Shown one piece after another: positions 1 through 64,000 of a stretch of 64,000 bases of DNA (position 1 is its first letter; the number at the start of each line of letters is the position of its first letter). The position numbers and the translations under genes were made by a program. The stretch spans positions 2,333 through 66,332 of the forward strand of contig JBAVOO010000088.1 in assembly GCA_049692125.1 (NCBI GenBank). The letters run 5' to 3'. Under the pieces are notes generated by a model. It did no database searches. It worked only from the letters and a program-made list of their open reading frames with translations, and was not told the origin of the DNA. This DNA is from Verrucomicrobiia bacterium (GTDB lineage: Bacteria > Verrucomicrobiota > Verrucomicrobiia > Limisphaerales > UBA11358).

Positions 1-443
1 TCGCTACGGTGGCACAGGCGCGGGGACGCTCGCCCCACCAATCCAAGGCTTTTGAAACGGGGACTGCTCAGTTGACGCTCGTCGAATGCAGGCCGGTGAC
101 GGGTCGCACCCATCAAATCCGCGTGCATCTGGCCGAAGCCGGCTGTCCGGTGGTGGGTGATGAACTTTACGGAAAAGAGTTTATGACGCGAATGCAACAA
201 ATTGATCCGCTTAAATTAAGCGCCTCCTCGCCCCGGCCCTCTCCCCCACCGCCGGCGGGGGAGAGGGTGGCTGAAGGCCGGGTGAGGGGGAGCCGAGAAT
301 CAAGGGAAGAGAAAAGAATCCCACTTGCCCTGCGCGCGGTGCGGCTGGCTTTCAACGATCCGTTCACGAAAAAGCGCGTGGAGATTCGCGCGCCCGTGGA
401 AACGTTCTGCCGCGAGTTCGGTTTCGACATTTCAAAGTTATGA
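1..443 (+). CDS. RluA-family pseudouridine synthase, C-terminal part (5' end outside window)
   Basis: [21 protein letters not shown] and [15 protein letters not shown] resemble the C-terminal half of RluA-type synthases. The ORF is open to the window edge and carries a repeat-derived in-frame insert. Confidence 0.75.
222..292. repeat. Repeat family R3 (ccctctcccc...ggggagaggg...ggtgaggg), copy inside a CDS
   Basis: Hairpin ccctctccccc(237-247)/gggggagaggg(257-267). Related copies lie at 28146-28282, 44212-44278 and 4100-4307. Confidence 0.7.
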
Positions 444-958
444 CCATGCCGTCAGCGTTGAACGGTTCAACCGTTGCGGAGACGGCGCTGGTTTGCCTTC
501 GCCCATCCGCCATTCATGGCGCCGGTGGGTTTGCGAAGGCGGACATTGCTGCCGGCACACGCGTCATCGAGTACGTCGGCGAAAAGATTACCAAGACCGA
601 ATCGCTGCGCCGGTGCGAATCGGCCAACGCATACATTTTCTCACTGGACGACGCGCACGACCTTGACGGCAACGTGCCGTGGAACCCGGCGCGTTTCCTG
701 AATCATAGTTGCGATCCGAATTGCGAGGCGGAACCGGACGGCGGGCGCGTCTGGATTGTGGCGCGACGCGGCATCCGGGCCGGGGAGGAAATCACGTTCA
801 ACTACGGTTACGACCTCGATGATTACCGGGATCATCCCTGCCGCTGTGGCGCAACCGGTTGCGCCGGCTACATCGTGGCAACCGGGTTCTTCGAATACGT
901 GAAAAGGCGAAGCTGCCTTGCGTGCGATGTCGGGCAGGAAGCATCACACAATTCGTGA
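440..958 (+). CDS. SET-domain protein (putative lysine methyltransferase)
   Basis: [19 protein letters not shown] and the post-[15 protein letters not shown] motifs. ATGA start/stop overlap with the upstream gene. Confidence 0.85.
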
Positions 959-965
959 GTCATTT

Positions 966-1041
966 TGTAGGAGACAACGTGAGGAGTCTCCAAATCTCAA
1001 TGCTGAGTCTTTAATTTGAGACTCGTCACCTCGTCTCCTAC
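966..1041. repeat. Repeat family R1 palindromic element (tGTAGGAGaC...GtCTCCTAC)
   Basis: Inverted arms 966-990 and 1018-1041. Same termini as the copies at 4370, 4570, 24714 and 31306. Confidence 0.85.
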
Positions 1042-1052
1042 TGATTCAGGAA

Positions 1053-1688
1053 TCAATTCGCATACTTGACGCTGCAACCGTAGGGCTTGGTTTGGGCAAC
1101 GGGCACGGGTTTGCCGGCCATCAAGGCGTCCACGGCTTCGCGGACGTAATTGCGCGCGGTCCGCGGGTCATGTTGCGGGTCCGGTTTGTTGTCAATCGCG
1201 CCGTCATAAACCAACACGCCGTTCTTATCAATCACATACATGTCCGGAGTGGTTTTCATGTCGTAAAGATGGCCGACGGCGCCGGAACTGTCATCAATCC
1301 AGGCCGTCGCAACAATTTTCTTGTCGGCCATTTCCTGTTTGGCCTGGTCGGGCGTGCGATGGCTGGAATTTTTGGGATTGACGGAATTGACGATGAGCCA
1401 CACGACGCCCTTGGCGGCCATGTCTTTTTCCAACTCCTGCATCGCGCCGGTCTTGTAATGATTGTTACAAAACGGGCAGTCGGAATTGTAAGATTCCAGC
1501 ACGACAATCTTGCCCTTGTAATCGCTGAGCTTGACCGTCTTGCCGTTGATGTCCGTGGCCGTGAAATCCGGGGCGGATTTTCCGATTTCCACCGCCAGCG
1601 CGTTCGCCGCCAGTGTCATTGCCGTCAATAATACAAATGCTCTTTTCATATGTTCAGAATTTTTAATTGTTCGGTTAAGAGACATCAA
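1053..1688 (-). CDS. Secreted TlpA/redoxin-like thioredoxin-fold protein
   Basis: Signal peptide MKRAFVLLTAMTLAANALA (the start may be 1649), a CPFC active site, and a thioredoxin-fold layout. Confidence 0.8.
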   Translation of the reverse strand: MMSLNRTIKNSEHMKRAFVLLTAMTLAANALAVEIGKSAPDFTATDINGKTVKLSDYKGKIVVLESYNSDCPFCNNHYKTGAMQELEKDMAAKGVVWLIVNSVNPKNSSHRTPDQAKQEMADKKIVATAWIDDSSGAVGHLYDMKTTPDMYVIDKNGVLVYDGAIDNKPDPQHDPRTARNYVREAVDALMAGKPVPVAQTKPYGCSVKYAN

Positions 1689-1799
1689 TCTAGACGGTTC
1701 CGTTCAAAAGTCAACGAGCCGTGTGGTGGAGAGTGGCACAGGCTTCCGGCCTGTGGTTTGGGTTCACAGGCGTGGACGCCTGTGCCACAATACAATCCG

Positions 1800-4016
1800 T
1801 CACCGCGCCGCGCGATCAAGGGCGGCGAGCACGATGCCCGGTGTCAGAATTTCAGGCAGGACAATCGGCGGCGCGGCGGCGTCCTTGGGATAAACCAAAA
1901 CCAGCGGCACCCCGGCGCGGTTGAAACGGTTCAGCTCCTCCGAAATGTTTTCGGGGAATCGCGTATAGTCGCCAAGCAACGCGACGGCGTTCATGGACTT
2001 GAGTTTCGCGCGCACGGACGCGATTTCGAGGCTGGTCTTTTTGTTGACCTGACAGGTGAGACACCAGTCGGCGGTGAAATCCACGATTATCGGGCGACCT
2101 TCGCTGCGCGCTTTCGCCACGGCTTCAGGACTCCAGCGCTGCCAGTCAATTCCGTCCGCCGATTCTTTCAGCGAACCGGTTGGGTCCGCAGCCGCCATTG
2201 GTGCGCGCCAATGCAACTGGCTTTCCAACACGCAAGCATAGCCCCCGACCAGCAAAATCAAAACGACAGCGAACGCGACGCCTTTACCGGCACGGCCACG
2301 CTGGACGAACTCGCCGAAAATCCACGCCGCAAACGCGACGACCACCAGAAAAACGCCCAGCCATAACACACGTCCGCCGTAACTGCCGGCGGCGAGGTTG
2401 AACAACCACACGGCGGTCGCCAGCATGGGAAAGCCCATCGCGATCTTGAACTTTTCCATCCATGCGCCGGGCTTCGGCAGGAATTTCAGCCACGCCGGGT
2501 TCCAGCTCAGCACGACATACGGCACGGCCAGCCCGACACCGACAGCGAGAAACATCAACAAAATCACCGGCGCTTTTTGCGCGAAGGCGAAGCCGAGGGC
2601 GATGCTCAAAAATGGCGCGGTGCAGGGCGTGGCCAATACCGTTGCCAGCACGCCGTTGAAAAATGCGCCCGCCGCGCCATGCTTCGACGCCAGTCCGCCC
2701 GCCGCGTCGAGCGCGCGTCCGCCGAGCGTGACTTCAAATACACCGAACAAATTCAATGCCACCAGCGTCACGAGTGTGGTGAGACAGACGACAAAGACCG
2801 GGCTGCCGAATTGCATTCCCCAGCCGGCGTGATGTCCGGCCGCCTTGACGCCGATGACGACCGCTGCAAGCGCGATAAACGACACCAGCACGCCGAGCGC
2901 ATAGACGAGACCGAGTTTGCGCACATGACGCGGGTCACTTCTGGCTTCACCGACAAAGCCGAGGATTTTCAACGCGATGACCGGCAACACGCACGGCATG
3001 ATGTTCAGAATCAATCCGCCGATGAAGGCGTAGAGCAGCATTTGCCAGAGCGGTTGCATAGGCACAATGGTGGTAGATGACATCGTGGCAGCAGAAGCAA
3101 ATTTCTTGGCAGTGACCTTATCGCTTATAGGAAGTTTCAAATTAAAACCCAAAGGTCTGCCGAAATTTTTCATGGCAATCACGCCGCTGATTTCCCTGGG
3201 CCAGTCGCCGGAATATTTCTTTACCAGTTTGCGCAAATAAAGAACAGCATGTGCGTGGGGGACATCTTCAGAGGTGGCCTGAATTTCAAAACTATCGCTG
3301 GCGTCAGGGAAAAAATCGACATCGGATATTTGCATTGACCCAGGTCTATTGCTGTCTGAGAACCGAATTATCAACGGACGTACGTCACCATTTGCCGGTT
3401 TTTCCCATTCTGCACTAACAGAATAAAATCTGTCATCAATGGGCTGAGGTACTCTGTCTTCCCATAATTCAATTGTCGCTAACGCATAGGCGGAAGTTTT
3501 GGTCTGGTCACCGACATTCAGCGTGGCTTCGACGTTGCCGCTACCGGGGACGCATTGATCCTTGCATTCGAGCCAGGAAACCTTGGCCTTCAAATCGAGC
3601 GGGCCGGGCTTCAAATTGGCGGCGAGCTTGAGCGGCACGAGCAGGACAACCTCGTCGTCGTAACCGTAGGTGGTGACTTCGGCGGGCGGCAATTTTTCCG
3701 GGAGCGGCCATTGGATTTCGCCGGCGGTGACGCCCGGCGGGAGTTGCCATTCGATTTTGGTGGCCATGCCGGCGGCGCCGGGATTTTTCCAGTAGGTGTG
3801 CCAGCCTGGCTCCATTTTCAAATCCACGCCTACCAGCACCGTGTCGCCGGGGCGCGCGGTGTCGGCGGACAAAATCAGCCGCACCTGGGTGTGGGCTGCG
3901 TGCGCAACGAGGGCCGCAAGGCAAAATAACATGCCTGCCAGAATGGTTCCAATGCGTCGCACAGGGATTAGATGCCAGATTTGACGGAATGTTTGAAGTG
4001 ATTTCGGGCTGAACAA
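1800..4016 (-). CDS. DsbD/ScsB-like thiol:disulfide interchange (protein-disulfide reductase) membrane protein
   Basis: N-terminal periplasmic domain (WLECKDQCVPG), central DsbD transmembrane core (NIMPCVLPV, ATPCTAPF), and C-terminal thioredoxin domain DFTADWCLTCQ. Confidence 0.85.
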   Translation of the reverse strand: MFSPKSLQTFRQIWHLIPVRRIGTILAGMLFCLAALVAHAAHTQVRLILSADTARPGDTVLVGVDLKMEPGWHTYWKNPGAAGMATKIEWQLPPGVTAGEIQWPLPEKLPPAEVTTYGYDDEVVLLVPLKLAANLKPGPLDLKAKVSWLECKDQCVPGSGNVEATLNVGDQTKTSAYALATIELWEDRVPQPIDDRFYSVSAEWEKPANGDVRPLIIRFSDSNRPGSMQISDVDFFPDASDSFEIQATSEDVPHAHAVLYLRKLVKKYSGDWPREISGVIAMKNFGRPLGFNLKLPISDKVTAKKFASAATMSSTTIVPMQPLWQMLLYAFIGGLILNIMPCVLPVIALKILGFVGEARSDPRHVRKLGLVYALGVLVSFIALAAVVIGVKAAGHHAGWGMQFGSPVFVVCLTTLVTLVALNLFGVFEVTLGGRALDAAGGLASKHGAAGAFFNGVLATVLATPCTAPFLSIALGFAFAQKAPVILLMFLAVGVGLAVPYVVLSWNPAWLKFLPKPGAWMEKFKIAMGFPMLATAVWLFNLAAGSYGGRVLWLGVFLVVVAFAAWIFGEFVQRGRAGKGVAFAVVLILLVGGYACVLESQLHWRAPMAAADPTGSLKESADGIDWQRWSPEAVAKARSEGRPIIVDFTADWCLTCQVNKKTSLEIASVRAKLKSMNAVALLGDYTRFPENISEELNRFNRAGVPLVLVYPKDAAAPPIVLPEILTPGIVLAALDRAAR

Positions 4017-4099
4017 CGCTCTTCCGGCGTGGACTCGTTCGCGCCCGCTCGTTCGGCCCTGCGGGCCTTTGGCTTCGCCGAATTCCTTTCACCGATACC

Positions 4100-4307
4100 C
4101 AATCGGCTCAAGTCTCCCCAAGGAGAAGGAGAATCGTACCCCGTCTCTCTGAAATTCGCGCGGCTGGAATTGCCGGAGGGTCATTCGCAAAACCAAAACC
4201 GGCCAGCAGCGATTTCCTCTCCTGCCCGCCTTCGCCTTTGGCTTCGGCGCGATCGCGTCGAAACGCAGTGAAGACGGAGGGGAGAGGATAAAAGGTGAGG
4301 GCGAGCG
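4100..4307. repeat. Probable R3-family element (reverse orientation, degenerate)
   Basis: The reverse complement of ggagaggataaaaggtgagggcgag (4279-4303) resembles the left end of the copy at 28146. A tctccccaaggagaaggaga hairpin lies near 4104. Confidence 0.4.
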
Positions 4308-4369
4308 TAAAACACAAATCGAATTTCCGCATTCCTTCCGTTCCTGCTTCCGTCCCTGCATTTTGATTT

Positions 4370-4443
4370 TGTAGGAGTCGAGGTTACGAGGCGCTGATCG
4401 GAAGTCGGAATCAAAATTAGAGACTCCTTACGTCGTCTCCTAC
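4370..4443. repeat. R1 palindromic element
   Basis: tgtaggagtcgaggttacgaggc ... gagactccttacgtcgtctcctac. Confidence 0.85.
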
Positions 4444-4569
4444 GATTTTGCCGCGACTTCCGAAATGCGGTTGCCTAAAATTTCCCCATGCGATTGTGGA
4501 CGCTGCATCCGAAGCATCTGGACGTGCGGGGGGCTGCGTAAAGAGCCTGTGTGAAAACCACCGGTCTTC

Positions 4570-4655
4570 TATAGGAGACGAGGTAACAAGTCTCAATCTT
4601 CTTCAGGAACCACCAATTTGCGGCGAGAAGTGAGCCTCCTCACGTCGGCTCCTAC
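4570..4655. repeat. R1 palindromic element
   Basis: tataggagacgaggtaacaagtctc ... gagcctcctcacgtcggctcctac. Confidence 0.85.
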
Positions 4656-4787
4656 AGTTTTTCACACAGGCGCTTTACGCGGAACTCCAGACAGACAGCG
4701 TCTGAATGCGCCGCGTTTTTGTCCGAAGGAATCTGCTTGCTTCACCGGCCACAACCCGTTGTAATGCCCATCACGGTGGCAAACCGG

Positions 4788-6032
4788 ATGTTCATGAGTT
4801 CGGGACTGACAAAAGCCGCCCGGTACGGCGCGGTTTTGTGGGTGGCGTTTCTCTTCGGAGCGAGCTTCAAGGTCAATGCCGCGCCCGGCGTCGAAGCGAC
4901 GGCTGCCGCGAATCCTCAATCCGGACAGGTTCAAACAGTCCATCTCGATTACGTCGAGGTCGGGTATAGCTTCATTAACCGGGGACTCCCGCTGGTCACT
5001 CGATCCACGCCGTTCGCAAAGGAACCGGCGTTTGCCGGGAGCAAAGTCGTGCGCGGCACCTTCCAGCCCGGTGGCAGCGCCAGTAATGCAATCGCTTTTG
5101 CCTGGGACCGTGCCGCCGGAAAACTTTACCTCGATCTGAATCGCAACCTGGATTTGACCGATGACCCCGACGGCGTGTTTGGGTGCCTGGAGAAGAACTA
5201 TTCCGGACACTACCAGACATTTGCCAACGTCCGCCTGCCTTTTAAAACACCGTCAGGCAATCGCGAAATGCTCGTGGACCTCAACCTGAATGACTACGGG
5301 TCACGGCCCGGCTGCACTGCCGCCGTGCATTCATTCTGGCAGGGCAAGGTGACGCTACAGGGCGTGGAATGTCAGGTGGGTGTGGTGGAAAATCCTTTCA
5401 GCCGCTCCGATCCGGCCCCGGACGGATATCTGCTGTTGCGTCGCTGGGCGGCGCGGAATGAGCCGTTCAGCACGGACGCCGGCTCGTTTGTTGCCTTTCC
5501 CTTCCCGCGGAAATTGTTCTATCAAAACCAGGCCTGCCGGCTGGACTGCACCAACGAACTCTCGGGAAACAACGCCCGGCTCAAATTGCAGTTCACCGGC
5601 GAACAGCCGGTGCTGGGGGAGCTGAAAATCAACGGCCATTTTATTGAGCGTGCCATTCTGCAAGGCGGGCCGTATCTGGTGGTGCTGGACCAGCCGGAAA
5701 CGGTCGTGAAGGTTCCGGTGGGCAAATACAACCGGCCGGAAGTCTGGCTGAAGCAGGGCGACACCGTGGCCTATTACTCCACCTATTCGGTGCGACCGGA
5801 CCAGGGGATTACCATTGACGGGAACAAGCCGGGGTTGTTGGCGGCGGGTGGTCCGCTGACGAACTCGGTGTCCCTCAGCCGTCACGGGAAATCCCTGCGT
5901 TTCAATTACCAGTTGCTGGGCGCGGGCGGCGAGGTCTATCAACTGGCGCGGGTGGATCGCTCCCAGCCGCCTGAGTTCGCGGTGTACAAAGGCGACCGGA
6001 AAATCGCGTCGGGCAAATTCGAATTTGGCTGA
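4788..6032 (+). CDS. Secreted protein P1 ending ...KFEFG-TGA; candidate selenoprotein (TGA 6030-6032 possibly Sec)
   Basis: Signal peptide MFMSSGLTKAARYGAVLWVAFLFGASFKVNA (the six-frame ORF starts at 4719). Paralogue of 6920-8122. The frame stays open after the TGA and the downstream peptide is conserved. Confidence 0.7.
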   Translation: MFMSSGLTKAARYGAVLWVAFLFGASFKVNAAPGVEATAAANPQSGQVQTVHLDYVEVGYSFINRGLPLVTRSTPFAKEPAFAGSKVVRGTFQPGGSASNAIAFAWDRAAGKLYLDLNRNLDLTDDPDGVFGCLEKNYSGHYQTFANVRLPFKTPSGNREMLVDLNLNDYGSRPGCTAAVHSFWQGKVTLQGVECQVGVVENPFSRSDPAPDGYLLLRRWAARNEPFSTDAGSFVAFPFPRKLFYQNQACRLDCTNELSGNNARLKLQFTGEQPVLGELKINGHFIERAILQGGPYLVVLDQPETVVKVPVGKYNRPEVWLKQGDTVAYYSTYSVRPDQGITIDGNKPGLLAAGGPLTNSVSLSRHGKSLRFNYQLLGAGGEVYQLARVDRSQPPEFAVYKGDRKIASGKFEFG

Positions 6033-6917
6033 GGCAGCACCTGCTCGTACTCATGGCGAGTACCTTCCACGACCGCCGGCGAACTGAAGATTGTGGCCAT
6101 TTCCGATCTCGGAGGCCTCGGCGCGAAGGAAGGCGCTCCGGTCAGCTACCGGTGGACACCCCCCAGTCTCATCCCTTCATTTCTGCCGTGGCTGGCGGTT
6201 TTGCTGCTGTTATTGGCGAAGCCAAACCATTGCGGCCGGGCATGGTGGATCTGGCTGCCACTCGGATGTGTGGCGGCCATGGAACAATTGTCGCAGTCAG
6301 CCTTTGAATTTCTGCCATCGGGCACGGCAGACATGTTTCTGGAAATGGCGGGTTCGCTGGCCTTTGGCGTTGCCGCCGTCTGGCTGCTGGCGCCCCAACT
6401 GGCGCGCCGCCATCGCTTCGTCACTTTCCTGTGCCTTGCGCCCACCCTGGGGGTCTTCAGCCTTTTCAGTTTTTTGGTCAGGCAGGATTGGACCGGGGAC
6501 GGGGCCTCCCTGGCTTTGGCAATGCTGGTTCCGCTGGCCCTCAGCGTTCTTGTGGTTGCGCTGGCCATCTTTTTGGCCGGGTTGGCCTGCCGGGGCCGCT
6601 ATCATCCGCTGGGTCTCTACCTCTGGTTCTTCCTGTCAATGCTGGCGCTTTGGCTGGTGATTCTCACACCGTTCTTTGCCTTCGCAATGATTGTTTCGGG
6701 TGGTCAATTGCCGTGGCAGGAATTCTTCGTCGTGGTTTTGGTTCTGACGGCAGCCGGGTTCGTCACGCTGTTCCCGTTCCTGGTTCTGTCTTCCGCCAAC
6801 TCACTTTTCCGCGAACGGCTCAAGTTGCTGTTGCATTTGGGACGCGAAACTCCGCCACCGGTTTTGCCGCCGGAGATGGCGCCGTTGCCCGCCGCCAGAC
6901 CGGGAAAAAGTGTTTGA
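6033..6917 (+). CDS. Polytopic membrane domain, in frame with P1 across the TGA (alternatively an independent gene from GTG 6093)
   Basis: There is no stop between 6033 and 6917 in the P1 frame. The 20 linker codons GSTCSYSWRVPSTTAGELKI are followed by about 7 hydrophobic segments. Confidence 0.6.
   Translation, partial: GSTCSYSWRVPSTTAGELKIVAISDLGGLGAKEGAPVSYRWTPPSLIPSFLPWLAVLLLLLAKPNHCGRAWWIWLPLGCVAAMEQLSQSAFEFLPSGTADMFLEMAGSLAFGVAAVWLLAPQLARRHRFVTFLCLAPTLGVFSLFSFLVRQDWTGDGASLALAMLVPLALSVLVVALAIFLAGLACRGRYHPLGLYLWFFLSMLALWLVILTPFFAFAMIVSGGQLPWQEFFVVVLVLTAAGFVTLFPFLVLSSANSLFRERLKLLLHLGRETPPPVLPPEMAPLPAARPGKSV
6042..6062 (+). promoter_or_regulatory. Candidate SECIS-like hairpin 3' of TGA 6030
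   Basis: tgctcgt/gcgagta gives 7 pairs (including G-U) around the loop actcatg. The stem starts 12 nt after the TGA. Same register as the hairpin at 8134-8150. Folded by eye only. Confidence 0.45.
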
Positions 6918-6919
6918 TA

Positions 6920-8122
6920 ATGGCCAAAGAGTTTGAAAAATGTGTTATGCGAAAAATGGATTCCTTAAAACCTGTCAGAGGATTGGGAAAATGGGGCGCC
7001 TTCGCCGGATTGGTTCTGGCGACCACGGTGCTGGCGCAGCCCGAGCAATGGCTGGAATACCACACCAGCGCCGAGGGCCGCGCCTACCACCAGATGGAAC
7101 TGACCACCAACCCGCCGCCCGGCGTCGCCCTGCCCAAGCTGAACGCGCCGCCCTGGTTCGCGCGCTGGCTTACGCCGATGGACCCCGCCGGGGGCCGCTG
7201 GCTTTGTCTCGACCGCACGCGCAAGTCCGGCCCTTACGACCGGCTGTTCATTGACAGCAACGGCAATGGCCGGCTTGACGACAAAACACCTCTTCAAGCG
7301 CGGCTGGATTCCTACAACGCCTATTTTCCGCCGGCCCCCGTTGTCTTCAAGGGTGAGGACGGGCCGATTACCTATCATCTCGCGTTCCGGTTCTATCAAT
7401 ACGAAAAGAACCCCGCGCAATTGCTGGCATCGTCCGCCGGCTGGTATGAAGGCGTGGTGAATTTCGACGGCGCGAAAAAGCGCATCCAACTGATTGACGG
7501 CAACGTCAACGGCACGTTCAACGACGTCGCGCCGGACCCGTATGACAGCGACCGTGTCCAGATCGAAGGCGACAAAACCGGCGAGCGTTTTCTGGGCAAG
7601 ATGGTGGAAGTGGACGGCAAGCTTTTCAAAATCGAAGCCGCCCGCGACGGCGCGTTCGTCAAGGTGCAAAAGGCGGAAAACGTCACCCTCGGCCAGGTGC
7701 GCGTGCCGGAAAATATTTCCGAATTCGCCGCGTTCGGCGAGAACGGCCATTTCGTGCGCAAACCGGTGAACGGCGAATTCACCCTGCCGGCAGGCCATTA
7801 CCGGATCTTCCACTGGACGATCAACCGCAAGGATGAAAAGGGCGCGGCGTGGACGCTGTCAGGCTATAATTTCCCCCAAACCGCCGGCTTCGAGGTCGCC
7901 GCCGATAAAACCGCCGTGCTGGAAATCGGCGAGCCGGTGCAAGCCGTGCTCAAGGCGACCGAGAACACCAACCGCCAGGTCGCCTTCAGCCTCCGCTTCG
8001 AGGGCCGGCAAAAAGAAGCCATCGAGATGCTGCGCGACGGGCAGCGCCCGCGGGGGCCGAAATTGATGCTGGCCAACGCCGACGGGACGTTGTGTTATAC
8101 GAACACGTTCGAGTTTGGGTGA
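6920..8122 (+). CDS. Secreted protein P2 ending ...TFEFG-TGA; candidate selenoprotein (TGA 8120-8122 possibly Sec)
   Basis: Start MAKEFEKCVMRKMDSLK... with hydrophobic signal GAFAGLVLATTVLAQP (alternative starts 6947 and 6956). Paralogue of P1. The upstream part of ORF 6431-8122 overlaps the membrane domain in another frame. Confidence 0.7.
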   Translation: MAKEFEKCVMRKMDSLKPVRGLGKWGAFAGLVLATTVLAQPEQWLEYHTSAEGRAYHQMELTTNPPPGVALPKLNAPPWFARWLTPMDPAGGRWLCLDRTRKSGPYDRLFIDSNGNGRLDDKTPLQARLDSYNAYFPPAPVVFKGEDGPITYHLAFRFYQYEKNPAQLLASSAGWYEGVVNFDGAKKRIQLIDGNVNGTFNDVAPDPYDSDRVQIEGDKTGERFLGKMVEVDGKLFKIEAARDGAFVKVQKAENVTLGQVRVPENISEFAAFGENGHFVRKPVNGEFTLPAGHYRIFHWTINRKDEKGAAWTLSGYNFPQTAGFEVAADKTAVLEIGEPVQAVLKATENTNRQVAFSLRFEGRQKEAIEMLRDGQRPRGPKLMLANADGTLCYTNTFEFG

Positions 8123-8248
8123 GGCGGCGTTTGTTCGCTCTCATGGCGGGAGCCCAAAAATGTTCAGCGTCCGTTGGTTGGCAGTGTCAAAATCTTCAGC
8201 CCCTACCAGGTGCTGGCAAGTCCGTTGACGCTCGAAGCAAAAAAATAA
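8123..8248 (+). other. Open 41-codon extension after TGA of P2 (GGVCSLSWREPKNVQRPLVGSVKIFSPYQVLASPLTLEAKK, stop TAA 8246-8248)
   Basis: Translated by hand. It aligns with the post-TGA peptide of P1, and some of the differences are synonymous. Confidence 0.55.
8134..8150 (+). promoter_or_regulatory. Candidate SECIS-like hairpin 3' of TGA 8120
   Basis: ttcgc/gcggg gives 5 pairs (2 are G-U) around the loop tctcatg. The loop position relative to the TGA is identical to P1. Confidence 0.4.
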
Positions 8249-8259
8249 TCAAACATCCC

Positions 8260-11200
8260 ATGAAAATGACACGGCAATTCCTTCTGGTTTCTGCCGCTTC
8301 GGTGCTCTTGGGCTTTGGCACGCGCGCCCAGGTACAGGAACGGTTGCAGCCCATCATTCAAAGAGCGCCGGCCACCGGCGCCAACACCAGCCCGCAAAAA
8401 ACCAACTGTACCGGAACGGTCACGGACACCACCGGCAATCCCGTGGCCGGTGCGGCGGTGGAGTATTGGGGTTACGAGGGAAATCCATTCCTGGCAAATC
8501 CTCTGGAGCTAAAAAAACAAGTCACCACGGGCGCGGATGGCGCTTTTGAATTTCCGGCGTCGCGGGCCATGGGATTTTTGCTGGCGCGAAAGCCGGGACT
8601 GGCGCCGGCCTGGAAACAATTGGGTCAGCCATTTAATCCCGCCGGTGAGACGGAAGAACGTTTGGTGTTGACTCCGCCGGCGGCGCTGTCGGGCGTGGTG
8701 GTGGACGAAGCGGACAAACCGGTCGCCAACGCCGAGGTTTCCGTGGCCACGGCCATCAGCGAAATGTCACAGGAAGGCAGTGTGCGGACTTTCAATTACA
8801 TCACCGGCAAACCCGCGCACGATTGTTTTACCGCCCGCACGGATGCCGCCGGCCGTTTCCGCATTGAAAATTTTCCAACCAACGCCACGGCCACCCTTGT
8901 GGTTCAGGCGCCGGGAAAAGTTCTGCGCCCATCATCGCAGGATTCCGCTGGCTTGGACTCGCTGCCGTGGCGCGCGGGACAGGAGGACATCAAATTGGTC
9001 ATGGAGCCGGCCGGCAGCATCGAAGGCAAAATCATCGCCGAGGGAAGCAACCAACCGCCGCCCGTTGCGCGGCTGGCGTTGCGGCCCGACGGGCCGGGCT
9101 TTTTCGGTTTCGGCGAGCGCGAGCCGGCGCAATCCGGCACGGACGGCGCGTTCCACATCAGCGACGTGTCCGCCGGTTCCTACCGGATTCAGGCCGTCTT
9201 CGGCACCAACGCCATTCCGGAATGGGTCGCGGAGGCGGTTCCGGTTTCCGTTGAAGTCGGGAAAACCACTCGCGGCGTGCAGTTGACTGCGGTGCGCGGT
9301 GGTTTGCTGGAAGTGGTCGTGCTGGGACAAAGTGATCGCAAGCCGCTGGCACAGGTCATGGTCAATGCCTACCGGGAAAATTTTCAAACCGCCGGCACTT
9401 CCGACAGCAACGGCATCGCCTTCCTGCGGCTGACGCCGGGTGATTATCAGGTGATGGCGTTCCGTGAATCCATGCCCGCAAACCAGACCTCCGCCAGCGT
9501 GGAAACCGGCAAGACGAATCGCATGGAGATGGAAATCGCCGCCCCGAAGCAAATCACCGGCATCGTTCGCCAGCCGGACGGCCAGCCGGCGGCGGGATTG
9601 CTGGTGAGAATTGTGGGTGGTTTTGGCGCCAATGCGGGCGAGGTCAAGACCGATGCCGGCGGCAAATTTGAGCTGGAATGGAATCAGCGTCCATTCGGAC
9701 AAAACGACACGACCGCCTGTATTCTGGTCCGGGACCCGGAACATAATCTGGCCGTGGCGCAGGACCTGGACGAGGACACCACCCATCTGGATTTGAAGCT
9801 CGCGCCGGGACTCACGCTGGCTGGCCGGGTGGAATCCGACGGCAAACCGGTCACCAATGCGACCGCCTCGCTCGTTTTCTGGGCCGGCCGCAGCGGTTCG
9901 TGGCTTCAAGGTCTGGCCCGCACCAACACCCCGGGACAATATGAAATTCCCGCGCTGCCACCCGGCAGAAAATACGGCGTCATCGTCTCCGCGCCGGGTT
10001 ACGGGCAGCGGCAGATGCAAAATCTCGACATCTCCGCCGATGCCGGCCGTCAGGAACTTGATCCGGTGGAACTCAAGCCGGCGAATCTCAAACTCGCCGG
10101 CCAGGTGCTCGACCCGGACGACAAGCCGGTTGCGGGCGCTAATGTGAATCTTTCCGGCGAAGTCCAGCCGAACGCGAACGCGCGCACGGACCGCGAGGGA
10201 CGATTCCGCTTCGAGCATGTCTGCGAAGGCCCGGCTCAACTCTCCGCCAACAGCCAGCGTTCCTTCGGCAACGTTTCGGCGGAGGGCGGCGACACGAACG
10301 TCGTCCTCCGGCTCGGTCAAACTTATAACAGCGCCCCCGGTTCCATGGCGCACAAGCTGAAAGGCACGGTGACGGATGCTGATGGCAAACCTGCCGCCGG
10401 CGTGCAGGTGGCGGTGTTTCCAGCCAATGGCATGGTGCGCTGGACCAGGACTGCGACCAACGGCGCGTTCAACCTTACCTGGTCGCTCCAGCCGTGGCAG
10501 TTGCAAAACGGAGGCGCGATGCTTGTATTCCGCGACCCGGCGCGCAACCTGGCCGGCACGGAGGAGTTGCCGGAGGAAACCACGAACCTCGATGTGAAAT
10601 TGAAACCCGCGCTGGCATTTTCCGGGCAGGTGAAAAATGCCGACGGCGCTCCGTTGACCACGGCCCAAGTCGGTTTGTGGCTCAAGGCGGGCAACAGCTA
10701 CGAACAGCTAAATGAGCAGACGACCAGCCCCGTCAATGCTGAAGGCCGTTTTGAAATCAAGTGCCTCCCGCCGGACGCGCAGTACATTGTTTATGCGTCG
10801 GCCAAAGGTTACGGCAAGGGCCAGCGGCAACTTCAGCCGGAATACGAATCGAACCGCGTGGAACTGTCGCCGTTCGTCCTCAAGCCCGCCGACCGGGTCA
10901 TCGCCGGACAGGTGTTGAAAGATGACGACAAACCGGCGTCCGGTGTGAACGTGCAATTAAATGGCGAAGACCAGCCGGATGGTTACATGACCACCGACAG
11001 CCAGGGCCGGTTTCATTTTCAGGTTTGCGAGGGACAAATCCGCCTGTTTGCCTATTCGCAAAATGGCGGTGGCAACGCGCAGGCTACGGTCGAGGCGGGC
11101 GACACCAATGTCGTGATGACCTTGAGTTCCCAGTCGGGGAATATTCTCCAGACACCGCGTCGCGCCTCGCTCAAAGGCAGCCCGCTGCCCGATTTGGCCA

Positions 11201-11574
11201 CGGTGAATCTCGGCAGCGACACCGCGCCCGCCGGCCAGGCGGTGTTGCTGTGCCTGTTCGACGCGAGCCAGCGCCCGTCGCGGCACGTGGTCCACCAGTT
11301 GGATGAACAGGCCGCCGCACTACGGCAGCAGGGCGTCACGGTGCTGGGCGTTCAAGCCGCAGTCACCAGCGATGAAACATTCAATGAATGGAAAAGCGGC
11401 AGCCCGGTTTCATTTTCAGTCGGGCGTGTGACGGAGAGATCCGAAAAATCAAAATGGGCCTCGGCAGTTCCAGCATTGCCGTGGCTGATTCTGGCCGACG
11501 CCAATCATCGCGTGATCGCAGAAGGTTTCGCGCTCGACGAGCTGGACGCGCAGATCAGGAAATTACCGAAGTGA
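8260..11574 (+). CDS. Giant secreted protein with ~9-10 carboxypeptidase-regulatory-like (Ig-like) repeats and a C-terminal degenerate thioredoxin-fold domain
   Basis: Signal peptide MKMTRQFLLVSAASVLLGFG. Recurrent G(T/Q)V.D.DGKP.AGA.V units. The C-terminus has a TlpA-like layout (VLLCLFDASQRPSRHVVHQL...VTVLGV...PWLILAD), but SQRP replaces CxxC. Confidence 0.75.
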   Translation: MKMTRQFLLVSAASVLLGFGTRAQVQERLQPIIQRAPATGANTSPQKTNCTGTVTDTTGNPVAGAAVEYWGYEGNPFLANPLELKKQVTTGADGAFEFPASRAMGFLLARKPGLAPAWKQLGQPFNPAGETEERLVLTPPAALSGVVVDEADKPVANAEVSVATAISEMSQEGSVRTFNYITGKPAHDCFTARTDAAGRFRIENFPTNATATLVVQAPGKVLRPSSQDSAGLDSLPWRAGQEDIKLVMEPAGSIEGKIIAEGSNQPPPVARLALRPDGPGFFGFGEREPAQSGTDGAFHISDVSAGSYRIQAVFGTNAIPEWVAEAVPVSVEVGKTTRGVQLTAVRGGLLEVVVLGQSDRKPLAQVMVNAYRENFQTAGTSDSNGIAFLRLTPGDYQVMAFRESMPANQTSASVETGKTNRMEMEIAAPKQITGIVRQPDGQPAAGLLVRIVGGFGANAGEVKTDAGGKFELEWNQRPFGQNDTTACILVRDPEHNLAVAQDLDEDTTHLDLKLAPGLTLAGRVESDGKPVTNATASLVFWAGRSGSWLQGLARTNTPGQYEIPALPPGRKYGVIVSAPGYGQRQMQNLDISADAGRQELDPVELKPANLKLAGQVLDPDDKPVAGANVNLSGEVQPNANARTDREGRFRFEHVCEGPAQLSANSQRSFGNVSAEGGDTNVVLRLGQTYNSAPGSMAHKLKGTVTDADGKPAAGVQVAVFPANGMVRWTRTATNGAFNLTWSLQPWQLQNGGAMLVFRDPARNLAGTEELPEETTNLDVKLKPALAFSGQVKNADGAPLTTAQVGLWLKAGNSYEQLNEQTTSPVNAEGRFEIKCLPPDAQYIVYASAKGYGKGQRQLQPEYESNRVELSPFVLKPADRVIAGQVLKDDDKPASGVNVQLNGEDQPDGYMTTDSQGRFHFQVCEGQIRLFAYSQNGGGNAQATVEAGDTNVVMTLSSQSGNILQTPRRASLKGSPLPDLATVNLGSDTAPAGQAVLLCLFDASQRPSRHVVHQLDEQAAALRQQGVTVLGVQAAVTSDETFNEWKSGSPVSFSVGRVTERSEKSKWASAVPALPWLILADANHRVIAEGFALDELDAQIRKLPK

Positions 11575-11659
11575 ACGCACCGCTGCGGAGGCAGACATCC
11601 TTGCCTGCCAGCTAATGTGGCTTCCAGTTGGGCGGGGGATGTCCCCGCGAAAGGCGTAG

Positions 11660-11842
11660 TTTCATTGAATGACTGATTCCTGAACCATGCCGCTGCGCGG
11701 AATGACTAATTCCTAACCCATAATGACGAGAGAATACTCAAATGACTCAATGACCAAAACGGATGTCGGCCAGGGCTTCGGTATTCGGGCTTGGTCATTC
11801 TTTCGTCATTCGTCATTATGGTTTCGTCATTCGGATTCAGGG
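11660..11842. repeat. Repeat family R6 element (aatgactaattcc...aaccataatgac...tttcgtcattatggttt)
   Basis: Shares long strings with 62128-62266 and has internal inverted symmetry. Confidence 0.7.
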
Positions 11843-12048
11843 CTTGGGGTTTTGCTTGGAAGTTGGTGATTTCCGCTTCCATCCAATCCACCAACCGCCC
11901 CACTGCCTGCACCCGCCATTCCTGGACCGTCCTGATTCAGATTGAAATCCTCCCTGGAATCTGCCCCAATGCGGTGGTTATGCGGTCGTTTGGAAATGGC
12001 AACCTGAACCGTCCGTTGCATGCTGCAAGCGGCGCAGGGCCCTGTCCC

Positions 12049-12145
12049 GGAGGTGTAAGGCGACCTGGTGGCGCTCACGGTCTTCAAAACCGCTGTGGGG
12101 CTCAACAAAGTCCCAGGTGGGTTCGATTCCCATCCGCCTCCGCCA
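12049..12145 (+). tRNA. selC: tRNA-Sec (anticodon TCA at 12084-12086)
   Basis: 97 nt. Extended acceptor stem ggaggtg/cgcctcc, anticodon loop cttcaaa, long variable arm tgggg-ctcaacaaag-tccca, T-loop gttcgattc, 3' gcca. Confidence 0.9.
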
Positions 12146-12166
12146 GTTCGAAAACTGTGGGGCAAC

Positions 12167-12239
12167 GGAGTGTTGGAGTATTGGAGTATTGGAATTCTGC
12201 GCCCTCCACCACCCCATCACTCCATTGCTCCATCACTCC
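12167..12239. repeat. Repeat family R2 (inverted arrays of GGAGTNNT octamers)
   Basis: ggagtgttggagtattggagtattgg ... ccatcactccattgctccatcactcc. Confidence 0.75.
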
Positions 12240-12257
12240 GCTTCCGCCTCCTTCGCC

Positions 12258-12620
12258 ATGAAACGCATCCCACAACCAAAGGTGGATCCCGCCCTGCGGG
12301 ATGTGGAACACCATGATTTCTGGCCCGGCTTCATCGCCGTCCTGATCGGCGGCGTCCTTGCTTTTGGCGGTGCGCGGCATCTGACCGGCGTGGACACGGT
12401 CGGGGGAAGCACCGCCTCGGAAATCCAGTTGGTCAAGGCTTTCTCCTCCGGCGGCGTGCAATATGCGAGTCAAATTGTTCCCCCGCCGCCGCCGAAACTG
12501 GATGACCCGTCCGCGGAAGCCGAAGCGCTCGACCGCTGGGCCAAACAGCAGGCCAACGCGACACCTCCCCAATGGAAGATCCGGGTTGACACGGACGCGA
12601 AGACGCCTTGTCCCACCTGA
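12258..12620 (+). CDS. Small hypothetical membrane protein
   Basis: MKRIPQPKV... with one hydrophobic helix (FWPGFIAVLIGGVLAFGGA). The upstream part of ORF 12117 runs over tRNA-Sec and the R2 repeat. Confidence 0.45.
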   Translation: MKRIPQPKVDPALRDVEHHDFWPGFIAVLIGGVLAFGGARHLTGVDTVGGSTASEIQLVKAFSSGGVQYASQIVPPPPPKLDDPSAEAEALDRWAKQQANATPPQWKIRVDTDAKTPCPT

Positions 12621-12654
12621 ATAAAATAATTTCCGGTCACACGGCGTGGCCGAT

Positions 12655-12813
12655 TTTAAATCCGAATGTCGAAAACCGAAAACCGAAGGAAAACCGAAGC
12701 CCGAAATCCGAATATGAATGCATGTCTGGAATCGATCGCTTTGGAATCCGGCCTTTTTTCGTCCTTCGGATTTCGGATTTCTTTCGGCATTCGTCCTTCG
12801 GATTTCGGATTTT
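12655..12813. repeat. Repeat family R5 (aaatccgaa / ttcggatttcggat units, inverted)
   Basis: Multiple ccgaaa and ttcggatttcgga units. Related copies lie at 28843-28974 and 39152-39184. Confidence 0.7.
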
Positions 12814-12816
12814 AAC

Positions 12817-13701
12817 ATGGACTGTCCCGTGCCCAATTGTCAGGAGCGTGAACCGACGGCGCTCGGACGGAAGCTGTCGTGCCTTCGTCCCTGGTTGCAG
12901 ACGGGCTTTCTCGGCATCTGGCTGGCACCGGTGGGCCGATGGCTGCACGGCATCCCCGGCTGTGTTTTCCACTGCTATTCCTGCCCGCTGTCTTCGTTCG
13001 CCTGCCCCGTGGGCGTGGCGGCGAACTACGCTGCGCTCCTGCCCGCCGCGTTCGAAGTGCCCTACCTGCTCATCGGTCTGCTGCTGGTCGTCGGTGCGGT
13101 GAGCGGCTCGCTCGTCTGCGGCTGGGCGTGCCCGTTCGGTTTCCTGCAGGATCTCCTCGGGAAAATCACCCGCAGGAAAGTGGCGTTGCCGGGCTGGATG
13201 GGTTACACGCGTTACGTCGTGCTGTTGGGATTGGTGCTGCTGCTGCCGATGGTTCTCGGCTTCAATGGTATTCCTTACGAGAACCAGGTCGTTTCCATCT
13301 GCCGGCTTTGCCCGGCGGGCGCGCTGGAAGCCGGCGTGCCTTATTCGGTCCAAAGTGTTTTGGCCGGCAAAGGTTGGGTCATGAGCTGGTTCAAAACGGG
13401 CATTCTGCTTTCCTTCCTCGCCGCCGCCTTGTTTGTTCACCGTCCGTGGTGCCGCATTTTTTGTCCGCTGGGCGGTTTTCTCGCGCTCTTCAACCGGTTC
13501 AGCCTGTTTCATCTCCGGTTCAATCCCAAGGAATGTGTGGAATGCAACCTCTGCCGCAGCCGGTGTTCGATGGGGGTGAAGGTGGACCAGAAAGTGAACG
13601 TGTCCGGCTGCATCCGCTGCCTCGAATGCACCACCTGCGGCGCGATTGAACCCTGCTTCGCCCTGCCGCAAAACGCGCCGCCAGACAAGGCGACAACTTG
13701 A
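12817..13701 (+). CDS. Membrane 4Fe-4S-binding protein (NapH/MauN-like polyferredoxin type)
   Basis: CPFGFLQDLL, CRLCPAGALE and CRIFCPLGG motifs between hydrophobic helices. C-terminal CVECNLCRSRC and CIRCLECTTC ferredoxin motifs. Confidence 0.75.
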   Translation: MDCPVPNCQEREPTALGRKLSCLRPWLQTGFLGIWLAPVGRWLHGIPGCVFHCYSCPLSSFACPVGVAANYAALLPAAFEVPYLLIGLLLVVGAVSGSLVCGWACPFGFLQDLLGKITRRKVALPGWMGYTRYVVLLGLVLLLPMVLGFNGIPYENQVVSICRLCPAGALEAGVPYSVQSVLAGKGWVMSWFKTGILLSFLAAALFVHRPWCRIFCPLGGFLALFNRFSLFHLRFNPKECVECNLCRSRCSMGVKVDQKVNVSGCIRCLECTTCGAIEPCFALPQNAPPDKATT

Positions 13702-13784
13702 GGGATTGCGCGAAAATTCCGAAGCGCCGCTTTCCCTTTTTGTCCTCGTCCTCCTCCTCGATTTTCAATTGGCGACACTCGCGT

Positions 13785-15416
13785 TCAACGTCGCGCTTTG
13801 TCCGTTTTGCCCGGCTGAACCCGGGCGAGGCTCTCCTGGTAAAACATCTTCACCGGCGCGCCGCCCATGGCGATGGCGCACCATGCCGCCTCGTCCAGTT
13901 CCGCCTGCGTGAGGCCCAGTTCGCGCGCCTTGCGAAAGTGCGCGTCGAAGCACGGGTGGCACCGGCTGTGCACCACCAGGCTGAACAAAATCAGTTCCTT
14001 GGCCTTCTCGCTCAGGACGCCGCCCGCCTGCACCGAGCGGATCATCGCGCCGAAAGCCTTTTGCGTTTCGCCGACGGAACTCGCCGCGCCTTCGCCCTTG
14101 AACATGTCTGCGCAACAACCTTCTTGGTGAGCGGTGGAATCTGTAGCTGATGATTTCATGGATTTGTTTTCCGGTTGAGGGACGCCTGATTTCTTCCCGC
14201 GAATCTTCGACGCGCCCGGTGAAGAGGGGATGACAAGGATTTGTGCGTCGGATGAACCGACAATCCGGCCAATGACAAAACTGCCGGCGCCGCGCCGCGC
14301 CAGGGCCTGACGCAAAGTATCCAGCCGCTCTGCGGGGACGGCGATCAGCAATCCGCCGGAAGTTTGCGCGTCGAAACCCAGGTTGACCAGTGCTTCGTCC
14401 ACTTTCGGCGCCACGCGGATCGCCTCGCCGACATATTCGCGGTTTCGCTCGGTCGCGCCCGGGATCATGCCCTGCCGGAGGGCTTCAATCGCGCCGGCAA
14501 ATGCCGGCAACGCATCGGCGAAAATTTCCGCGCCCAGCTTGCCCGGGCGCAGCAGGCGATGGAGATGCGCGAACAGGCCGAAACCTGTAACGTCCGTGCA
14601 GGCCGAGGCGCCGGCTTCCTTCATCGCTTCCGCCGCCGCCTTGTTCAACGTGGCCATCGAAATTTCGGCGGCAGCCATGCCTTGCGGATACCCGCGCCCG
14701 ATTTGCTGGCAAAACGTCAGCACGCCGGTGCCCAGCGGCTTGGTCAACACCAGCACGTCGCCGGCCTCCGGCTTTTCCAGCGCGGCGGCAACCTTGGGAT
14801 TGATCAGGCCGGTAATGGCAAAGCCGAGTTTGATTTCGTCGTCCTTGATGCTGTGCCCGCCGACGAGCGCCACCCCGGCCTCTTCAAAAATGTCCATCGC
14901 GCCGGCCAGCAACTGGTACATGACTTCGCCCGGCAATTTTTCGGTGGGAAACGCCAGGATGCTCAATGCCGTGCGCGGCTCGCCGCCCATGGCGTAAATG
15001 TCCGAAAGACAGTTCACGGCGCAGATTCGTCCGAAAAGATGCGGGTCATCCACGCACGGCGTGAACACGTCCACGGTCTGCACCAGGCAAAGGTCGTCGG
15101 ATATCCGGTAAATGGCCGCGTCGTCGCCCGCCGCCAGCCCGGAAATCACGGCCGGATCGTTCACAGCGGGCAGCCGGCCCAGCACCGCGTCGAGTTCGGC
15201 GGGGGCGATCTTGGACGCGCAGCCGGCGTTGCGGACCAGCTCCATCAGTTTGACCTGCGACAGGTCCACCGGGTCGGGCCGTTCGCCGGCGCACGGGCAG
15301 ATGCCGTCGTCGCGAAAGACGTCGCACGGGCATGGACGCCGCACGTCGCAGATGCAGTGGCCCAGCAGTTGCGACCGCTCCATCACGCGCCGGCGTCTGG
15401 CAAAATCAATTTTCAT
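13785..15416 (-). CDS. selD: Selenide, water dikinase SelD fused to an N-terminal Cys-rich module and a C-terminal AhpD/CMD-like domain
   Basis: SelD core (NAGCASKIAP, VDVFTPCVDDPHLFGRICAVNCLSDIYAMGGEP). N-terminal HCICDVRRPCPCDVFRDDGICPCAG. C-terminal ...LILFSLVVHSRCHPCFDAHF... resembles carboxymuconolactone decarboxylase/AhpD. Confidence 0.85.
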   Translation of the reverse strand: MKIDFARRRRVMERSQLLGHCICDVRRPCPCDVFRDDGICPCAGERPDPVDLSQVKLMELVRNAGCASKIAPAELDAVLGRLPAVNDPAVISGLAAGDDAAIYRISDDLCLVQTVDVFTPCVDDPHLFGRICAVNCLSDIYAMGGEPRTALSILAFPTEKLPGEVMYQLLAGAMDIFEEAGVALVGGHSIKDDEIKLGFAITGLINPKVAAALEKPEAGDVLVLTKPLGTGVLTFCQQIGRGYPQGMAAAEISMATLNKAAAEAMKEAGASACTDVTGFGLFAHLHRLLRPGKLGAEIFADALPAFAGAIEALRQGMIPGATERNREYVGEAIRVAPKVDEALVNLGFDAQTSGGLLIAVPAERLDTLRQALARRGAGSFVIGRIVGSSDAQILVIPSSPGASKIRGKKSGVPQPENKSMKSSATDSTAHQEGCCADMFKGEGAASSVGETQKAFGAMIRSVQAGGVLSEKAKELILFSLVVHSRCHPCFDAHFRKARELGLTQAELDEAAWCAIAMGGAPVKMFYQESLARVQPGKTDKARR

Positions 15417-15429
15417 TCAGCAATGATTC

Positions 15430-15652
15430 AACCACGGATGGACACAGATGAACACGAATAAAAGAACGGCCCGTGGCTAGGATTTTGGACTGCGGCGGGA
15501 AGCGAAGCGCCACGCCGCTTTGGAAGTTCGATCCTCGGTCGAAAAGCGGTGTCGCCGCTGCGCTCTGCCACCGCACTCCAAATTTTTTGCCGTTCGTGTC
15601 GTGACGCGCCCCACATTGTGCCCATCCGTGTCTATCCGTGTTCATCCGTGGT
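15430..15652. repeat. Composite element, repeat family R7 (arms aaccacggatggacacagatgaacacg / cgtgtctatccgtgttcatccgtggtt)
   Basis: The inverted arms at 15430-15457 and 15624-15652 enclose a ggactgcggcgg...gctctgccaccgcactccaaa module. The right arm touches the selB stop codon. Confidence 0.7.
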
Positions 15653-17607
15653 TAAGATTTTGAATTTAAAAGCTTCTTCGCCTCGGTTCCCGGCGTCCGG
15701 TTGTTTCCGGAACGGACGGTGAAGCGGACCTTGTCCAAATAATCCACCAGCGGCACGGCGTATTTGCGGCTCACGCCGAGCGCATCGCGAAAATCCATGG
15801 TGGAGAACATCGGCGCGCGGGCGAAAAGTTTCAAGACGGTTTGTTTGCCAGCCTCCACGGCGTCGCGATGCATCCAGACGCGGTCGTCCAGCCGCACCAA
15901 AATCCCACGTTCGCCCAAGAGCCGCGTCATCGCACCGACGCGCGGCAACGGTTCGCCGAGTGCCGCCGCCAGTTCCTCCGCGCCGGGCGGCGCCCAGCCG
16001 GCCTGCTGCAACTTCGCGGCAATCTGGTCGCACAAGCGCTGGTCACGGTCCACTATCCGCGCGCTCCAGCCCGCCCGCGCCAGGATGTTTCCGTTGTGCT
16101 CAATTTGCTTCGTCCCGAGCAACGAATCCACGGCCAGGTCCAGAAGCTCGCCGTTGGTCTTGAGACCGGCCAGCAGTTCATCCCGGCTGATTCCCGCCCG
16201 TTGGGGGTTGGCGGTATGAAAGGCCTGGATGGCTGCGAGAATACCGGTCGCGGTTTTCTGGATGACATCACGGTGCAGCCACCTGCCGCCGGGTGTCGAG
16301 ACCGCGCGACCTTCGGCGCGCAGTGAACCAAGCATGGCCGTCATCTCTTCCGCGCGCATGAGGCTTTTCAATTGCAGTTCGGCGGCGGTCGCCGATAGCG
16401 CGCTCTCGCGCAACATCAATTCGCACCAGCGTGCCGGTTCGGCGATGGCCGCCCGCCGGGCCGCCAGCAGCTCCAGCGTCCATTGCTTCTTCCGGCGCAA
16501 CCGGATGTTGCCGATGCCAAGAAGCTGTCCGCCGCCAATCGTGGTCAGACCGGCGACGCCGGAGCCGGCCACGTTGGCCCGGACGACAAATCGTTCGCCG
16601 GGCGCCAGCGCGAGCGGTTCCGCCAGCCGGAGCTGGATCATCTGCTTCTGGCCGCCGGTCATTTCTGTGTTTTCGAGCATCGCCAGGCGGGCTGACACCG
16701 CCGCCGTCCCGACATGCAACTGCGCTTCGAGATAGTCTTCGATCTTGCCCTTGACGGAATCGAGAATCCGCAATTCAGTTTCCGCCATGGTCACCGGGGC
16801 CGGTAACTCCGATTCGCTGAGAACCATGCCGCGCCGCACCAATTCATGATCAATCTCGGGAAGGTTCAGCGCGACGCATTCTCCGGCCCGTCCCTCCGTC
16901 GCGTCTTCGCCATAAACCTGCATGCGGCGGACATGTCCGGACAAGCCGGTGGGTAGCAGATGCAGGCGGTCGCCCGGTCGCACGCGTCCCCGGGTGGGTA
17001 TGCCGGTGATGACTGTGCCGGAGCCGCGAATCGTGAACACGTCCTCCACCCACATGCGAAACCAGCCGGAGCAGGGGCGGTTTTCACATTTGGCGACCAC
17101 CTCGTTCAGCGCGTCGAAAAATCCATCAAAGCCTTCGCCGGTGACGTTGGAAAGCGGGCAAATTGGCGCGTTGGCCAGGAACGTTTTGGCGAGCAACCGC
17201 CGCAGATCTTGAATCACAAAGGTGCGCCGGGCCTCGTCAACGATATCCACCTTGGTGAGCGCCACCAGTCCATGACGCAATCCCATGAGCGTGAGAATGT
17301 GGAGGTGTTCATGCGTCTGCGGCATGACGCCGTCGTCCGCCGCGACCACGAAAATGACAACGTCAACGCCGTGCGCGCCGGCGGCCATATTGCGGATGAA
17401 ATCTACGTGGCCCGGCACGTCCACAACGCCGACGACGCGCTTGTCCGACAACTGGCAGGGGGCGAAGCCGAGGTCAATGGTGAGGCCGCGTTGTTTTTCC
17501 TCGGCCAGCGTGTCAGTCTCGCAGCCGGTGAGCATCCTCACCAGCGCGGTCTTGCCGTGGTCCACGTGCCCGGCGGTGCCGAGCATGATGTTGCGGCGGG
17601 AAGTCAT
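15652..17607 (-). CDS. selB: Selenocysteine-specific translation elongation factor SelB
   Basis: GTPase motifs GTAGHVDHGKT and DVPGH. Long C-terminal winged-helix-type extension (651 aa). Confidence 0.9.
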   Translation of the reverse strand: MTSRRNIMLGTAGHVDHGKTALVRMLTGCETDTLAEEKQRGLTIDLGFAPCQLSDKRVVGVVDVPGHVDFIRNMAAGAHGVDVVIFVVAADDGVMPQTHEHLHILTLMGLRHGLVALTKVDIVDEARRTFVIQDLRRLLAKTFLANAPICPLSNVTGEGFDGFFDALNEVVAKCENRPCSGWFRMWVEDVFTIRGSGTVITGIPTRGRVRPGDRLHLLPTGLSGHVRRMQVYGEDATEGRAGECVALNLPEIDHELVRRGMVLSESELPAPVTMAETELRILDSVKGKIEDYLEAQLHVGTAAVSARLAMLENTEMTGGQKQMIQLRLAEPLALAPGERFVVRANVAGSGVAGLTTIGGGQLLGIGNIRLRRKKQWTLELLAARRAAIAEPARWCELMLRESALSATAAELQLKSLMRAEEMTAMLGSLRAEGRAVSTPGGRWLHRDVIQKTATGILAAIQAFHTANPQRAGISRDELLAGLKTNGELLDLAVDSLLGTKQIEHNGNILARAGWSARIVDRDQRLCDQIAAKLQQAGWAPPGAEELAAALGEPLPRVGAMTRLLGERGILVRLDDRVWMHRDAVEAGKQTVLKLFARAPMFSTMDFRDALGVSRKYAVPLVDYLDKVRFTVRSGNNRTPGTEAKKLLNSKS

Positions 17608-17625
17608 GGGGGAAATGGAGTGCTG

Positions 17626-17683
17626 GAGTGATGGAGTGTTGGGGAGGATGCATTACTCCAATACTCCAACACTCCATCACTCC
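17626..17683. repeat. R2 element (inverted GGAGTNNT arrays, short spacer)
   Basis: ggagtgctggagtgatggagtgttgg ... ccaatactccaacactccatcactcc, located between the selA stop and the selB start. Confidence 0.8.
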
Positions 17684-17701
17684 GTTTTTCAGTCCGGCCT
17701 T

Positions 17702-19141
17702 TCATCCCGCAATTCTCCCCAGCGCCCCGGCAATGGCCGGCACCTGCTCGTCCGTGATGGTCCGCACATCCAACAAAACCCGCTCGTGTTCGATGCGTCC
17801 AAAGACACAAGCCCGGTCCAGTCGAAGCGCCCGTGCCAGATTCGCGGCTTTCATGCCGGGCAGGCTGACGCTCACCACGAAGCTGGGAATGGCCTCCTCC
17901 GGCAACGAACCGCTGCCCAGATAGGACTGGCTGGTGTGAATGTTCGCCTTCGCTCGCGGCGCTTTCTCCCGGATGGCTTGGGCCAACGCCTCGGCGCGTC
18001 GCTGGAGTGCGTCAGGTGGCGTGGTCATCATGCGATAAGTCGGATGCTCGCGGCGGAGCAGTTCGGGATCACGGAACAGGTGCAAGGTGCGCTCCAGGAC
18101 CATGATGCAGGTCTTGTCCACGCGCAACGCCCGCATCAACGGATGCTTCCGGATCCTGGCAATCGCCTCCTTGCGGCCGACGATGATGCCGCTCTGGTTG
18201 GCGCCGATCAGCTTGTCGGCGCTGAACAAGACCACGTCCGCCCCGGCTTCGATGGATTCGCGGACGGTCGGTTCATGCGGCAATCCGAACTGGCGCAAAT
18301 CCAGCAAAGCGCCCGCTCCGAGATCGTCAATCAAAAGCAAACCCTTGCTGTGCGCTAGTTCGGCCAGCTCGGCCAGTGGCACTTCGCTGGTGAAGCCGAC
18401 GACGCGATAGTTGCTCGGATGCACGCGCATGAGCGCGGCGGTCTTCTCGGTAATGGCGTTGCGATAATCCTTGAGGTGCGTCCGGTTGGTGGTGCCCACT
18501 TCGACCAGCCGCGCCCGGCTTTGCGCCATCACATCGGGCAGCCGGAATGAACCGCCGATCTCGATGAGCTGGCCGCGCGAAATGACGACTTCGCGGCGCG
18601 CCGCGAGCGCGGCCAGGACCAGCAGCGTGGCGCCGGCATTGTTGTTGACGACCGTCGCCGCTTCCGCGCCGGTGAGTTCGGTGAGCAGGGGTTCGACCAG
18701 TTCGTCCCGCTCGATGCGTTCGCCCGAATCGCGATCCACGGCCAGGTTCACGTAACCCTTCAAGCCGGAAATCATCGAATCCACGACGCTGCCCGGAAAG
18801 ACCGCCCGGCCCAAGCCGGTGTGGAGAATGATGCCGGTGGCGTTGATGGCTTCGCGCACGCGCGGCTCGACGGCCTGTTGCAGCAATTCGTTGGCGTGGC
18901 TCAACACCGCGTCGGCGGTGATGTGTTGCGCACCGCACCGACCTGCGGCGTCATCGAGAATTTGTTGTCGCAGACCAGCGAGGGCGCGGCGCAGACAATC
19001 GGTGACGAGCGACTGGGGGTGTTGTTGAAGCCAGCCGGCGACGGTCTCGCTCTTCAGCAATTCAGTGACGGAGGGGAGATTCCGGAGCAGCTCCTGTTTT
19101 GGGTCCGACATAATCTTTGCCTGGCGCGGTGCCCATTTCAT
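17702..19141 (-). CDS. selA: L-seryl-tRNA(Sec) selenium transferase SelA
   Basis: INATGIILHTGLGRA and the PLP-lysine region FSADKLIGANQSGIIVG. The start may be 19108 (MSDPKQELLRNLPSV). Confidence 0.9.
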   Translation of the reverse strand: MKWAPRQAKIMSDPKQELLRNLPSVTELLKSETVAGWLQQHPQSLVTDCLRRALAGLRQQILDDAAGRCGAQHITADAVLSHANELLQQAVEPRVREAINATGIILHTGLGRAVFPGSVVDSMISGLKGYVNLAVDRDSGERIERDELVEPLLTELTGAEAATVVNNNAGATLLVLAALAARREVVISRGQLIEIGGSFRLPDVMAQSRARLVEVGTTNRTHLKDYRNAITEKTAALMRVHPSNYRVVGFTSEVPLAELAELAHSKGLLLIDDLGAGALLDLRQFGLPHEPTVRESIEAGADVVLFSADKLIGANQSGIIVGRKEAIARIRKHPLMRALRVDKTCIMVLERTLHLFRDPELLRREHPTYRMMTTPPDALQRRAEALAQAIREKAPRAKANIHTSQSYLGSGSLPEEAIPSFVVSVSLPGMKAANLARALRLDRACVFGRIEHERVLLDVRTITDEQVPAIAGALGRIAG

Positions 19142-19311
19142 GTGGGCACGACGTTGACAGGATGACTTCCCTGTCCTGCCAGGTCAACCTTGCGAGTGCC
19201 AAAGCGCTGGCTGGCAAAGCCGTCACCGTCAAGGTCCAGTTCGATCCGGCACCGATGGAGGCGAACGGCAAAACGATTGAAGCCCGGCTCCCGGCTGGGG
19301 GAGCAGACGCT

Positions 19312-20100
19312 TCAAAGCCCTCCCGGCCGTCGAGACGGCCCGGCGAGAATGGCCGCACCCAGCGCGCCGGTGAATTGCGGTTGCGGGGCGACGTGGACGG
19401 GACAAGCCAAAACTTCCTCCAGGGCGCGGGCCATGCCGGCCTGCAACGCGACGCCGCCGGTAAAATAAACCGGCGGCGAAACGAACCGGCCGGCCAGCGC
19501 CGAAACGCGCGTGGCGATGGAATTTTGCACGCCGGCCACCACGTCCGGCAGGGGCTTGCCTTCGGCCAGCAGACCGATGATTTCCGTCTCGGCGAACACC
19601 ACGCACATGTTGCTGATGAGCGCGGGTTTTTTGCTTTGGCGCGCCACTTCCGCCAGCTTTTCCCAATTCAGGTCCAGCCGTGTCGCAACCATTTCCAGAA
19701 AACGTCCGGTGCCCGCGGCGCAGCGGTCGTTCATCGCAAAATCGCGGACCCGCCCGCCGTCTTCGAGACTGATGACCTTGCTGTCCTGTCCGCCGATTTC
19801 AATGATCGTGCGCGCGTCGGGAGCCACGTGATGCACTCCGCGCGCATGGCACGTAATCTCGGTGATGGTGGTGTCGGCGAAATGGACGGTGTTGCGTCCG
19901 TAGCCGGTGGCCACCACGCCGGAGATCTGCGACCGCTCCAGTCCCGCATCCTTCAAGAGTTTTTCAAAAAGTTCCGCCGCCAGCCGTTCCTGTTCCACGC
20001 CCTGGTCGGTCAGGCCGGAAGCGAGAACTTGCATCCGGTCGGTGTCAAACAACACCGCCTTGATGGAGCGCGAACCCGCGTCTATGCCGGCGCAAATCAT
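19312..20100 (-). CDS. BcrAD/BadFG-type ATPase (acyl-CoA dehydratase / DCCP activase, HgdC-like)
   Basis: MICAGIDAGSRSIKAVLFD, GYGR, IIEIGGQDSK and the CAAGTGRFLE cluster-binding motif. Confidence 0.85.
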   Translation of the reverse strand: MICAGIDAGSRSIKAVLFDTDRMQVLASGLTDQGVEQERLAAELFEKLLKDAGLERSQISGVVATGYGRNTVHFADTTITEITCHARGVHHVAPDARTIIEIGGQDSKVISLEDGGRVRDFAMNDRCAAGTGRFLEMVATRLDLNWEKLAEVARQSKKPALISNMCVVFAETEIIGLLAEGKPLPDVVAGVQNSIATRVSALAGRFVSPPVYFTGGVALQAGMARALEEVLACPVHVAPQPQFTGALGAAILAGPSRRPGGL

Positions 20101-21482
20101 TTGGTTCTCCTGGCCTTCGCGGTTTCAATGAGTGCCTGCAACCGCGAGCCGAGGGTCGGCAGCATGGCATCACATACCGGCGGAATTTCAAGTTCGATTG
20201 CGGGAATTCCGATTTTTCGCCGCACGATTTCGAGGATGATTTCCCCCTCGCGGGCGCAGTGGCTAGCACCGGGAATGCGCGAGACGACCACGGCCCCGGC
20301 GTGGCTGGCCTGACATTCGCGGACGATGCGCCCGGCACGGTCGGCCGTCGGGCCGACCATCGGATCGGCCAGTGCGGTGCGGGCCAGCGCTTCCAGCGGC
20401 GGCAGATTTTCGGGAATCAAATCCAGTGTGTGCGTGAACATGTAATCCGAACCGCAAATGCGCCCGCCGAGTTCCTCCAGCAGGTTCATCGCGCGCAAAT
20501 CCGCGACCGGATTCACCCAGAAAACCCGCACGGCGTCGGCGCCGATGACAAACTGGTTTTGCCTGACGCGCGATTGAGCCTCGGCCAGCAAGTCCTCAAG
20601 CACGGCGACGGTTTCCCCGCGGTCGGAGCAGAAATGAATCGCGAGCATTTCCGCCACGAGCATTTCCAGGGCGGGCAAGGGAGCGGCGGGTGCGGAATAA
20701 ACGGTCCGGCGCAATGTGTCCAGCAGCCGGCGCGCTTGATTCGCCGCGCGGATGCCCGCTGCCAGGCGGCCGTCGTCCAAAGTTTTTCCGGCCAGTTCAC
20801 CCAGTGCCTGGCCGACGCGCTGCAATTCGGCCCGCACACATTCCACCTGGATTTTCGGCGCGGCAAGATTGCCCGGCAGCGCACAAGCGGCTTCCCCGGG
20901 CGCTGGGGAACGGCGGCGCGGGATTTCCCACCAAAAAATGGAATGTCCGAGATGTTCCAGCCGCTGCGCGATGGCTGAAAAATCGTCGCAGACCGCGCCG
21001 GTGCTGCAAATTAGCAAATCCGGCCGCGGAAAATGTTCGCCATTCTCGAAGGCCGGCAGCATTGCGCGCACCGGACAAAACGAGGCGTCCATGCCCATCG
21101 CTTCCGCCTGCTGGAGCAGCTTGTCGCCGCATTCCATGAGACACGGCGTCCACCACGCGCCGTCCGGATAAAACGCCCGCACACCGGGCAGGGAATAGGC
21201 CATGACGGGGACCGTGCCGAGGTCTTTCATCGTGCCGACAATTTTGTCGCCGCTGGCGCGGGCCTGGTGCAACCGCTCGTTTTCCGTCAGCAGAAAATTC
21301 CAGAGGCGCAGCGCGGCGGGCGAGTTGTCGAACTGCAATTGCTCCAGCCGGAAATCTTTTTCGCGGACGACATGACGCCGCAGCGGCCCGCTATAACCGG
21401 TTTCGCGCAGGCCGTCCCGCCGGAGTTGCTCGTAGCGGTCGTCCCACTCGTCCAGATTCAACTTGCGCGGCGAAGTGTTCAT
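20097..21482 (-). CDS. 2-hydroxyacyl-CoA dehydratase family protein (large subunit-like)
   Basis: HgdA/HgdB/BcrB-family look (GTMKDLGTVPVMAY, SFCPVRAML, ICSTGAVCDDF). 4-nt overlaps with both neighbouring genes. Confidence 0.7.
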   Translation of the reverse strand: MNTSPRKLNLDEWDDRYEQLRRDGLRETGYSGPLRRHVVREKDFRLEQLQFDNSPAALRLWNFLLTENERLHQARASGDKIVGTMKDLGTVPVMAYSLPGVRAFYPDGAWWTPCLMECGDKLLQQAEAMGMDASFCPVRAMLPAFENGEHFPRPDLLICSTGAVCDDFSAIAQRLEHLGHSIFWWEIPRRRSPAPGEAACALPGNLAAPKIQVECVRAELQRVGQALGELAGKTLDDGRLAAGIRAANQARRLLDTLRRTVYSAPAAPLPALEMLVAEMLAIHFCSDRGETVAVLEDLLAEAQSRVRQNQFVIGADAVRVFWVNPVADLRAMNLLEELGGRICGSDYMFTHTLDLIPENLPPLEALARTALADPMVGPTADRAGRIVRECQASHAGAVVVSRIPGASHCAREGEIILEIVRRKIGIPAIELEIPPVCDAMLPTLGSRLQALIETAKARRTK

Positions 21483-22447
21483 CTGAGCGTTTCCACAAAA
21501 GCTTGGAGGCGGTTGAACTCGCGCGGTGCGGCGCCCGGTTCTCCGCCGGCTTCAAGCAGCAAAACCGGCAGGCCGAAAGATTCGCGCAAGGTCTGCGCCT
21601 CGGCGCGCCACAGATCGCAGCCGGTGAAAAGCCAGAGCACGATGCCGCGCACGTGGCGGGATGCCAGCCGCGGCTTCAGCCACGAATAAAGCCGCGTATT
21701 CGGCCGCTGGAACACGTCAACGATGTTGTCGCAACAGCCTTGGACGAGCACGTCGAATGGATGGTTTGCGCCAGTTTCAATTTCAAACGCCGGGGACAGG
21801 CTGCGCTCGCCGGTTTCGGTCGCGTTCAGCACGACACGTCCGCCAACGGCCTCGATTTCGTCCAGCACTTTCCAGTGCGGCGCGAGAAACGGCCCGCCGA
21901 CCAGGGCGAGCGGAATTTGATTTGCCGGCGCGGCCGGCGGCGGCGGTGAAAAAGCGCCGTCCCAATGAAATCGCGCCACGGCTTCGGCAAATCCGCGCGG
22001 AGAACCGGCTGACGCCGATTGGAGCAAACGTTTTCGCGTCCGGCTGGATTGTAACATTTCCTGCCACAACTCTTCGGGCGATGGCGCCCGGCCGCCGATG
22101 GCCAGGAGAAATTGTCCCAGCCGTTCCAATTCGGAGCGGAATATCTGCCCGGCCGCCGCCGTCTGCCACGTTGCCGGCAGGTTGAACAAAAACGCGCGGC
22201 GCTGTCCGCGGAGAATCGCCACGTCAAAGCCGCGCCGCAACTGGTCGCAGGCCGTTGAAAAAATCACGGCGGAATCCGTCTGCGCCCCGGCAAACCGGAC
22301 TGCGGCCTCCGCAAACGCGCAAACGCCGGCGGAAAGCGGCCACGCGCCGGTCTGGAAATTTTCCGCCGACCAGATCCCGCGCGGTTGCAACCCGTGCGCC
22401 CGGACCCATTCGGCGGGAATCCACGGGCTGGTGAGGAACACGTCCAT
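21479..22447 (-). CDS. 2-hydroxyacyl-CoA dehydratase family protein (small subunit-like)
   Basis: Family-like layout (IFSTACDQLRRGFD, LWLFTGCDLW). Translationally coupled to its neighbours. Confidence 0.6.
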   Translation of the reverse strand: MDVFLTSPWIPAEWVRAHGLQPRGIWSAENFQTGAWPLSAGVCAFAEAAVRFAGAQTDSAVIFSTACDQLRRGFDVAILRGQRRAFLFNLPATWQTAAAGQIFRSELERLGQFLLAIGGRAPSPEELWQEMLQSSRTRKRLLQSASAGSPRGFAEAVARFHWDGAFSPPPPAAPANQIPLALVGGPFLAPHWKVLDEIEAVGGRVVLNATETGERSLSPAFEIETGANHPFDVLVQGCCDNIVDVFQRPNTRLYSWLKPRLASRHVRGIVLWLFTGCDLWRAEAQTLRESFGLPVLLLEAGGEPGAAPREFNRLQAFVETLR

Positions 22448-22461
22448 TTTACGCGCCGGTT

Positions 22462-23268
22462 TTACCGGGTTTTTTCCGCGACGATGAGACCCTGGATGAT
22501 TTTTCCGGCTTGGGCGAGCGATTGAACAAAACGCATTTCCCCGGTGAGGGTTTGCGCGAGGGCGGTGTCGAAGCCGATGATTTTCAGCGCGTCGAAGGTC
22601 AGTTGTTTTTCAATCATGTCGAGGTAAAGCGACACGCAGGCGGCGAAGCGTCCGGTATCCTGCGCGACCCGCACGGAGCAGCCGCTGGCTTCGAGCAGCG
22701 ACTGGTATTCGCCGGACGTGAGCACGTTGGGAAATTTCATGAAACCGAGATAACGAGCGGCCTCGTCACCGGTCAATCCAGCCGGGCCTTCCATCCAGTC
22801 GGTGAAAACAATTTTGCCCTGCGGTTTGATCAGCCGGGCCGCCTCGGCGATCAACTTCGCCTTGTCCTCAACGTAGCACCACGCGTCTTCGCCCCAAACG
22901 AAATCAAACCGGCCGGCTGGCAGGCCGGTCGCGCAGGCGTTGCCTTCGACGAATGAAATTTTTTCCGCGAGCCCTTCGTCAGCGCAGCGGCGGCGGCCCA
23001 GTTGCAGCACGGCGGGCGTGGCGTCCACGCCGGTCATGTGCGCCACGTTGAGGAAGCGCGCTAAAAACCTCATGCCCGCGCCGTTACAACAGCAGAGGTC
23101 AACACCCCGTGCGCCGGCGGCGATGCCGGCGCGCCGGGCGAGTTCCATCGAGGATTGGAAGCCGCCGAGGTGAATTTGTTCGCCCATGAGCAGTTCCCAG
23201 AGGCGGCCTTCCGGCCCGGAATAAACGGCTTGGACATCCGACAGGTGAATTTGGGGTGCTGATTTCAT
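22462..23268 (-). CDS. Class I SAM-dependent methyltransferase
   Basis: Motif I VDLCCCNGAGMRFLA, followed by GVDATP and FDFVWGEDAWCYV. Confidence 0.8.
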   Translation of the reverse strand: MKSAPQIHLSDVQAVYSGPEGRLWELLMGEQIHLGGFQSSMELARRAGIAAGARGVDLCCCNGAGMRFLARFLNVAHMTGVDATPAVLQLGRRRCADEGLAEKISFVEGNACATGLPAGRFDFVWGEDAWCYVEDKAKLIAEAARLIKPQGKIVFTDWMEGPAGLTGDEAARYLGFMKFPNVLTSGEYQSLLEASGCSVRVAQDTGRFAACVSLYLDMIEKQLTFDALKIIGFDTALAQTLTGEMRFVQSLAQAGKIIQGLIVAEKTR

Positions 23269-24473
23269 GGTGATTGTCTGCTGCGAATTGTCTCAAACAA
23301 AGCTTCGACGCGCGCCGAAATTCTCGCGGAGTCCGACGGCGAATAATCCGTCGTGATTTTCAGGTAGGGAAGATGAAGCTCCTCCTCGGCCAGTTTGCGG
23401 ACGTGGAATGATTCGATGTCGTAGGTGAGGCACGCCTGCCAGACCAGTTCGATGACGCAGTGCGGACGGAATTTCGCCGCGAGCGAGCGAAGCGTTTCGA
23501 AACGCCGGACGTTCGGCGTCATGACCGAACACGGCAGATGGTAGTATTTCCGGGCGATGGCGCACAGGGGATCCGGCTCGTCCAAATCCACATCATCGAG
23601 AATCGGTTTGAGGCCGGTGCAGTTTTCCATGGCGACCACCACCGCGCCGGCGGCTTCGATCAGTTCCAGCACGCGTTCCGCGCCGTGGACGATCGGCACG
23701 CCCGTCAGCAGGACGCGGATTTCTGACTTGTTCCGCTGGTTCGTCCTGGTTGGCTGTTGATTTGCATCGCCGCTAAAAACTTCAAGGGCGCGTTCATACT
23801 GCCGGAGATCCTCTTCGACGCCGGAAATGATGCTTTTGAACTCGATCAATTGCCGCCCCGTAAGCGGCGGCGGGTCACGCATCATCAGGGCGGCCAGTTG
23901 CCGCCGCAATCCGCGTTCACGATTCATCAGCCGGATGGCTTCGCGAAGCTTCTCATCGGTGATGTTCGTGTGGAAGCGCTGCTCCAGGTGTTCCTTGAGT
24001 TTCCGCACCTCGTGTGTCCAGCGTTCGAGCGCGTCGGGGTCATCGGCTTTCTGGGGCAGTTCGAGCACATACATCGGCTTCGTGGCGCCCATCAGCTCGA
24101 ACATCTTCTTCTTCCCATCGCAAGTCGTCTCGGCGACCACCAGGTCCGACCAGTTCAAAAATGGATTTGAGCCTTTGACGTGATACCCGAAGGTGGACTT
24201 GATCAGGGGGCACAGATTGGCCGGCAGATATTGTTCCGCCTCCGGAATGGTTGCCGCGGAGCCGCCGCACAGGCAGACCGGCACGGCGCCGGCGGCGAGG
24301 ATGATTTCGCGTGGCGTGAACTCGCACAGGATGCCCACGATCGGCCGGCCTTCAGCCTTGGCGGCTTCGGCGTAATCGTAGCAGTGGTCCATCATGCCGG
24401 CAAACCAGGCCAGCGGTTCCGGCAAAGCTTCTGCGCGCGCGGCGGGTGATTGACAGCAAGGATTATGTGCCAT
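23265..24473 (-). CDS. Double-cubane-cluster-type / 2-hydroxyacyl-CoA dehydratase D-component-like reductase
   Basis: ILCEFTPREIILAAGAVPVCLCGG, LCPLIKS, AETTCDGKKK and HLPCSVMTPN resemble the YjiM/DCCP family as I remember it. Confidence 0.6.
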   Translation of the reverse strand: MAHNPCCQSPAARAEALPEPLAWFAGMMDHCYDYAEAAKAEGRPIVGILCEFTPREIILAAGAVPVCLCGGSAATIPEAEQYLPANLCPLIKSTFGYHVKGSNPFLNWSDLVVAETTCDGKKKMFELMGATKPMYVLELPQKADDPDALERWTHEVRKLKEHLEQRFHTNITDEKLREAIRLMNRERGLRRQLAALMMRDPPPLTGRQLIEFKSIISGVEEDLRQYERALEVFSGDANQQPTRTNQRNKSEIRVLLTGVPIVHGAERVLELIEAAGAVVVAMENCTGLKPILDDVDLDEPDPLCAIARKYYHLPCSVMTPNVRRFETLRSLAAKFRPHCVIELVWQACLTYDIESFHVRKLAEEELHLPYLKITTDYSPSDSARISARVEALFETIRSRQSP

Positions 24474-24713
24474 AACGGCTGCTCATTGCCGGTGCATGGC
24501 CGCAAGCGGCTCACCGCGGTTCGGACCGCTCCGGATTGGATTCGCGTGGCGCATGGTGTGACCCGGTTAAGATTGGGCCGGCGGCTTTGTAGTTTTTGGG
24601 GGTGATTCTGTCAACCATTGTTGGCAAAAAGTTTCCGCGCCGCATCCGCGGTTCAGGATTGTTCCTGACCGGGTGCAGGATTGGGAAAAGGGATGCTAAC
24701 AGCCCGTTCAAAA

Positions 24714-24790
24714 TGTAGGAGCCGGGGTAACGAGGCTCAAATCTCTCCGGGAATTGGCGTCGGTTCAGGCCTCCTTACGTCGGATCCTAC
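24714..24790. repeat. R1 palindromic element
   Basis: tgtaggagccggggtaacgaggctc ... ggcctccttacgtcggatcctac. Confidence 0.85.
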
Positions 24791-24869
24791 TTTTTAAAAA
24801 GGCCGCCAAACCGGAAAATTATTTCTGGAAAGCGGCGGAGTTTTCCACCAATCTGTCTCCCGGTTAATT

Positions 24870-26126
24870 ATGGATGTTAAACTTCCCAAACTTGGAGAGG
24901 GCGCTGATTCAGGCGTCGTGGTCAATGTCTTCGTGAAGGAAGGCGACCAGGTCGCCAGGGATCAGGCCATCCTCGAATTGGAAAATGAAAAGGCCGTGGC
25001 TTCCATCCCGTCCACGGCCGCCGGTGTCGTCACAAAAATTTACGTCAAATCGGGCGACAAAATCAGCGTTGGCCAGCGCCTGCTCTCATTGAGCGGTGGT
25101 GAGCAGCCGGTTGCCGCCGCCGCGCCCGCCACGAAGCGGGCCGTGCCGGAGCCCGAAACGCCTGTGGAAGAACCGGCAGCCGGGGCCGGGGAGGAGATTC
25201 CGAAACCCGTGGCCGCGCCGGTCGCCTCGCCGTCGGTCCGCCGGCTCGCGCGCGAGCTGCGCATTGATTTGTCCAGGGTGCGCGGCAGCGAGGCGGGCGG
25301 ACGGATTGTCCTCGGCGATATCCGCGCCTACCTCGCGCGTTTGCAGAAGGCGACGGACAAACCCAAGGTTGCGGCCACGGCGCCGGCAAAACCGGCCGCC
25401 GAATCAATTGATTTTTCCAAATGGGGGCCGGTGACGAAGAAGCCGCTGACGCAACTGCGCCAGGTGATAGCGCGGCGCCTGTGGGAAAGCTGGAACGCCA
25501 TCCCGCACGTCACGCAGTTTGACGATGCCGATTTCACGCGGCTCAACGAGTTGCGGAGGAAATACGCGCCGGCTTATGAGAAAAAGGGCGCGAAGCTCAC
25601 GCTCACACCCCTTGTGCTCACGGCGCTGGTTGGGACGTTGAAAAAGCACCCGATTTTCAACTCCAGCCTTGATGAAGTTGCGCAGGAGGTTGTGTTCAAA
25701 GAATATTTTCACATCGGCATTGCGGTGGACACCGAGCAGGGCCTGATCGTGCCGGTCATCCGCGATGCGGACAGAAAGAGCGTGCTTGATTTGGCGAAGG
25801 AACTGGAGCAGCTCGCGCAGAAGGCGCGCGAGCGCAAGGTGACAGCGGAGGAGCTGAAAGGCGGCACGTTCACCATCACCAATCAGGGCGCCATCGGCGG
25901 CGCGCATTTCACGCCCATCATCAACAAACCGGAGGTGGCCATCCTCGGTCTCGGACGCGGCGCGATGAAACCGGTGGCGCGCGACGGCAAGGTCGAAGTA
26001 TGCATGATGACGCCATTAGGATTGTCCTATGATCATCGGGTAATTGACGGCGGCGAAGCAGCGCGGTTCATGGTGGATTTGGTGAAAGCGATGGAGGACT
26101 TTGGCGAGAAAGCAATAAAACTGTGA
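24870..26126 (+). CDS. 2-oxo acid dehydrogenase E2 component (dihydrolipoamide acyltransferase)
   Basis: Lipoyl domain (LELENEKAVASIPS), E3-binding SPSVRRLARELRIDL, and catalytic YDHRVIDG. Confidence 0.9.
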   Translation: MDVKLPKLGEGADSGVVVNVFVKEGDQVARDQAILELENEKAVASIPSTAAGVVTKIYVKSGDKISVGQRLLSLSGGEQPVAAAAPATKRAVPEPETPVEEPAAGAGEEIPKPVAAPVASPSVRRLARELRIDLSRVRGSEAGGRIVLGDIRAYLARLQKATDKPKVAATAPAKPAAESIDFSKWGPVTKKPLTQLRQVIARRLWESWNAIPHVTQFDDADFTRLNELRRKYAPAYEKKGAKLTLTPLVLTALVGTLKKHPIFNSSLDEVAQEVVFKEYFHIGIAVDTEQGLIVPVIRDADRKSVLDLAKELEQLAQKARERKVTAEELKGGTFTITNQGAIGGAHFTPIINKPEVAILGLGRGAMKPVARDGKVEVCMMTPLGLSYDHRVIDGGEAARFMVDLVKAMEDFGEKAIKL

Positions 26127-26128
26127 AC

Positions 26129-26168
26129 GGAGTAATGGAGTGGTGGAGTGGTGGAGTGGTGGAGTGAT
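26129..26168. repeat. R2 left arm: five tandem GGAGTNNT octamers
   Basis: ggagtaat ggagtggt ggagtggt ggagtggt ggagtgat, starting directly after the E2 stop. Confidence 0.85.
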
Positions 26169-26173
26169 GAGAT

Positions 26174-26620
26174 ATGGAAACGAATTATCGGAACAAAAAT
26201 CGCGGATATCAGCAACTGCGGATGTGGCAGGATGCGATTGATTTTTACGTTTCTTGTAGTCGTGTTTTCCAGACATGGCCTTACGATTTGCGACGTGTCG
26301 CGTCGCAGGGAATTGCTTCCGCGGATTCAGTGCATCGAAACATCGCCGAAGGTTATTGCCGCCGCTCCCTTCGTGAATATCTGCAATTTTTAAACTTTGC
26401 GCTCGGCTCATTGGGTGAAAGCGTTTCCGGCCTCATTGCTTATCGCAAGGCCGAGCAAATCAAACAAGACAGCTTCGATCAATTGAACAGCCTGGCCTTC
26501 AAACTTGGAAATGGTCTTTTGAAACTTGTTGAAAGCCTTGAACGCAAAGAAATGGCTGGCGATTGGATTGACCATCTTGTCCTAAAAGAGAGTAACATTG
26601 CCTACGGTGGCGCTGAATGA
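26174..26620 (+). CDS. Four-helix-bundle protein (23S rRNA intervening-sequence protein family)
   Basis: YQQLRMWQDAIDF...ASQGIASADSVHRNIAEGYCRRSLREYLQFLNFALGSLGES matches the S23p/IVS-protein family signature as I recall it. Confidence 0.8.
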   Translation: METNYRNKNRGYQQLRMWQDAIDFYVSCSRVFQTWPYDLRRVASQGIASADSVHRNIAEGYCRRSLREYLQFLNFALGSLGESVSGLIAYRKAEQIKQDSFDQLNSLAFKLGNGLLKLVESLERKEMAGDWIDHLVLKESNIAYGGAE

Positions 26621-26622
26621 AC

Positions 26623-26654
26623 AACACTCCATAACTCCAATACTCCATCACTCC
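26623..26654. repeat. R2 right arm: four inverted octamers (aacactcc ataactcc aatactcc atcactcc)
   Basis: Reverse complement of the GGAGTNNT units. It lies between the four-helix-bundle stop and the lpd start. Confidence 0.85.
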
Positions 26655-26664
26655 ATTTTTTCCT

Positions 26665-28086
26665 ATGGATCCCATCAAAACTCAAATCGTGGTTGTTGGC
26701 GCGGGCCCCGGCGGATACGCCGCGGCGTTTTATGCCGCTGATCTCGGCAAAAAAGTCATCCTCGTCGAGCGCGAGAAGCGGCTCGGCGGCGTTTGCCTGA
26801 ATCGTGGCTGCATTCCGTCGAAGGCGCTGCTTTACGCCACACACCAAATCACCGTCGCCAAGGAATCCGAACATCGCGGCATCACGTTCACGCCGCCGAC
26901 GGTGGATTTGTCGAAGCTCCGCGCGTGGAAGGAGTCCATTCTGGAAAAACTCGGCGGCGGGGTGTCGTTCCTGGCGCAAAAACGCGGCGTGCAGGTGCTT
27001 CAAGGACGCGGTTACTTTGAGGATTCACGGACATTGCGCGTCGAGACGGAGCAGGGGCAGCAGTTCATTCAATTTGAAACGGCCATTCTCGCCGTCGGTT
27101 CGCTGCCGGCGCTGCCCAAGGTGTTCGACCTCGGCAACCCGCGCATCATGACCTCCAACGAGGCGCTCGAAGTCCAGGACATCCCGGAAAACCTGCTGGT
27201 CGTCGGCGGCGGTTACATCGGCATGGAACTGGGCACCGTGTACGCCGCGCTCGGCAGCAAAACCGTGCTGGTGGAGGCGCTCGACACCATTCTCGCCGGC
27301 GCTGATCCCGACCTCGCGCGGCCCGTGGTGATGAACGCGAAGAAAATGTTCAAGGAAATCCGGCTCAGGGCGAAGGTGACGAAGATGGCGACCGCCGGCA
27401 AACAAATCAAAGTGGAGATGGAATGCGGCGGGCAAAAGCTCGAAGAACTTTACGACCGCGTGCTCGTCGCCGTCGGTCGTGTGCCGAACAGCGCCGATCT
27501 CGGCCTCGAAAACACCAAGGTCGAGCGGGATGACAAAGGCTTCGTCAAGGTCAACCATCACCAGCAGACCGGCGACCCGAACATTTACGCCATCGGCGAC
27601 ATCGTGGGCGGGATTTTGCTGGCGCACAAGGCGCACAAGGAGGCGCGCATTGCCGTCGAGAACATCAACGGTGAAGACGTCACCTTTGAAAACATCGTCA
27701 TTCCGGCGGTCGTGTTCACCGACCCGGAGCTGGCGTGGTGCGGGTTGAACGAAGCCGAGGCGAAAGCCAAAGGCGTGAAATACGAAGTGGCGATATTCCC
27801 GTGGTCGGCTTCGGGCCGGGCGATGTCGTTCGACCGCACGGACGGCTTGACGAAAATGTTGATTGATCCCGAAAGCGACCGGGTGCTGGGGGTGGGCATC
27901 GTGGGCGCGGGCGCGGGCGAATTGATTGCCGAAGCGGTGCTGGCGTTGGAAATGGGTGCGACCGCCGAGGACATTGCGCTGACGGTGCATCCGCATCCGA
28001 CGCTGTCCGAGACGTTGATGGAATGCGCCGAAGTATTTTATGGCCACGCCACGCACACGATTTCGAAGAAAAAGCCAACGCCGTAA
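26665..28086 (+). CDS. lpdA: Dihydrolipoyl dehydrogenase (E3)
   Basis: GAGPGGY FAD motif, redox disulfide CLNRGCIPSK, and C-terminal HPHPTLSE. Confidence 0.92.
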   Translation: MDPIKTQIVVVGAGPGGYAAAFYAADLGKKVILVEREKRLGGVCLNRGCIPSKALLYATHQITVAKESEHRGITFTPPTVDLSKLRAWKESILEKLGGGVSFLAQKRGVQVLQGRGYFEDSRTLRVETEQGQQFIQFETAILAVGSLPALPKVFDLGNPRIMTSNEALEVQDIPENLLVVGGGYIGMELGTVYAALGSKTVLVEALDTILAGADPDLARPVVMNAKKMFKEIRLRAKVTKMATAGKQIKVEMECGGQKLEELYDRVLVAVGRVPNSADLGLENTKVERDDKGFVKVNHHQQTGDPNIYAIGDIVGGILLAHKAHKEARIAVENINGEDVTFENIVIPAVVFTDPELAWCGLNEAEAKAKGVKYEVAIFPWSASGRAMSFDRTDGLTKMLIDPESDRVLGVGIVGAGAGELIAEAVLALEMGATAEDIALTVHPHPTLSETLMECAEVFYGHATHTISKKKPTP

Positions 28087-28145
28087 AAAATCGTCCTCGA
28101 AATTCTGGCAAAGATAGAGACAAGCGGCCGCATGTTTGTTTTTAC

Positions 28146-28282
28146 TCTCGCCCTCAACCTGACCTTCTCCCCCGGGAGAGGAACAGCATTCGCACCCGAC
28201 GTGATAATTTTGACAACTCACGATTCGCCAACAAACTGACGGTGGTTCACCCTCTCCTGGAGGAGAGGGCCGGGGTGAGGAC
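28146..28282. repeat. R3-family element
   Basis: ctcgccctcaacctgaccttctcccccgggagagg ... caccctctcctggaggagagggccggggtgagg. Confidence 0.7.
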
Positions 28283-28309
28283 GGCGAACGATAGTTCCTG
28301 CCTGTTTCC

Positions 28310-28801
28310 TCATTGCCGACCCGCTGCCGCGTGTTTGGTGGCGTGGTTTCGGAGGTGGCTGAAATTTCCCTGCTCGCCGCAGGCCACAAAACCTTCCGTC
28401 ACCGTTTTCAATTCCTCCCAGCGCGCGCGGATTTCTTTGGCCTCCGCCGGCGTGATCTGGTTGTCGGCGGCGGCGGTGGCGATGACGGCGAGGAGGTCGG
28501 CGAATTCCTGGACGATCTGGTTGGTGGCGGGAATCAGGAAATGCGGATGCGGCGTGTGCTTCGGGTTTTGAATAAAAAAGCCGCCGGCACGCTGGCAAAT
28601 CCATTGGACAAGCCTGTGGTCGCCGGTGCTGGTCAGCAAGGCTTCGATGCGGTCGAGCGGGTTGCTGGTGCCGCTGCCGGCGGCGTGGTCCGGCGGCTCG
28701 GCCCATTTATAGACCATCGAAAGCGACAGGCCGAGATCGGCGGCGACCTGTTTGGGGGCTTTTTTGTCGAAAACCTCGCGCAACAATTCATAGGAATGCA
28801 T
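28310..28801 (-). CDS. Putative HTH regulator (phage CII/CP76-like)
   Basis: QVAADLGLSLSMVYKWAEPP is helix-turn-helix-like. The family assignment is from memory only. Confidence 0.45.
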   Translation of the reverse strand: MHSYELLREVFDKKAPKQVAADLGLSLSMVYKWAEPPDHAAGSGTSNPLDRIEALLTSTGDHRLVQWICQRAGGFFIQNPKHTPHPHFLIPATNQIVQEFADLLAVIATAAADNQITPAEAKEIRARWEELKTVTEGFVACGEQGNFSHLRNHATKHAAAGRQ

Positions 28802-28842
28802 GACGGGACAATGGAAAAGCGGGGCGGGTCGGTCAAACCTAA

Positions 28843-28974
28843 AAACCGGAGTCCGAAATCCGAATACCTAAGGAAATCCGAATACCGAAGGCCGAATTCG
28901 GTTGCTTTCGGTGGCTGTTCAATTGTCCGGCAACTCACCAAACGAATACAATTTGCATTCGGATTTCGGATTTG
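28843..28974. repeat. R5-family element
   Basis: ccgaaatccgaatacc...aaatccgaataccgaagg ... cattcggatttcggatttgg. Confidence 0.65.
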
Positions 28975-29166
28975 GCCCAGACATCTGAACGCGGGACTCC
29001 GGGCATTTACAAACCTCATGCAAAATTATAGATGCAGGTTTGCCAGACCCGGTGTTTGATAAGCGCGACGCATGAAACACAATGGCGAAATCCAGCATTC
29101 CTTTCCGACTTGCTTTGAAAGCGGGTTGGGTTTCTACTCGCTCCCACAACAACTCAGCGAGGATTT

Positions 29167-29724
29167 ATGATTATCTACACGATCTGCTTGGTGGTGGGTT
29201 TGGCGTTCGCCTTCATCAGCGCGATCGCCGGTCACTTCTTTGGCGGCCACGATGGCGGCGGGGCCGTCGGGACGGGCGGCCACGCGGAGGCCGGTTATGA
29301 CCACAGCGGCGTGCCGGGGATTTCGTTCTTTAGCCCCACCGTGCTGGCGTGCTTTGTGACCGCTTTCGGCGCTTGCGGACTCATTCTGAGCAAAGTTGAA
29401 GCGACGCGAAGTGTGTGGGTCAGCGCCCCGATTTCGGCAATCGCCGGACTGGCAATGGCGTTCGTCACCTTTCTGCTTTTCAATTGGATGTTCAAGCAGA
29501 CCGAAAGTTCGAGCGAATCCCGCGTCGCCTCCCTGATTGGCCAGGAAGCCTCGATTGTGACGCCCATTCCGGAAAACGGCGTCGGTGAAATCGCCTACAT
29601 CCAGGGCGGATCCCGCTATACCGCCCCGGCGCGGACTGAAAGCGGCTCTCCGATTCCCGCCGGCAAGCCCGTTCGCATTACCCGCATTGCCGGCACACAG
29701 TTTTACGTTGATGTAATAAACTGA
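29167..29724 (+). CDS. NfeD-family membrane protein
   Basis: N-terminal helices plus a C-terminal OB-like region (GQEASIVTPIPENGVGEIAY...GKPVRITRIAGTQFYV). Located upstream of flotillin. Confidence 0.75.
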   Translation: MIIYTICLVVGLAFAFISAIAGHFFGGHDGGGAVGTGGHAEAGYDHSGVPGISFFSPTVLACFVTAFGACGLILSKVEATRSVWVSAPISAIAGLAMAFVTFLLFNWMFKQTESSSESRVASLIGQEASIVTPIPENGVGEIAYIQGGSRYTAPARTESGSPIPAGKPVRITRIAGTQFYVDVIN

Positions 29725-29772
29725 ACCACCCAACCGCCACTCCCAATTACAACTTACAACTAAAGGAACACT

Positions 29773-31296
29773 ATGTTTACCCCAATCCTCCTGGCCGACA
29801 TCACCTTCACCGCCTATGTCATCGGTGGAGTCATCGCGGTCGTCATTGTCCTTTTCATGTTGCTCGGCCTCTGGGCCAGCCGCTACACCAAGGTCGGTCC
29901 CAACCAGGTGCTGGTCATTTCCGGCCGCAAACGACGGATCATCGATCCCGACGGCACCGCGCGTGATGTCGGGTTCCGCATCGTCAAAGGCGGCGGCCGG
30001 TTCGTTTGGCCGGTGTACGAAAAGGTGGATATCCTCTCGCTCGAATTGCTGACCATCGACGTGCAGACGCCGGAGGTCTATACGAGCAAAGGCGTGCCGG
30101 TGAAGGTGGACGGCGTGGCCCAAATCAAGGTCAAGGGCGATGACATCTCCATCGCCACGGCTGCCGAACAATTTCTCAGTAAAGGCGTTGACGACATCAA
30201 AAACATCGCCATGCAAACGCTCGAAGGCCATTTGCGCGCGATTCTCGGCACGATGACCGTTGAGGAAATCTACCAGAACCGCGACGCCTTCGCCCAGAAA
30301 GTCCAGGAAGTGGCGGCGGGCGACATGGCCAACATGGGCCTCGGCATCGTCAGTTTCACCATCCGCGACATCCGCGACACGCAAGGCTACCTCGACGCGC
30401 TCGGCAAACCGCGCATCGCCCAGGTCAAACGCGACGCCATCATCGCCCAGGCCGAGGCCGACCGCGATGCGCAGATTCGATCCGCGCAGGCGAATCAGGC
30501 GGGGCAGGAAGCGAAGTTCGTCGCCGACACGAAAGTTGCCGAGGCGCAACGCAATTACCAATCCAATGTCGCGCAATACCAGGCGGCGGTGAACCAGCAG
30601 AAGGCGCAGGCCGACCTGGCGTATGATTTGCAGAAATTCAAGACCGGCCAGCTCGTGAAGGCCGAGGAAGTGCAGGTGCAAATCATCGAGAAGCAAAAGC
30701 AAATCGAGCTGCAGCAGCAGGAAATCCAGCGCAAACAGCGCGAACTCGAAGCCAATGTCCAGAAACCCGCCGACGCCGAGCGCTACAAAGTCGAGACGCT
30801 GGCCAACGCGAGGAAATTCCAGCTCGAAACCGAGGCGGCCGGTGCGGCGTCCGCGACGAAAGCGACCGGTTTTGCCGGGGCCGACGTCGTGAAAGCCACG
30901 GGTCTGGCCGAAGCCGATGCGAACAAGGCGCGCGGTCTGGCCGAGGCGTCCGTCATCGAGGCGCAAGGCAAGGCGACCGCCGAAGCCATGCGGGTGAAAG
31001 CCGAAAGCTTCAAGCAATACAACCAGGCGGCGGTCATCGAAATGATTGTGCGGGTGATGCCGGAAATCGCGGGCAAGATCAGCGAGCCGCTGAGCAAGAC
31101 CGAGAAGATGGTCATCATCAACAGCGGCAACGGCCCCGGCGGCGGCGCGAGCAAGCTGACCGGCGACGTGACCACCATCATCAGCCAGTTGCCGCCGGTG
31201 CTGGAGAGCCTGACCGGCGTGAAGTTTGAAAAATTGCTCGAACAGGTTCCCGCGCTGAAAAAGGCGATGAGCAAGGACGACGATAAAGGGAAATGA
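29773..31296 (+). CDS. Flotillin / SPFH (band 7) family protein
   Basis: N-terminal TM, SPFH domain, and a long Ala/Glu/Gln coiled-coil (AQAEADRDAQIRSAQANQAGQEAK...). Confidence 0.88.
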   Translation: MFTPILLADITFTAYVIGGVIAVVIVLFMLLGLWASRYTKVGPNQVLVISGRKRRIIDPDGTARDVGFRIVKGGGRFVWPVYEKVDILSLELLTIDVQTPEVYTSKGVPVKVDGVAQIKVKGDDISIATAAEQFLSKGVDDIKNIAMQTLEGHLRAILGTMTVEEIYQNRDAFAQKVQEVAAGDMANMGLGIVSFTIRDIRDTQGYLDALGKPRIAQVKRDAIIAQAEADRDAQIRSAQANQAGQEAKFVADTKVAEAQRNYQSNVAQYQAAVNQQKAQADLAYDLQKFKTGQLVKAEEVQVQIIEKQKQIELQQQEIQRKQRELEANVQKPADAERYKVETLANARKFQLETEAAGAASATKATGFAGADVVKATGLAEADANKARGLAEASVIEAQGKATAEAMRVKAESFKQYNQAAVIEMIVRVMPEIAGKISEPLSKTEKMVIINSGNGPGGGASKLTGDVTTIISQLPPVLESLTGVKFEKLLEQVPALKKAMSKDDDKGK

Positions 31297-31305
31297 CCAG
31301 TGTTC

Positions 31306-31370
31306 CGTAGGAGCCGAGGTGACGAGGCTCAAATTGATGCATAATTGAGACTCCTTACGTCGTCTCCTAC
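31306..31370. repeat. R1 palindromic element
   Basis: cgtaggagccgaggtgacgaggctc ... gagactccttacgtcgtctcctac. Confidence 0.85.
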
Positions 31371-31380
31371 GGTTGTTTGA

Positions 31381-31626
31381 ATGATTATGAAACTTTGCCG
31401 TTCACATGACGACCGCCGGCTTGCCGGAGTTTGCGGCGGGTTGGCGAAGCATTTTGATCTGCCATCATCGAAGCTGCGCGTAGTCTGGGTTTTGGGAACG
31501 CTTTTCAGCGCGGCATTTCCAGGCATCTTTTTATATCTGGCGCTTTGGTATTTGCTGCCGGAAGAACCGCCGCCCGCGCCCAGCTTTGAACCGCCGCCGT
31601 TGCAGCCGTGGAAAAAAACAGCCTGA
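31381..31626 (+). CDS. PspC-domain protein
   Basis: LCRSHDDRRLAGVCGGLAKHFDLPSSKLRVVWVL followed by a TM helix. Confidence 0.8.
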   Translation: MIMKLCRSHDDRRLAGVCGGLAKHFDLPSSKLRVVWVLGTLFSAAFPGIFLYLALWYLLPEEPPPAPSFEPPPLQPWKKTA

Positions 31627-31664
31627 GAAAACGAAACGAAAATGACCAACCGCGACAGCCTAAG

Positions 31665-32654
31665 ATGAAGCTCAAGAGCAATGAGATTTTTGATGAATTA
31701 TGTAAAGTAGTGAACTTATATGTCGCGATTCTTGCGATTATCACGCTTTTAGCGGCGGTTGGCTTCTTTAAAATTAAGTCTGAGCCGGTCGTCAGGGTGT
31801 TGAAACCCATTTACTTTCTTGATATGAACGGGATCGTTCGTGCAGCAAAAAAGGGTGGCGTTGTCGATTCCATACCCAAAGAGTGGAATCAATTCACAAA
31901 TAAGCTCATGACGTATGGTCACAATGTCGGACTCCATATGTTTGGTATTAAAATTGGCCAAGGGCTTGCACCCTATGAAGATAATTTTGGCACGAATTTC
32001 ACTTTTGGCCTTCCGGTCTATACGCATCCGCAGGACATGCTCGTTGACTTAGGACTGATTGACAAGCCGAGTACGAATCATCTCAATAAAACGATTCTCT
32101 CCGATGACCAAAAAAGACTAAGACTACAGGGGCTTTTAGGTTTGGATCTTCAGGCTGTCGCTTGGAAACAACATCTAGAGCCGGGTTGGAATATGGACCG
32201 CAATCCACTACAGATCTTTGTCACACTTACGAATATAGTGTATGGTTCGTTTGACGAAGCAACCGCCAGTTTTGTCAATGAGCTTCGCGATTCAGTTTAC
32301 GTGGTGTCTATTATCTCCGTCGAAAATCCAACTTCTGAGGCAATGGAGAACGTCCGCATAGCTGTTAGCGACAGTGTTTATGGAACTGGCACTGAGTTGG
32401 TGGGGTGGTCTGTTTTACCACAAGTCACAGATAACACAAGCCGATCGCGTCTTCTTCGACTAAACGTAGAGCACATAAACGCCGGCGAAAGTATTGAAGT
32501 CGTGTTTCGAGGAAAACGATTCATTCGACCTGAAGAAGTTATGGTTTCCTTGGCACCTTTGAGCATACAAAAATCCAAGGTTGCTCTGATTATGCTCTCT
32601 ACTCTCTGTGTGACCATACTTCTATGGTGGATAACCTTAAAGAGACTTACATAA
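31665..32654 (+). CDS. Hypothetical bitopic membrane protein in a visibly AT-richer segment
   Basis: Start MKLKSNEIFDEL. TM helices at both ends. No motif recognised. Its stop overlaps the next start (TAATG). Confidence 0.55.
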   Translation: MKLKSNEIFDELCKVVNLYVAILAIITLLAAVGFFKIKSEPVVRVLKPIYFLDMNGIVRAAKKGGVVDSIPKEWNQFTNKLMTYGHNVGLHMFGIKIGQGLAPYEDNFGTNFTFGLPVYTHPQDMLVDLGLIDKPSTNHLNKTILSDDQKRLRLQGLLGLDLQAVAWKQHLEPGWNMDRNPLQIFVTLTNIVYGSFDEATASFVNELRDSVYVVSIISVENPTSEAMENVRIAVSDSVYGTGTELVGWSVLPQVTDNTSRSRLLRLNVEHINAGESIEVVFRGKRFIRPEEVMVSLAPLSIQKSKVALIMLSTLCVTILLWWITLKRLT

Positions 32655-33514
32655 TGCGCCTATTCGAAGCCATCATTGATGCGAACCACCGGGCGGTGGC
32701 TGGTGACACGACGGCCGGTCTGCATCCGGCGGATTTCGAGGCTGAATTGCCGGTCATCGCGCTGACGTGTGTTGATCCGCGGTTGAATGCGTTATTTCCG
32801 AACGCGCTGGCGTTGCCTGCCGAGGAGTTCATCTGGCTGCGCAACGCGGGCAACATCATCACCGGGCCGCTGAGCAGCACCCTGCGGTCGCTCGCGCTGG
32901 CGTGCGCGGTCAAGGGCGGCAAGGAAATCGCCATCATCGGCCACACGGACTGCCAGATTTGCAAAACGACGGCGATGCAGTTGCTCGACAAATTGAAGGC
33001 CTTGGGCGTCGAGCGGCATTTGTTGCCAGAAAACATCAACGAATTTTTCGGCATGTTCAGCAGCGAACGGCAGAACGTCATCAAGGCTTGCGACATCGTC
33101 CGGCACAGCCCGCTCATCGGCCCGAAAATCCCGGTGCATGGTTTTTTGGTGGACATCGAAACCGGCCGGCTCGAATGGATTGTGAACGGCTACGAAGCCT
33201 GGCAGACGTTGCCAAGCCCAAGCGACGCGATAAAAGGCGCCGGGCCGATGGCCGGGGCACTCGGCTCGTTCGCCGCGTTCAACATCGGCGAAATGAAATT
33301 CCCTGAAGCGAAAATCGGCGAGGTGGTGACGAAAGCCGAAGACTGGCTGTCGCAGAAAATCGGGCAGTTGGAAGTCAAACCTTCCCAGCCGTCGGCTCCG
33401 GCTGCGCCCGCGCCGCAGGTTCCGCCTTTGCCCGCCGCGCCGGTCATCCCGCCGAAAATCCCGCTGCCGCCGCCGATTCGCCCCAAAATCATTCCGACCC
33501 GAGGCCGGCGGTGA
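32654..33514 (+). CDS. Beta-class carbonic anhydrase-like protein with Pro-rich C-terminal tail
   Basis: LTCVDPRL (C-x-D-x-R) and IIGHTDCQ (H-x-x-C) zinc-ligand motifs. Tail PAAPAPQVPPLPAAPVIPPKIPLPPPIRP. Confidence 0.7.
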   Translation: MRLFEAIIDANHRAVAGDTTAGLHPADFEAELPVIALTCVDPRLNALFPNALALPAEEFIWLRNAGNIITGPLSSTLRSLALACAVKGGKEIAIIGHTDCQICKTTAMQLLDKLKALGVERHLLPENINEFFGMFSSERQNVIKACDIVRHSPLIGPKIPVHGFLVDIETGRLEWIVNGYEAWQTLPSPSDAIKGAGPMAGALGSFAAFNIGEMKFPEAKIGEVVTKAEDWLSQKIGQLEVKPSQPSAPAAPAPQVPPLPAAPVIPPKIPLPPPIRPKIIPTRGRR

Positions 33515-33546
33515 AGGTTCGGAGTCCCGCGTTTATTACACATCGC

Positions 33547-33609
33547 GTTTGGTGTCCACCCTTCAGGGTGCCATGCCGTCACCAACACGCTGAAGCGTGG
33601 ACACCAAAC
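33547..33609 (+). repeat. Long palindromic hairpin, repeat family R8 (gtttggtgtccac...gtggacaccaaac), possible terminator
   Basis: 13-nt perfect arms plus an inner cttcag/ctgaag pairing, followed by cgttttcg. Confidence 0.6.
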
Positions 33610-33664
33610 CGTTTTCGTGATTGAAAGCGGCGGTCGGCAGGCTAGAATCAGTGCTTCGATGGTC

Positions 33665-33742
<78 letters not shown>

Positions 33743-33854
33743 TTTCTTCCTCCGCCGGTTGCGGCCTCAACGTGAGGGTCAGGCTGCCGAAGTCCACTTC
33801 AAACTGCCGGTTGGGCCGGATGACGACCTTCCGGACAAGGCCGTCCGCAATTAA

Positions 33855-35102
33855 TCATTCGCGGTCAAACACCAGCGTGGTTTTGTCGTCCGTGATCGTC
33901 AGTCGCGTGTCTTCGATCTGGACGGGCATGGATTGGTTTTTGCCGCCGCTGCTGAGCGACAATTCGTAATCAGCCCCGTCACCTTTCCATTTACCCTGCC
34001 ACGTGGCGGTTTCAGTGGTGGGCGGCTTGCCGGGCTGCGTTTTAAGATGAGGCAGATTTTTCAGGAACGCCTGGCCATCGGCGCCGGCGACGAAGGCGGT
34101 CTTGGCATACGATTGCGTCACCCAGGCGCGCAGTATCCGCATTTCGTGCGACGAAATGACCTTTTGCGTCTCCAGCAGCCGGCTCGTGGTCGCGGCGATG
34201 TTGAAATCCCAACGGCCGACGATTTTTTCCGAACCATATTTTGCCGACTGGCCGGTTTGCAAATAGGCGCACAGGTCGTCAAAATTGTCCTGGACAATGC
34301 CCCACACCAGGTCGGCCGTCTCCCGGTTTTCCCAGAGGGATTTGAACTGGTCGTTGTCGAGCAATTGCCGGATGGGCGCGTGTTGCTTCCACGCATTTTG
34401 AAACTCGGTGTTCTGGCCGAGCTGTTTGAAGTCATCGCGTTCGGTCAGGGAAATAAACATCGGATAATCCGCCAGGCGGTCGCGCAACTGCGGGTTTTGG
34501 CAGAGCAGTCCGGCGAGATCGGCATTCTTGAAATAACTGTCCGGCATCGGGTCAATGCCGCGCGCAATCTGGGCGAACCCGGTGGCTTCCGAATCATGCC
34601 CCAGCCGGTTCAGCAGTTTGACCAGCCGGCCTTCGTCGTCGGATGTGGCGACCTGGGCCGTCCAGTAGCTCAAATCGAAAATGATGAACGAGATCAGCAC
34701 GAGATAGGCGAGGCCGTTCACCAGGCCGAGACCGAGGCCGAGCCGGGCATTCAGCCGGTTCCACCGGAGCAATTGCAGGCTGTCTTCTTTGTATTTGAAA
34801 TGAACTTCCACCTTGCGATGCACAAAAAACCCCGCCGATTTGAATGGAATCAACAAAATCCAAAACACGATCAACGGTGACACCAGCCAGAGGACGGTCG
34901 GGTCATGAATGCCCACGTGCGGCAGCATCGGCTTGACGTATTTGGCGAGTGGCCCGGCCAGCAACGCGGAAACAATAATGCCGAGCAGCGAGAACGACAC
35001 GCGAACCGCGCCCTGCCGGTAACCGAGGGCGGCCAGCGACAGCAGCATCACCGAAACCAGAATCCAAATGGTCATACCCACAAATAAAAACCATTTGGCC
35101 AA
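33855..35102 (-). CDS. CvpA-family membrane protein with a large C-terminal soluble domain
   Basis: Four N-terminal helices in a CvpA-like arrangement. The remainder is not recognised. Confidence 0.5.
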   Translation of the reverse strand: MAKWFLFVGMTIWILVSVMLLSLAALGYRQGAVRVSFSLLGIIVSALLAGPLAKYVKPMLPHVGIHDPTVLWLVSPLIVFWILLIPFKSAGFFVHRKVEVHFKYKEDSLQLLRWNRLNARLGLGLGLVNGLAYLVLISFIIFDLSYWTAQVATSDDEGRLVKLLNRLGHDSEATGFAQIARGIDPMPDSYFKNADLAGLLCQNPQLRDRLADYPMFISLTERDDFKQLGQNTEFQNAWKQHAPIRQLLDNDQFKSLWENRETADLVWGIVQDNFDDLCAYLQTGQSAKYGSEKIVGRWDFNIAATTSRLLETQKVISSHEMRILRAWVTQSYAKTAFVAGADGQAFLKNLPHLKTQPGKPPTTETATWQGKWKGDGADYELSLSSGGKNQSMPVQIEDTRLTITDDKTTLVFDRE

Positions 35103-35191
35103 AAAAGCACGCTAAAATTTGTCTTCGCCCAACCCGGGAGCGCCGGCGCTCCCAGGATTCCGCGTTGAAACCGGGCAGGGGATGAAGCAAA

Positions 35192-35923
35192 TTGCGCGTA
35201 GTGAAGATTTCCGTCGTTGTTCCAGCCTTTAACGAAGAGCGGTTGCTCGGCGAATCGCTGGCACAAATCAAATCAGCGGCCCAGGCATTCGCGCAGCGCG
35301 GCTGGGACTTTGAGACGATTGTGTGCGACAACAATTCCACCGACCGCACGGCGGAAATCGCGCGGGCGGCGGGCGCAACCGTCGTGTTCGAGCCGGTCAA
35401 TCAAATCGCCCGCGCCCGGAATTCCGGCGCGGCGGCGGCCACCGGCGACTGGCTGATTTTTGTGGACGCGGATTCGCGTCCGAATGCCGGACTGTTTGCC
35501 GAAGTTGCGGGGCAAATCAGTTCCGGTCGCTGTCTGGCCGGCGGGGTCACGGTCCGGATGGATGAGAAACATCTGGTGGCCGGGTTCGCCACGTGGCTTT
35601 GGAACTGCGCCAGCCGGATGGGGCGGTTGCTCGCTGGCTCATTTATTTTTTGCGAAACGGCGGCGTTCCGGAAAATCGGCGGTTTCAGCAACGAATTATT
35701 TGCGGCGGAGGAATTGGAGTTGAGCCGGCGGCTGCGGCGGCTGGCGCGGGAAACGAACCGGAAAATTATAATTTTGCACCGGCATCCGCTGATCACTTCC
35801 GCGCGGAAGATGCGGCTTTACACGATGCGGGACCACCTCAAATTGCTGGTGCGCGTGCTCTTCAACCGCCGTGCCCTGACCCGCCGCGAATCCTGCACTT
35901 TGTGGTATGACGGGCGGAGATGA
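35192..35923 (+). CDS. Family 2 glycosyltransferase
   Basis: ISVVVPAFNEE, CDNNSTDRTAEIA, FVDADS. Confidence 0.85.
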   Translation: MRVVKISVVVPAFNEERLLGESLAQIKSAAQAFAQRGWDFETIVCDNNSTDRTAEIARAAGATVVFEPVNQIARARNSGAAAATGDWLIFVDADSRPNAGLFAEVAGQISSGRCLAGGVTVRMDEKHLVAGFATWLWNCASRMGRLLAGSFIFCETAAFRKIGGFSNELFAAEELELSRRLRRLARETNRKIIILHRHPLITSARKMRLYTMRDHLKLLVRVLFNRRALTRRESCTLWYDGRR

Positions 35924-36135
35924 CACCTTTAATGTCGCGGCGAAGGGTTGTCCTATTTAAAAAACTTCATGAACGGTTCAATTATCATCATTGTAGCGAT
36001 CAAACATTCTGGCAGCGTCGCTAGCTGGTGACGAGAATCGCCAGAAAACATAGAAGGCGGTAACGTCCCTTGACCATTGAATAAAGACAGTAAGTAAATA
36101 ATGCCATAACCCCTTGCTGCTCATGCAGCAAAACT

Positions 36136-36159
36136 TGGAGGCGGAGGTCGGAATCGAAC
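36136..36159 (-). other. Orphan tRNA 3'-end-like fragment (T-loop + acceptor + CCA)
   Basis: The reverse complement gttcgattccgacctccgcctcca has a T-loop, a 3' acceptor strand and CCA. The upstream sequence cannot form a T-stem or a 5' acceptor. Confidence 0.4.
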
Positions 36160-36409
36160 GATGTCTTCACCGACTACCAGCCTCAATATCCTGATTTACA
36201 GGGTTATTTTAACGTTGACTTTACAAGGGTTCAAAAGGTTTCTGACACTATCCGCTCACTACCGGACATAACACGCCACCTACACGCTTACTACTCGGTT
36301 ATTGAAGAAATCGTTGAAGGTTTCGTTGAAGGTTTTTTAACCGGGTTGGAAGCATCCGCAGACGGACCCATCCGGGCAAGGGGTCGTCCGCTTGCATTGC
36401 ACCAGCCCG

Positions 36410-37033
36410 CTACGGCACGGAGCGGATGCGCCAGAAGTTATTGGTGGCTGCGTTCGGCGTGTTGGTGAACACCAGCGCCCCGCCTGCGCCGGCGGGATTG
36501 GTCACCTGCGGCACCCAGTTGGCCGGCACTAGGCTGACGGAACGGTCCAGCGCATAATTCGTTCCGGCCATGCCCACATCGGACAAACACACGCCGCCGC
36601 CGCTTAAAAGCCGGACGGAGATTTGATTGTAGCCTGGGACCCCGGCCACAATTTGCTCGGGAAGGTCGGTTCCATAGTGAGGAAAGGTGCCGTAAGTGCC
36701 GTCGCCCAACTGACCCCAAAGGTTCCAGCCCATGGCCCACAGGCTCCCGTCGCTCTTGATAAACAGGCTGTCGTCCCATCCGGCGGCAATCCCCGTGACG
36801 TTGCTGGCCACAATCTGCTCGGGTCGGTTGATGCCGTTGCCGTTGTAAGTGCCGTCGCCCAACTCGCCAACCTCGTTGAGGCCCATGGCCCACAGACTGC
36901 CGTCGCTCTTGAGAAACAGACTGTGTTCATACCCGGCGGCAACCTTGGTCACGGGTTGCGCGCCGCTGGTGAGCGCTTGCAGCACCATCGCATAAAGGAG
37001 GGAAGCTTGAATCAGGACGTATCTGGCTTTCAT
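36410..37033 (-). CDS. Secreted RCC1-repeat protein (short) with C-terminal beta-sandwich-like tail
   Basis: Signal peptide. Repeated SLFLKSDGSLWAMGxNxxGxLGDGT blades. Confidence 0.7.
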   Translation of the reverse strand: MKARYVLIQASLLYAMVLQALTSGAQPVTKVAAGYEHSLFLKSDGSLWAMGLNEVGELGDGTYNGNGINRPEQIVASNVTGIAAGWDDSLFIKSDGSLWAMGWNLWGQLGDGTYGTFPHYGTDLPEQIVAGVPGYNQISVRLLSGGGVCLSDVGMAGTNYALDRSVSLVPANWVPQVTNPAGAGGALVFTNTPNAATNNFWRIRSVP

Positions 37034-37363
37034 AACGATTTCAGGCTTAAACTATGGCGTTTTAGGCCAATAGAAACCACTGCTGCCGGTTGGTAACAGC
37101 CACATTTTGATCCGTTTCACCGGGTGGCATGGCAGCTTGGAATATGCCAGTTTACCGCCAGTAACCGATGTCCAAAGCGCCGTTAAGGTTGGCGTTTCCT
37201 ATCAAATCAAAAAGGTGCGGGGAAAGTGATTTTAAAAAAGAAAATTCAAATTAAGGCACTACCGAATTTAACCACGGCTGGTCGCAGTGCAAAAAGTTCA
37301 ATTGCCTTTCAAAAAATCAGTGACAGTCATTGTGCCGCTTGCAAAACTGCCAATCATCACGTT

Positions 37364-39151
37364 ATGAAAAATCCATTTCCTCTCATCGGTTCGCTTCCCA
37401 AAATCGGCATCCGGCCCGCCATTGACGGCCGGCGCAAGGGCGTCCGCGAATCGCTCGAAAAACAGGTCATGGGCATGGCCAAAAACGCCGCGAAATTTTT
37501 GTCCGCCAACCTGCGTTATCCGAACGGCAAACCCGTCCAGTGTGTCATTGCCGATTCCTGCATCGGTGGCGTCGCCGAAGCCGCCGCCTGCGCGGAAAAA
37601 TTCCAGCGCGAAGGCGTGGGTTTGTCGCTCACCGTCACACCGTGCTGGTGCTATGGCAGTGAAACCATGGACCTGGACCCGCTGATCCCGAAGGCGGTGT
37701 GGGGTTTCAACGGCACGGAACGGCCCGGCGCGGTCTATCTCGCCGCCGTGCTCGCCGGTTACAACCAGAAAGGTCTGCCGGCGTTCAGCATTTACGGGCG
37801 CGACGTGCAGGACGGCGGCGACACCAGCATCCCGGCCGATGTTCAGGAAAAACTGCTGCGCTTTGCCCGTGCCGGTCTTGCCGCCGCCATCATGCGCGGC
37901 AAAAGTTATTTGTCGCTGGGCGGCGTTTCCATGGGCATTGCCGGTTCCATTGTCGAACCATCCTTTTTTGAAAGTTTCCTCGGCATGCGCGTCGAGTGCG
38001 TGGACATGACGGAGTTTGTCCGCCGCATGGAGGAAAAAATTTATGACGAGCGCGAATTCAAACGCGCCTACGCCTGGACGCGGGCGAATTGCAAGGAAGG
38101 CAAAGACTGGAATCCGCCGAAATGGCAGCACGACACCGCGCGCAAGGATTGGGAATGGGCGACGGTGGTGAAGATGACGATGATTGCGCGCGACCTGATG
38201 ATTGGCAATCCGCGCCTGGCGGAACTGGGTTTCGGCGAGGAAGCGCCCGGCCACAACGCCATCGCCGGCGGTTTCCAGGGGCAACGGCATTGGACGGACC
38301 ATTTCCCGAACGGCGATTTCATGGAGGCCATGCTCACGTCGTCGTTCGACTGGAACGGCATTCGTCCGCCGATGGTGTTCGCCACGGAAAACGACGCGCT
38401 CAACGGCGCGGGCATGTTGTTCGGTTATTTGCTGACGAACACCGCGCAAATTTTTGCCGACGTGCGCACGTATTGGAGCCCCGACGCGGTCAGGCGCGTC
38501 ACCGGCCACACCTTGGCGGGCAAAAGCGAAAACGGTTTGCTGCACCTCATCAACTCCGGCGCGGCCACGCTGGACGGTTCCGGCCGGCAATCGCGCGACG
38601 GCCAACCGGCGATGAAGCCCTTCTGGGAAATCAGCAGGGAGGAAGCCGCAAAATGTTTGCAGGCGACTTCGTGGCCGCCGGCGGTTTATGAGTATTTCCG
38701 CGGCGGCGGTTTTTCGTCGTGTTATTTGTCGCGCGGCGGAATGCCCATGACGATGTGCCGCATCAGCCTGGTGAAAGGCCTCGGCCCGGCGCTGCAAATC
38801 GCCGAAGGCTGGTCGGTGGATTTGCCGACGAAAGTGCATCAGACACTCGATGAACGCACCAATCCGTCCTGGCCGACGACCTGGTTCGCGCCGAACGTGA
38901 CGGGGCAGGGCGCGTTCCGCGACGTTTACACGGTCATGAACCACTGGAGCGCCAACCACGGCTCCATCAGCTACGGCCACATCGGCGCGGATTTGATTTC
39001 GCTGGCCTCGATGCTGCGCATCCCGGTGGCAATGCACAACGTGTCCGGGGAAAAAATCTTCCGTCCGAGTTCGTGGAATCTGTTCGGCGCGCTGGAGCTG
39101 CAGGCGGCGGATTATCTGGCCTGCCGGAATTTCGGCCCGTTGTACGGGTGA
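37364..39151 (+). CDS. fucI: L-fucose isomerase
   Basis: [37 protein letters not shown] and [14 protein letters not shown] closely parallel E. coli FucI. Confidence 0.92.
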
Positions 39152-39342
39152 GTGTTTCGGGTTTCGGGTCTCGGATTTCGGATCTTGGACTGCGCGGTGC
39201 GGAGACCGCGCCCTGCCGGATTTCGTAGCGCAGGTTTCCAAACCTGCTGTGTCGCCGACTTCCAAGTCGGCAGGACGCCCGCAGTCGTGTGATCTGCGGG
39301 TTTGGAAACCCGCGATACAGCAGACTTGGAAGTCTGCGTTAC
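39152..39342. repeat. R5 unit followed by a ggactgcgcgg / gcaggtttccaaacctgc / cgggtttggaaacccg palindromic module
   Basis: Several nested inverted repeats. It shares the ttggactgcg module with 15483. Confidence 0.65.
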
Positions 39343-39450
39343 CGGGTTGCGGCTTCGCTGCGCTGTGCCTTGGCGTCTTTGTTGTTCAACCTCTGTCGTT
39401 AAAATCCAGCGCTGGCCGAAGCCGGCCGTTTGGTGTAATTCTTTTCGCGC

Positions 39451-40020
39451 GTGAAAAAACTGTTCAAACGAACCGCGCCTGGCTTTTTCATTTTGCTGCT
39501 GTTGCTGGTCGTGGCCGCGATTGTTTTTCCGCAACCGTTTTTGTGCGTGGACAGCGGGCCGGTGAAGGCCGACGTGATTGTGGTATTGGGCGGTGGTTCG
39601 CACGAACGGCCGGAACGCGCGGCGGAACTTTTCAAGGAACACGCCGCGCCGCGCATCATCATCAGCGGGCTGGGCGATTACGAAATAAACCGGCGGCGGT
39701 TGATGGCGGCGGGCGTGCCGGCGAATGCGATTGAACTGGAAACCCAATCCCGCACGACAAGGGAAAATGCGCAGTTCACCGTCAAATTGCTCCGCGAACA
39801 AAAACCGAAGCGCGTCATCCTCGTTACGTCGTGGTATCATTCGCGCCGGGCGGTGGCGTGTTTCCGGCATTATGCGCCGGAGATAAGATTTTATTCGCGC
39901 CCGTCCTATTTTGCCTCTGCCCGCGCCGATTGGTCGCATAACCGCATCGGTCCTCGCGTCCGTCTGGAATACGCGAAACTGATCGGCTACTGGATTCGCT
40001 ATGGAATTTGTCCATTGTAA
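39451..40020 (+). CDS. YdcF/ElyC/SanA (DUF218) family protein
   Basis: GTG start, signal/TM helix, VIVVLGGGS...RIIISG...TRENA...ILVTSWYHSRRA. Confidence 0.8.
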   Translation: MKKLFKRTAPGFFILLLLLVVAAIVFPQPFLCVDSGPVKADVIVVLGGGSHERPERAAELFKEHAAPRIIISGLGDYEINRRRLMAAGVPANAIELETQSRTTRENAQFTVKLLREQKPKRVILVTSWYHSRRAVACFRHYAPEIRFYSRPSYFASARADWSHNRIGPRVRLEYAKLIGYWIRYGICPL

Positions 40021-40043
40021 ACCTGATGGGCGCTTGCCTGGAC

Positions 40044-40071
40044 ATAAAAAAACCCCGCACGCGCGGGGGTT
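40044..40071 (-). terminator. Rho-independent terminator after the initiator tRNA
   Basis: ccccgc...gcgggg hairpin followed on the minus strand by a run of 7-8 T. Confidence 0.7.
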
Positions 40072-40075
40072 AAAT

Positions 40076-40152
<77 letters not shown>

Positions 40153-40634
40153 ATTAGCAACAAGTAATATGTCCAACACCCGCAGCCAACGCAAGAAGTT
40201 TCGGCCCAAATCCGGAACGGAACCATTGAATCCTGACCCCACAACCAATTTCAACCCCGCCTCGTGCGGGGCTTTTGATGTCGGGGACACGTGAACCGGA
40301 GAAACGTCTGAAGCGCTAAATGGCGGAGTTGGCTTCAGGTTTTTAACCGGATTGCAAAGCTTGTCAGGCTCATCATCCCGCACTGCGGAATCCCAATTCC
40401 AAGGAGAATGGCCGTTATTTCATTTTTAGGCGGACTGTTTCCCCGCCCGCCAAATTACGTGCCTAAAAATAAATTTAAAGTTGTCTAAAAGTGATACATC
40501 CGAAGAAAAAGTATTCAGCATTTGAAGTGACAGCCGATGGCATTAAAGCTGCACACGCTGTAGCAGACAGTTCGAGGAATAAATTGATTACGCACACGAG
40601 TAAATCACAAACACCCTGAAACCAGCGGAATCGA

Positions 40635-41039
40635 ATGGAATTTATGAAAATCATTTACTCATTGGCTCTCGCGGGTCTGGCAATCATGTTGACCTCCTGT
40701 GCGACCCCGAAGCCGCCACAGGCGTTTCACAACACCGACAGCACGGCGTTGGTCATCAAGTCTTTGGATGACAAGACTTGCCAGATGCTCCAACCAACAA
40801 CCTCCAGCGGGGAGAAAAACGATGAGGTTCTGGCAAAGGCCATGGCGCTGCCCCAACACCTGACGGCTGTGGTGATGCTTGAGAATTACACCGAGCCGCA
40901 GATTGGTGACCAGTTCCGCGACCGCGGTACAATCTTGTTCGTCGGATTACGGTACCTCGGATATCAGCACATTGTCTTCCTTCAAGGCAAGGGCGTCGCC
41001 AATCCTGACGGGTTGATAACGCTCGCCGAATACGATTAA
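40635..41039 (+). CDS. Hypothetical lipoprotein
   Basis: Lipobox IMLTSC after a hydrophobic signal. The flanks are AT-richer. Confidence 0.55.
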   Translation: MEFMKIIYSLALAGLAIMLTSCATPKPPQAFHNTDSTALVIKSLDDKTCQMLQPTTSSGEKNDEVLAKAMALPQHLTAVVMLENYTEPQIGDQFRDRGTILFVGLRYLGYQHIVFLQGKGVANPDGLITLAEYD

Positions 41040-41193
41040 CGCGGAGGGGTTACAATTCCCGCCCGCAGGACCAGGCGCATCATCCTGCGGGCGGGTCGCA
41101 AGTTCAGATCCCGTCCGCGCGACCAATTCCAAGCCCGCCGATTTCCCCGTTTCATTTTTTCAAGCCGCTCTGGTTGATGTCGGCGGCGGAATG

Positions 41194-41977
41194 TCATTTC
41201 CGCCAGACCGCAAGTTTGGGAACGTTTGATTCAATTTCCCCGACGGCAAGGTCGCACATCCGGCTCGCGCCGCAGGCGTTGAAATGTGTGTCGTCGGACA
41301 ACCCCTTCGGGTAGCGCTCAAATTCGCCCGGGCCAATCCAATCGAAAAGTTTCCTGGAAAGCTCCGGGCCCAGGCTGGCGGGCGATTCCGCGCTGCGGGT
41401 GTTCATTTCGAGCAATAACGCCCGCCGTTCCTGCGCGACCTCCCGCACGACTTTCACGTAATCGCCATGCGTGTCAACCAGCCCGCCGTGGTCATCGAAT
41501 TTTCTCCGGGCAACGGGCGTGGCCAGAACGGGCGTGGCCTTGTGCTCGCGGGATTCGCGGATGAACAACTCGAGGTTTTGTTTGAAACCGCCGAAAGGTT
41601 CCGGGTGGCGCCTGGGGTCTTTTTTCTTTTCGTCGTTGTGGCCGAATTCAATGATGACGCAATCGCCGGATTTGAGCCGGTTCAGGACCGGTTCCCATCG
41701 CCCTTCGTCGGGAAAACTTTTTGAACTTCGGCCGTTCACCGCGTGATTTTCAATCCGCACTCCATCCTTGAAATACATCGGCAGCATCTGCCCCCAACCA
41801 CGTTCGGAATTGGACGAAATCGCCAATCATGAAAATGGTGAAACCGGTTTGGTTTGGCTCCGCGCGGGTTGCCGTGGCCGGTTTGGTGGCGCACCCGCAA
41901 AATGCGACGGCAGCCAAAAGCAGGATGGCCGTTTGAGGCTTGAGACGTTCGCATAAAAATGGAACAGCAGGGATCAT
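41194..41977 (-). pseudogene. SGNH/GDSL hydrolase (rhamnogalacturonan acetylesterase-like) with a +1 frameshift at the catalytic GDS motif
   Basis: ORF 41750-41977 gives a signal peptide plus FTIFMIGD and then goes out of frame. ORF 41194-41826 continues SSNSERGWGQ..NGRSS..GHND..DDTHFN. Removing one T of the run at 41817-41819 restores MIGDSSNSERGWGQ. Confidence 0.75.
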
Positions 41978-42066
41978 AAGCCGGGGTTAAGGCAAATCCG
42001 CTCCCAATGGGATGAAAATGACCGGCAAAACTTTGACACCGCGCCTTCAATCTTTATTCTTGGGCC

Positions 42067-43167
42067 GTGCGCACCGTTCCCGTAAAGCTGGGCCATCGCA
42101 GTTACGCGATCGAAATTGCGCCGGGCTTGATTGACCAGCTCGGTCGCGAATGTGCGCGCCTGAAACTCGGCGCGCGTTGCGCCATCATCACCGACACCAA
42201 CGTTGGTCGCCGCTATGCCAAGGCAGCATTCAATTCCCTCGCCACGGCGGGTTTTTCGCCTTCACTGGTTGTGGTTCCGGCGGGCGAAACGGCCAAAAGC
42301 TTGAAAACCGTCCAGACCTGCTTCGACCTGCTCGCTGCGCACCGGCTGGAGCGCAAGTCATTCATCGTCGCCCTCGGTGGCGGTGTGGTAGGCGATCTGG
42401 CCGGGTTCGTCGCCGCCACGTATCTGCGCGGCATCGCTTTCGTGCAGGTGCCCACAACGCTGCTGGCGCAAGTGGACAGCTCCGTCGGCGGCAAGGTGGG
42501 CGTGAATTTGAAAGCCGGCAAAAATCTCGTGGGCGCGTTTTACCAGCCGCGTTTGGTGCTATGCGATCTCGACACCTTGCGCACTTTGCCCGAACGCGAG
42601 TTTCGCGCCGGTCTCGCCGAAGTCATCAAAAACGGCGTTATTTACGATGCCCGACTGTTCGCGCAACTGGAACGCGATTTGCCGAAGCTGTTGCGGCGCG
42701 AACCCCAAACCCTCGCTGCCGTCGTTGCGCGGTGTTGCGAAATCAAGGCGGACGTCGTCGGCCAGGATGAAACTGAAAACGGTTTGCGCGCCGTTCTGAA
42801 TTTTGGCCACACGATTGGCCACGCCATCGAAAACATCTCCGGCTACGGAAAATATCTGCACGGCGAGGCGATATCCATCGGCCAGGTTGCCACCGCAAAA
42901 CTTTCCTCTGAACTGGTGGGTTTGTCAGGAGGTGATGCCGGGCGGATTCGGGATTTATTCAAGCATGCCGGCCTGCCGACTCAAATCAAATTGAAGCCGG
43001 CGCAACGGCAGAAACTTTTCGCCGCGATGAAGCTGGACAAAAAAGTCAGCGGCGGCGAAATCAAATTCGTGCTCGCCCGAAAAATCGGAAAGGTGATCTG
43101 GGGGCAACGCGTGCCTGAAAATTTGATCAACCGCGCGCTCGATGAAATAACAAATCGCAAATCGTAA
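42067..43167 (+). CDS. aroB: 3-dehydroquinate synthase
   Basis: GGGVVGDLAGFVAATYLRGI, VPTTLLAQVDSSVGGK, LNFGHTIGHA. Confidence 0.92.
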   Translation: MRTVPVKLGHRSYAIEIAPGLIDQLGRECARLKLGARCAIITDTNVGRRYAKAAFNSLATAGFSPSLVVVPAGETAKSLKTVQTCFDLLAAHRLERKSFIVALGGGVVGDLAGFVAATYLRGIAFVQVPTTLLAQVDSSVGGKVGVNLKAGKNLVGAFYQPRLVLCDLDTLRTLPEREFRAGLAEVIKNGVIYDARLFAQLERDLPKLLRREPQTLAAVVARCCEIKADVVGQDETENGLRAVLNFGHTIGHAIENISGYGKYLHGEAISIGQVATAKLSSELVGLSGGDAGRIRDLFKHAGLPTQIKLKPAQRQKLFAAMKLDKKVSGGEIKFVLARKIGKVIWGQRVPENLINRALDEITNRKS

Positions 43168-43188
43168 ATCGCAAATCTAAAATCAAAC

Positions 43189-43755
43189 ATGGTTCTGGTC
43201 ATAGACAACTACGATTCGTTCACCTACAACCTCGTGCAATATCTCGGCGAGATGAACGTGGAGTTGCAGGTGCGGCGGAACGACGACATCACGCTTGAGG
43301 CGATTCGGGAATTGAAGCCGGAGCGCATTCTCGTGTCGCCGGGACCGTGCTCGCCGCGCGAATCCGGGTTGTCGAACGAAGTCATTCGCACGTTCGGCCG
43401 GGAAATGCCCGTGTTCGGCGTCTGCCTCGGTCACCAGTGCATCGGGCACGTGTTCGGCGCGGAGGTGGTGGTGAATTACCGCATGATGCACGGCAAAACC
43501 TCGCCGATCAAGCACAACGGCCGGGACCTTTTTGTGGGGATGGCCAATCCCTTTGTCGCCACGCGCTATCATTCGCTCGTCATCAAGCGCGACACGCTGC
43601 CCGATTGTCTCGAAGTCACGGCCGAGACCGACGAGGGCGAAATCATGGGTGTGCGGCACAAGGAACTGCCGATCTGGGGCGTGCAATTTCATCCGGAAAG
43701 CATTCTCACCGGGAATGGACGTCAGATTATTAAAAATTTTCTCAAGTTGAAGTAA
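43189..43755 (+). CDS. trpG: Anthranilate/aminodeoxychorismate synthase glutamine amidotransferase component II
   Basis: GVCLGHQ catalytic Cys and GVQFHPES. 188 aa. Confidence 0.88.
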
Positions 43756-43783
43756 CGGCGCAGTACGCTATACTCAATGGCTC

Positions 43784-44146
43784 ATGCAGGTTCATTTGCT
43801 GAAATCAAAAATTCATCGCGCCACGGTCACGGGCGGCAACGTGAAATATGAGGGCAGCCTGACCATTGCCGTTGACCTGATGGAAAAGGTCGGCCTGTGC
43901 CCTTATGAAAAAATCCTCTGCGGCAACATGGCCAACGGCGAACGGTTTGAGACTTACGCGATTCCCGGCCAGCGCGGTTCCGGCCAGATCATCATGAACG
44001 GTGCGGTGGCGCATCTGGGCAAAAAGGGCGATTTGCTGACCATCATGAACTTTGCGACCTTCGGCAAGGCGAAGGCGAAAAAGTGGCAGCCCCGCGTTAT
44101 TGTCCTCGGCAAGGGGAACAAGATAGTGGACGAGCGGGGAAATTGA
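43784..44146 (+). CDS. panD: Aspartate 1-decarboxylase
   Basis: LKSKIHRATVT and the YEGS self-cleavage site. Confidence 0.92.
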   Translation: MQVHLLKSKIHRATVTGGNVKYEGSLTIAVDLMEKVGLCPYEKILCGNMANGERFETYAIPGQRGSGQIIMNGAVAHLGKKGDLLTIMNFATFGKAKAKKWQPRVIVLGKGNKIVDERGN

Positions 44147-44211
44147 AACCGCGGATTACGCGGATTCACGCTGATAAAAAGTTCTTCAACGGTACCCAAT
44201 TGAAACTAAAC

Positions 44212-44278
44212 ACCCCTCGCCCCGTCCCTCTCCCCGCCGGGCGGGGAGAGGGTGTCCGCAGGACGGGAGAGGGGAGTG
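44212..44278. repeat. R3-family element
   Basis: cctcgccccgtccctctccccgccgggcggggagagggtgtccgcaggacgggagagggg. Confidence 0.75.
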
Positions 44279-44342
44279 TGATTTTCCAACAAAAAACACG
44301 CCGGTTTTCTCCGGCGTGCTGGCAGGCGAATAAATTCGCAGT

Positions 44343-44957
44343 TTAGAGGTTTTTGGCAACTTCGTTCCAGTTGATCACGTTCCAGACCGCCTTCAGATAA
44401 TCCGCGCGCTTGTTCTGGTATTTGAGGTAGTAGGCATGTTCCCAAACGTCCACGCCGAGCAGCGGTTTGCCTTCGCAACCGGCCACGGCCTTGCCCATGA
44501 GCGGATTGTCCTGGTTGGCGGTGGAAACAATTTCCAGTTTGCCGCCGTTCGAGACGAGCCAGGCCCAGCCGCTGCCGAACCGGCCGATGCCCGCGGCTTC
44601 AAACTTGCCTTGAAAATCGGCGAAGGAGCCGAACGTGGATTTGATGGCGTCGCCGAGTTTGCCGGAGGGCGCGCCGCCAGCCTTGGGCGCGAGGATTTTC
44701 CAGAAGAACGAGTGGTTCCAATGGCCGCCACCGTTGTTGCGCACCGGGCCGCGGATGTTGTCCGGCACGGACGCGAGGTCCTTGATCAGCGCGTCGAGCG
44801 ATTTGGCCTCGAGTGCGGCGTTGCCGGCGATGGCCTTGTTGAGATTGTCCACGTAAGCCTTGTGATGGCGGTCGTGATGGATTTCCATCGTCAGCGCGTC
44901 AATGTGCGGTTCCAAAGCTTCCTTGGGATAGGGCAGAGGCGGTAGTTCGTGTGCCAT
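44343..44957 (-). CDS. sodA: Superoxide dismutase (Mn-type signature)
   Basis: [27 protein letters not shown] (SodA-like) and DVWEHAYY. Confidence 0.88.
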
Positions 44958-45046
44958 AATTTTTAATCCTTTCGTTTCGTTTAGTTAATACTTGAAATCA
45001 AATTGCGCCATTGTCGAAGAAAAAGCAAGTGCGGAAAACAAAATCA

Positions 45047-45298
45047 TCGAAATTGTTCCGTCATTTCAAGTTGTGACAAAATAAATAAAAAGTCTTGCGA
45101 GTATCCATCATTGTTAAGATCGGCAGCAAGTCTGCTCGGACGATGAGGATCATAAAATTGATTTTCTTCTGGTTTGGAAAATTTCTCTATTAGTTTTTTA
45201 AAACGAGCTTGACGTTCGTCACGACTGTCACAAAATCCATAAATTAAAGCTGCCTCAAACCATACTTTATACCACGAGTCTTTAATATTGGTGAACCA
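45047..45298 (-). other. 84-codon stop-free frame without any ATG/GTG/TTG for ~75 codons, in frame with the upstream gene across two TGAs
   Basis: Hand translation gives WFTNIKDSWYKVWFEAALIYGFCDSRDERQARFKKLIEKFSKPEENQFYDPHRPSRLAADLNNDGYSQDFLFILSQLEMTEQFR, with the stop at 45044-45046. The DNA here is AT-rich. Confidence 0.4.
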
Positions 45299-45376
45299 TC
45301 ATTTACGGTGTCTATGGAAATCCGATGTTGTTGTAATTCTTGGAATATTCCCGGACGGTAGGCGCGAAGCCGTGCT

Positions 45377-46321
45377 TCATTTGTTCCAGCCACAGCTCTC
45401 GCATAAGACAGCATCGTCGTGATCTGAATCAGGTTTATAAATCATCTGTAGGCGCAAAGAACCGCAGTGGGGGCAACGGTCCATTGCCTTTCGTTCACTA
45501 CGCATCAAGGCGTTTCCAAAGGAATTTAGCACTTCTTGAGTGGCATTTACGGCAACTGTGCCATCATAAGTGACCGCATTTGCTGCGTGTGTGAGCCAAG
45601 AAACGAGCTGCCAAGTAGATCGTGCGATGGTCTTGAGGTAACTACGGATTTCTTGGTAACTCGGTCCCGGGGCGACAGCATCCGCAATCAATTCCGACCA
45701 ATGGATAAAGTCGCTTGCCTTCGGGCTTTCCTGTCCTTTAGGTATCATCGCAGGGCTAGCAACAGACCGTACTAACGCAACGAGACACTCACGACAACGC
45801 ATTCCGACCGCTTGGATCTCCTCGGATTCCTCGCTGTGATCGAGTGCTTCAGCTGCCTGCTCCCAACGGCGAAATGCAGATGCTAGACGGTCTGCGAGTC
45901 GGTCATTGCTGGTTCCTTTGCGTTGCGCCTGCATGCGAACCGTCAAGCCGATATGAAACGAGAGAGTGTAATCAAGACTGGGAAACAGTTCTTGTGAATA
46001 GAGATTGGTTGGATTGGTAATGACCCAGTATCGTTCCTTGTTCGTGCGAACATTCCAACAGTCGTGGCGAGTACCGAAGACAGGCTCGGTCATGACTTTT
46101 TCGAGATACGTCACGTGTTCCTTGTCCTTAGCACATTGCCATTCGACATAACTGGAAATCTGGTCTGCCTCGTTCTCGTTGCGACCGAGCGTGAAGCGGT
46201 TCAAAACCACATCCGGCACGCGTGGTGGAATGGTGCATTCCTTATTGAACCTCGACTTTTCTTGTTTTGCCGGCAATTTTCTAGGCTCTTTTCTAGAGGT
46301 TCGGGACGATGATGATTTCAT
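45377..46321 (-). CDS. Hypothetical protein with a C-terminal zinc-ribbon (CPHCG...CESCG), AT-richer islet
   Basis: Start MKSSSSRTSRK. The six-frame ORF extends to 46426 only by reading through a hisH-3'-like fragment. Confidence 0.6.
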   Translation of the reverse strand: MKSSSSRTSRKEPRKLPAKQEKSRFNKECTIPPRVPDVVLNRFTLGRNENEADQISSYVEWQCAKDKEHVTYLEKVMTEPVFGTRHDCWNVRTNKERYWVITNPTNLYSQELFPSLDYTLSFHIGLTVRMQAQRKGTSNDRLADRLASAFRRWEQAAEALDHSEESEEIQAVGMRCRECLVALVRSVASPAMIPKGQESPKASDFIHWSELIADAVAPGPSYQEIRSYLKTIARSTWQLVSWLTHAANAVTYDGTVAVNATQEVLNSFGNALMRSERKAMDRCPHCGSLRLQMIYKPDSDHDDAVLCESCGWNK

Positions 46322-46336
46322 AGCCGGATTGATTTT

Positions 46337-46390
46337 TACCAACTCCACAAAATTCTTCAGCAGTTGCAGGCCAACGCGTCGGCTTTTCCC
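46337..46390 (-). pseudogene. Degenerate duplicate of the last ~18 codons of hisH
   Basis: It encodes GKSRRVGLQLLKNFVELV, compared with the true hisH end EKSQKVGLQLLENFVKLV (47148-47201). Nucleotide strings such as cacaaaatt and agcagttgca are shared. Confidence 0.6.
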
Positions 46391-46398
46391 GGCCAAGA

Positions 46399-46971
46399 TC
46401 ATTTTTCGATGTAGGGCGTGCCCCATCTCAAATCATTGTGCACGGTGCCTTTCTCCTTCACCGCGCGCATGATGTCGGACACCTGGTTCCAATCCAGTTG
46501 AAGCGTGGTCTTATCCGGCCAGTCCTTTTCTTGCGTCCAAAACTCCAATTGCAACTCCAACTGGCCGTTCTTTTCCGCCGGGGTCGCCAGGCTGAAAAGC
46601 TGCGCGGCTTTCGCAAAATCTTTTCCCATTGCCTTCGACCAGCGCCATAAAACCTCGTCCGTGATGTCCAGCGGCAGGCCGGATGACCGCACCGCAAACA
46701 ATCGCGGCTTGGTACCCCGGGGATCGTCCGGGTCCGACGACACATAGGCCTTGTCGCCCACAAATAGCGCCACGTCACCTTTGATGACCTCGCTGACCCC
46801 GTACAAGGCAGGCCAGATCGAAGTGGTTTTGCCGTCCGGCGCCCGATACTGAAATGAAACTCGCGTGGGATAGGCCACCTCCTCATAACCGTTGCTCAAT
46901 GGCGCAACTGTGCCTTGAGACGCACATCCGGTCAGACCGATGCAAAGAATGGCCAATAAAAAATGGGGCAA
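46399..46971 (-). CDS. Hypothetical lipoprotein
   Basis: Lipobox IGLTGC after LPHFLLAILC. The start is uncertain (TTG 46971 or ATG 47010). Confidence 0.55.
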   Translation of the reverse strand: MPHFLLAILCIGLTGCASQGTVAPLSNGYEEVAYPTRVSFQYRAPDGKTTSIWPALYGVSEVIKGDVALFVGDKAYVSSDPDDPRGTKPRLFAVRSSGLPLDITDEVLWRWSKAMGKDFAKAAQLFSLATPAEKNGQLELQLEFWTQEKDWPDKTTLQLDWNQVSDIMRAVKEKGTVHNDLRWGTPYIEK

Positions 46972-46984
46972 CTTCGAAATTCCA

Positions 46985-47042
46985 CAGCAGCCGGGGTAAC
47001 GAGGCTCCATCTTCAAGAAAATCAGAGCCTCCTCACCCGCCT
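46985..47042. repeat. Degenerate R1 element
   Basis: ccggggtaacgaggctc ... gagcctcctcacc with eroded termini. Confidence 0.5.
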
Positions 47043-47144
47043 TCGCTTCGCTTCGCCGCGGCAGGCGTCGGCGGCTACATCTTTGAAAGAAGTTAAAATG
47101 CGAAAACATTTTTTTAATCAATTTCATAGGTCTTTTGATCAATG

Positions 47145-47768
47145 CTATACGAGTTTCACAAAATTTTCCAGCAGTTGCAAACCAACCTTCTGGCTCTTCT
47201 CCGGGTGAAATTGCGTGGCGAAAACGTTGTCGCGCCAGACCGATGACGCGAATTTGTCGCCGTATTCGGTGCGTGTGGCGACGATGCCGGCATCCGCCGG
47301 CTGCGGATAAAAGCTGTGGACGAAATAAACGTAGCTGCCATTGGCCACACCGCGGAACAGCGGGCAATCCGGCTTTGTGATTTCGAGCTGGTTCCAGCCG
47401 ATTTGCGGAATCTTCAGGCCATGCTTTTCGGAGAAGCGGATGACGCTGCCTTTGAAAATTCCGAGGCCGGCGGCGCAACTGTTGAATTCCTCGCTCTTCT
47501 CAAACAGCGCCTGGTAGCCGACGCAGATGCCGAGAAACGGCTTGCCGGACTTGATGAATTCACGCGCGGCTTCGAGCAGTTCCTGTTTGCGCAGCGCGTT
47601 GATGCAATCGTCGAACGCGCCGACGCCGGGCAGCACCATCGCCCGCGCATCACCGATTTCACCCGGTCGCTGCACGATGCACACGTCCGCGCCGACCTTG
47701 AGCAGCGCCTTGTGGACGCTGCGCAAATTGCCGGAGCCGTAATCAAGCAAAACAATCACGCGCTTCAT
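47145..47768 (-). CDS. hisH: Imidazole glycerol phosphate synthase, glutamine amidotransferase subunit
   Basis: VIVLLDYGSGNLRSV, GICVGYQ and TQFHPEKS. Confidence 0.92.
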   Translation of the reverse strand: MKRVIVLLDYGSGNLRSVHKALLKVGADVCIVQRPGEIGDARAMVLPGVGAFDDCINALRKQELLEAAREFIKSGKPFLGICVGYQALFEKSEEFNSCAAGLGIFKGSVIRFSEKHGLKIPQIGWNQLEITKPDCPLFRGVANGSYVYFVHSFYPQPADAGIVATRTEYGDKFASSVWRDNVFATQFHPEKSQKVGLQLLENFVKLV

Positions 47769-47864
47769 TTGACCACAGATGGGCACAGCTTGCCACGCCG
47801 AAATGCATGAAGGCGGGATGAAACGCGGAATTTTTCGGAGGGTGGAGTTCCACGACGCCCAAAA

Positions 47865-49016
47865 TCAGGGACTCGCGAAGCGCACCCCTCCGGGTTCCTT
47901 TTCGGTCTTCAACCGCAACTGACCGCACGCGGCATCAATATCGTGGCCTTTCTCGCGGCGCAGGGTGGCAGTGACCTTTTGCTTCTCCAGCGCGGCGAGA
48001 AATTTTTCCTGAACTTCCTCGCTTGGGCGTTCCCACGGCAGGCCCTCGACCTGGTTGTAGGGAATCAGGTTCACCTTCGCGAAAAGTCTGCGCGCGAGCG
48101 CGGCCAGCGGTTTGGCTTGCCCGACCGAATCGTTCACGCCGGCGATCAAAATATACTCGAACGTGAGCATCCGGCTTTTTTGTCCCTGATAATGCTCACA
48201 CGCCGCGACCAGTTCCTTGAGCGGATACTTGCGGTTTACCGGCATGATTTTGTTGCGCATTTCGTCCGTCGCGCCATGCAGCGAAATCGCGAGGCGAAAT
48301 TGCAATGGTTCGTCCGCCAGCCTGCGAATCTGCGGCGCGAGGCCGCTGGTCGAAATCGTGATTTTACGCGCGCCGATGCCGCCGCCCCACGGCGCATTCA
48401 AAATGCGCAACGCCTTGAGCAGGTTGTCGTAATTTGCCAGCGGCTCGCCCATGCCCATGATGACGAGATTGTCTATCAATCTTTCATTCGTCCTCGTCGT
48501 CGTCCTCGTTCTCGTAATCGGTTCTTCCGTTGGGTTCGAGGACGAGGACGACGAAGCATTCCACCTTTCCACAGCCAGAACTTGCTCCACAATTTCGTCC
48601 GGCGTCAGGTTGCGTTTCAAGCCGTCGAGGCCGCTCGCGCAGAATTTGCAGCCGTAGGCGCAGCCGACCTGGGTGGAAACGCAGAGCGTATGGCGGTCGC
48701 TCGCGTCGCCGTAAAGCGCGGGGTTGGCGGAAATCAGAACGCTTTCGATGAGCGAGTGGTCGTGCAGCCGCCAGAGGAATTTTTGAGTGGTATCGCGCGA
48801 ACCTTGTTTGCGAACCAGTTCCAGCGTTTGCAATGAATACGTCTGCCGCAATTTTTCACGCAACGGCTGGGGCAGATTGGTCATGGCCTCCCAGTCGGTG
48901 ACGCGGCGGGGATAAAGCCATTCAAGCAATTGCGCCACGCGGTATGTGGGCTGATGCCACGCAGCGAACTGCGCCTCCAGTTCCTCGCGCGTCAGCGATT
49001 TTATGTCTTGCAACAC
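47865..49016 (-). CDS. rlmN: 23S rRNA/tRNA (adenine-C2) methyltransferase, radical SAM
   Basis: CVSTQVGCAYGCKFCASG and MGMGEPLANYDN. Contains a repeat-derived in-frame insert. Confidence 0.9.
   Translation of the reverse strand: MLQDIKSLTREELEAQFAAWHQPTYRVAQLLEWLYPRRVTDWEAMTNLPQPLREKLRQTYSLQTLELVRKQGSRDTTQKFLWRLHDHSLIESVLISANPALYGDASDRHTLCVSTQVGCAYGCKFCASGLDGLKRNLTPDEIVEQVLAVERWNASSSSSSNPTEEPITRTRTTTRTNERLIDNLVIMGMGEPLANYDNLLKALRILNAPWGGGIGARKITISTSGLAPQIRRLADEPLQFRLAISLHGATDEMRNKIMPVNRKYPLKELVAACEHYQGQKSRMLTFEYILIAGVNDSVGQAKPLAALARRLFAKVNLIPYNQVEGLPWERPSEEVQEKFLAALEKQKVTATLRREKGHDIDAACGQLRLKTEKEPGGVRFASP
48487..48555. repeat. Repeat family R4 palindrome (ttcgtcctcgtcg...cgtaatcg...cgaggacgaggacgacgaa) inside rlmN
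   Basis: 69 nt (23 codons). It encodes SSSSSSNPTEEPITRTRTTTRTN. Related to 53177-53268. Confidence 0.75.
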
Positions 49017-49308
49017 ACCCGCAACTTAACCGGCGTGGGGCGGGAAACCAAGCGCATCGTCAGGCAACGTCAGGATTAAAATCCATGCCTTTGCGTCCAG
49101 ACCCCGGGGCCAACCGGCGGGCGGACGCGAAAATGAAGCGCTTTGCGTGCCGGCTCCGTCGCAGGGAATGCAAATCGAGGTTGCAGTTTAAGTTTTTGGT
49201 GTTAATGGTAAACCTGATGTCACGAAACGGTCAGGTTGTCAGCCTGCCGCGTATTGTTGCGCGGCCCGTAAAAGTTCGCCACCAGCCATCCCTTGAAATG
49301 ATTCATCC

Positions 49309-50244
49309 ATGAAAAATTCACGCATGAAACGCCACGGACTTAACCGCCGCCAGTTTATTCGAAATTCTGCCGTTCTGGCCGGCGCCGCGTTGCTGCCGTC
49401 GTGGGCGCTTCCCGGCGTCCGCGCCGCGGCCGCCCAAGCCGCCAAACGCACCGCGGTGGACCCAGTGACGCTGGGCAAGACCGGCATCAAACTCAGCCGG
49501 CTGGGCTTTGGCACCGGCAGCGACAACGGTCACATCCAGACCGCCCTCGGCAAGGATGACTTCAACAAACTCATCCATTATGCCTACGACCAGGGGATCA
49601 CTTGTTTTGACACCTCCCAGACCTACGCAACGTTCACCTGGATTGGCGACGCCATCAAGGGACTGCCACGCGAAAAACTTTTCATTCAATCCAAAATCCC
49701 CGGCAAACCGGACGACGTGCTGGCCACGATTGACAACCACCGCAAGACATTCAACACGGACTACATTGACAGCCTGCTCGTCCATTGCATGGTTCGGGAC
49801 CAATGGACCGACGAATGGAAGCGCATCATGGATGCATTCGACGAGGCCAAGGAGAAGAAATGGATCCGGGCCAAGGGTGTTTCCTGTCACACGCTGCCCG
49901 CGTTGCGCGCCGCCACTGCCAGCAACTGGACCGAAGTGCATCTGGTGCGGGTGAATCCGCAGGGCAATCACACCGACGGCATGAAAGCGGACTGGAGCGG
50001 CGAGCTTCACAATGACATCACGCCAGTAATGCAGGGAATCAAGACCATGCACGCGCAGGGCCGCGGTGTGATCGGCATGAAGATCATTGGCAACGGCAGT
50101 TTCACCGACCCGGCCGACCGGGAAAAATCCATCCGCTTTGCGATGGCCTGCAAGGAAATTGACGCCGTCGTCATCGGGTTCAAGAGCCGGGAGGAAATTG
50201 ACGAGGCCATTGAACGAATGAACCGCGCGCTCGCCGAAGTTTGA
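49309..50244 (+). CDS. Aldo/keto reductase with twin-arginine signal peptide
   Basis: NRRQFIRNSAVLAGAALL Tat motif. AKR-like LGFGTG and DTSQTY. Confidence 0.8.
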   Translation: MKNSRMKRHGLNRRQFIRNSAVLAGAALLPSWALPGVRAAAAQAAKRTAVDPVTLGKTGIKLSRLGFGTGSDNGHIQTALGKDDFNKLIHYAYDQGITCFDTSQTYATFTWIGDAIKGLPREKLFIQSKIPGKPDDVLATIDNHRKTFNTDYIDSLLVHCMVRDQWTDEWKRIMDAFDEAKEKKWIRAKGVSCHTLPALRAATASNWTEVHLVRVNPQGNHTDGMKADWSGELHNDITPVMQGIKTMHAQGRGVIGMKIIGNGSFTDPADREKSIRFAMACKEIDAVVIGFKSREEIDEAIERMNRALAEV

Positions 50245-50313
50245 CGTGTGCCGGGGAGTGGTGGCCGGCTTCCGTGCGCGTCGCGATGGCTTGCGGGCCG
50301 GCCCGGGGCGGGC

Positions 50314-51345
50314 TTAATACGTCAGCAATTCCAGTTCGCGAATTCCCGTGTCGGTCAATTGCCAGCGGTTGCTGTGTTTGACCACGAGATGACGGCAGTG
50401 ATTGGCTTTTTCCTCGGCTTCATTCACGGAGAGGAGTTGGAATCTGCCCTGGCCGTGGATTTCCGAGGCGGCGCGCGGCATCAGGGCGAAGGCCACGCCG
50501 TTGTAATTCAGGGTGATTTCATAACCGGCCACGCCTTCTTTTTCAGCCTTGGGATTTGGAAGAACCAGCGCCGCGTAGCGTTTCAGATACGGAAAGCTGG
50601 TCGAGCGGACGAACACGCGGCAAAGTTCGGTCTGGCTGCGGACGAAATTCAGCAAGCTGAATTTGGCCACAGGATTGTGTTCGGCGAGCAGAATTTCGCG
50701 CACGTCGATGCCGTTGAGGTTCTGCCCGTTCCAGATGCTGTGGTCGTTGCGCTGTTTGGGAAAGGTTTGTTTATACCAACTGGCAAAGCCCTCGTTGACG
50801 AACACGTTCAATTCAAAATGCACGTGCGCCCGGTCCTTGGTGATGGTTTCGCTGGTGTTCGACGTGCGGCCCATCGTGGCGATGACTTCACCGGCCTTGA
50901 CCTGTTTGCCGACGGCGAGACCGGGCTGGATTTCGCTCAAATGCGCATAGAGCGAATAAATCTCGATGCCTTCAATGATATGGCGGATGACGACATATTT
51001 CCCGTAATTCGACAGCGCCGGCCTGGTGCTGAAATAAACCACCGTGCCATCGGCGGTGGCCTTGACGGGATCGGTCGGCTCGCCGTGCCGGTCGCGCTGC
51101 AGGCAGCGGATGTCGAGTCCCTCGTGCATTTGCCGGCCGTCACTGCGGACGCAGCCGAAACTGCCGGTCGTCCACGGTTTGTCCGGCGCGGTCGGGGCAA
51201 AGAATTTCAGTTCGTCTCCCATTTCATACAAGGCGTGATTGGCGGTGGGAAATTGGAACGGCTGTTGCGCGAAAAGGCTGGCGCCCAATCCCAGGGACAG
51301 CGCGACGGCGGAAAAAATGGCGCGGCCAACAGCGGGAAAAATCAT
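50314..51345 (-). CDS. M23-family metallopeptidase
   Basis: HEGLDI and AHVHFEL motifs. Signal peptide MIFPAVGRAIFSAVALSLGLGASLFA. ATGA overlap with the upstream gene. Confidence 0.8.
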   Translation of the reverse strand: MIFPAVGRAIFSAVALSLGLGASLFAQQPFQFPTANHALYEMGDELKFFAPTAPDKPWTTGSFGCVRSDGRQMHEGLDIRCLQRDRHGEPTDPVKATADGTVVYFSTRPALSNYGKYVVIRHIIEGIEIYSLYAHLSEIQPGLAVGKQVKAGEVIATMGRTSNTSETITKDRAHVHFELNVFVNEGFASWYKQTFPKQRNDHSIWNGQNLNGIDVREILLAEHNPVAKFSLLNFVRSQTELCRVFVRSTSFPYLKRYAALVLPNPKAEKEGVAGYEITLNYNGVAFALMPRAASEIHGQGRFQLLSVNEAEEKANHCRHLVVKHSNRWQLTDTGIRELELLTY

Positions 51346-51869
51346 TTTAGCAAATGCTTGCGGATTTTCTTCGCGACGTTGTTGAGACCCAGTACAAGTT
51401 GATCGGCCTCCTTGCGCGAGCAGTCGGGCGTGAACGCCAGCACGCCGTCGGCAATGCGATGCGTGATGACCGGCGCGGCGAGCCAGCGGCCAGCGACGGG
51501 TTTTTCGCTCCATTGACCGAAGATGGCAAAATGGCGGCCGGGATTGGCGGCGGAATATTGTTCGAGCAACCAGGTGCCGTTTTCATCGAATTTAATTTCG
51601 ATGGCAAAACCGCCGCGCGCGTCAATGACTTTGGCTGCGACAATATCGGCTTCCGTCAAAATCGGTTCGCGCTTGATGGTGACGAGCACGGGTTCGGAGC
51701 GAAGCACGGAAATGTTCTGGCTCGTGCCGGCGGGGTCGGGACTCACCTCGAGGTGCAGGCGGAAAGCGCCAACTTCCTTTCCAGGTTCACCGGTCTGGCA
51801 GCCGCAAGCCAGTCCCAGCAGGACTGGCAGCGCCAAATAGATGTTGAATCGTCGCGCCAAAACTTTCAT
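51342..51869 (-). CDS. Hypothetical lipoprotein
   Basis: MKVLARRFNIYLALPVLLGLACGC lipobox. Confidence 0.55.
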   Translation of the reverse strand: MKVLARRFNIYLALPVLLGLACGCQTGEPGKEVGAFRLHLEVSPDPAGTSQNISVLRSEPVLVTIKREPILTEADIVAAKVIDARGGFAIEIKFDENGTWLLEQYSAANPGRHFAIFGQWSEKPVAGRWLAAPVITHRIADGVLAFTPDCSRKEADQLVLGLNNVAKKIRKHLLK

Positions 51870-51915
51870 AGTGGGCCTCACAAAACCGCAACCCGCGTAC
51901 AAAGTAAAGACACTT

Positions 51916-52029
51916 ATGGGCAGACAATCCAACAAAGTTGAAAATCGAAAACGCCGGAAAAGCTACCTCAAACGCAAAAAGATGGCGGCGAAAATGAAAA
52001 AAGCCGCGAAGTCCAAACCTGCGGCTTGA
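51916..52029 (+). CDS. Small, highly basic protein (37 aa)
   Basis: MGRQSNKVENRKRRKSYLKRKKMAAKMKKAAKSKPAA, followed by a strong intrinsic terminator. Confidence 0.4.
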   Translation: MGRQSNKVENRKRRKSYLKRKKMAAKMKKAAKSKPAA

Positions 52030-52051
52030 GCGCAAATCTTTCGAAAAATCA

Positions 52052-52087
52052 AAAGGTCATCCGGACGGGTGGCCTTTTTTGTTTTTT
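52052..52087 (+). terminator. Rho-independent terminator
   Basis: aaaggtcatcc-ggac-gggtggccttt hairpin, then ttttttgtttttt. Confidence 0.75.
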
Positions 52088-52266
52088 GTGTATTTTTTAA
52101 ATTCTTCAAAACATAAACTTCTTCACCGCGCGGAATTTCCGGCGAAAATCCGGTGAATAATTCTTCGTTCAAATTGGGCGAACAGTCCGATTCCATTGGC
52201 TGATTCGAATTGTTCGCAAGTTGTTCACGGGTCGTTTTCGGTGAACAAACTGTGCATATCAATTCG

Positions 52267-52294
52267 TTGTCGGTTTGGGGATTTGAGTTATGAT
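52267..52294 (+). promoter_or_regulatory. Sigma-70-like promoter candidate
   Basis: TTGTCG, then a 16-nt spacer, then TATGAT. It sits in an AT-rich stretch just upstream of the structured region. Confidence 0.35.
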
Positions 52295-52299
52295 GTTCA

Positions 52300-53171
52300 C
52301 AGTTCATTGAAAGAACGAAGCGGACGGTAAAGATCGAAAGATTGAGTTGTTCGTTTCAGGATAATCCCAGGTGACTGGGGAAAGGTCGGGTCAGGCTGGT
52401 TGGCCCGGCTCCTCTGAAGTTGGATCGCAAGGTTCGATGGGGAGGCAGAATTCACCAGTTCCTCTGGCGGTGTTCGCACACCGTCAAATGCGAATGAGGG
52501 ACTTGGCGGCGAGGGGCGATGAGAAGCCGCTCCGAGCCGGGTCAAGTAGTTCAGGCTGGTTTCGAGCCTGGGCGAATCGCAGTTACCCAGAGGGTATCCG
52601 GTTGCTACTGCGCATCAGCACGGACGGGCGACTCTGGCGGTCACGCAAAAAACGGGATCGGCCAAAAGAAAGACGCCGAAAGGCGGGACAAAATGAGCGT
52701 TCGCACCGGGAAGGACACGACGGCTCGGCAGGCTGCGTGAAAACCTTCCAAGCGTCGGCGATGTTAAAAACGACACCGCTGAGCTGTGAGCAAAAGGCGA
52801 CCTGAGAGTGAAGAGGCGAGACCCGTGGCTTCGGGCGAACGCGCCGTCAAAAGCGGCGGCTGACCCGGGGCTAAGTGGTGGAGACGCGAAGAGCAAATCA
52901 CAGACGTGTCTTCATCTGGTCTGCAAGCTGGTGGCGCAACCATCAGTTAAAGCAGGCTGAAAAGCCTCACTCGAAATCCAGCGGCCGCAAGGCGCTGGAC
53001 GGCCCTGCCACGAGGCCGGAGACTCCGCTTGCCGTGGAGAATGGCGTCGGGAAGCCGACAGCCCCCGAAAGGGGCGCGCCTAATGTCGGCATGGGAAAGA
53101 GAGCCTGGCACACTCCCATCCCCCATTTGTCCCTGCTCGACCGAAAGGCCGGGCAGGGACTTATTGTTTTT
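52300..53171 (+). ncRNA. Candidate large structured non-coding RNA (class unknown)
   Basis: No credible ORF in ~870 nt. Many GNRA-capped hairpins, e.g. ccagcg-g-cc-GCAA-gg-cgctgg (52978-52998), ctggtgg-cGCAA-ccatcag (52931-52949), gcccc-cGAAAg-ggggc and cgcc-GAAA-ggcg. Own terminator at 53129-53171. Confidence 0.45.
53129..53171 (+). terminator. Rho-independent terminator
   Basis: gtccctgc ... gcagggac stem with an inner cc-GAAA-gg, followed by ttattgttttt. Confidence 0.7.
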
Positions 53172-53176
53172 GGGAA

Positions 53177-53268
53177 TCGTCCTCGTCCTCCTCCTCGTGT
53201 TCGTAATCGAAAGGCAAGAAAATCGGGAACGAGAAAACGATTGCCGGTTACGATTACGAGGACGATGA
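53177..53268. repeat. R4-family palindrome
   Basis: tcgtcctcgtcctcctcctcgtgttcgtaatcg ... cgattacgaggacgatgag. Confidence 0.75.
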
Positions 53269-53353
53269 GAAACAAAATTCCGCTTGCTCTCGTTCCCAAC
53301 TCGTCACAATCTTGACTAACAAGAACGATTAAGCGAATTCTGAAAGGATTGTT

Positions 53354-54337
53354 ATGGGACGCATTTATAACAACATCGTCGAGACCGTCGGGCGCACCCC
53401 GCTGGTCAAATTGAACAAAGTCACCGCCGGCCTGCCCGCGACCATTCTTCTCAAGTGCGAATTTTTCAATCCGCTCAGCAGCGTCAAGGATCGCATCGGC
53501 ATGGCAATGATTGAGGACGCCGAAAAGCGCGGCATCCTCAAAAAAGACACCGTCATCATCGAGCCGACAAGCGGCAACACCGGCATTGCCCTCGCCTTCG
53601 TCGCGGCGGCCAAGGGTTACAAAATCATTTTGACCATGCCGGAAACGATGTCGGTGGAACGCCGTACGTTGCTGGCGATGCTCGGCGCGAAGCTGGTTTT
53701 GACACCCGGCGCGGAAGGCATGAAGGGCGCGATTGCCCGCGCGGAACAGCTCGCCAAGGAAACGCCGAACGCCTGGATTCCGCAGCAGTTTGAAAATCCG
53801 GCCAACGTGGAAATTCATCGCAAGACCACGGCGGAGGAAATTTGGGCCGACACGGACGGCAAGGTGGACATTTTGGTCGCGGGTGTCGGGACGGGCGGCA
53901 CCATCACCGGCTGTGTGGAGGTGATTAAACCGCGCAAACCATCTTTTGAAGCCATTGCGGTGGATCCGAAGGATTCGCCGGTTATCGCGCAAACGCTTGC
54001 TGGCCAGCCATTGAAGCCCGGCCCTCATAAAATCCAGGGATTGGGTGCCGGGTTTATTCCCAGGAACCTGCATTTGAAGGATGAGAAGGGCAATCCGCTG
54101 ATCAAGGAATCCATTCAAGTGGCCAACGACGACGCGTTTGCCATGGCGCGGCGGCTGGCCAAGGAAGAGGGAATTTTGTGCGGCATTTCATCTGGCGCGA
54201 ACGTCTGGGCGGCGATCCAGGTTGCCAAACGTCCTGAAAACAAGGGCAAACTCATCGTCACTTTCGCCCCGTCCACGGGCGAACGTTACCTCAGCACGCC
54301 GCTGGCCGCCGAAGCGAAGGCGGAAGTGGGCGGATAA
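53354..54337 (+). CDS. cysK: Cysteine synthase A (O-acetylserine sulfhydrylase)
   Basis: [16 protein letters not shown] (PLP Lys), [10 protein letters not shown] and [10 protein letters not shown]. Confidence 0.92.
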
Positions 54338-54553
54338 TGGAAGAGGAGCAATGGGAATTGAAACTCGCCTGCCCACGGTTCTAATAATCCATCACCTCAA
54401 TTTCTTTAAAATAATTGTTGCATTTGGCGGGTTTTGCCCGTAATAAGTGGGTGTCGAAGGTTTTAAGGACCTCGTTTTTGCGGGGTTGCTTCCCAAAATT
54501 CAATAATTCAAAACTGGTTTAGGGATTAATTCCTGCCTTCGAGCACACAACAT

Positions 54554-55699
54554 ATGAGCGGTTCAGAAAACAACAACGACGATAAAACGTCGAATTATGG
54601 TTCGGGCTTTCTGGAGATTTCCGAGAAGGGCTTCGGCTTTCTCCGCACGGTCGCCAACCATTTTCATCCCAAACCGACCGACATTTTTGTCACGCCTGAC
54701 ACCATCCGGCGCAGTTTCCTGCGCGAAGGCAGCTACGTCGCCGGGCCGACGCAGCCGCCGCATCGCGGCACCAGTCCGCAGCTCAAGGCTGTTGACAAGG
54801 TCAATGAAATGCCGTTTGAGGATTACACCAAGGCCGTCCGCTTTGAAAACCTCACCACGATTGATCCGATTGAAAAATTCAACCTCGAAACCAGCCCCGA
54901 CCTGATCGAAACGCGCATCATTGACCTGGTTACGCCGATCGGCAAGGGCACGCGCGGGTTGATCGTCTCCCCGCCCCGCAGCGGCAAGACCACCATTCTC
55001 AAGCAAATCTGCAACGCCGTCACCACGAACCATCCCGATGTCTATGTCATGGTGCTGCTCATTGACGAGCGGCCGGAAGAGGTCACTGATTTCCAGCGCT
55101 CGGTCAAAGCCGAGGTGGTTGCGTCGTCGAACGACATGGATTTGGAAACGCATGTGCGCCTTTCGCGTTTTATGATCGAGCGTTGCCGTCGCATCGTTGA
55201 ATCCGGCAAGGACGCTTTTGTATTGATGGATTCGCTCACGCGCATCGCCCGCGCCTACAACAGCGTTCATGGCGGCAGCGGCCGCACGATGACCGGCGGC
55301 GTGGACGCGCGCGCGCTGGAAATTCCGCGCAAGATGTTCGCCTCGGCGCGCAAAATCGAGGAGGGCGGTTCGCTGACGATTCTGGCCACCGCGCTGGTGG
55401 ACACCGGGTCGCGCATGGACGAACTGATTTTTCAGGAGTTCAAAGGCACGGGCAACATGGAGTTGATTCTCGACCGCAAACTGTCCGACCGGCGGTTGTT
55501 TCCGGCCATTGACATTCCCAAGAGCGGCACGCGCAAGGAGGAAAAACTTTTCCCGGCAAAATATCTTGAAGCCATCCGCAAATTGCGCCGCACGATGGTG
55601 GATTTGAATCCCATCGAAGCGATGGAAACACTCACCGCCGCGCTCAAGAAACACAAGACCAACGAAGAGTTGCTCGCGAGGCTCGAAAAGGGCGGTTGA
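54554..55699 (+). CDS. rho: Transcription termination factor Rho
   Basis: GFGFLR RNA-binding domain, Walker A PPRSGKTT, LIDERPEEV, ALVDTGSRMDE. Confidence 0.93.
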   Translation: MSGSENNNDDKTSNYGSGFLEISEKGFGFLRTVANHFHPKPTDIFVTPDTIRRSFLREGSYVAGPTQPPHRGTSPQLKAVDKVNEMPFEDYTKAVRFENLTTIDPIEKFNLETSPDLIETRIIDLVTPIGKGTRGLIVSPPRSGKTTILKQICNAVTTNHPDVYVMVLLIDERPEEVTDFQRSVKAEVVASSNDMDLETHVRLSRFMIERCRRIVESGKDAFVLMDSLTRIARAYNSVHGGSGRTMTGGVDARALEIPRKMFASARKIEEGGSLTILATALVDTGSRMDELIFQEFKGTGNMELILDRKLSDRRLFPAIDIPKSGTRKEEKLFPAKYLEAIRKLRRTMVDLNPIEAMETLTAALKKHKTNEELLARLEKGG

Positions 55700-55730
55700 G
55701 CCGGAACGCGGGCGGGCGTTCGGGACCGGC

Positions 55731-56552
55731 ATGTTCGGATTTCTTAAAAAACGCCGCCGTGACAGCATTCGGAGCCGGCCGTTCCCTTCAGAATGGCGCG
55801 ACATTCTTATGCGCCGTTATTCCATTTATTCCCGCCTCCCGCCGGCGGATCGCCAGGAATTGGAGGGACACATTCACGTTTTCCTGGCGGAGAAACGGTT
55901 CGAGGGCTGTGGCGGGCAGAAAATCACCGATGAAGTGAGGGTGTTGATCGCGGCGCAGGCGTGCCTGTTGCTGCTGCACCGGGACACGGACTGCTACCCC
56001 CACCTGCACAGCATCCTGGTCTATCCTTCAAGTTACATCGCCAAAACGTGGCACTGGGAAAAAGACGGGACGATGACCGAAGGAAACCAGGTGCGGGGAG
56101 GCGAATCCTGGCCGCATGGGACGGTGGTTCTGGCGTGGGATGGGGCGATCGCCGGCGCGGTGGAACTGAGCAAAGGCCGGAATCTGGTCCTTCATGAATT
56201 TGCCCACCAGCTTGATGAGGAGGACGGTATCGCTGACGGCGCTCCGCTCCTGAGCGGGTCAACAAACTTGTGGCAAATCCACCACCGCTATCAGACGTGG
56301 GCCAAAGTTCTAAGCGCGGAATTCCACCAGCTTCGCCGCGCGGCGGAAGACGGCCGGGAGACGGTCCTGGACACGTATGGCGCCCAAAATCCAGCGGAGT
56401 TTTTTGCCGTGGCCACGGAATGTTTTTTCGAGAAGCCCGGTCAACTGAAGGAACGGCATCCGGCGTTGTATGCCGAGTTGAAAGAGTTCTACCGGCAAGA
56501 CCCGATGCTCTATGCGCCAGCAAACCCTGAAAGAAATGAATATCCGGCATGA
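55731..56552 (+). CDS. M90/MtfA-like zinc metallopeptidase
   Basis: HEFAHQLD zinc motif and FAVATECFFEKP. Confidence 0.75.
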   Translation: MFGFLKKRRRDSIRSRPFPSEWRDILMRRYSIYSRLPPADRQELEGHIHVFLAEKRFEGCGGQKITDEVRVLIAAQACLLLLHRDTDCYPHLHSILVYPSSYIAKTWHWEKDGTMTEGNQVRGGESWPHGTVVLAWDGAIAGAVELSKGRNLVLHEFAHQLDEEDGIADGAPLLSGSTNLWQIHHRYQTWAKVLSAEFHQLRRAAEDGRETVLDTYGAQNPAEFFAVATECFFEKPGQLKERHPALYAELKEFYRQDPMLYAPANPERNEYPA

Positions 56553-56571
56553 GAAAAAATCCCAACCGGGA

Positions 56572-57558
56572 ATGACGACGGTGGAGTCGCTGCGGTCCCG
56601 TCCGCCTTTGGAGCGGATGTTGCGAATCCATCAGGCGCTTCAGTCCGGCAAATTCCCCAACGCCTCCACGCTGGCGCGCGAGATCGAAGTCGCCACCAAG
56701 ACAATTCATCGTGACATCGAGTTCATGCGCGACCGGCTTGGACTGCCGGTGGAATACGACAGCGCGCGCATCGGCTATTATTACACCGAAGAAGTCAGCG
56801 CGTTTCCGAACATCCAGATCACCGAGGGCGAACTTTTTGCGCTCATCGTCGCTGAAAAGGCGCTCCAGCAATATCGCGGCACGAGCTTCGAGAAACCGAT
56901 TCTCAGCGCCATCCGGAAAATGGAGCAGTCGCTGCCCGACACCATTTCGCTCAATCTCGCCGACATCGGGCAGACCATTTCCTTCCGCACCCGGGCCGAG
57001 CCGATTTTGAATCTCGAAATTTTCGACACGCTGGCCCGGGCGGCCGCGCACCGGCAGCAAATCGAACTGACTTATCGCAAGCCGGGGCGGAAGGAAACCG
57101 AGCCGCGCCTCGTTGACCCGTATCATTTGGCGAACATCAACGGCGAATGGTATTTGTTCGCCTACGACCATGCGCGCAAGGACATCCGCACCTTCGTGCC
57201 CGCGCGCGTGCAATCCGTGAAGCTGACCGGCAAAACCTTCGAGCGCCCGCAAAAGTTCTCGCTCGAAAAACGTTTGCGCGACAGCTTCGGCGTCCACTCC
57301 GGCGAAGGCGAATATGAAGTCGTCATCCGTTTCAACGCGCGCGCCGCCGATTACGTCCGCGAAAAGAAATGGCACGAATCGCAACAACTGCGCGAATTGA
57401 AGGGCGGGGGAGTGGAACTGAGAATGAAACTGTCCAGCCTGATGGAAATCGAGCGCTGGGTTCTGAGCTGGGGCGGGGATGCAAAAGTTTTGAAGCCGCG
57501 CGAGTTGGTTGAAGCCGTCAGGAAATCAGCGGAAGCAATTTTGAACCAGCGCGCGTGA
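56572..57558 (+). CDS. HTH + WYL-domain transcriptional regulator
   Basis: LERMLRIHQALQSGKFPNASTLAREIEVATKTIHRDIEFM (HTH). VDPYHLANINGEWYLFAYD (WYL). Alternative starts at 56512 and 56536. Confidence 0.8.
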   Translation: MTTVESLRSRPPLERMLRIHQALQSGKFPNASTLAREIEVATKTIHRDIEFMRDRLGLPVEYDSARIGYYYTEEVSAFPNIQITEGELFALIVAEKALQQYRGTSFEKPILSAIRKMEQSLPDTISLNLADIGQTISFRTRAEPILNLEIFDTLARAAAHRQQIELTYRKPGRKETEPRLVDPYHLANINGEWYLFAYDHARKDIRTFVPARVQSVKLTGKTFERPQKFSLEKRLRDSFGVHSGEGEYEVVIRFNARAADYVREKKWHESQQLRELKGGGVELRMKLSSLMEIERWVLSWGGDAKVLKPRELVEAVRKSAEAILNQRA

Positions 57559-57647
57559 TTTCGCGCTTGCCGCTTGACTCTCAACCCTCAGCCTTCAACC
57601 GGTGTAATCCGTGGTGTAAAAATCCGGGTCGTTCTGAAGGGGAGTGT

Positions 57648-58535
57648 TCATGAAAAACTGCGGAGGAATACGATTGCCTCCGCACGCTTGGGAAAGGTCG
57701 CGTCAATCTTCGCACCGGTGTTGAATCGAACCTGAACTTCAAACGCCTCCCGTTGTTCGCCGTCTTCGCGCAACCGATACGACTTCTCTTCCTCAATCAA
57801 ATAGGCAATCGCGCTATCAACATCAGAACACTCGACAGAATGACCGCGAAGCACGGTCAACCGAACCGAAGCGACCTGACGCGTGAGCGCGGGTTCAAGA
57901 CGCTGCTTGAAATCCGCAATTTCCCGCGCGTGAAGCGCATGAATTTTCGCCAACAGGCAGTTAATTGCTTTTGGCTGTGGCAGGGATTCCCATTTCGCAA
58001 TTTTTTCCCGAAATTGCTCCTCGGTTGTGCCGCCTACGCCGTCTTCCGATGAAGCATCAATGCCGAGTTCCTCGAACGCGGCCAGAATTGAGTCGTAGGG
58101 AATGTGCAAGACACCGAAGCCTTTCGACTCCAACTGATGCAGTGCGTTCCGAGTAAACTCTCCTGCGAGCACAGCGCCGCAGAACGGTTGATGACGTGAG
58201 AACGTCAGAGCAATCGGCATTACCGCCGCTTCGATTTCCTGCACCTTGTTCTTCGAGTGCTTGGTATATCGTCTCCACGCTGACTCGATGAAAGCGATGG
58301 GAACGCCAAGCGTCTCCTCCGTTCCTCCGCGTTCCAAAACATAGTCGAGGTCGTGCTTGTTGCCGTAGCCATCCTGCCACGTCACTTTGCCCTGACCGCC
58401 GCGCGCGGCGCGCGGTCGTTTGAAATCAAGATAGAGTCTATGCCGCTGCGCGACTTCGCCGAGAATGTTGCGAACGAACATTTCAAAACCATCACCGATG
58501 ATTTGTCCCCAACGATGTGCGAGTGATTCAGCCAT
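57648..58535 (-). CDS. Putative type II restriction endonuclease (PD-(D/E)xK-like)
   Basis: HDLDYVLE...IAFIESAWRRYTKHSKNK resembles a nuclease core. Located immediately downstream of a DNA methyltransferase. Family not recognised. Confidence 0.5.
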   Translation of the reverse strand: MAESLAHRWGQIIGDGFEMFVRNILGEVAQRHRLYLDFKRPRAARGGQGKVTWQDGYGNKHDLDYVLERGGTEETLGVPIAFIESAWRRYTKHSKNKVQEIEAAVMPIALTFSRHQPFCGAVLAGEFTRNALHQLESKGFGVLHIPYDSILAAFEELGIDASSEDGVGGTTEEQFREKIAKWESLPQPKAINCLLAKIHALHAREIADFKQRLEPALTRQVASVRLTVLRGHSVECSDVDSAIAYLIEEEKSYRLREDGEQREAFEVQVRFNTGAKIDATFPKRAEAIVFLRSFS

Positions 58536-58549
58536 GACAATCTCTTCCG

Positions 58550-59920
58550 TTAGCCGCGAACCCAAAGGTGGCCTTCACACAGTGGCACGCGATGTTTGCG
58601 GTTCTTCCATTTGATGTTACGGTCGCGGAGTTTTTCAAACGTCCACGAATCGAATCCAGCGGCTTGCGCGAGTTTTCCGAACCATTCGATGACCGGCACA
58701 TAGACGCCATAGGGCGCGGAATCGCCGATGACGAAGCAAACTTCGGATGGTGAGGCACAAACACGGCGGAGCGCCTTCCATGTCTGCGCTAGGTCAAAGA
58801 AGTAGCAGGCCACCATATTGTTGTAAGTCTTCTTGCCGCCGCGTTCTAACCGCAACGACGAAAGTTCGCGGCAGACCGGTACAATTTCGTCGCGGATGGG
58901 CGCAAGCTCAGGCGCTTTCAAAATTTCGTCGAGGTTCACTGCGTTGGGGGGGACGTGTTGCGAACAGGCGCGGACCAAGTGTTGCCTGACCACTTCCTGA
59001 AGATCGCCCCAGCCGCGAATCTCGCCCATGAACGTCATCTCCAGTCGTGTGGCGTCCGCGTAATCGTAATTGTTTGCATAGGGTGGCGACGTGACGACGA
59101 GGGTGGCCCAACCATCCGGCACGGTCACGCACTTGCGCGCGTCATCCACGCGCAACTTTGCCAGCGGCTTGGCTCGGCGCGCCAAGAAACGGATATCGGC
59201 AGCGATCATCTGCACCGCCTTGTGCAATGCGACCTGGGGCGACGGTGGCACGGTCTTGCGTCGCCCCGGCAACACGTATTGCCACGGTGCTGTACCCGCC
59301 TTGGACACTACGCGCAGCGATGAGACAAGCGCCATCCACAGCAATTCCGCCTCGCGTGTACCGTCTTGCTCCGCTTCCACCGCACGACGGAAGCGGTCAA
59401 GAAAATCGAGCGTTTCAGGGCTGAAACATTTTTGGATGAGTTCCGGGTAACCGTTTGCAACCTGTGCCGTTCTGGTGAAACGAAACGCGCTATCAGCCTT
59501 GGCCAGAAACCGTTCCGGGTCGGCGGCGTAACTCAGCTTGGCGCGTGCGACCCGGTGCACAAACGGATGCGCCTCCAAGCCGTATGAGGGAACGCCCATC
59601 TCGTCACAGGCCAGACAAGTCGTGCCCGATCCGACAAATGGATCAAGCACCCGCAATTCGCTCACATTTCTTTCGGCGAGCAGCCATTTCACCCATTCGG
59701 CGGAAAACCCCGCGCTGTAACGAAACCACCGGTGAACCGGCAGTCGCATGTTGTCGAGAAAGTTGGATGTGTGGCCGACAACCTCAAGTCGAGGGCGAAC
59801 TTCGCTCGCCTCGGTGTCTGTGTTGAACACGTCGAGCACCGCTTGCTGGTAGTCCTCGCGCAAACGCAGCAGAACGCTGTCGTCTTCTTTCGGTTCTGGA
59901 TATTTGGTCATCGAGGCCAT
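58550..59920 (-). CDS. DNA methyltransferase (amino-MTase, SPPY motif IV)
   Basis: Motif I LDPFVGSGTTCLA and motif IV VVTSPPYANNYDY. Confidence 0.82.
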   Translation of the reverse strand: MASMTKYPEPKEDDSVLLRLREDYQQAVLDVFNTDTEASEVRPRLEVVGHTSNFLDNMRLPVHRWFRYSAGFSAEWVKWLLAERNVSELRVLDPFVGSGTTCLACDEMGVPSYGLEAHPFVHRVARAKLSYAADPERFLAKADSAFRFTRTAQVANGYPELIQKCFSPETLDFLDRFRRAVEAEQDGTREAELLWMALVSSLRVVSKAGTAPWQYVLPGRRKTVPPSPQVALHKAVQMIAADIRFLARRAKPLAKLRVDDARKCVTVPDGWATLVVTSPPYANNYDYADATRLEMTFMGEIRGWGDLQEVVRQHLVRACSQHVPPNAVNLDEILKAPELAPIRDEIVPVCRELSSLRLERGGKKTYNNMVACYFFDLAQTWKALRRVCASPSEVCFVIGDSAPYGVYVPVIEWFGKLAQAAGFDSWTFEKLRDRNIKWKNRKHRVPLCEGHLWVRG

Positions 59921-59960
59921 GTGCTGATTCTATGCTTCCACGGAGAATTCCGCACCTTTT

Positions 59961-60179
59961 TCAGTGAACTTTTTTAACTTGGTTCACATCCCAACCGAAG
60001 GCGAGCCAGAATTTGTCTATGGGATCGCGGCGCGCCTCCTGTTCCTGATAGGCCGGGGAAAGGTAGAATTTCTCGTTGGCCCAAAAATCCGCTTCAAGCT
60101 GCTTAACCTTTGCAAAAGCTGCATCAAACTCGGCTGGCATGGTGGAAGCGAGTGTGTGCCGGAGTGGCAGCGGCGTCAA
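59961..60179 (-). pseudogene. 5' remnant of a type IIG/Eco57I- or PglX-like adenine methyltransferase gene
   Basis: EKFYLSPAYQEQEARRDPIDKFWLAFGWDV matches the Y.E...R..FIDPF..ALGWDV N-terminal signature of that family. The ORF stops after 72 codons. Confidence 0.5.
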
Positions 60180-60236
60180 TTCGCGTTCGCTGATGGTTGA
60201 AGGTTCTGAAAAGAGAAAGTCTTGTGACCTCGGTTG

Positions 60237-61118
60237 CTACGGCTGTTGGTTCATCCACTCCAAAACCTGCGTTGCTGCTTCCCTTGGAGCGGTGCTGAGG
60301 ACGTTGTGGTCGGCGCTCCGGATGATTCTGTAATCGCGCAGGGCCGGACAATTTTTCTTGAGCCAGCGCCGGATGAACGGCCAGGGCACGAGGGGATCGA
60401 GAATTCCACTCAAGCCAAACACCGGCAGCCGGGTCTGGCTGGCAACCGCGCGCGGATCGTTTTGAGCCATCAAATGCAGGCGATGCTGCGCGGCGCGGCG
60501 GTCCAGTTCCGTCCGGCGGACAACGAATTCGTCAATGGTCGCCAGCGTTTCCGGTGAATGGCGATACCGGAAACGCGCGATTTTGGCGTAGCCGAATACG
60601 ATTCGCACGAACAACGCCGTGGAAATCCGGCCGGTGAGTTTTTCCGCCAGCCGCACCGCCCAGCGCATGGGATGTTTCACGAAACCGCCCGCCAGAATCA
60701 CGCCTTCGATTTGGAAATTTGTTTTCGCTGCCTGGTGGGGCGAGGCTCCTGACGAGCCGCTTTCGTGATTGTGATTCGATGTGTCGCCTGCGGCTCGCGA
60801 GGATCGGTCTTCGTTTGACTTCGACCCGACAGGCGCTCGCCCCACCAGCGCCCACAAAACCTGCGAGCCATACGATTCGCCGAGCAGCCAGCCGCGGGTG
60901 ATGCCATTGTGCGCCAGCGCGGCTTCGATGGTCGCCGCGTAATCGTCCAGCGACCACGTGAGCGTGCGCGGGTAGGTGATTTCGACGAAGCGCGCCCGGC
61001 CACCGATGACCTTGCGAAAGCTGCCAATGAGCGTCCAATCGCCGTGCAAGCCGGGCAGATAAATCAGCGTGGGCAGCGAAGCTTCGCCGTGGATGCGCAG
61101 TTGAAGTTCTTCTTCCAT
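60237..61118 (-). CDS. Alpha/beta hydrolase
   Basis: GESYGS nucleophile elbow. Contains an inverted-repeat-flanked in-frame insert. Confidence 0.75.
   Translation of the reverse strand: MEEELQLRIHGEASLPTLIYLPGLHGDWTLIGSFRKVIGGRARFVEITYPRTLTWSLDDYAATIEAALAHNGITRGWLLGESYGSQVLWALVGRAPVGSKSNEDRSSRAAGDTSNHNHESGSSGASPHQAAKTNFQIEGVILAGGFVKHPMRWAVRLAEKLTGRISTALFVRIVFGYAKIARFRYRHSPETLATIDEFVVRRTELDRRAAQHRLHLMAQNDPRAVASQTRLPVFGLSGILDPLVPWPFIRRWLKKNCPALRDYRIIRSADHNVLSTAPREAATQVLEWMNQQP
60732..60848. repeat. Inverted-repeat-flanked 117-nt insert inside the hydrolase CDS
   Basis: ctggtggggcgag (60732-60744) and ctcgccccaccag (60836-60848). 39 codons encoding low-complexity VGSKSNEDRSSRAAGDTSNHNHESGSSGAS. 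Confidence 0.6.
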
Positions 61119-61205
61119 GCTGATTTGGCAGGGCGGTGCTGCCGCGCCGCCTGAATTGATTTGGGCTGCGGTCTTTGCAGACGGCCACCAACCGCAGCCC
61201 TGCCT

Positions 61206-62012
61206 TTACAATTTGCGGAAAAATTCCGCCGCCGTTTTGCGCGTCGCCGCGCTCAATTCTTCGAACGAACAGCCCTTCACCTGGGCGACGGTTTCGGAAA
61301 TTTCCTTCACATAAGCCGGTTCGCAGCGTTTGCCGCGATACGGCGCGGGCGCGAGATACGGACAATCGGTTTCCAGCATGAATTTGTCCAGCGGCGTGGC
61401 GGCGACGGTGTCGCGGACGTTTTGTCCGTTCTTGAACGTGACGATGCCGGTGAAGCTGACCAGCGAGCCGATTTCCAGAACGCGGCGCATCCGGTCGGCG
61501 CTCTCGCCGAAGCAATGAAACACACCGCGCACCTTGCTGGCAAACGGCTTGAGTTGGACGAAAGTGTCGTCAAAGGAGTTGCGCTGGTGAATCACGCAGT
61601 TCAGTCCGGCTTCGATGGCGACTTCGAGGTGCTGTTGGAAAATCTGCGCCTGCCTTTGCTTGTAGCGTGCGTCGTCGTCGGCAGTGCCGCCGGTCTTTCC
61701 GCCCGGCAAATGGTGATAGTCCAGACCCGTTTCACCGATGGCAACGACTTTCGGATGCTTCACCAGTTTGCGCAGCGGTTCGCGAATATCGTCCGGTGCT
61801 GCATGGGCGTTTGACGGATGCCAGCCGACGGCGGCAAAAACGCACGCGAAACGTTCGGCCAGCTTGATTGCGCGCGCGCTGCTTTCGAGATCGGTGCCGA
61901 TGGAAATGATTTTGGTGATACCGGCGGCCTGGGCGCGGGCAATGACTTCCGTCAAATCCTTTGCATAGTCCGGGTAATCAAGATGCGCGTGGGTGTCGTA
62001 AAAAATGGCCAT
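61206..62012 (-). CDS. tatD: TatD-family metal-dependent hydrolase
   Basis: FYDTHAHLDY, CVIHQR and LETDCPYLAP. Confidence 0.9.
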   Translation of the reverse strand: MAIFYDTHAHLDYPDYAKDLTEVIARAQAAGITKIISIGTDLESSARAIKLAERFACVFAAVGWHPSNAHAAPDDIREPLRKLVKHPKVVAIGETGLDYHHLPGGKTGGTADDDARYKQRQAQIFQQHLEVAIEAGLNCVIHQRNSFDDTFVQLKPFASKVRGVFHCFGESADRMRRVLEIGSLVSFTGIVTFKNGQNVRDTVAATPLDKFMLETDCPYLAPAPYRGKRCEPAYVKEISETVAQVKGCSFEELSAATRKTAAEFFRKL

Positions 62013-62127
62013 GGGAATAATTAACCACGAAATACACGAAATACACGAAAAATTGGCAGTGGATCAAATTGATGAAAGATGGCGGGGTGGATGGATGGAG
62101 AGAAATCACTAACTTCCCATCAAAAAA

Positions 62128-62266
62128 CCCTAAGCTCTAAACCATAATGACTAAAGAATTTCCAAATGACCCAATGATCCCGCCATGCGGGACGTCAGCC
62201 AGGCTGCTTATTCGAGCTTCGGGCTTCTTTCGTCATTATGGTTTAGGGATTAGTCATTCCGCGGGC
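62128..62266. repeat. R6-family element
   Basis: ctctaaaccataatgactaaagaat...caaatgacccaatgat...gggcttctttcgtcattatggtttagggattagtcattcc. Confidence 0.7.
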
Positions 62267-62295
62267 GGCACGTTTTGTGAACTCCGTGGTTTCAT

Positions 62296-63936
62296 TCAAT
62301 TGGCCGGTTTGGGGCTGGCCGGGGCGTTGGTGCCGGCGGGTTTCTGTTCGAGCGCGGCCAGTTTTGCCTCGATGGATGGCTGCCCGGGATAATCGGGTGA
62401 TTCCTTGAGAAGCTGTTTGTAATTTTCAAGGGCGTCGGCTTCGCGATTCTGCGCCAGAAGTTTTTCGCCCAGCGTGAGCCGGATGCGAATGCGCTGTTCC
62501 GGCGACGGGTTGCGGGTCAGGGCAAGTTGATAGGTTTCGATGGCCGGGGACGGGTTGCCCTGCGTTTCGAAAAGGCCGGCGAGTTTTTCGGTGAGCACGG
62601 CGCTATTGGTGGTTGCGGGAATGGTTTCGAGGAAAGCGGCGAGTTGAGCAACGGGCGCACCGTGAACCAGACCCAAATCCACGATGCGCAGATAAGACCA
62701 TTCGATAAGCGGGTTGTGGGTGCGCGCGAGTTCCGCGTGCAACTCCGCCGGTCCCCGGGCAAAAGGCCGGTAAAGCGGATCGCCCACGACGGTGGTTTGC
62801 CATGATAAAACGGGTTGCGCGGCCCAGGCGGCCTCGCCAAATGTGAACCCGCTGGCAATCAGCCGCGCGAGAAAGACGGCGACATTCGGTGTGGCCGAGA
62901 GATACGGTTCATACACGCAGCCCATGGTGCAGGTGGCGCCTTTGGCGAGCAGCGGCCCGGCCCAAAACTGGTTCGTGGTCCGCAACGTGGCCGCGCTGTA
63001 GGAATGCAAATGATACGCGAACGCGCCGGGCATGAATTCAACCTTGGGCAACGCAAACGGGCCGGAAACAGTTCCGTCATACCAGCCGCAATAAATGGCG
63101 ATCTGACTCATTGGAAAATCGGCGGGGAACGTGGCGGGATTTTTGTCCACAATGGTTTCAAAACCCAGTTCGCGGCAGATTTCCCCCGCGCCCAGTATCC
63201 ATTCGTCGCCCAAAATATAATTGGTGTCGCTTTGGGTCAGTCCCCGCGCGTCAAAATAAGCGCGGCCCCACAGGCCGTCGCGTTCGGCGGCGAGTGCCTT
63301 GTCCACCAGGCCAAGCGCAATCTCCACGCTGGGGCCGTCGAGCCGGGCGACCAGCAAAATGCCGTTGGTGGGATGGAGCATCGCCGGGTTCGTGGCCCCA
63401 TAGACCCAGTTGGGCAGCGGTCCGGAAAGCGGGATGTCCATTTTCAACAGCGGCAGCCAGGCCAGCTCGGAATCCACCGCTGCTTCGTTGCGCAACAGTT
63501 CCGGACGGACGTTTTCCCGGCCCGGTTCGTGCAAATCCGGATCGGGCGCAATTTTCAGCGGAACACCGTAGCAGAGAACCGCGTAACGAATCTTGGATTC
63601 AATGACGCGAGGTTCGACCCGCGCCGGGTGGCCGTTGGTGGCGGCGTTGGTGACGGAGCCGAATTGCCAGAGATTGTCCACGACCAGCCGGCTGGCCAGC
63701 GGGAATTGCAGCGCATCGCGAAACTCGGCGCGGGTCATCTCCTCGGTTATGGGCAAGTCGAGTCCGTAAATTTGCGCCTCCGGCACCCGCCGCATTTGGG
63801 CGTAATGCTCCGCGACCAGTTTCGATCCGGGCATGAGATTGTTGTAAATCACGACCACCTCGTCGCCGCCGGCGTGGACCAGCCAAGGCGCGAGCACGAA
63901 GACAAAAACCGTGAATCTGCCCCCAAAAAATCTCAT
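62296..63936 (-). CDS. Secreted hypothetical protein with C-terminal TPR-like repeats (TIGR03790-like by recollection)
   Basis: Signal MRFFGGRFTVFVFVLAPWLVHA. VVVIYNNLMPGSKLVAEHYAQMRRVPE. TPR-like C-terminus. The ORF runs to 63975. Confidence 0.55.
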   Translation of the reverse strand: MRFFGGRFTVFVFVLAPWLVHAGGDEVVVIYNNLMPGSKLVAEHYAQMRRVPEAQIYGLDLPITEEMTRAEFRDALQFPLASRLVVDNLWQFGSVTNAATNGHPARVEPRVIESKIRYAVLCYGVPLKIAPDPDLHEPGRENVRPELLRNEAAVDSELAWLPLLKMDIPLSGPLPNWVYGATNPAMLHPTNGILLVARLDGPSVEIALGLVDKALAAERDGLWGRAYFDARGLTQSDTNYILGDEWILGAGEICRELGFETIVDKNPATFPADFPMSQIAIYCGWYDGTVSGPFALPKVEFMPGAFAYHLHSYSAATLRTTNQFWAGPLLAKGATCTMGCVYEPYLSATPNVAVFLARLIASGFTFGEAAWAAQPVLSWQTTVVGDPLYRPFARGPAELHAELARTHNPLIEWSYLRIVDLGLVHGAPVAQLAAFLETIPATTNSAVLTEKLAGLFETQGNPSPAIETYQLALTRNPSPEQRIRIRLTLGEKLLAQNREADALENYKQLLKESPDYPGQPSIEAKLAALEQKPAGTNAPASPKPAN

Positions 63937-64000
63937 AGGCTGGTCATTTGACCTCGCGCCCGGTGGCCGGTTCAATTTGATTTGCCGAAGAGTGCTTCGT

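Follow-up and report, generated by a model that had tools for sequence, protein, structure and literature searches.

Two neighbouring genes, P1 and P2, in a 64,000-nt stretch of Limisphaerales DNA (hereafter the window) both halt at a TGA beyond which the reading frame stays open, which raises the question of whether this UGA ends two proteins or is read as selenocysteine (Sec). An earlier, sequence-only reading had proposed the two genes as candidates for a new selenoprotein family, with the UGA read through, and the proposal held: the TGA is invariant, selection acts in frame, a hairpin covaries, the genes are linked to Sec genes and no family model matches. Sec decoding of the P1/P2 UGA is well supported by computation, and very probably P1 and P2 are exported all-beta selenoproteins of Limisphaerales, decoded through a bSECIS hairpin and with no Cys version seen.

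The full read-through ORF of P1 (4788..6917, plus strand) comprises 709 codons by translation from the ATG at 4788; its in-frame TGA at 6030..6032 (plus strand), the predicted Sec codon at residue 415, is followed by 294 further codons up to TGA-TAA at 6915-6920. That of P2 (6920..8248, plus strand, 442 codons from the ATG at 6920) carries its TGA at 8120..8122 (plus strand; predicted Sec codon, residue 401) and then 41 further codons up to TAA at 8246-8248. In P1 a signal peptide is followed by an all-beta exported domain (~380 aa), the Sec loop, four short strands and about seven TM helices; in P2 a signal peptide, an all-beta domain paralogous to that of P1 and the Sec loop precede a 41-residue tail. 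Judged by eye only, both signal peptides have a basic n-region and a hydrophobic core, then VNA/AP in P1 and VLA/QP in P2. The C-terminal membrane domain of P1 (6171..6833, plus strand), with about seven TM helices and an amphipathic helix, belongs to the segment (P1C) that gene callers report as a separate ORF of 240-291 aa.

Around the TGA the two proteins share the context F-E-F-G-[TGA]-G-[GS]-x-C-S, and the codons that follow read GSTCSYSWRVP in P1 and GGVCSLSWREP in P2. The ORFs, TGA positions, open frames, post-TGA translations and synonymous differences listed in the sequence-only reading were all verified, as were the alignable segments LYLDLNRNLDLTDD / LFIDSNGNGRLDD and GELKIV / GSVKIF. 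The paralogy that it asserted is confirmed by a joint profile, with P1 and P2 colinear up to the final residue, yet it is weak over the full length (20% identity, E=0.043, BLASTP). On read-through, EPKNVQRPLVGSVK, like the P1 linker, would yield post-UGA tail peptides.

The comparison with homologues covered 147 codon instances in 94 related loci outside the window, 141 of them defined by a regular expression allowing any codon at the TGA column and 6 more examined by hand. The column is TGA in 141/141 and 6/6, respectively (147/147), including every P1-type homologue examined and 51/51 of the P2-type, and the frame is open past it in every homologue. Of the 70 complete P1 homologues, 68 have a further 279-304 open codons; those of P2 have 41-43 or, in one clade, 212-516, where the tail carries the Pfam domains F5/8-type-C (discoidin) and Laminin_G_3 (LamG). 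Terminal stops vary, being TGA (58), TAA (11) and TAG (1) in P1 homologues and TAA (30), TGA (9) and TAG (5) in P2 homologues. Recurrence of TGA with the same in-frame continuation is far beyond chance.

Purifying selection downstream of the TGA is like that upstream, and only in the read-through frame: pN/pS over codons +12 to +41 is 0.40 for P1 and 0.50 for P2, against 0.46 and 0.43 over the 50 codons upstream, and in the two other frames of the post-TGA region it is 1.05-1.56 (1.05-1.36 in the P2 tail). The sequence 3′ of FEFG is conserved in homologues, and the frame is kept with purifying selection on both sides of the UGA. Gly+1 is encoded by GGC, GGT, GGA or GGG, and Cys+4, by TGC or TGT, is present in 146/147 instances; the sole exception (L059) diverges immediately past the TGA and appears chimeric or truncated. 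The protein-level motif is U-G-[GSN]-[TV]-C.

A small SECIS-like hairpin, supported by the MFE fold and by covariation, follows the UGA in both genes on the plus strand: GUACUC-AUGGC-GAGUAC at 6047..6063 in P1 and GCUCUC-AUGGC-GGGAGC at 8137..8153 in P2. Its consensus is G-N-N-C-U-C / A-U-G-G-C / G-R-G-N-N-C, a 6-bp stem with a 5-nt loop, the hairpin beginning 14 nt and the loop 20 nt past the UGA. The covariation support that the selenoprotein proposal called for was obtained: pairing is intact in 642/642 cells (107 distinct sequences) and two of the six stem pairs are compensatory (C-G/U-A, 64:43; A-U/U-A, 71:36), another alternating between U-A and U-G. The hairpin score was not reached by any of 500 shuffles, slid registers lower the pairing to 27-67%, and a tree made from flanking sequence alone places at least 4 switches between U-A and C-G. 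The hairpin lies within the MFE fold of 4/4 sequence classes (-11.6 to -17.7 kcal/mol for 48-mers); folding z-scores of the whole sequence are unremarkable. The claim of protein-level selection running straight through the stop had to be divided, since it stands for G+1, x+3, C+4 and codon +12 onward and falls for most of SxSWRxP, which is the SECIS hairpin. There the Y/V and L/E differences are hairpin pairs read as protein (UAC:GUA, CAC:GUG, CUC:GAG), and most of the SxSWRxP conservation is not independent protein-level selection.

The published bSECIS model allows a loop of 3-9 nt, an upper stem of 4-16 bp, a UGA-to-loop distance of 16-37 nt and an MFE of at most -7.5 kcal/mol (PMC13188914, Fig. 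2 legend). The hairpin (loop of 5 nt, stem of 6 bp, 20 nt from UGA to loop, -11.6 to -17.7 kcal/mol) agrees in size, spacing and energy, and matches three of the model's four constraints (PMC13188914, section 5). The exception is the loop-G rule, as AUGGC (rarely GUGGC) has G at positions 3-4, in 104/107 distinct sequences, and not at 1-2. A subset of real bSECIS elements fails the model (PMC13188914), and canonical elements are found in 87.4% of BSepDB entries (PMC13326102). Compared with bacterial SelB/bSECIS genes such as fdhF and grdB, and with the Zhang & Gladyshev model as PMC13188914 summarises it, P1 and P2 resemble these in the in-frame UGA with a coding stem-loop right after it and in a small loop containing GG at an allowed distance, and differ from them in the place of the loop G.

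The components of the Sec machinery that the sequence-only reading had located in the window are all there: tRNA-Sec (anticodon UCA; 12049..12145, plus strand; ARAGORN, and Rfam RF01852 at 68.9 bits) and, on the minus strand, a Cys-type SelD (GCASK) carrying a CMD/AhpD-like CxxC domain as a fusion (13785..15416), the Sec-specific elongation factor SelB with winged-helix SECIS-binding domains (15652..17607) and the selenocysteine synthase SelA (17702..19141). The known SelB/bSECIS genes likewise occur with selA, selB, selD and tRNA-Sec, which in the P1/P2 case are adjacent. tRNA-Sec adjoins the P1/P2 cluster in 10/14 genome loci, and a 4.64-Mb contig has the gene order P1-P2-CarbReg-Fer4_5-selD-selB-selA. 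Two further neighbours on the plus strand are conserved, an exported 1104-aa protein (8260..11574) with seven CarboxypepD_reg repeats (Pfam) and a degenerate AhpC/TSA-like C-terminal domain without CxxC, conserved in gene order, and a NapH/MauN-like membrane ferredoxin (Fer4_5; 12718..13701). Upstream, a divergent pair (1053..4016, minus strand) encodes DsbD (1800-4016) and an AhpC/TSA-Redoxin protein (1053-1688); it adjoins the cluster in only 3/14 genome loci and is a possible extracytoplasmic reductant supply. Against the TsoB model this DsbD reaches 131 bits, far short of the cutoff of 805.

Could the TGA nevertheless be an ordinary stop, with P1N, P1C and the P2 tail as separate products, P1C reinitiating nearby and the hairpin serving regulation or coupling? 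P1C is indeed called as its own ORF, often from a GTG (Val) within the hairpin, but this GTG is GTA in 50/82 P1 genes and GAG in P2, and is therefore not conserved as a start; nor is any start conserved in the P2 tail. Conservation at the protein level begins with the first post-TGA codon, the column is TGA throughout although true stops vary, the hairpin carries no T-run that would make it terminator-like, and the linkage to tRNA-Sec and selDBA would be left unexplained, all of which makes an ordinary stop very improbable. Read-through with another amino acid, either by hairpin-stimulated near-cognate decoding (Trp, Cys, Arg) or by SelB-independent local recoding, has in its favour that in-frame conservation and a hairpin alone do not specify the residue inserted, and that the loop deviates from the consensus bSECIS rule. 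We consider it improbable as well: the code has undergone no reassignment, TGA being the normal terminal stop of P1 in 58/70 cases; any other workable residue predicts sense codons among 147 diverged copies, of which none was seen; the hairpin spacing matches SelB geometry; and a complete Sec machinery is tightly linked to the genes.

An exhaustive profile search returned 3061 representatives (E<1e-3, 50% clustering), and by these sequence matches the family is large, in Limisphaerales (Verrucomicrobiota) of soil and peat. Gene callers cut members of the family short at the UGA; of the best 149 of the 3061 representatives about 142 stop precisely at F-x-[FY]-G, and every database member seen is split, by annotation, into two or three truncated hypothetical proteins. 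A Cys aligned to the UGA occurs in 0/147 DNA instances, in none of the best 120 hits of each of three protein searches and in none of the best 149 of the 3061 representatives. Cys homologues exist for nearly all selenoproteins (PMC13188914), and the apparent absence of a Cys version is unusual among bacterial selenoproteins, including the SelB/bSECIS genes compared above. With no Cys homologue among these hits, the family offers no Sec/Cys pair, the usual support for a selenoprotein. The sequence-only reading had counted a lack of Cys/Sec alternation at this column against a selenoprotein; none was found, yet because the other evidence is strong we take the missing Cys forms to mean a seemingly Sec-only family. 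None of the 119 selenoprotein families of a 2026 review (PMC13188914) fits P1/P2, which are judged to form a new family of exported proteins, apparently with obligate Sec.

Domain searches likewise gave no relative. For read-through P1/P2 (U replaced by C) and for P1C, NCBIfam returned no selenoprotein match at E<=1, the unmatched models for P1/P2 including UGSC (NF041046), TsoA (NF045695) and hypothetical protein DG (NF049953, GUxG); Pfam at E<=1 gave no family for P1/P2, including DUF1573 (PF07610, 'UGC' selenoproteins), and only noise (Salyut, E=0.28). In AF2 models the N-terminal part of P1 is all beta (pLDDT 87) and the C-terminal part (pLDDT 79.5) has helices at residues 47-255. For the N-terminal part Foldseek found no fold match in the PDB (best E 0.085, TM <= 0.13), and the C-terminal membrane domain of P1 matched nothing in Pfam, NCBIfam or the PDB. 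P1 is predicted to be exported and membrane-anchored, because the chain runs on into about seven TM helices, and P2 exported and soluble. The thioredoxin-fold thiol/selenol oxidoreductases, which have a CxxC/UxxC motif at a helix N-terminus, do not fit the all-beta model of the N-terminal part of P1, its lack of a PDB match or the U-x3-C spacing.

Among known systems, the uncharacterised UGSC family shares a short Sec-Gly-x-Cys-type motif and a potential selenenylsulfide, but its spacing is U-x2-C; the distinction already drawn from this family is borne out by the U-x3-C spacing of P1/P2, which are also much larger, exported and of different architecture. TsoA (LULAxC motif; Haft & Tolstoy 2025, as cited in Table 1 of PMC13188914) has the U-x3-C spacing and appears there together with TsoB, a selenoprotein resembling a rhodanese/DsbD fusion; P1/P2 differ in failing to match its model and in their Sec context, FEFG-U-GG-x-C vs L-U-LA-x-C. 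Like DsbD-dependent periplasmic oxidoreductases (TlpA/ResA/DsbG-like, including Sec forms), P1/P2 are exported, have chalcogen residues close in sequence and adjoin DsbD and a Redoxin-family gene in the window, whereas those proteins are thioredoxin-fold CxxC/UxxC enzymes, P1/P2 are predicted all-beta and the DsbD adjacency is not conserved.

In the mechanism that we propose, SelB and tRNA-Sec encoded a few kb away would read the internal UGA (6030, 8120) as Sec under direction of the in-frame bSECIS hairpin, placing Sec in a U-G-[GSN]-[TV]-C loop that ends the last beta domain. The P1 chain would then run through four short strands into the membrane domain, and that of P2 would end 41 residues on or, in one clade, enter discoidin and LamG domains. 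Sec and the Cys four residues on may form a reversible selenenylsulfide, a redox role of U-G-x-x-C that we infer; P1 and P2 would be an extracytoplasmic redox pair acting with the CarboxypepD_reg/Trx-like protein and the NapH-like ferredoxin protein, and recharged in this genome by the adjacent DsbD and Redoxin. Alternatively, with P1 and P2 still selenoproteins, the U-x3-C pair of a surface beta-sandwich could be a ligand site for a soft metal or metalloid (Cu, Hg, As) or a selenium/sulfur carrier, rather than a catalytic selenenylsulfide redox centre. Ties to metals or metal-derived molecules are described for many predicted bacterial selenoproteins (PMC13188914, section 7), P1/P2 lack a thioredoxin-like fold, the nearby CarboxypepD_reg/TTR-like repeats and the lectin-type domains of one clade suggest a binding or surface role, and CxxC is gone from the Trx-like domain of the partner; against this, the conserved cluster showed no genes for metal transport or resistance, DsbD and Redoxin adjoin P1/P2 in the window and the NapH-like electron-transfer protein is conserved beside them. 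On balance we regard a ligand site as rather unlikely.

Selenoprotein discovery now leans on Sec/Cys pairs, truncated alignments to Cys homologues and methods such as deep-Sep, whose authors explicitly acknowledge the dependence on Cys-containing relatives (PMC12013277). A seemingly Sec-only family is invisible to current discovery because these methods need such relatives, and such a family may be common, given 3061 representatives and abundant soil/peat Verrucomicrobia. Recognising this one would correct thousands of gene models and provide a test case for why Sec is retained where Cys usually suffices, and its AUGGC loop is a well-supported bSECIS variant breaking one rule of the consensus model. 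The family is also a likely reason for Sec machinery retention in these bacteria. A fuller picture, less likely than not, can be offered tentatively: a family with no functional Cys counterpart and two folds without solved relatives, the main client retaining the Limisphaerales Sec machinery, as P1/P2 form one cluster with tRNA-Sec and selDBA, and a new extracytoplasmic selenol redox or ligand-handling system. A selenol (pKa ~5) stays reactive in acidic water and a thiol does not. If this picture is true, the partners of membrane P1 and soluble P2 would be the CarboxypepD_reg/pseudo-Trx protein and the NapH-like ferredoxin, and extracellular chemistry in acidic peat and soil water could explain why Sec is strictly needed.

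P1 starts at ATG 4788 and meets an in-frame TGA at 6030-6032 (+), after which the frame stays open for 294 further codons, to the TGA-TAA at 6915-6920; P2 starts at ATG 6920, meets its TGA at 8120-8122 (+) and stays open for 41 codons more, to the TAA at 8246-8248. Translation bore out both ORFs, the in-frame TGAs and the open frames as proposed in the sequence-only reading, and the codon differences listed there between the two genes past the TGA matched exactly. The sequences around the stop are KFEFG-TGA-GSTCSYSWRVP in P1 and TFEFG-TGA-GGVCSLSWREP in P2; sequence past the TGA includes ...EPKNVQRPLVGSVK, IFSPYQVLASPLTLEAK and the P1 linker VPSTTAGELK / IVAISDLGGLGAK. P1 and P2 are about 20% identical (BLASTP E=0.043), colinear from a Ca-loop-like segment (LYLDLNRN/LFIDSNGN) to the last residue, and recovered by a single profile.

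We assembled a homologue set of 14 genome loci, all from Limisphaerales/Verrucomicrobiota MAGs, and 80 metagenome loci, the latter with a 12-sequence alignment as query. A six-frame scan in which any codon was permitted at the critical column returned TGA in 141/141 motif instances, and 6 more genes outside the regular expression, mostly U-S-G-T-C variants, carry TGA as well. Of the 70 complete P1 genes, 68 have 279-304 open codons past the TGA; most P2 genes have 41-43. The TGA within P1 and P2 is very probably not an ordinary stop. Genome-wide reassignment of UGA was rejected, since most P1 genes themselves terminate at TGA (TGA 58, TAA 11, TAG 1); P2 genes end at TAA (30), TGA (9) or TAG (5).

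In one clade of related loci (L011, at 3014-4561, L030, L032, L033, L035, L036, L038, L039, L042, L048, L051 and L088) the P2 tail is extended, to 212-516 codons at the six loci with a complete tail; at the others the contig stops within it. Pfam recognises F5/8-type-C (discoidin) and Laminin_G_3 domains in the L011 tail (516 codons). A fusion to the neighbouring CarboxypepD_reg protein was considered for this extension and rejected. Another metagenome contig, L037, carries a tandem pair of P1-type genes (TGA at 1430 and 3546), indicating that the family has also expanded through local duplication. At L005 (3900-6550) the P1 frame is broken, with 70 codons open upstream and 475 downstream; errors in the long-read assembly are the probable cause.

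Selection past the TGA was assessed by pairwise Nei-Gojobori counts on 79 distinct P1 and 47 distinct P2 sequences. Over codons +12 to +41 in the same frame, pN/pS was 0.40 for P1 and 0.50 for P2, next to 0.46 and 0.43 for the 50 codons upstream of the TGA, and the other two frames over the same codons gave 1.17-1.56 and 1.05-1.36, respectively. Gly+1 is encoded by GGC, GGT, GGA and GGG, and Cys+4, as TGC or TGT, is kept in 146 of 147 instances; the sole exception (L059, around 1275) diverges right past the TGA, has neither the Cys nor the hairpin, and looks chimeric or truncated, or is perhaps a decayed copy. These substitution patterns argue that translation runs on in the same frame past the TGA.

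A hairpin with a stem of 6 bp and a loop of 5 nt begins 14 nt past the UGA in both genes (P1, GUACUC-AUGGC-GAGUAC, 6047-6063 (+); P2, GCUCUC-AUGGC-GGGAGC, 8137-8153 (+)). A scan of the window for the loop motif gave exact matches at P1 and P2 only. Among 107 distinct sequences the stem positions were paired in 642/642 cells; two of the six pairs vary on both sides (C-G/U-A 64:43, A-U/U-A 71:36) and one further pair alternates between U-A and U-G. No shuffle equalled the observed score, and slid registers fell to 27-67% paired. In a neighbour-joining tree of the flanking sequence only, the U-A/C-G pair switched at least four times with no unpaired intermediate seen. The hairpin lies within the minimum free energy fold of every sequence class (48-mers, -11.6 to -17.7 kcal/mol). 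This covarying structure lies at the position expected of a bacterial SECIS. Its identity as a terminator was rejected, since it has no T-tract. The published bSECIS model sets rules on loop size, stem length, energy and a spacing of 16-37 nt, and places a G at loop positions 1-2 (PMC13188914, section 5); the hairpin agrees with it in loop size, stem length, energy and spacing (20 nt), and departs from it in having its loop G residues at positions 3-4. No SECIS-type Rfam family was detected at the gathering threshold or at a permissive E-value over 5950-8300, the sole match being a chance HDV-like one (E=7).

Spelled in codons, the hairpin reads UCG-NNC-UCA-UGG-CGR-GNN-CC. The S-x-S-W-R-x-P conservation previously read as protein-level is present, but most of it is the hairpin RNA in translation: the Tyr/Val, His/Val and Leu/Glu residue differences are the base-pair partners UAC:GUA, CAC:GUG and CUC:GAG, and they therefore reflect constraint on the RNA and lend no independent support to selection on the protein. 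At the protein level the motif is U-G-[GSN]-[TV]-C, with U-x3-C spacing.

All the sel components were located in the window, as had been claimed: tRNA-Sec (12049-12145; ARAGORN, Rfam 68.9 bits), SelD (13785-15416 (-)), SelB (15652-17607 (-)) and SelA (17702-19141 (-)). In 10 of the 14 genome loci tRNA-Sec follows P2 at a distance of at most a few kb. The order P1-P2-CarboxypepD_reg-(tRNA-Sec)-Fer4_5-selD recurs, and a 4.64-Mb contig (L095) holds a cluster of P1N, P1C, P2, CarboxypepD_reg, Fer4_5, selD-CMD, selB and selA. SelD of the window is of the Cys type (GCASK) and was for that reason rejected as a selenoprotein client of the Sec machinery. At its C-terminus SelD carries a CMD/AhpD-like domain with a CxxC motif (SRCHPC); this fusion, of 542-543 aa, is kept at L095 (17101-18729). 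The conserved CarboxypepD_reg neighbour (8260-11574 (+)) has 1104 aa with seven CarboxypepD_reg repeats and ends (about 11200-11574) in a degenerate thioredoxin/AhpC-TSA-like domain without CxxC (VLLCLFDASQRPS); its homologue at L011 (4626-7235) matches Thioredoxin_8. The Sec loop may dock with this neighbour. The Fer4_5 neighbour (12718-13701 (+)), likewise conserved, is a NapH/MauN-like ferredoxin membrane protein.

Divergently upstream of P1 lie an AhpC/TSA-Redoxin protein (1053-1688 (-)) and a full DsbD with DsbD_N, TM and Trx domains (1800-4016 (-)), a pair found elsewhere only at L001, L003 and L005; with the TsoB selenoprotein model this DsbD reached 131 bits, far under the model's cutoff. 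At L095 the place of DsbD is held by a divergent ECF sigma factor and a Ser/Thr kinase with TPR repeats (7598-8161 and 5327-7564 (-)), which may regulate the cluster. Beside selA we observed two HGD-D (2-hydroxyglutaryl-CoA dehydratase D-component-like) genes and a class I methyltransferase (20097-23268 (-)). A full-length MISL RNA, a large structured RNA, is present at 52359-53116 (+) (Rfam RF03079, 610.6 bits, E=4.9e-185).

In a crude scan for TGA-bridged ORFs, P1 and P2 ranked 2nd and 4th of 119, and no further convincing candidate was found in the window. The top-ranked stretch (33651-33857 (-)) is probably spurious, because it overlaps a tRNA-Pro (33665-33742); it follows a 415-aa ORF (33855-35102 (-)) that ends at TGA and is succeeded by 68 open codons of coding-like codon usage.

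Cys forms were sought in several searches. The P2 search gave 891 matches, the best 120 all of about 380 aa and ending at FEFG; among the best 120 of 384 matches to read-through P1, none covered more than 58% of the query; and the best 120 of 310 matches to P1C, the part of P1 C-terminal of the TGA, all had 240-291 aa, without any N-terminal fusion. A profile search run exhaustively over 1.84 billion representatives with the N-terminal domains of P1 and P2 returned 3061 at E<1e-3 (552 at E<1e-30), and about 142 of the best 149 of these 3061 end exactly at F-x-[FY]-G, the rest being fragments or frameshifts. No Cys form, and hence none of the Sec/Cys alternation suggested as a check, was seen among the top-ranked matches of any search, and the family appears to be Sec-only. 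Taxonomy from cluster look-ups extended little beyond Verrucomicrobiota and one Omnitrophota-labelled MAG. Several source records of related loci are named SPRUCE and palsa, after peatland projects; speculatively, a selenol would stay reactive at low external pH, and this could account for the absent Cys forms.

Modelled as separate chains with AlphaFold2, the N-terminal part of P1 is all beta (pLDDT 87, pTM 0.81), and the C-terminal part (pLDDT 79.5) has a low-confidence Sec loop, four short strands and about seven TM helices. On these models P1 consists of a beta domain that is exported and anchored by a polytopic domain in the membrane, and Sec sits where the two meet; its paralogue P2 is soluble. 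Foldseek gave no meaningful PDB match (best E 0.085 for P1N, the N-terminal part, and 0.6 for P1C), so the folds yield no functional lead, and Pfam and NCBIfam returned nothing for P1C or for read-through P1 and P2 with U replaced by C.

A 2026 catalogue lists 119 prokaryotic selenoprotein families, none of which combines U-G-x-x-C with a lack of known domains (PMC13188914, Table 1), in line with the earlier impression that the motif was unfamiliar; BSepDB covers known families only (PMC13326102). UGSC is near by motif but has U-x2-C spacing, whereas that of P1 and P2 is U-x3-C; TsoA (LULAxC) shares the spacing, and 'hypothetical protein DG', also near by motif, has its own GUxG. The models of these three families did not match P1 or P2, and we found nothing relevant in the literature on Verrucomicrobia or Limisphaerales selenoproteins. 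We regard P1 and P2 as a new family within the bacterial SECIS-dependent selenoproteins.

The codon census, the in-frame selection, the covarying hairpin and the sel linkage together uphold the original proposal of a UGA-decoded family, and we consider it very probable that P1 and P2 are selenoproteins. Hairpin-directed insertion at both UGAs, in which SelB would place Sec, is well supported by computation. Our confidence in a redox role is much lower. In such a role, a selenenylsulfide would form reversibly between Sec and Cys+4 in an exposed loop, the two proteins would act as an extracytoplasmic redox pair, and recharge might proceed via a DsbD-type pathway or the NapH-like protein. A serious rival to the redox role, which we nonetheless regard as rather unlikely, is that the Sec site binds soft metals or chalcogens.

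The apparent lack of Cys relatives would explain how the P1/P2 family escaped notice. It is unusual in its apparent Sec-only use, its two folds without solved relatives, the position of Sec at a domain-to-membrane junction and its bSECIS loop variant.

Follow-up and report, generated by a model that had tools for sequence, protein, structure and literature searches.

A probable selenoprotein family with a U-x-x-x-C motif on an Ig/FN3-like domain and a predicted seven-helix membrane domain

Introduction

The 2026 catalogue of bacterial selenoproteins comprises 119 families, and for nearly all selenoenzymes the Cys homologs are the more abundant form (PMC13188914). In the bacterial SECIS model, a stem-loop is located 16-37 nt downstream of the UGA, and one of the first bases of its apical loop is a G (PMC13188914). 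Several selenoproteins can also be encoded together, as in the selenocysteine-assisted organometallic system (SAO) described by Haft and Gwadz (bioRxiv 10.1101/2022.07.06.499078). The locus presented here resembles SAO in being a multi-selenoprotein cassette, in combining exported and membrane selenoproteins, and in containing a double-cubane reductase of the NF040772 family with its activase.

Our analysis concerns two adjacent genes, called P1 and P2, in a window (the whole stretch of DNA analysed, 64,000 nucleotides) from a Verrucomicrobiia bacterium. The comparison of homologous sequences indicates that P1 is a single gene, and an architecture in which this one gene is read through its internal UGA as selenocysteine (Sec) is very probable.

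Results

One reading frame across the P1 TGA

The P1 frame reads ...GKFEFG up to the TGA at 6030-6032 and continues with 294 sense codons (6033-6914; Table 1). The first-pass annotation of this DNA had described an open extension of ~295 codons to 6917, which is right for the frame and too high by one in the count, the stop having been included; its observation that the ORF at 6093-6917 and P1 share one frame is correct. In databases, the protein corresponding to the upstream half (412 aa) begins at 4794 and has as its last residue the Gly preceding the TGA, and the best 120 database homologs of P1 all end at this same Gly.

With an E-value limit of 1e-30, the family counts 1,112 cluster representatives. 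The homologous loci are of metagenomic origin or belong to genomes titled Verrucomicrobiota, Planctomycetota, Hydrogenedentota, Sumerlaeota/BRC1, Aminicenantes and others. The closest named relatives are MAGs of Verrucomicrobiota, of which many are Limisphaerales or subdivision 3. At 80 of the 87 homologous sites with a complete extension, the frame stays open for 268-349 codons, encoding about 4-8 hydrophobic segments. Therefore, the open frame beyond the P1 TGA is not due to chance. Of the remaining seven extensions, five are copies of the same membrane domain that carry a frameshift, and two are single-TM variants ending in a C-terminal anchor.

Table 1. Features of the P1 locus, in positions of the window.
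Feature	Position	Strand	Basis or remark
P1, probable full-length selenoprotein CDS	4794..6917	+	start uncertain: ATG 4764, 4788 or 4794; about 707-717 aa
Predicted cleavable signal peptide	4794..4880	+	basic n-region, hydrophobic core, V-N-A cleavage box; by eye
N-terminal all-beta region, predicted periplasmic, no known family	4881..5855	+	AlphaFold model, family and feature searches
Sec-bearing Ig/FN3-like beta-sandwich (predicted)	5856..6161	+	four strands before the TGA, three after
UGA probably read as selenocysteine, residue 423 counted from 4764	6030..6032	+	TGA at 94/95 distinct homologous sites
Invariant Cys427 of the U-x-x-x-C motif	6042..6044	+	homolog alignment
SECIS-like hairpin, 6-bp stem, loop AUGGC	6047..6063	+	loop begins 20 nt after the UGA; covariation
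GTG	6093..6095	+	gene finders' start; read here as an internal Val codon
Predicted seven-helix membrane domain	6171..6833	+	N-out/C-in by the positive-inside rule; C-terminal amphipathic helix besides
Cys609 (CRxRY motif), cytoplasmic end of TM5	6588..6590	+	conserved in 89% of aligned homologs
P1 stop TGA, then backup TAA	6915-6917, 6918-6920	+	sequence
P2, soluble paralog with the same Sec domain	6947..8248	+	TGA 8120-8122, hairpin 8137-8153
CarboxypepD_reg-repeat protein	8260..11574	+	weak C-terminal AhpC/TSA match; conserved neighbour
tRNA-Sec (selC)	12049..12145	+	
Small membrane-anchored protein ending C-P-T-U-I-K, candidate third selenoprotein	12258..12629	+	
NapH/NosR-like 4Fe-4S membrane protein	12817..13701	+	conserved neighbour
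selD, selB, selA	13785-15416, 15652-17607, 17702-19141	-	Pfam/NCBIfam scans
BadF-type activase, two HGD-D-like proteins, SAM methyltransferase, double-cubane reductase	19312..24473	-	

Conservation of the UGA codon and its surroundings

The codon at the Sec site is TGA in 94/95 distinct homologous sites from several phyla, the single exception being frameshifted, and TAA or TAG never occurs there. The residues following the TGA are the most conserved of the whole P1 protein. Their motif had been annotated as U-G-S-T-C, which holds as a sequence, and as 'UGxxC' in the sense of UxxC, which does not, the spacing being U-x-x-x-C. An unconserved linker between 6033 and 6092 had been put forward as a sign of two split genes; instead, this stretch contains invariant C, W, R, V and P residues and shows a pN/pS of 0.39, compared with 0.26 directly upstream of the TGA. 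Coding conservation is thereby found on both sides of a conserved in-frame UGA, as expected of a selenoprotein.

Eight TGA-free proteins joining both P1 halves in one ORF were found among the best 150 matches in 1.84 billion representatives. These fusions present Trp, Arg, Gly or Asn at the Sec position or have the loop remodelled there, the partner Cys is also missing in six of the eight, and one of them, with TGG at the Sec site, adjoins a truncated selA. No Cys form at the Sec position was recovered in the eight fusions or in protein-database searches. Comparing orthologs for fused versus split architectures with a joining Cys codon, as the first-pass annotation advised, therefore yielded the fusions and not the Cys. 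Cys orthologs are the usual supporting sign of a selenoprotein, though not a required one, and P1 does not display it.

A covarying hairpin downstream of the UGA

The stem of the P1 hairpin is paired in 378/378 cells across 63 sequences, including 14 compensatory cells. Its covariation was equalled in 0/500 shuffles and lies far above slid controls, a signal that is inflated by the relatedness of the sequences. Moreover, synonymous divergence is 0.17 within the hairpin versus about 0.6 in both flanks, and the rare codons CGA, GTA and TCA are retained in it. The hairpin has the spacing of the bacterial SECIS model, and its loop and energy match the consensus loosely: folded by itself, it reaches -7.1 kcal/mol, slightly short of the model value of -7.5, and the loop G is at position 3, or second in a UGG triloop if the first and last loop bases (A.C) pair. 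In 12 homologs these two bases form a G-C pair. The same hairpin, with equal spacing, follows the P2 TGA and a third TGA (12618, C-P-T-U motif). Rfam returned no SECIS model match, and the folding z-score of the whole region is not significant (-0.7); therefore, the case for the P1 hairpin rests on covariation.

Co-occurrence with the selenocysteine machinery

The four genes selA, selB, selC and selD are all located within the window. In the genus, P1 is present in 3/3 genomes with selA and 0/22 without it, the carriers being exactly the selA genomes, and in a phylum sample of 301 genomes the P1 domain is found in 9/18 genomes with selA and 0/283 without; these counts come from related genomes and hence are not independent. 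A selA match was retrieved in 44/49 further carrier genomes, the five without a match being MAGs of unstated completeness. Together, the TGA at 94/95 sites, the covarying hairpin and the co-occurrence with selA support the recoding of the P1 TGA that had been raised in the first-pass annotation.

The genome, 94% complete, contains no formate dehydrogenase above the cut-off and no selU, and therefore the P1, P2 and CxxU genes may be its main Sec clients. Indeed, the P1 family, occurring in about half (9/18) of the sampled Sec-capable genomes of the phylum, may be the reason why they retain Sec. A generic genome-wide scan for further selenoproteins gave 175 candidates and was too noisy to use.

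Predicted anatomy and topology of P1

P1 was modelled with AlphaFold from 62 read-through sequences, in which Cys was substituted for Sec. The model (pLDDT 88, pTM 0.76) consists of all-beta N-terminal regions followed by seven membrane helices and a short amphipathic helix, in accordance with the about seven hydrophobic segments noticed at first; a crude hydropathy scan of the extension gives six. In the N-terminal region, the conserved acidic loop DLNRNLDLTDD may be calcium-loop-like. When folded separately, the 111 residues around the TGA form a seven-strand sandwich in which no helix reaches four residues and which matches Ig/FN3-like domains end to end (6za2, Z 9.0, rmsd 3.7, 98 residues; 8qy5, Z 8.8, rmsd 2.9, 92 residues). 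The Sec is located on a flexible loop, with a pLDDT under 50 in the full model.

The membrane domain has 2.3-3.1 K+R per loop inside and 0.5-0.7 outside. This alternation of basic residues (N-out, C-in) and the signal peptide would therefore place the Sec domain in the periplasm, directly above the membrane. The first-pass annotation had suggested that a periplasmic domain is joined to an integral membrane module, and this view is sustained by the single frame, the AlphaFold model and the predicted topology, in which U-x-x-x-C faces the periplasm (signal peptide by eye, positive-inside rule). Apart from Cys609, the Cys residues of the membrane domain fall in columns conserved at 40% or less, and no internal repeat was detected in this domain. 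Foldseek with the whole P1 model returned only low-TM matches; the whole-model fold searches were filled by the Ig domain, the membrane domain having no meaningful fold match there. The clusters retrieved by Atlas feature searches were all hypothetical; the one weak lead was GEVED, at 38% of a single cluster.

P2 and other arrangements of the Sec domain

The post-TGA extension of P2 consists, as annotated, of 41 codons up to the TAA at 8246-8248, and these codons just complete the Sec domain. The region after this domain differs by gene: nothing in P2, the 7-TM module in P1, a single anchor in three other loci (L069, L070, L068), and F5/8 and LamG domains in three more (L024, L054, L084).

Gene neighbourhood

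Neighbours were counted at the 61 genome loci with enough flank. The NapH-like Fe-S gene was found at 27 of them, the CarboxypepD-repeat gene at 26, selB at 15 and the double-cubane reductase at 11, and P2-like genes at up to 37/61, a few being cross-hits to P1. tRNA-Sec is present at 27/78 genome loci. The gene of the CxxU protein, with its TGA at 12618-12620 and a hairpin at 12634-12652 (P1-like spacing), occurs at 14 other loci. The double-cubane reductase of the window (23265-24473) matches NF040772 above the cut-off, and a reductase of this family is present in 9/9 P1-carrier genomes, yet in only 13/301 phylum genomes overall. The group formed by the activase, the HGD-D-like proteins, the methyltransferase and the double-cubane reductase is linked to P1 in distant genomes. 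A dsbD gene and a redoxin gene lie upstream of P1 in the window; dsbD was rejected as a gene linked to P1, since the two are neighbours at 2/61 loci.

Discussion

Mechanism and function

We propose that the UGA at 6030 of the P1 mRNA would be read through as Sec by the SelB/tRNA-Sec system, whose genes lie 6-13 kb away, with the in-frame hairpin at 6047-6063 probably guiding the insertion, as the comparative evidence suggests. The predicted product would begin with a signal peptide, followed by all-beta domains in the periplasm; next to the membrane, an Ig/FN3-like domain would present U-x-x-x-C on a flexible loop, and a domain of seven helices would span the inner membrane. Its functional form would be the tethered full-length protein, and a stop at the UGA would leave an incomplete by-product.

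What this protein does is suggested by its gene neighbourhood, by analogy with SAO. It is a reasonable possibility that the periplasmic Sec/Cys pair acts on the outer side of the membrane to capture either electrons or a compound of a soft metal or metalloid, and that the 7-TM domain couples this capture to cytoplasmic Fe-S chemistry. The partners of this domain could be the co-encoded CxxU protein, the Fe-S membrane protein, the double-cubane reductase and the methyltransferase. The whole would operate as SAO does, with unrelated proteins. More tentatively, P1 could be the membrane receptor or conduit of a self-contained selenium pathway transforming a metal or metalloid compound, in which Sec would be irreplaceable by Cys. 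This speculative reading takes into account the three selenoproteins, the cassette's own sel genes, the polyferredoxin, the double-cubane reductase, the methyltransferase, the Ig-fold U-x-x-x-C and the wetland, soil and sediment origin of the bacteria.

Alternatively, the Sec/Cys pair could be a thiol-disulfide site working in the manner of DsbD/CcdA, re-reduced via the membrane domain (Cys609), with no metal handling. The layout of P1 agrees with this, as the U-x-x-x-C loop is periplasmic and the polytopic domain beneath it has one well-conserved Cys on the cytoplasmic side, as does the presence of dsbD and a redoxin upstream, and the periplasmic redox domain of DsbD is Ig-like as well. However, the single conserved Cys of the membrane domain contrasts with the facing pair of DsbD/CcdA, P1 matches no DsbD family in Pfam or NCBIfam, and dsbD neighbours it at only 2/61 loci. 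In addition, abundant Cys homologs are the norm for thiol oxidoreductase selenoproteins (PMC13188914), and none was found for P1. We consider this relay the strongest competing reading, though rather less likely than not.

A tethered full-length P1 as the functional form must also be weighed against the switch proposed in the first-pass annotation, in which termination would produce a functional soluble periplasmic protein and Sec insertion the tethered one, the supply of selenium setting the ratio. UGA termination generally competes with Sec insertion in bacteria, so that some short product is probably made, and upstream of the broken domain it would still have its signal peptide along with beta domains totalling about 320 residues. 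Nevertheless, U-G-S-T-C is not the hinge that it had been thought to be: the TGA falls in a loop inside one seven-strand Ig/FN3-like domain and not at a domain boundary, where the recoded stop of a two-product readthrough switch would be expected. Termination there would cost three of the seven strands, the Cys and the Sec itself, making such a switch improbable. In addition, no homolog has the short form fixed by TAA or TAG, homologs that lost the TGA retain the full-length fusion, soluble and otherwise anchored versions exist as separate paralogs such as P2, and P2 itself has the UGA context of P1 yet no membrane domain to switch to.

An alternative to Sec is another residue at the UGA (Trp, Gly or Cys), inserted because the code has changed or the stop is leaky. 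UGA-to-Trp reassignment is reported for some Verrucomicrobiota (PMC13462651), and one fused homolog has TGG at the Sec site. However, TGA is the main stop codon of this genome (382/700 long ORFs), and therefore its code is not changed. Moreover, P1 co-occurs with selA and often adjoins selA/B/C/D, a conserved hairpin lies at SECIS distance, and the homolog with TGG has a truncated selA as neighbour, all of which render a non-Sec decoding very improbable.

Finally, the chance is negligible that the membrane protein has a gene of its own, with GTG 6093 as its start and a frame shared by coincidence, as the first-pass annotation had allowed, for although gene callers annotate two genes throughout the databases, this position is a start-type codon in only 41/81 homologs, with a Shine-Dalgarno-like sequence in none of them, 10 loci lack any ATG, GTG or TTG among the first 44 codons, the annotated starts of the supposed second gene are scattered (+10, +18, +20, +21, +23 and later), the codons between the TGA and GTG 6093 are under protein-level and RNA-level selection, both halves occur as natural single-ORF fusions, and orthologs show no conserved start, frame change or gap.

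Comparison with known systems

P1 shares with the catalogued bacterial selenoproteins an in-frame UGA, a hairpin 16-37 nt downstream, dependence on selA/B/C/D and a Sec near a Cys (PMC13188914), and differs from them in its U-x-x-x-C spacing, its Ig/FN3-like fold and the lack of Cys orthologs in our searches. None of the 119 catalogued families, compared by name, motif and model accession, corresponds to its motif or architecture. Likewise, Pfam and NCBIfam contain no family for P1, P2 or the 62 read-through homologs, a PDB sequence search with P1 gave no match, and a literature search, whose coverage left out most subscription journals, retrieved no description of the family.

The thioredoxin-fold UxxC/CxxU oxidoreductases have a different motif spacing, and their alpha/beta fold, with the motif at a helix N-terminus, contrasts with the predicted seven strands of the P1 Sec domain. 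This domain shares instead the fold of Ig/FN3-like domains such as the PorU C-terminal region (6za2) and an IL-6 receptor domain (8qy5), matches that are generic (9-13% identity, many ties) and imply no function. The DsbD/CcdA relays and the DsbD-like selenoprotein TsoB (NF045694) also have a redox-type pair in the periplasm, with a polytopic inner-membrane domain beneath it. However, P1 has no sequence match to them, and it differs by its seven helices, its lone conserved Cys at a cytoplasmic helix end and its Sec in an Ig-like loop.

Despite its likeness to SAO, the cassette is distinct: none of the Sao models (SaoA/B/C/L/P/T/X; NCBIfam) matches P1, P2 or the CxxU protein, and no ABC transporter or MerB-like lyase was found among the cassette genes scanned. 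Unlike SAO, it is found in Verrucomicrobiota, Planctomycetota, Hydrogenedentota and others, and includes sel genes of its own.

The recoding mechanism is therefore already known, and the P1 family, its fold, its motif spacing, its apparent lack of Cys orthologs and its cassette are absent from the sources checked. The family is systematically mis-annotated as two hypothetical genes. An Ig-fold U-x-x-x-C for which no Cys counterpart was found runs counter to the rule that Cys homologs outnumber nearly all selenoenzymes, and therefore offers a test case for what selenium provides beyond sulfur. Together with SAO, the cassette constitutes a second, independent link of selenoprotein cassettes to double-cubane reductases of unknown substrate.

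Architectures without the UGA and genomic context

P1, the selenocysteine (Sec) readthrough gene joining a periplasmic Sec domain (U-x-x-x-C) to a 7-TM membrane module, has homologs among the loci from other genomes and metagenomes (L-numbers) that have lost the TGA. In L110, this codon is replaced by TGG (Trp), and the gene is flanked by a truncated selA, with tRNA-Sec and HGD-D genes adjoining, and this locus looks like a decaying Sec cassette. In L109, both halves are fused in a natural TGA-free reading frame, and the genes directly upstream of it encode a Ser/Thr kinase and a sigma factor of the ECF type. Frameshifts within or close to the gene were found in L025, L034, L043, L047, L074, and L078, all of them from MFD-series MAGs; these probably reflect indels introduced during assembly, and the genes themselves are probably not broken.

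In the window, the group running from the activase to the double-cubane reductase is located immediately upstream of selA, and its linkage to P1 recurs in distant phyla. The pairing of dsbD/redoxin with P1 was observed in only two of 61 loci. The SelD encoded here carries a Cys-rich extension at the N-terminus and a CMD/AhpD domain at the C-terminus.

Coordinates of features in the window and in homologous loci
Feature	Location	Strand	Remarks
dsbD and redoxin gene	window 1053-4016	-	divergent from P1
Small membrane-anchored protein, C-P-T-U-I-K at C-terminal end	window 12258-12629	+	candidate selenoprotein
SelD	window 13785-15416	-	Cys form (GCASK)
Activase, two HGD-D-like proteins, SAM methyltransferase, double-cubane reductase	window 19312-24473	-
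MISL RNA, full-length	window 52359-53116	+	RF03079, 610 bits
P1 version, TGA to TGG (Trp)	L110:4235-7028
Sec-less fused homolog	L109:181-5805
P1-type genes, single C-terminal helix	L069:9372-9689; L070:9207-9524
P2 orthologs, F5/8 type C and LamG domains	L024:4734-6287; L054:11519-12169; L084:3844-5532

A small CxxU protein

The small C-P-T-U-I-K gene has a SECIS-like hairpin of the P1 type 3' of its stop codon, and the combination of CxxU and hairpin is present in 14 further loci; this protein probably represents another undescribed selenoprotein family. By eye, the intergenic DNA at window 12650-12815 and about 12150-12240 contains short imperfect repeats, of CCGAAA/TTCGGA-like and GGAGTATT/CTCCAT-like types.

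Varied architectures around the Sec domain

More distant members from other genomes of the same phylum (L115-L118, L121, L122, and L131) place the U-x-x-x-C motif after 250-510 residues, with 40-49 residues following, and the Sec domain is therefore a mobile module. In the three listed orthologs of P2, the soluble paralog of P1, the F5/8 type C and LamG domains follow the Sec domain, some of these proteins also having a C-terminal anchor. In the P1-type genes of L069 and L070, a linker of low complexity takes the place of the 7-TM module and leads to a single helix at the C-terminus, which carries a basic tail and resembles a sorting signal.

Follow-up and report, generated by a model that had tools for sequence, protein, structure and literature searches.

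A MISL RNA gene upstream of cysK in a Verrucomicrobiia genome, with conserved pairings and flanks beyond the Rfam model

Between the terminator of a small-protein gene and cysK, a 64,000-nt stretch of DNA from a Verrucomicrobiia bacterium (GCA_049692125.1, JBAVOO010000088.1:2333-66332; hereafter the window) contains about 870 nt for which the original prediction, made from the sequence alone, had proposed a large structured RNA with its own promoter-like and terminator signals. The prediction had matched this RNA to none of the families known to its author. Which RNA does this intergenic region encode, how far does its gene extend, and by what mode might the product act?

Identity, relatives and fold of the RNA

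A scan with the covariance models of Rfam 15, the check that had been proposed along with the prediction, gave a full-length match on the + strand at 52359..53116 to RF03079 (MISL RNA), with 610.6 bits, more than twice the Rfam gathering score of 274.6, and E-values of 4.9e-185 for the whole window and 1.1e-186 for the sub-region. The match was untruncated, covering model positions 1-751 of 751 with a mean posterior of 0.96, and a permissive scan of 52000..53400 (E<=1) returned no family competing with MISL; weak Rfam matches to RefA9, mir-191, KCNQ1OT1 and MicX on the flanks of this interval were attributed to chance. We are in practically no doubt that the locus is a gene for MISL RNA, a large non-coding RNA of Verrucomicrobiota. 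The claim of a large structured RNA at about 52300..53171 was thus borne out by the full-length match, as well as by the covariation and the absent coding signal described below; the novelty that it implied did not hold, since the RNA belongs to a described family and the locus is confirmed rather than new. The family presumably comes from the survey of Weinberg et al. (2017). MISL is not named in the main text of PMC5737381, and Ribonanza used MISL windows solely as a chemical-probing example. Beyond cataloguing and such test use, our search of the literature found no published studies of MISL and no report of a biochemical function, and it stands among the very few function-orphan bacterial RNAs with ribosomal-subunit-like complexity.

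Relatives were readily collected, as the original prediction had suggested doing. A scan for an exact sequence pattern, with each species represented by a single genome, found at least 119 genome loci, all of which were also matched by nhmmer with the MISL copy of the window, and at least 239 related loci were gathered in all, almost exclusively from Verrucomicrobiota or from unlabelled metagenomes. The genome loci belong almost entirely to Verrucomicrobiota MAGs (Limisphaerales, Pedosphaera, Opitutales, Verrucomicrobiales), and nearly all of the 80 titled ones are labelled Verrucomicrobiota, Opitutales, Limisphaerales or Pedosphaera; a few loci carry odd labels, and three of these (L008, L036 and L079) have Verrucomicrobiota-type neighbours. 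The nearest relatives of the window are peat-bog Verrucomicrobiota MAGs with about 92-93% DNA identity. Each locus apparently holds one MISL copy, and the distribution indicates that MISL is chromosomal and vertically inherited.

For the analysis of the fold, 102 full-length MISL copies, 55-97% identical to the window, were aligned and the Rfam consensus was projected onto the alignment. The copy in the window retains 171 of the 177 RF03079 pairs, 164 of them canonical. Across the 102 copies, 91.0% of the cells at consensus pairs are paired, compared with 35-41% when the partners were slid by 1-3 columns, changes on both sides were seen in 132 of the 171 pairs, and none of 500 shuffles reached the observed values, so the covariation check strongly supported the Rfam fold. 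The minimum free energy was -392 kcal/mol for the + strand (z -6.1 versus shuffles) and -329 kcal/mol for the - strand (z -2.5). As judged from the alignment, the MISL fold is multi-domain, with about 35 helices, many of them GNRA-capped. The core and the elements of its centre are:

52359..53116, + strand: MISL RNA core, RF03079 model positions 1-751, with 34 helices and many GNRA-capped hairpins
52755..52782, + strand: 6-bp extension UCGGCG/CGCUGA of the Rfam hairpin 52762-52775, 95.6% paired, with 2 double-change pairs
52784..52789, + strand: CUGUGA, pseudoknotted with UCACAG at 52898-52903, 95% paired, with double changes in 6 of 6 pairs
52797..52826, + strand: central hub GCGACC-UGAGAG-UGAAGAGGCGAGACCCGU, its long-range Rfam helices invariant in 102 sequences, the invariance of 52803-52826 (5' strand of these helices) being partly inflated because the search pattern lay there
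53006..53010, + strand: hairpin loop UGCCA, pseudoknotted with UGGCG at 53042-53046, 100% paired

Within the hub, GAG (52806-08) and GAGG (52813-16) pair with CCUC.CUC (52965-72) in long-range helices of the Rfam model, and GCRACC (52797-802; GCGACC in the window) pairs with GGUUGC (52600-05) in a helix that is 98% paired, with double changes in 5 of 6 pairs. The UCACAG strand of the first pseudoknot sits in the 16-nt loop of the hairpin 52879-52914. The UGCCA/UGGCG pairing, with double changes in one pair and single-side changes in two, is the weakest of the added helices. Taken together, the four added helices reach 97.1% pairing, where slid controls give 27-46%, a figure to be read with their post hoc choice in mind: they were picked after the alignment had been searched for covarying stacks not contained in the nested Rfam model, a search that yielded 1726 candidate pairs (75 belonging to the model) and many single-pair false positives. 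According to the covarying columns, long-range helices and no fewer than two or three pseudoknots hold the structure together about the invariant hub, and the single-stranded hub, UGAGAG..AAGAGGCGAGACCCGU / GCCUCACUC / GGUUGC, is the centre of this pseudoknotted core.

Six hairpins had been named in the original prediction. Four of them, the GCAA-looped stems at 52978-52998 and 52931-52949, gcccc-GAAA-ggggc at 53062-53076 and cgcc-GAAA-ggcg at 52674-52685, are part of the covariation-supported consensus. The fifth, gtcgg-GAAG-ccgac, is contradicted by the alignment: GCCGAC (53054-59) pairs instead with GUCGGC (53085-90), with 99% pairing and 6 covarying pairs, and UGGCG (53042-46) pairs with a distant loop. 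The sixth, atggga/tcccat, overlaps the last Rfam hairpin as an alternative pairing, and the two are not separable because the bases of both are invariant. A pairing of the 5' GGAUAAU with the U-tract, present in the minimum free energy structure, showed no covariation and was not adopted.

Extent of the gene and hints of expression

Conservation in the aligned loci extends beyond the Rfam model on both sides. The features that precede and follow the core are:

51916..52029, + strand: coding sequence of a very basic 37-aa protein (MGRQSNKVENRKRRKSYLKRKK...), followed by a terminator of its own (52051-52087)
52240..52266, + strand: block GGTGAACAAACTGTGCATATCAATTCG just 5' of the -35 box, aligned and conserved in about 100 loci
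52267..52294, + strand: sigma-70-type promoter, -35 TTGTCG (52267-72), 16-nt spacer, -10 TATGAT (52289-94)
52301..52316, + strand: 5'-terminal element AGUUCAUUGAAAGAAC with mini-hairpin GUUC/GAAC, near-invariant, outside the Rfam model
52317..52357, + strand: leader hairpin GAAGCGGACGG...UUGUUCGUUUC with apical GAAA loop, outside the Rfam model
53117..53128, + strand: C-rich tail (C)AUCCCCCAUUUG between the end of the Rfam model and the terminator
53129..53171, + strand: intrinsic terminator, stem 53129-53160 with GAAA loop, then UUAUUGUUUUU at 53161-53171

The TTGTCG-16-TATGAT promoter that had been pointed out upstream of the RNA is the sole promoter-like match in 51800..53500, and about 100 homologous loci keep both of its hexamers (TTGnCn / TAnnnT) with a spacer that varies between 16 and 17 nt, the combination of conserved hexamers and variable spacer being a classic promoter signature. 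Transcription is predicted to start at A52301 or G52302. The block 5' of the -35 box, upstream of which sequence is not conserved across these loci, is possibly an activator site or UP-like element; its use as a general promoter module was not supported (1 match in the window, 0.09 expected). Across 91 loci the columns of AGUUCAUUGAAAGAAC are invariant or at least 90% conserved. The leader hairpin that follows it (-18 kcal/mol, z -2.8) varies in sequence and keeps its structure in the same number of loci, with compensatory changes in 5 of 5 outer pairs.

At the 3' side, columns of the C-rich tail (CAUCCCCCAUUUG) are at least 90% conserved in 85 loci, and a terminator with a GNRA loop followed by UUAUUGUUUU lies 12-14 nt past the end of the Rfam model in about 60 of 70 loci. 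The closing stem and T-run at 53129-53171 were found as predicted, and are both conserved and covarying: the stem G53129..C53160 has 14 bp, is GC-rich with one mismatch (z -3.8), and shows compensatory changes in 9 of 13 predicted pairs. A simple terminator scan missed it, probably because of the mismatch. Conservation falls to background straight after 53171. The separate terminator that had been noted for the upstream gene was likewise present, as a 12-bp stem at 52051..52078 with a T-run (-21 kcal/mol, z -4.4). Bounded by the conserved promoter and the conserved terminator, the primary transcript is predicted to span about 870 nt, from 52301 to about 53171, which is the interval of the original prediction. 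By these alignments the conserved unit exceeds the Rfam model by about 58 nt at the 5' side (mini-hairpin and leader) and about 55 nt at the 3' side (tail and terminator).

Metagenomic assemblies provided hints of expression. The search pattern also matched 5 IMG/VR contigs and 120 metagenome contigs (all of at least 1 kb), many of the short ones chimeric, and clues to the RNA ends were taken from the pile-ups of junctions and contig ends. MISL was fused to a levivirus-like genome in one contig (L120; replicase E 3e-42), to a dicistro/picorna-like polyprotein genome in another (L122), to bacterial 23S rRNA in a third (L195; Rfam-confirmed) and to other MISL fragments in five (L175, L182, L201, L213 and L230); in the two IMG/VR contigs L121 and L123, the remainder gave no Pfam match. 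Chimeras with RNA viruses and rRNA are expected from assemblies of RNA, and from these contigs of presumed RNA origin we infer that MISL is an abundant transcript. A fold-back contig (L167) centred on the 5' mini-hairpin is consistent with an RNA 5' end at this element. Contig ends and chimeric junctions of the putatively RNA-derived contigs pile up at CUCCCAUCCCCC(A), approximately 53117-53125, before the terminator hairpin, which could reflect either 3' processing or failure of reverse transcription or assembly at a very stable stem. The C-rich tail at 53117..53128 may accordingly be read as the site of the mature 3' end.

Candidate modes of action and the gene neighbourhood

The best overall explanation, and one that we consider very likely, is that MISL is a free-standing gene with its own promoter and terminator, producing a folded RNA that acts in trans. 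Under this proposal the RNA would be abundant and stable and would work through its folded shape, as an RNP subunit, a ribozyme-like molecule or a ligand-binding scaffold, not as an mRNA and not as a leader for cysK and rho downstream. Its functional centre would lie in the invariant pseudoknotted hub, and the 37-aa basic protein encoded just upstream is a candidate for binding to it. The narrower statement that MISL serves as an RNP or catalytic scaffold draws on the analogy with OLE, RNase P and comparable RNAs, and we give it about even chances; the MISL analyses here gave no pointer to a specific chemistry or ligand.

The 37-aa protein is the best available candidate partner, a suggestion based on synteny. 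Its gene lies on the same strand, some 330 nt 5' of the Rfam start, and the family shares the motif MG[KR]Q.NK..[KN]R.RR..Y.KRK. Searches against Pfam, NCBIfam and PDB revealed no relative, and the proteins found by homology search were all unnamed and hypothetical, with gene-caller lengths of 35-62 aa. Of about 103 MISL loci with sufficient flank, 46 (about 45%) have the small protein encoded upstream in the same orientation. Conversely, when the search started from two small-protein homologues of two close lineages, all 15 places with sufficient flank had MISL downstream, at 272 nt or at about 1.9 kb with opposite-strand genes inserted; this linkage may be inherited gene order because the whole block is conserved in those loci. 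A fully specified version of the proposal is tentative and in our judgement rather doubtful: MISL would be a Verrucomicrobiota-specific subunit of a housekeeping RNP, or a ribozyme, with the hub GGUUGC / GCAACC-UGAGAG-..AAGAGGCGAGACCCGU / GCCUCACUC, a partner of the form MG[KR]Q.NK..KR.RR..YLKRKK, and processing at CUCCCAUCCCCCA that would remove the terminator hairpin.

Somewhat less probable again, among readings that keep a trans-acting RNA, is that MISL is itself a ribozyme whose hub would form the active site, on the pattern of RNase P or group I/II introns. Its size, its GNRA-rich multi-domain fold, its several pseudoknots and its invariant unpaired blocks would fit, and such features prompted the suspicion of catalysis for OLE and similar large RNAs (PMC11332333). 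However, no Rfam ribozyme family was similar even at E<=1, neither a substrate, nor exon-like conservation in the flanks, nor mobility was seen at the locus, and OLE, ROOL and GOLLD form homo-oligomeric complexes, as reported in PMC12286853. The last point introduces an alternative that we rate as unlikely, namely that MISL molecules assemble by themselves into a multimeric cage or ring of RNA alone, in the manner of ROOL, GOLLD or OLE. This would agree with a large ornate RNA rich in GNRA loops and conserved loops, with the precedent in PMC12286853, and with the invariant 5' element UUCAUUGAA, whose near self-complementarity would allow two molecules to pair through it. Yet the three covariation-supported loop pairings could also be intramolecular, and MISL is chromosomal, syntenic and vertically inherited, unlike ROOL and GOLLD.

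The neighbouring genes bear on whether MISL is instead a giant cis leader or attenuator of cysK-rho with a metabolite- or Rho-responsive terminator, a reading for which we see very little room. By tblastn and ORF clustering, part of the family was found to share a block comprising genes for an M23 peptidase and a SecDF-P1-like lipoprotein (divergent, upstream), the tiny basic protein, MISL, cysK and rho, with Pfam and NCBIfam confirming the identities of the neighbour genes. cysK lies 150-330 nt downstream on the same strand in 34-42 of the at least 119 loci with rho next (22-30 loci), rho directly follows MISL in one locus (L054), and a simple scan of the window picked up no strong promoter in the stretch from the terminator to cysK. 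The synteny with cysK and the small basic ORF that the original prediction had raised therefore exists, but only in part of the family's range: in other lineages the neighbours are genes for GlnRS, HisRS, RlmN, an HrpB-like helicase or oxidoreductases, many loci, among them every Opitutales-type copy, have a different gene downstream or one that runs on the other strand, and at least 11 loci have their first conserved downstream gene in opposite orientation. Moreover, the very stable 14-bp GC stem is present in nearly all copies with no antiterminator pairing seen, the spacer after the U-tract is unconserved and is followed by a conserved -35-like box CTTGCT (53283) ahead of cysK, and the putatively RNA-derived contigs stop before or at the terminator and do not run into cysK. 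Compared with riboswitches and leaders, which have a constant same-strand gene class and an expression platform, MISL has varying downstream genes and a constitutive-looking terminator. The varying neighbours, the strong terminator and the -35-like box before cysK point to a free-standing gene rather than a cis-regulatory leader, and we hold with considerable confidence that MISL is an independent trans-acting structured RNA.

Two further readings have almost no probability left. Membership of a mobile element or phage, as for GOLLD, ROOL or HEARO, might be suggested by the five IMG/VR contigs with MISL sequence, but these are chimeras with unrelated RNA viruses, broken at different points, no match was found in 50,697 phage and 72,556 plasmid records, and the loci show stable chromosomal synteny with a single copy each. 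A decayed or unrecognised protein gene would account for the Arg/Gly-rich + strand ORFs of 144 aa (52371-52805) and 146 aa (52875-53315), which are longer than the earlier description of the region as ORF-poor allowed, but homologues do not keep these ORFs (only 16 of 102 have the 144-aa frame open), the lengths of indels spread evenly modulo 3 (35/34/33 in 102 copies), no 3-base periodicity was seen in the variability by codon position (0.160 / 0.176 / 0.177 in 102 copies), the paired columns covary, and gene callers leave the MISL region empty in relatives.

Comparison with known structured RNAs

The reading of MISL as a free-standing, trans-acting RNA can be set against several known systems. 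RNase P RNA, group I/II introns and tmRNA resemble MISL in having pseudoknotted cores, invariant unpaired nucleotides and GNRA architecture, but their Rfam models gave no match even permissively, and MISL has no intron-encoded ORF, exon context or tag reading frame; as regards group II introns in particular, neither an Intron_gpII match nor an RT ORF was found in the window. ROOL and GOLLD are likewise large, GNRA-rich, multi-domain, function-orphan bacterial RNAs. They are often associated with prophages or other mobile elements and patchily distributed, in contrast to MISL, which is syntenic and absent from the phage and plasmid collections searched, and no covariance-model match links it to either family. 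By cryo-EM both are RNA-only homo-oligomers, according to PMC12286853.

Another parallel is with OLE (RF01071), which like MISL is a conserved, ornate and function-orphan RNA of about 600-900 nt, chromosomal, vertically inherited and confined to a single lineage. OLE works as an RNP with small dedicated proteins (PMC10898510 and PMC9723947). The two RNAs differ in that OLE belongs to another phylum (Bacillota) and gave no Rfam match at E<=1, and in that MISL has no adjacent oapA-like membrane protein gene, its neighbours being those for the M23 peptidase, the SecDF-P1-like lipoprotein, cysK and rho. The candidate partner of MISL is, unlike the oapA product, a 37-aa basic soluble peptide whose gene has its own terminator.

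Other RNAs of such size and conservation have proved to be ribozymes, RNP machines or self-assembling cages, and with these precedents MISL could reveal new RNA biochemistry in a phylum widespread in soil and peat. Set against RF03079 itself, the copy in the window has the same helices, Verrucomicrobiota relatives and an intergenic, non-coding position, with nothing excluding membership. Beyond the nested model, the conserved unit adds three long-range or pseudoknot pairings, the leader, the tail and the terminator. What is gained over the catalogued family is a better-defined gene (promoter, leader, tail and terminator), extra tertiary pairings for structure work, hints of abundance in environmental RNA, and a candidate protein partner.

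Contigs and records carrying MISL

MISL, the large structured non-coding RNA of Rfam family RF03079, was present in genome contigs titled Bifidobacteriaceae, Bifidobacterium, Klebsiella, Stutzerimonas and Sulfotelmatobacter (loci L008, L021, L033, L034, L036, L037, L059, L069 and L079). Verrucomicrobiota-type genes lie beside MISL in L008, L036 and L079, the Stutzerimonas-labelled contig is 858 nt long, and these records probably reflect wrong labels or bins, or contaminant contigs. Among the public 'viral' and metagenome contigs, the following are assembly or RT chimeras:

L120, 1..5357: MISL with a levivirus-like genome
L122, 1..6773: MISL with a picorna-like genome
L195, 1..1592: MISL with 23S rRNA
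L167, 1..1108: fold-back at the MISL 5' hairpin

These four contigs point indirectly to an abundant MISL transcript. The IMG/VR entries among them are partly non-viral and should be used with caution. On a short metagenome contig, a group II intron domain match (L178, 1159..1262, minus strand, 50.6 bits) sits a few hundred bases from the MISL copy and is probably a further chimera or an unrelated neighbour.

tRNA genes in the window

12049..12141, plus strand: tRNA-Sec (selenocysteine tRNA) gene, 68.9 bits
33665..33739, plus strand: ordinary tRNA gene
40079..40152, minus strand: ordinary tRNA gene

Given the tRNA-Sec gene, the source organism probably makes selenoproteins.

Genes and conserved elements flanking MISL

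51342..51935, minus strand: SecDF-P1-head-like lipoprotein ORF
51916..52029, plus strand: unannotated gene for a very basic 37-aa protein, MGRQSNKVENRKRRKSYLKRKKMAAKMKKAAKSKPAA
52051..52087: terminator of the 37-aa protein gene
52240..52266, plus strand: block GGTGAACAA.CTGTGCATATCAATTC, abutting the MISL -35 hexamer on its upstream side
53283..53311, plus strand: CTTGCT box, followed ~17 nt downstream by a possible -10

The 37-aa protein is one of a family of micro-proteins conserved in Verrucomicrobiota, with no relative in Pfam, NCBIfam or PDB; the mechanical ORF call (51841..) probably places its start too far upstream. The lipoprotein, 175 aa long in relatives, probably starts at the internal MKVLARRFN... 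(~51869), which would leave a divergent spacer of only ~46 nt to the small gene. Downstream of MISL, the CTTGCT box is conserved whereas the rest of the spacer ahead of cysK is not; the box and its possible -10 are probably cysK's own promoter. The block at 52240..52266, which occurs once in the window, is strongly conserved across ~100 loci; it may be a transcription-factor site, its conservation exceeding what a plain UP element would show.
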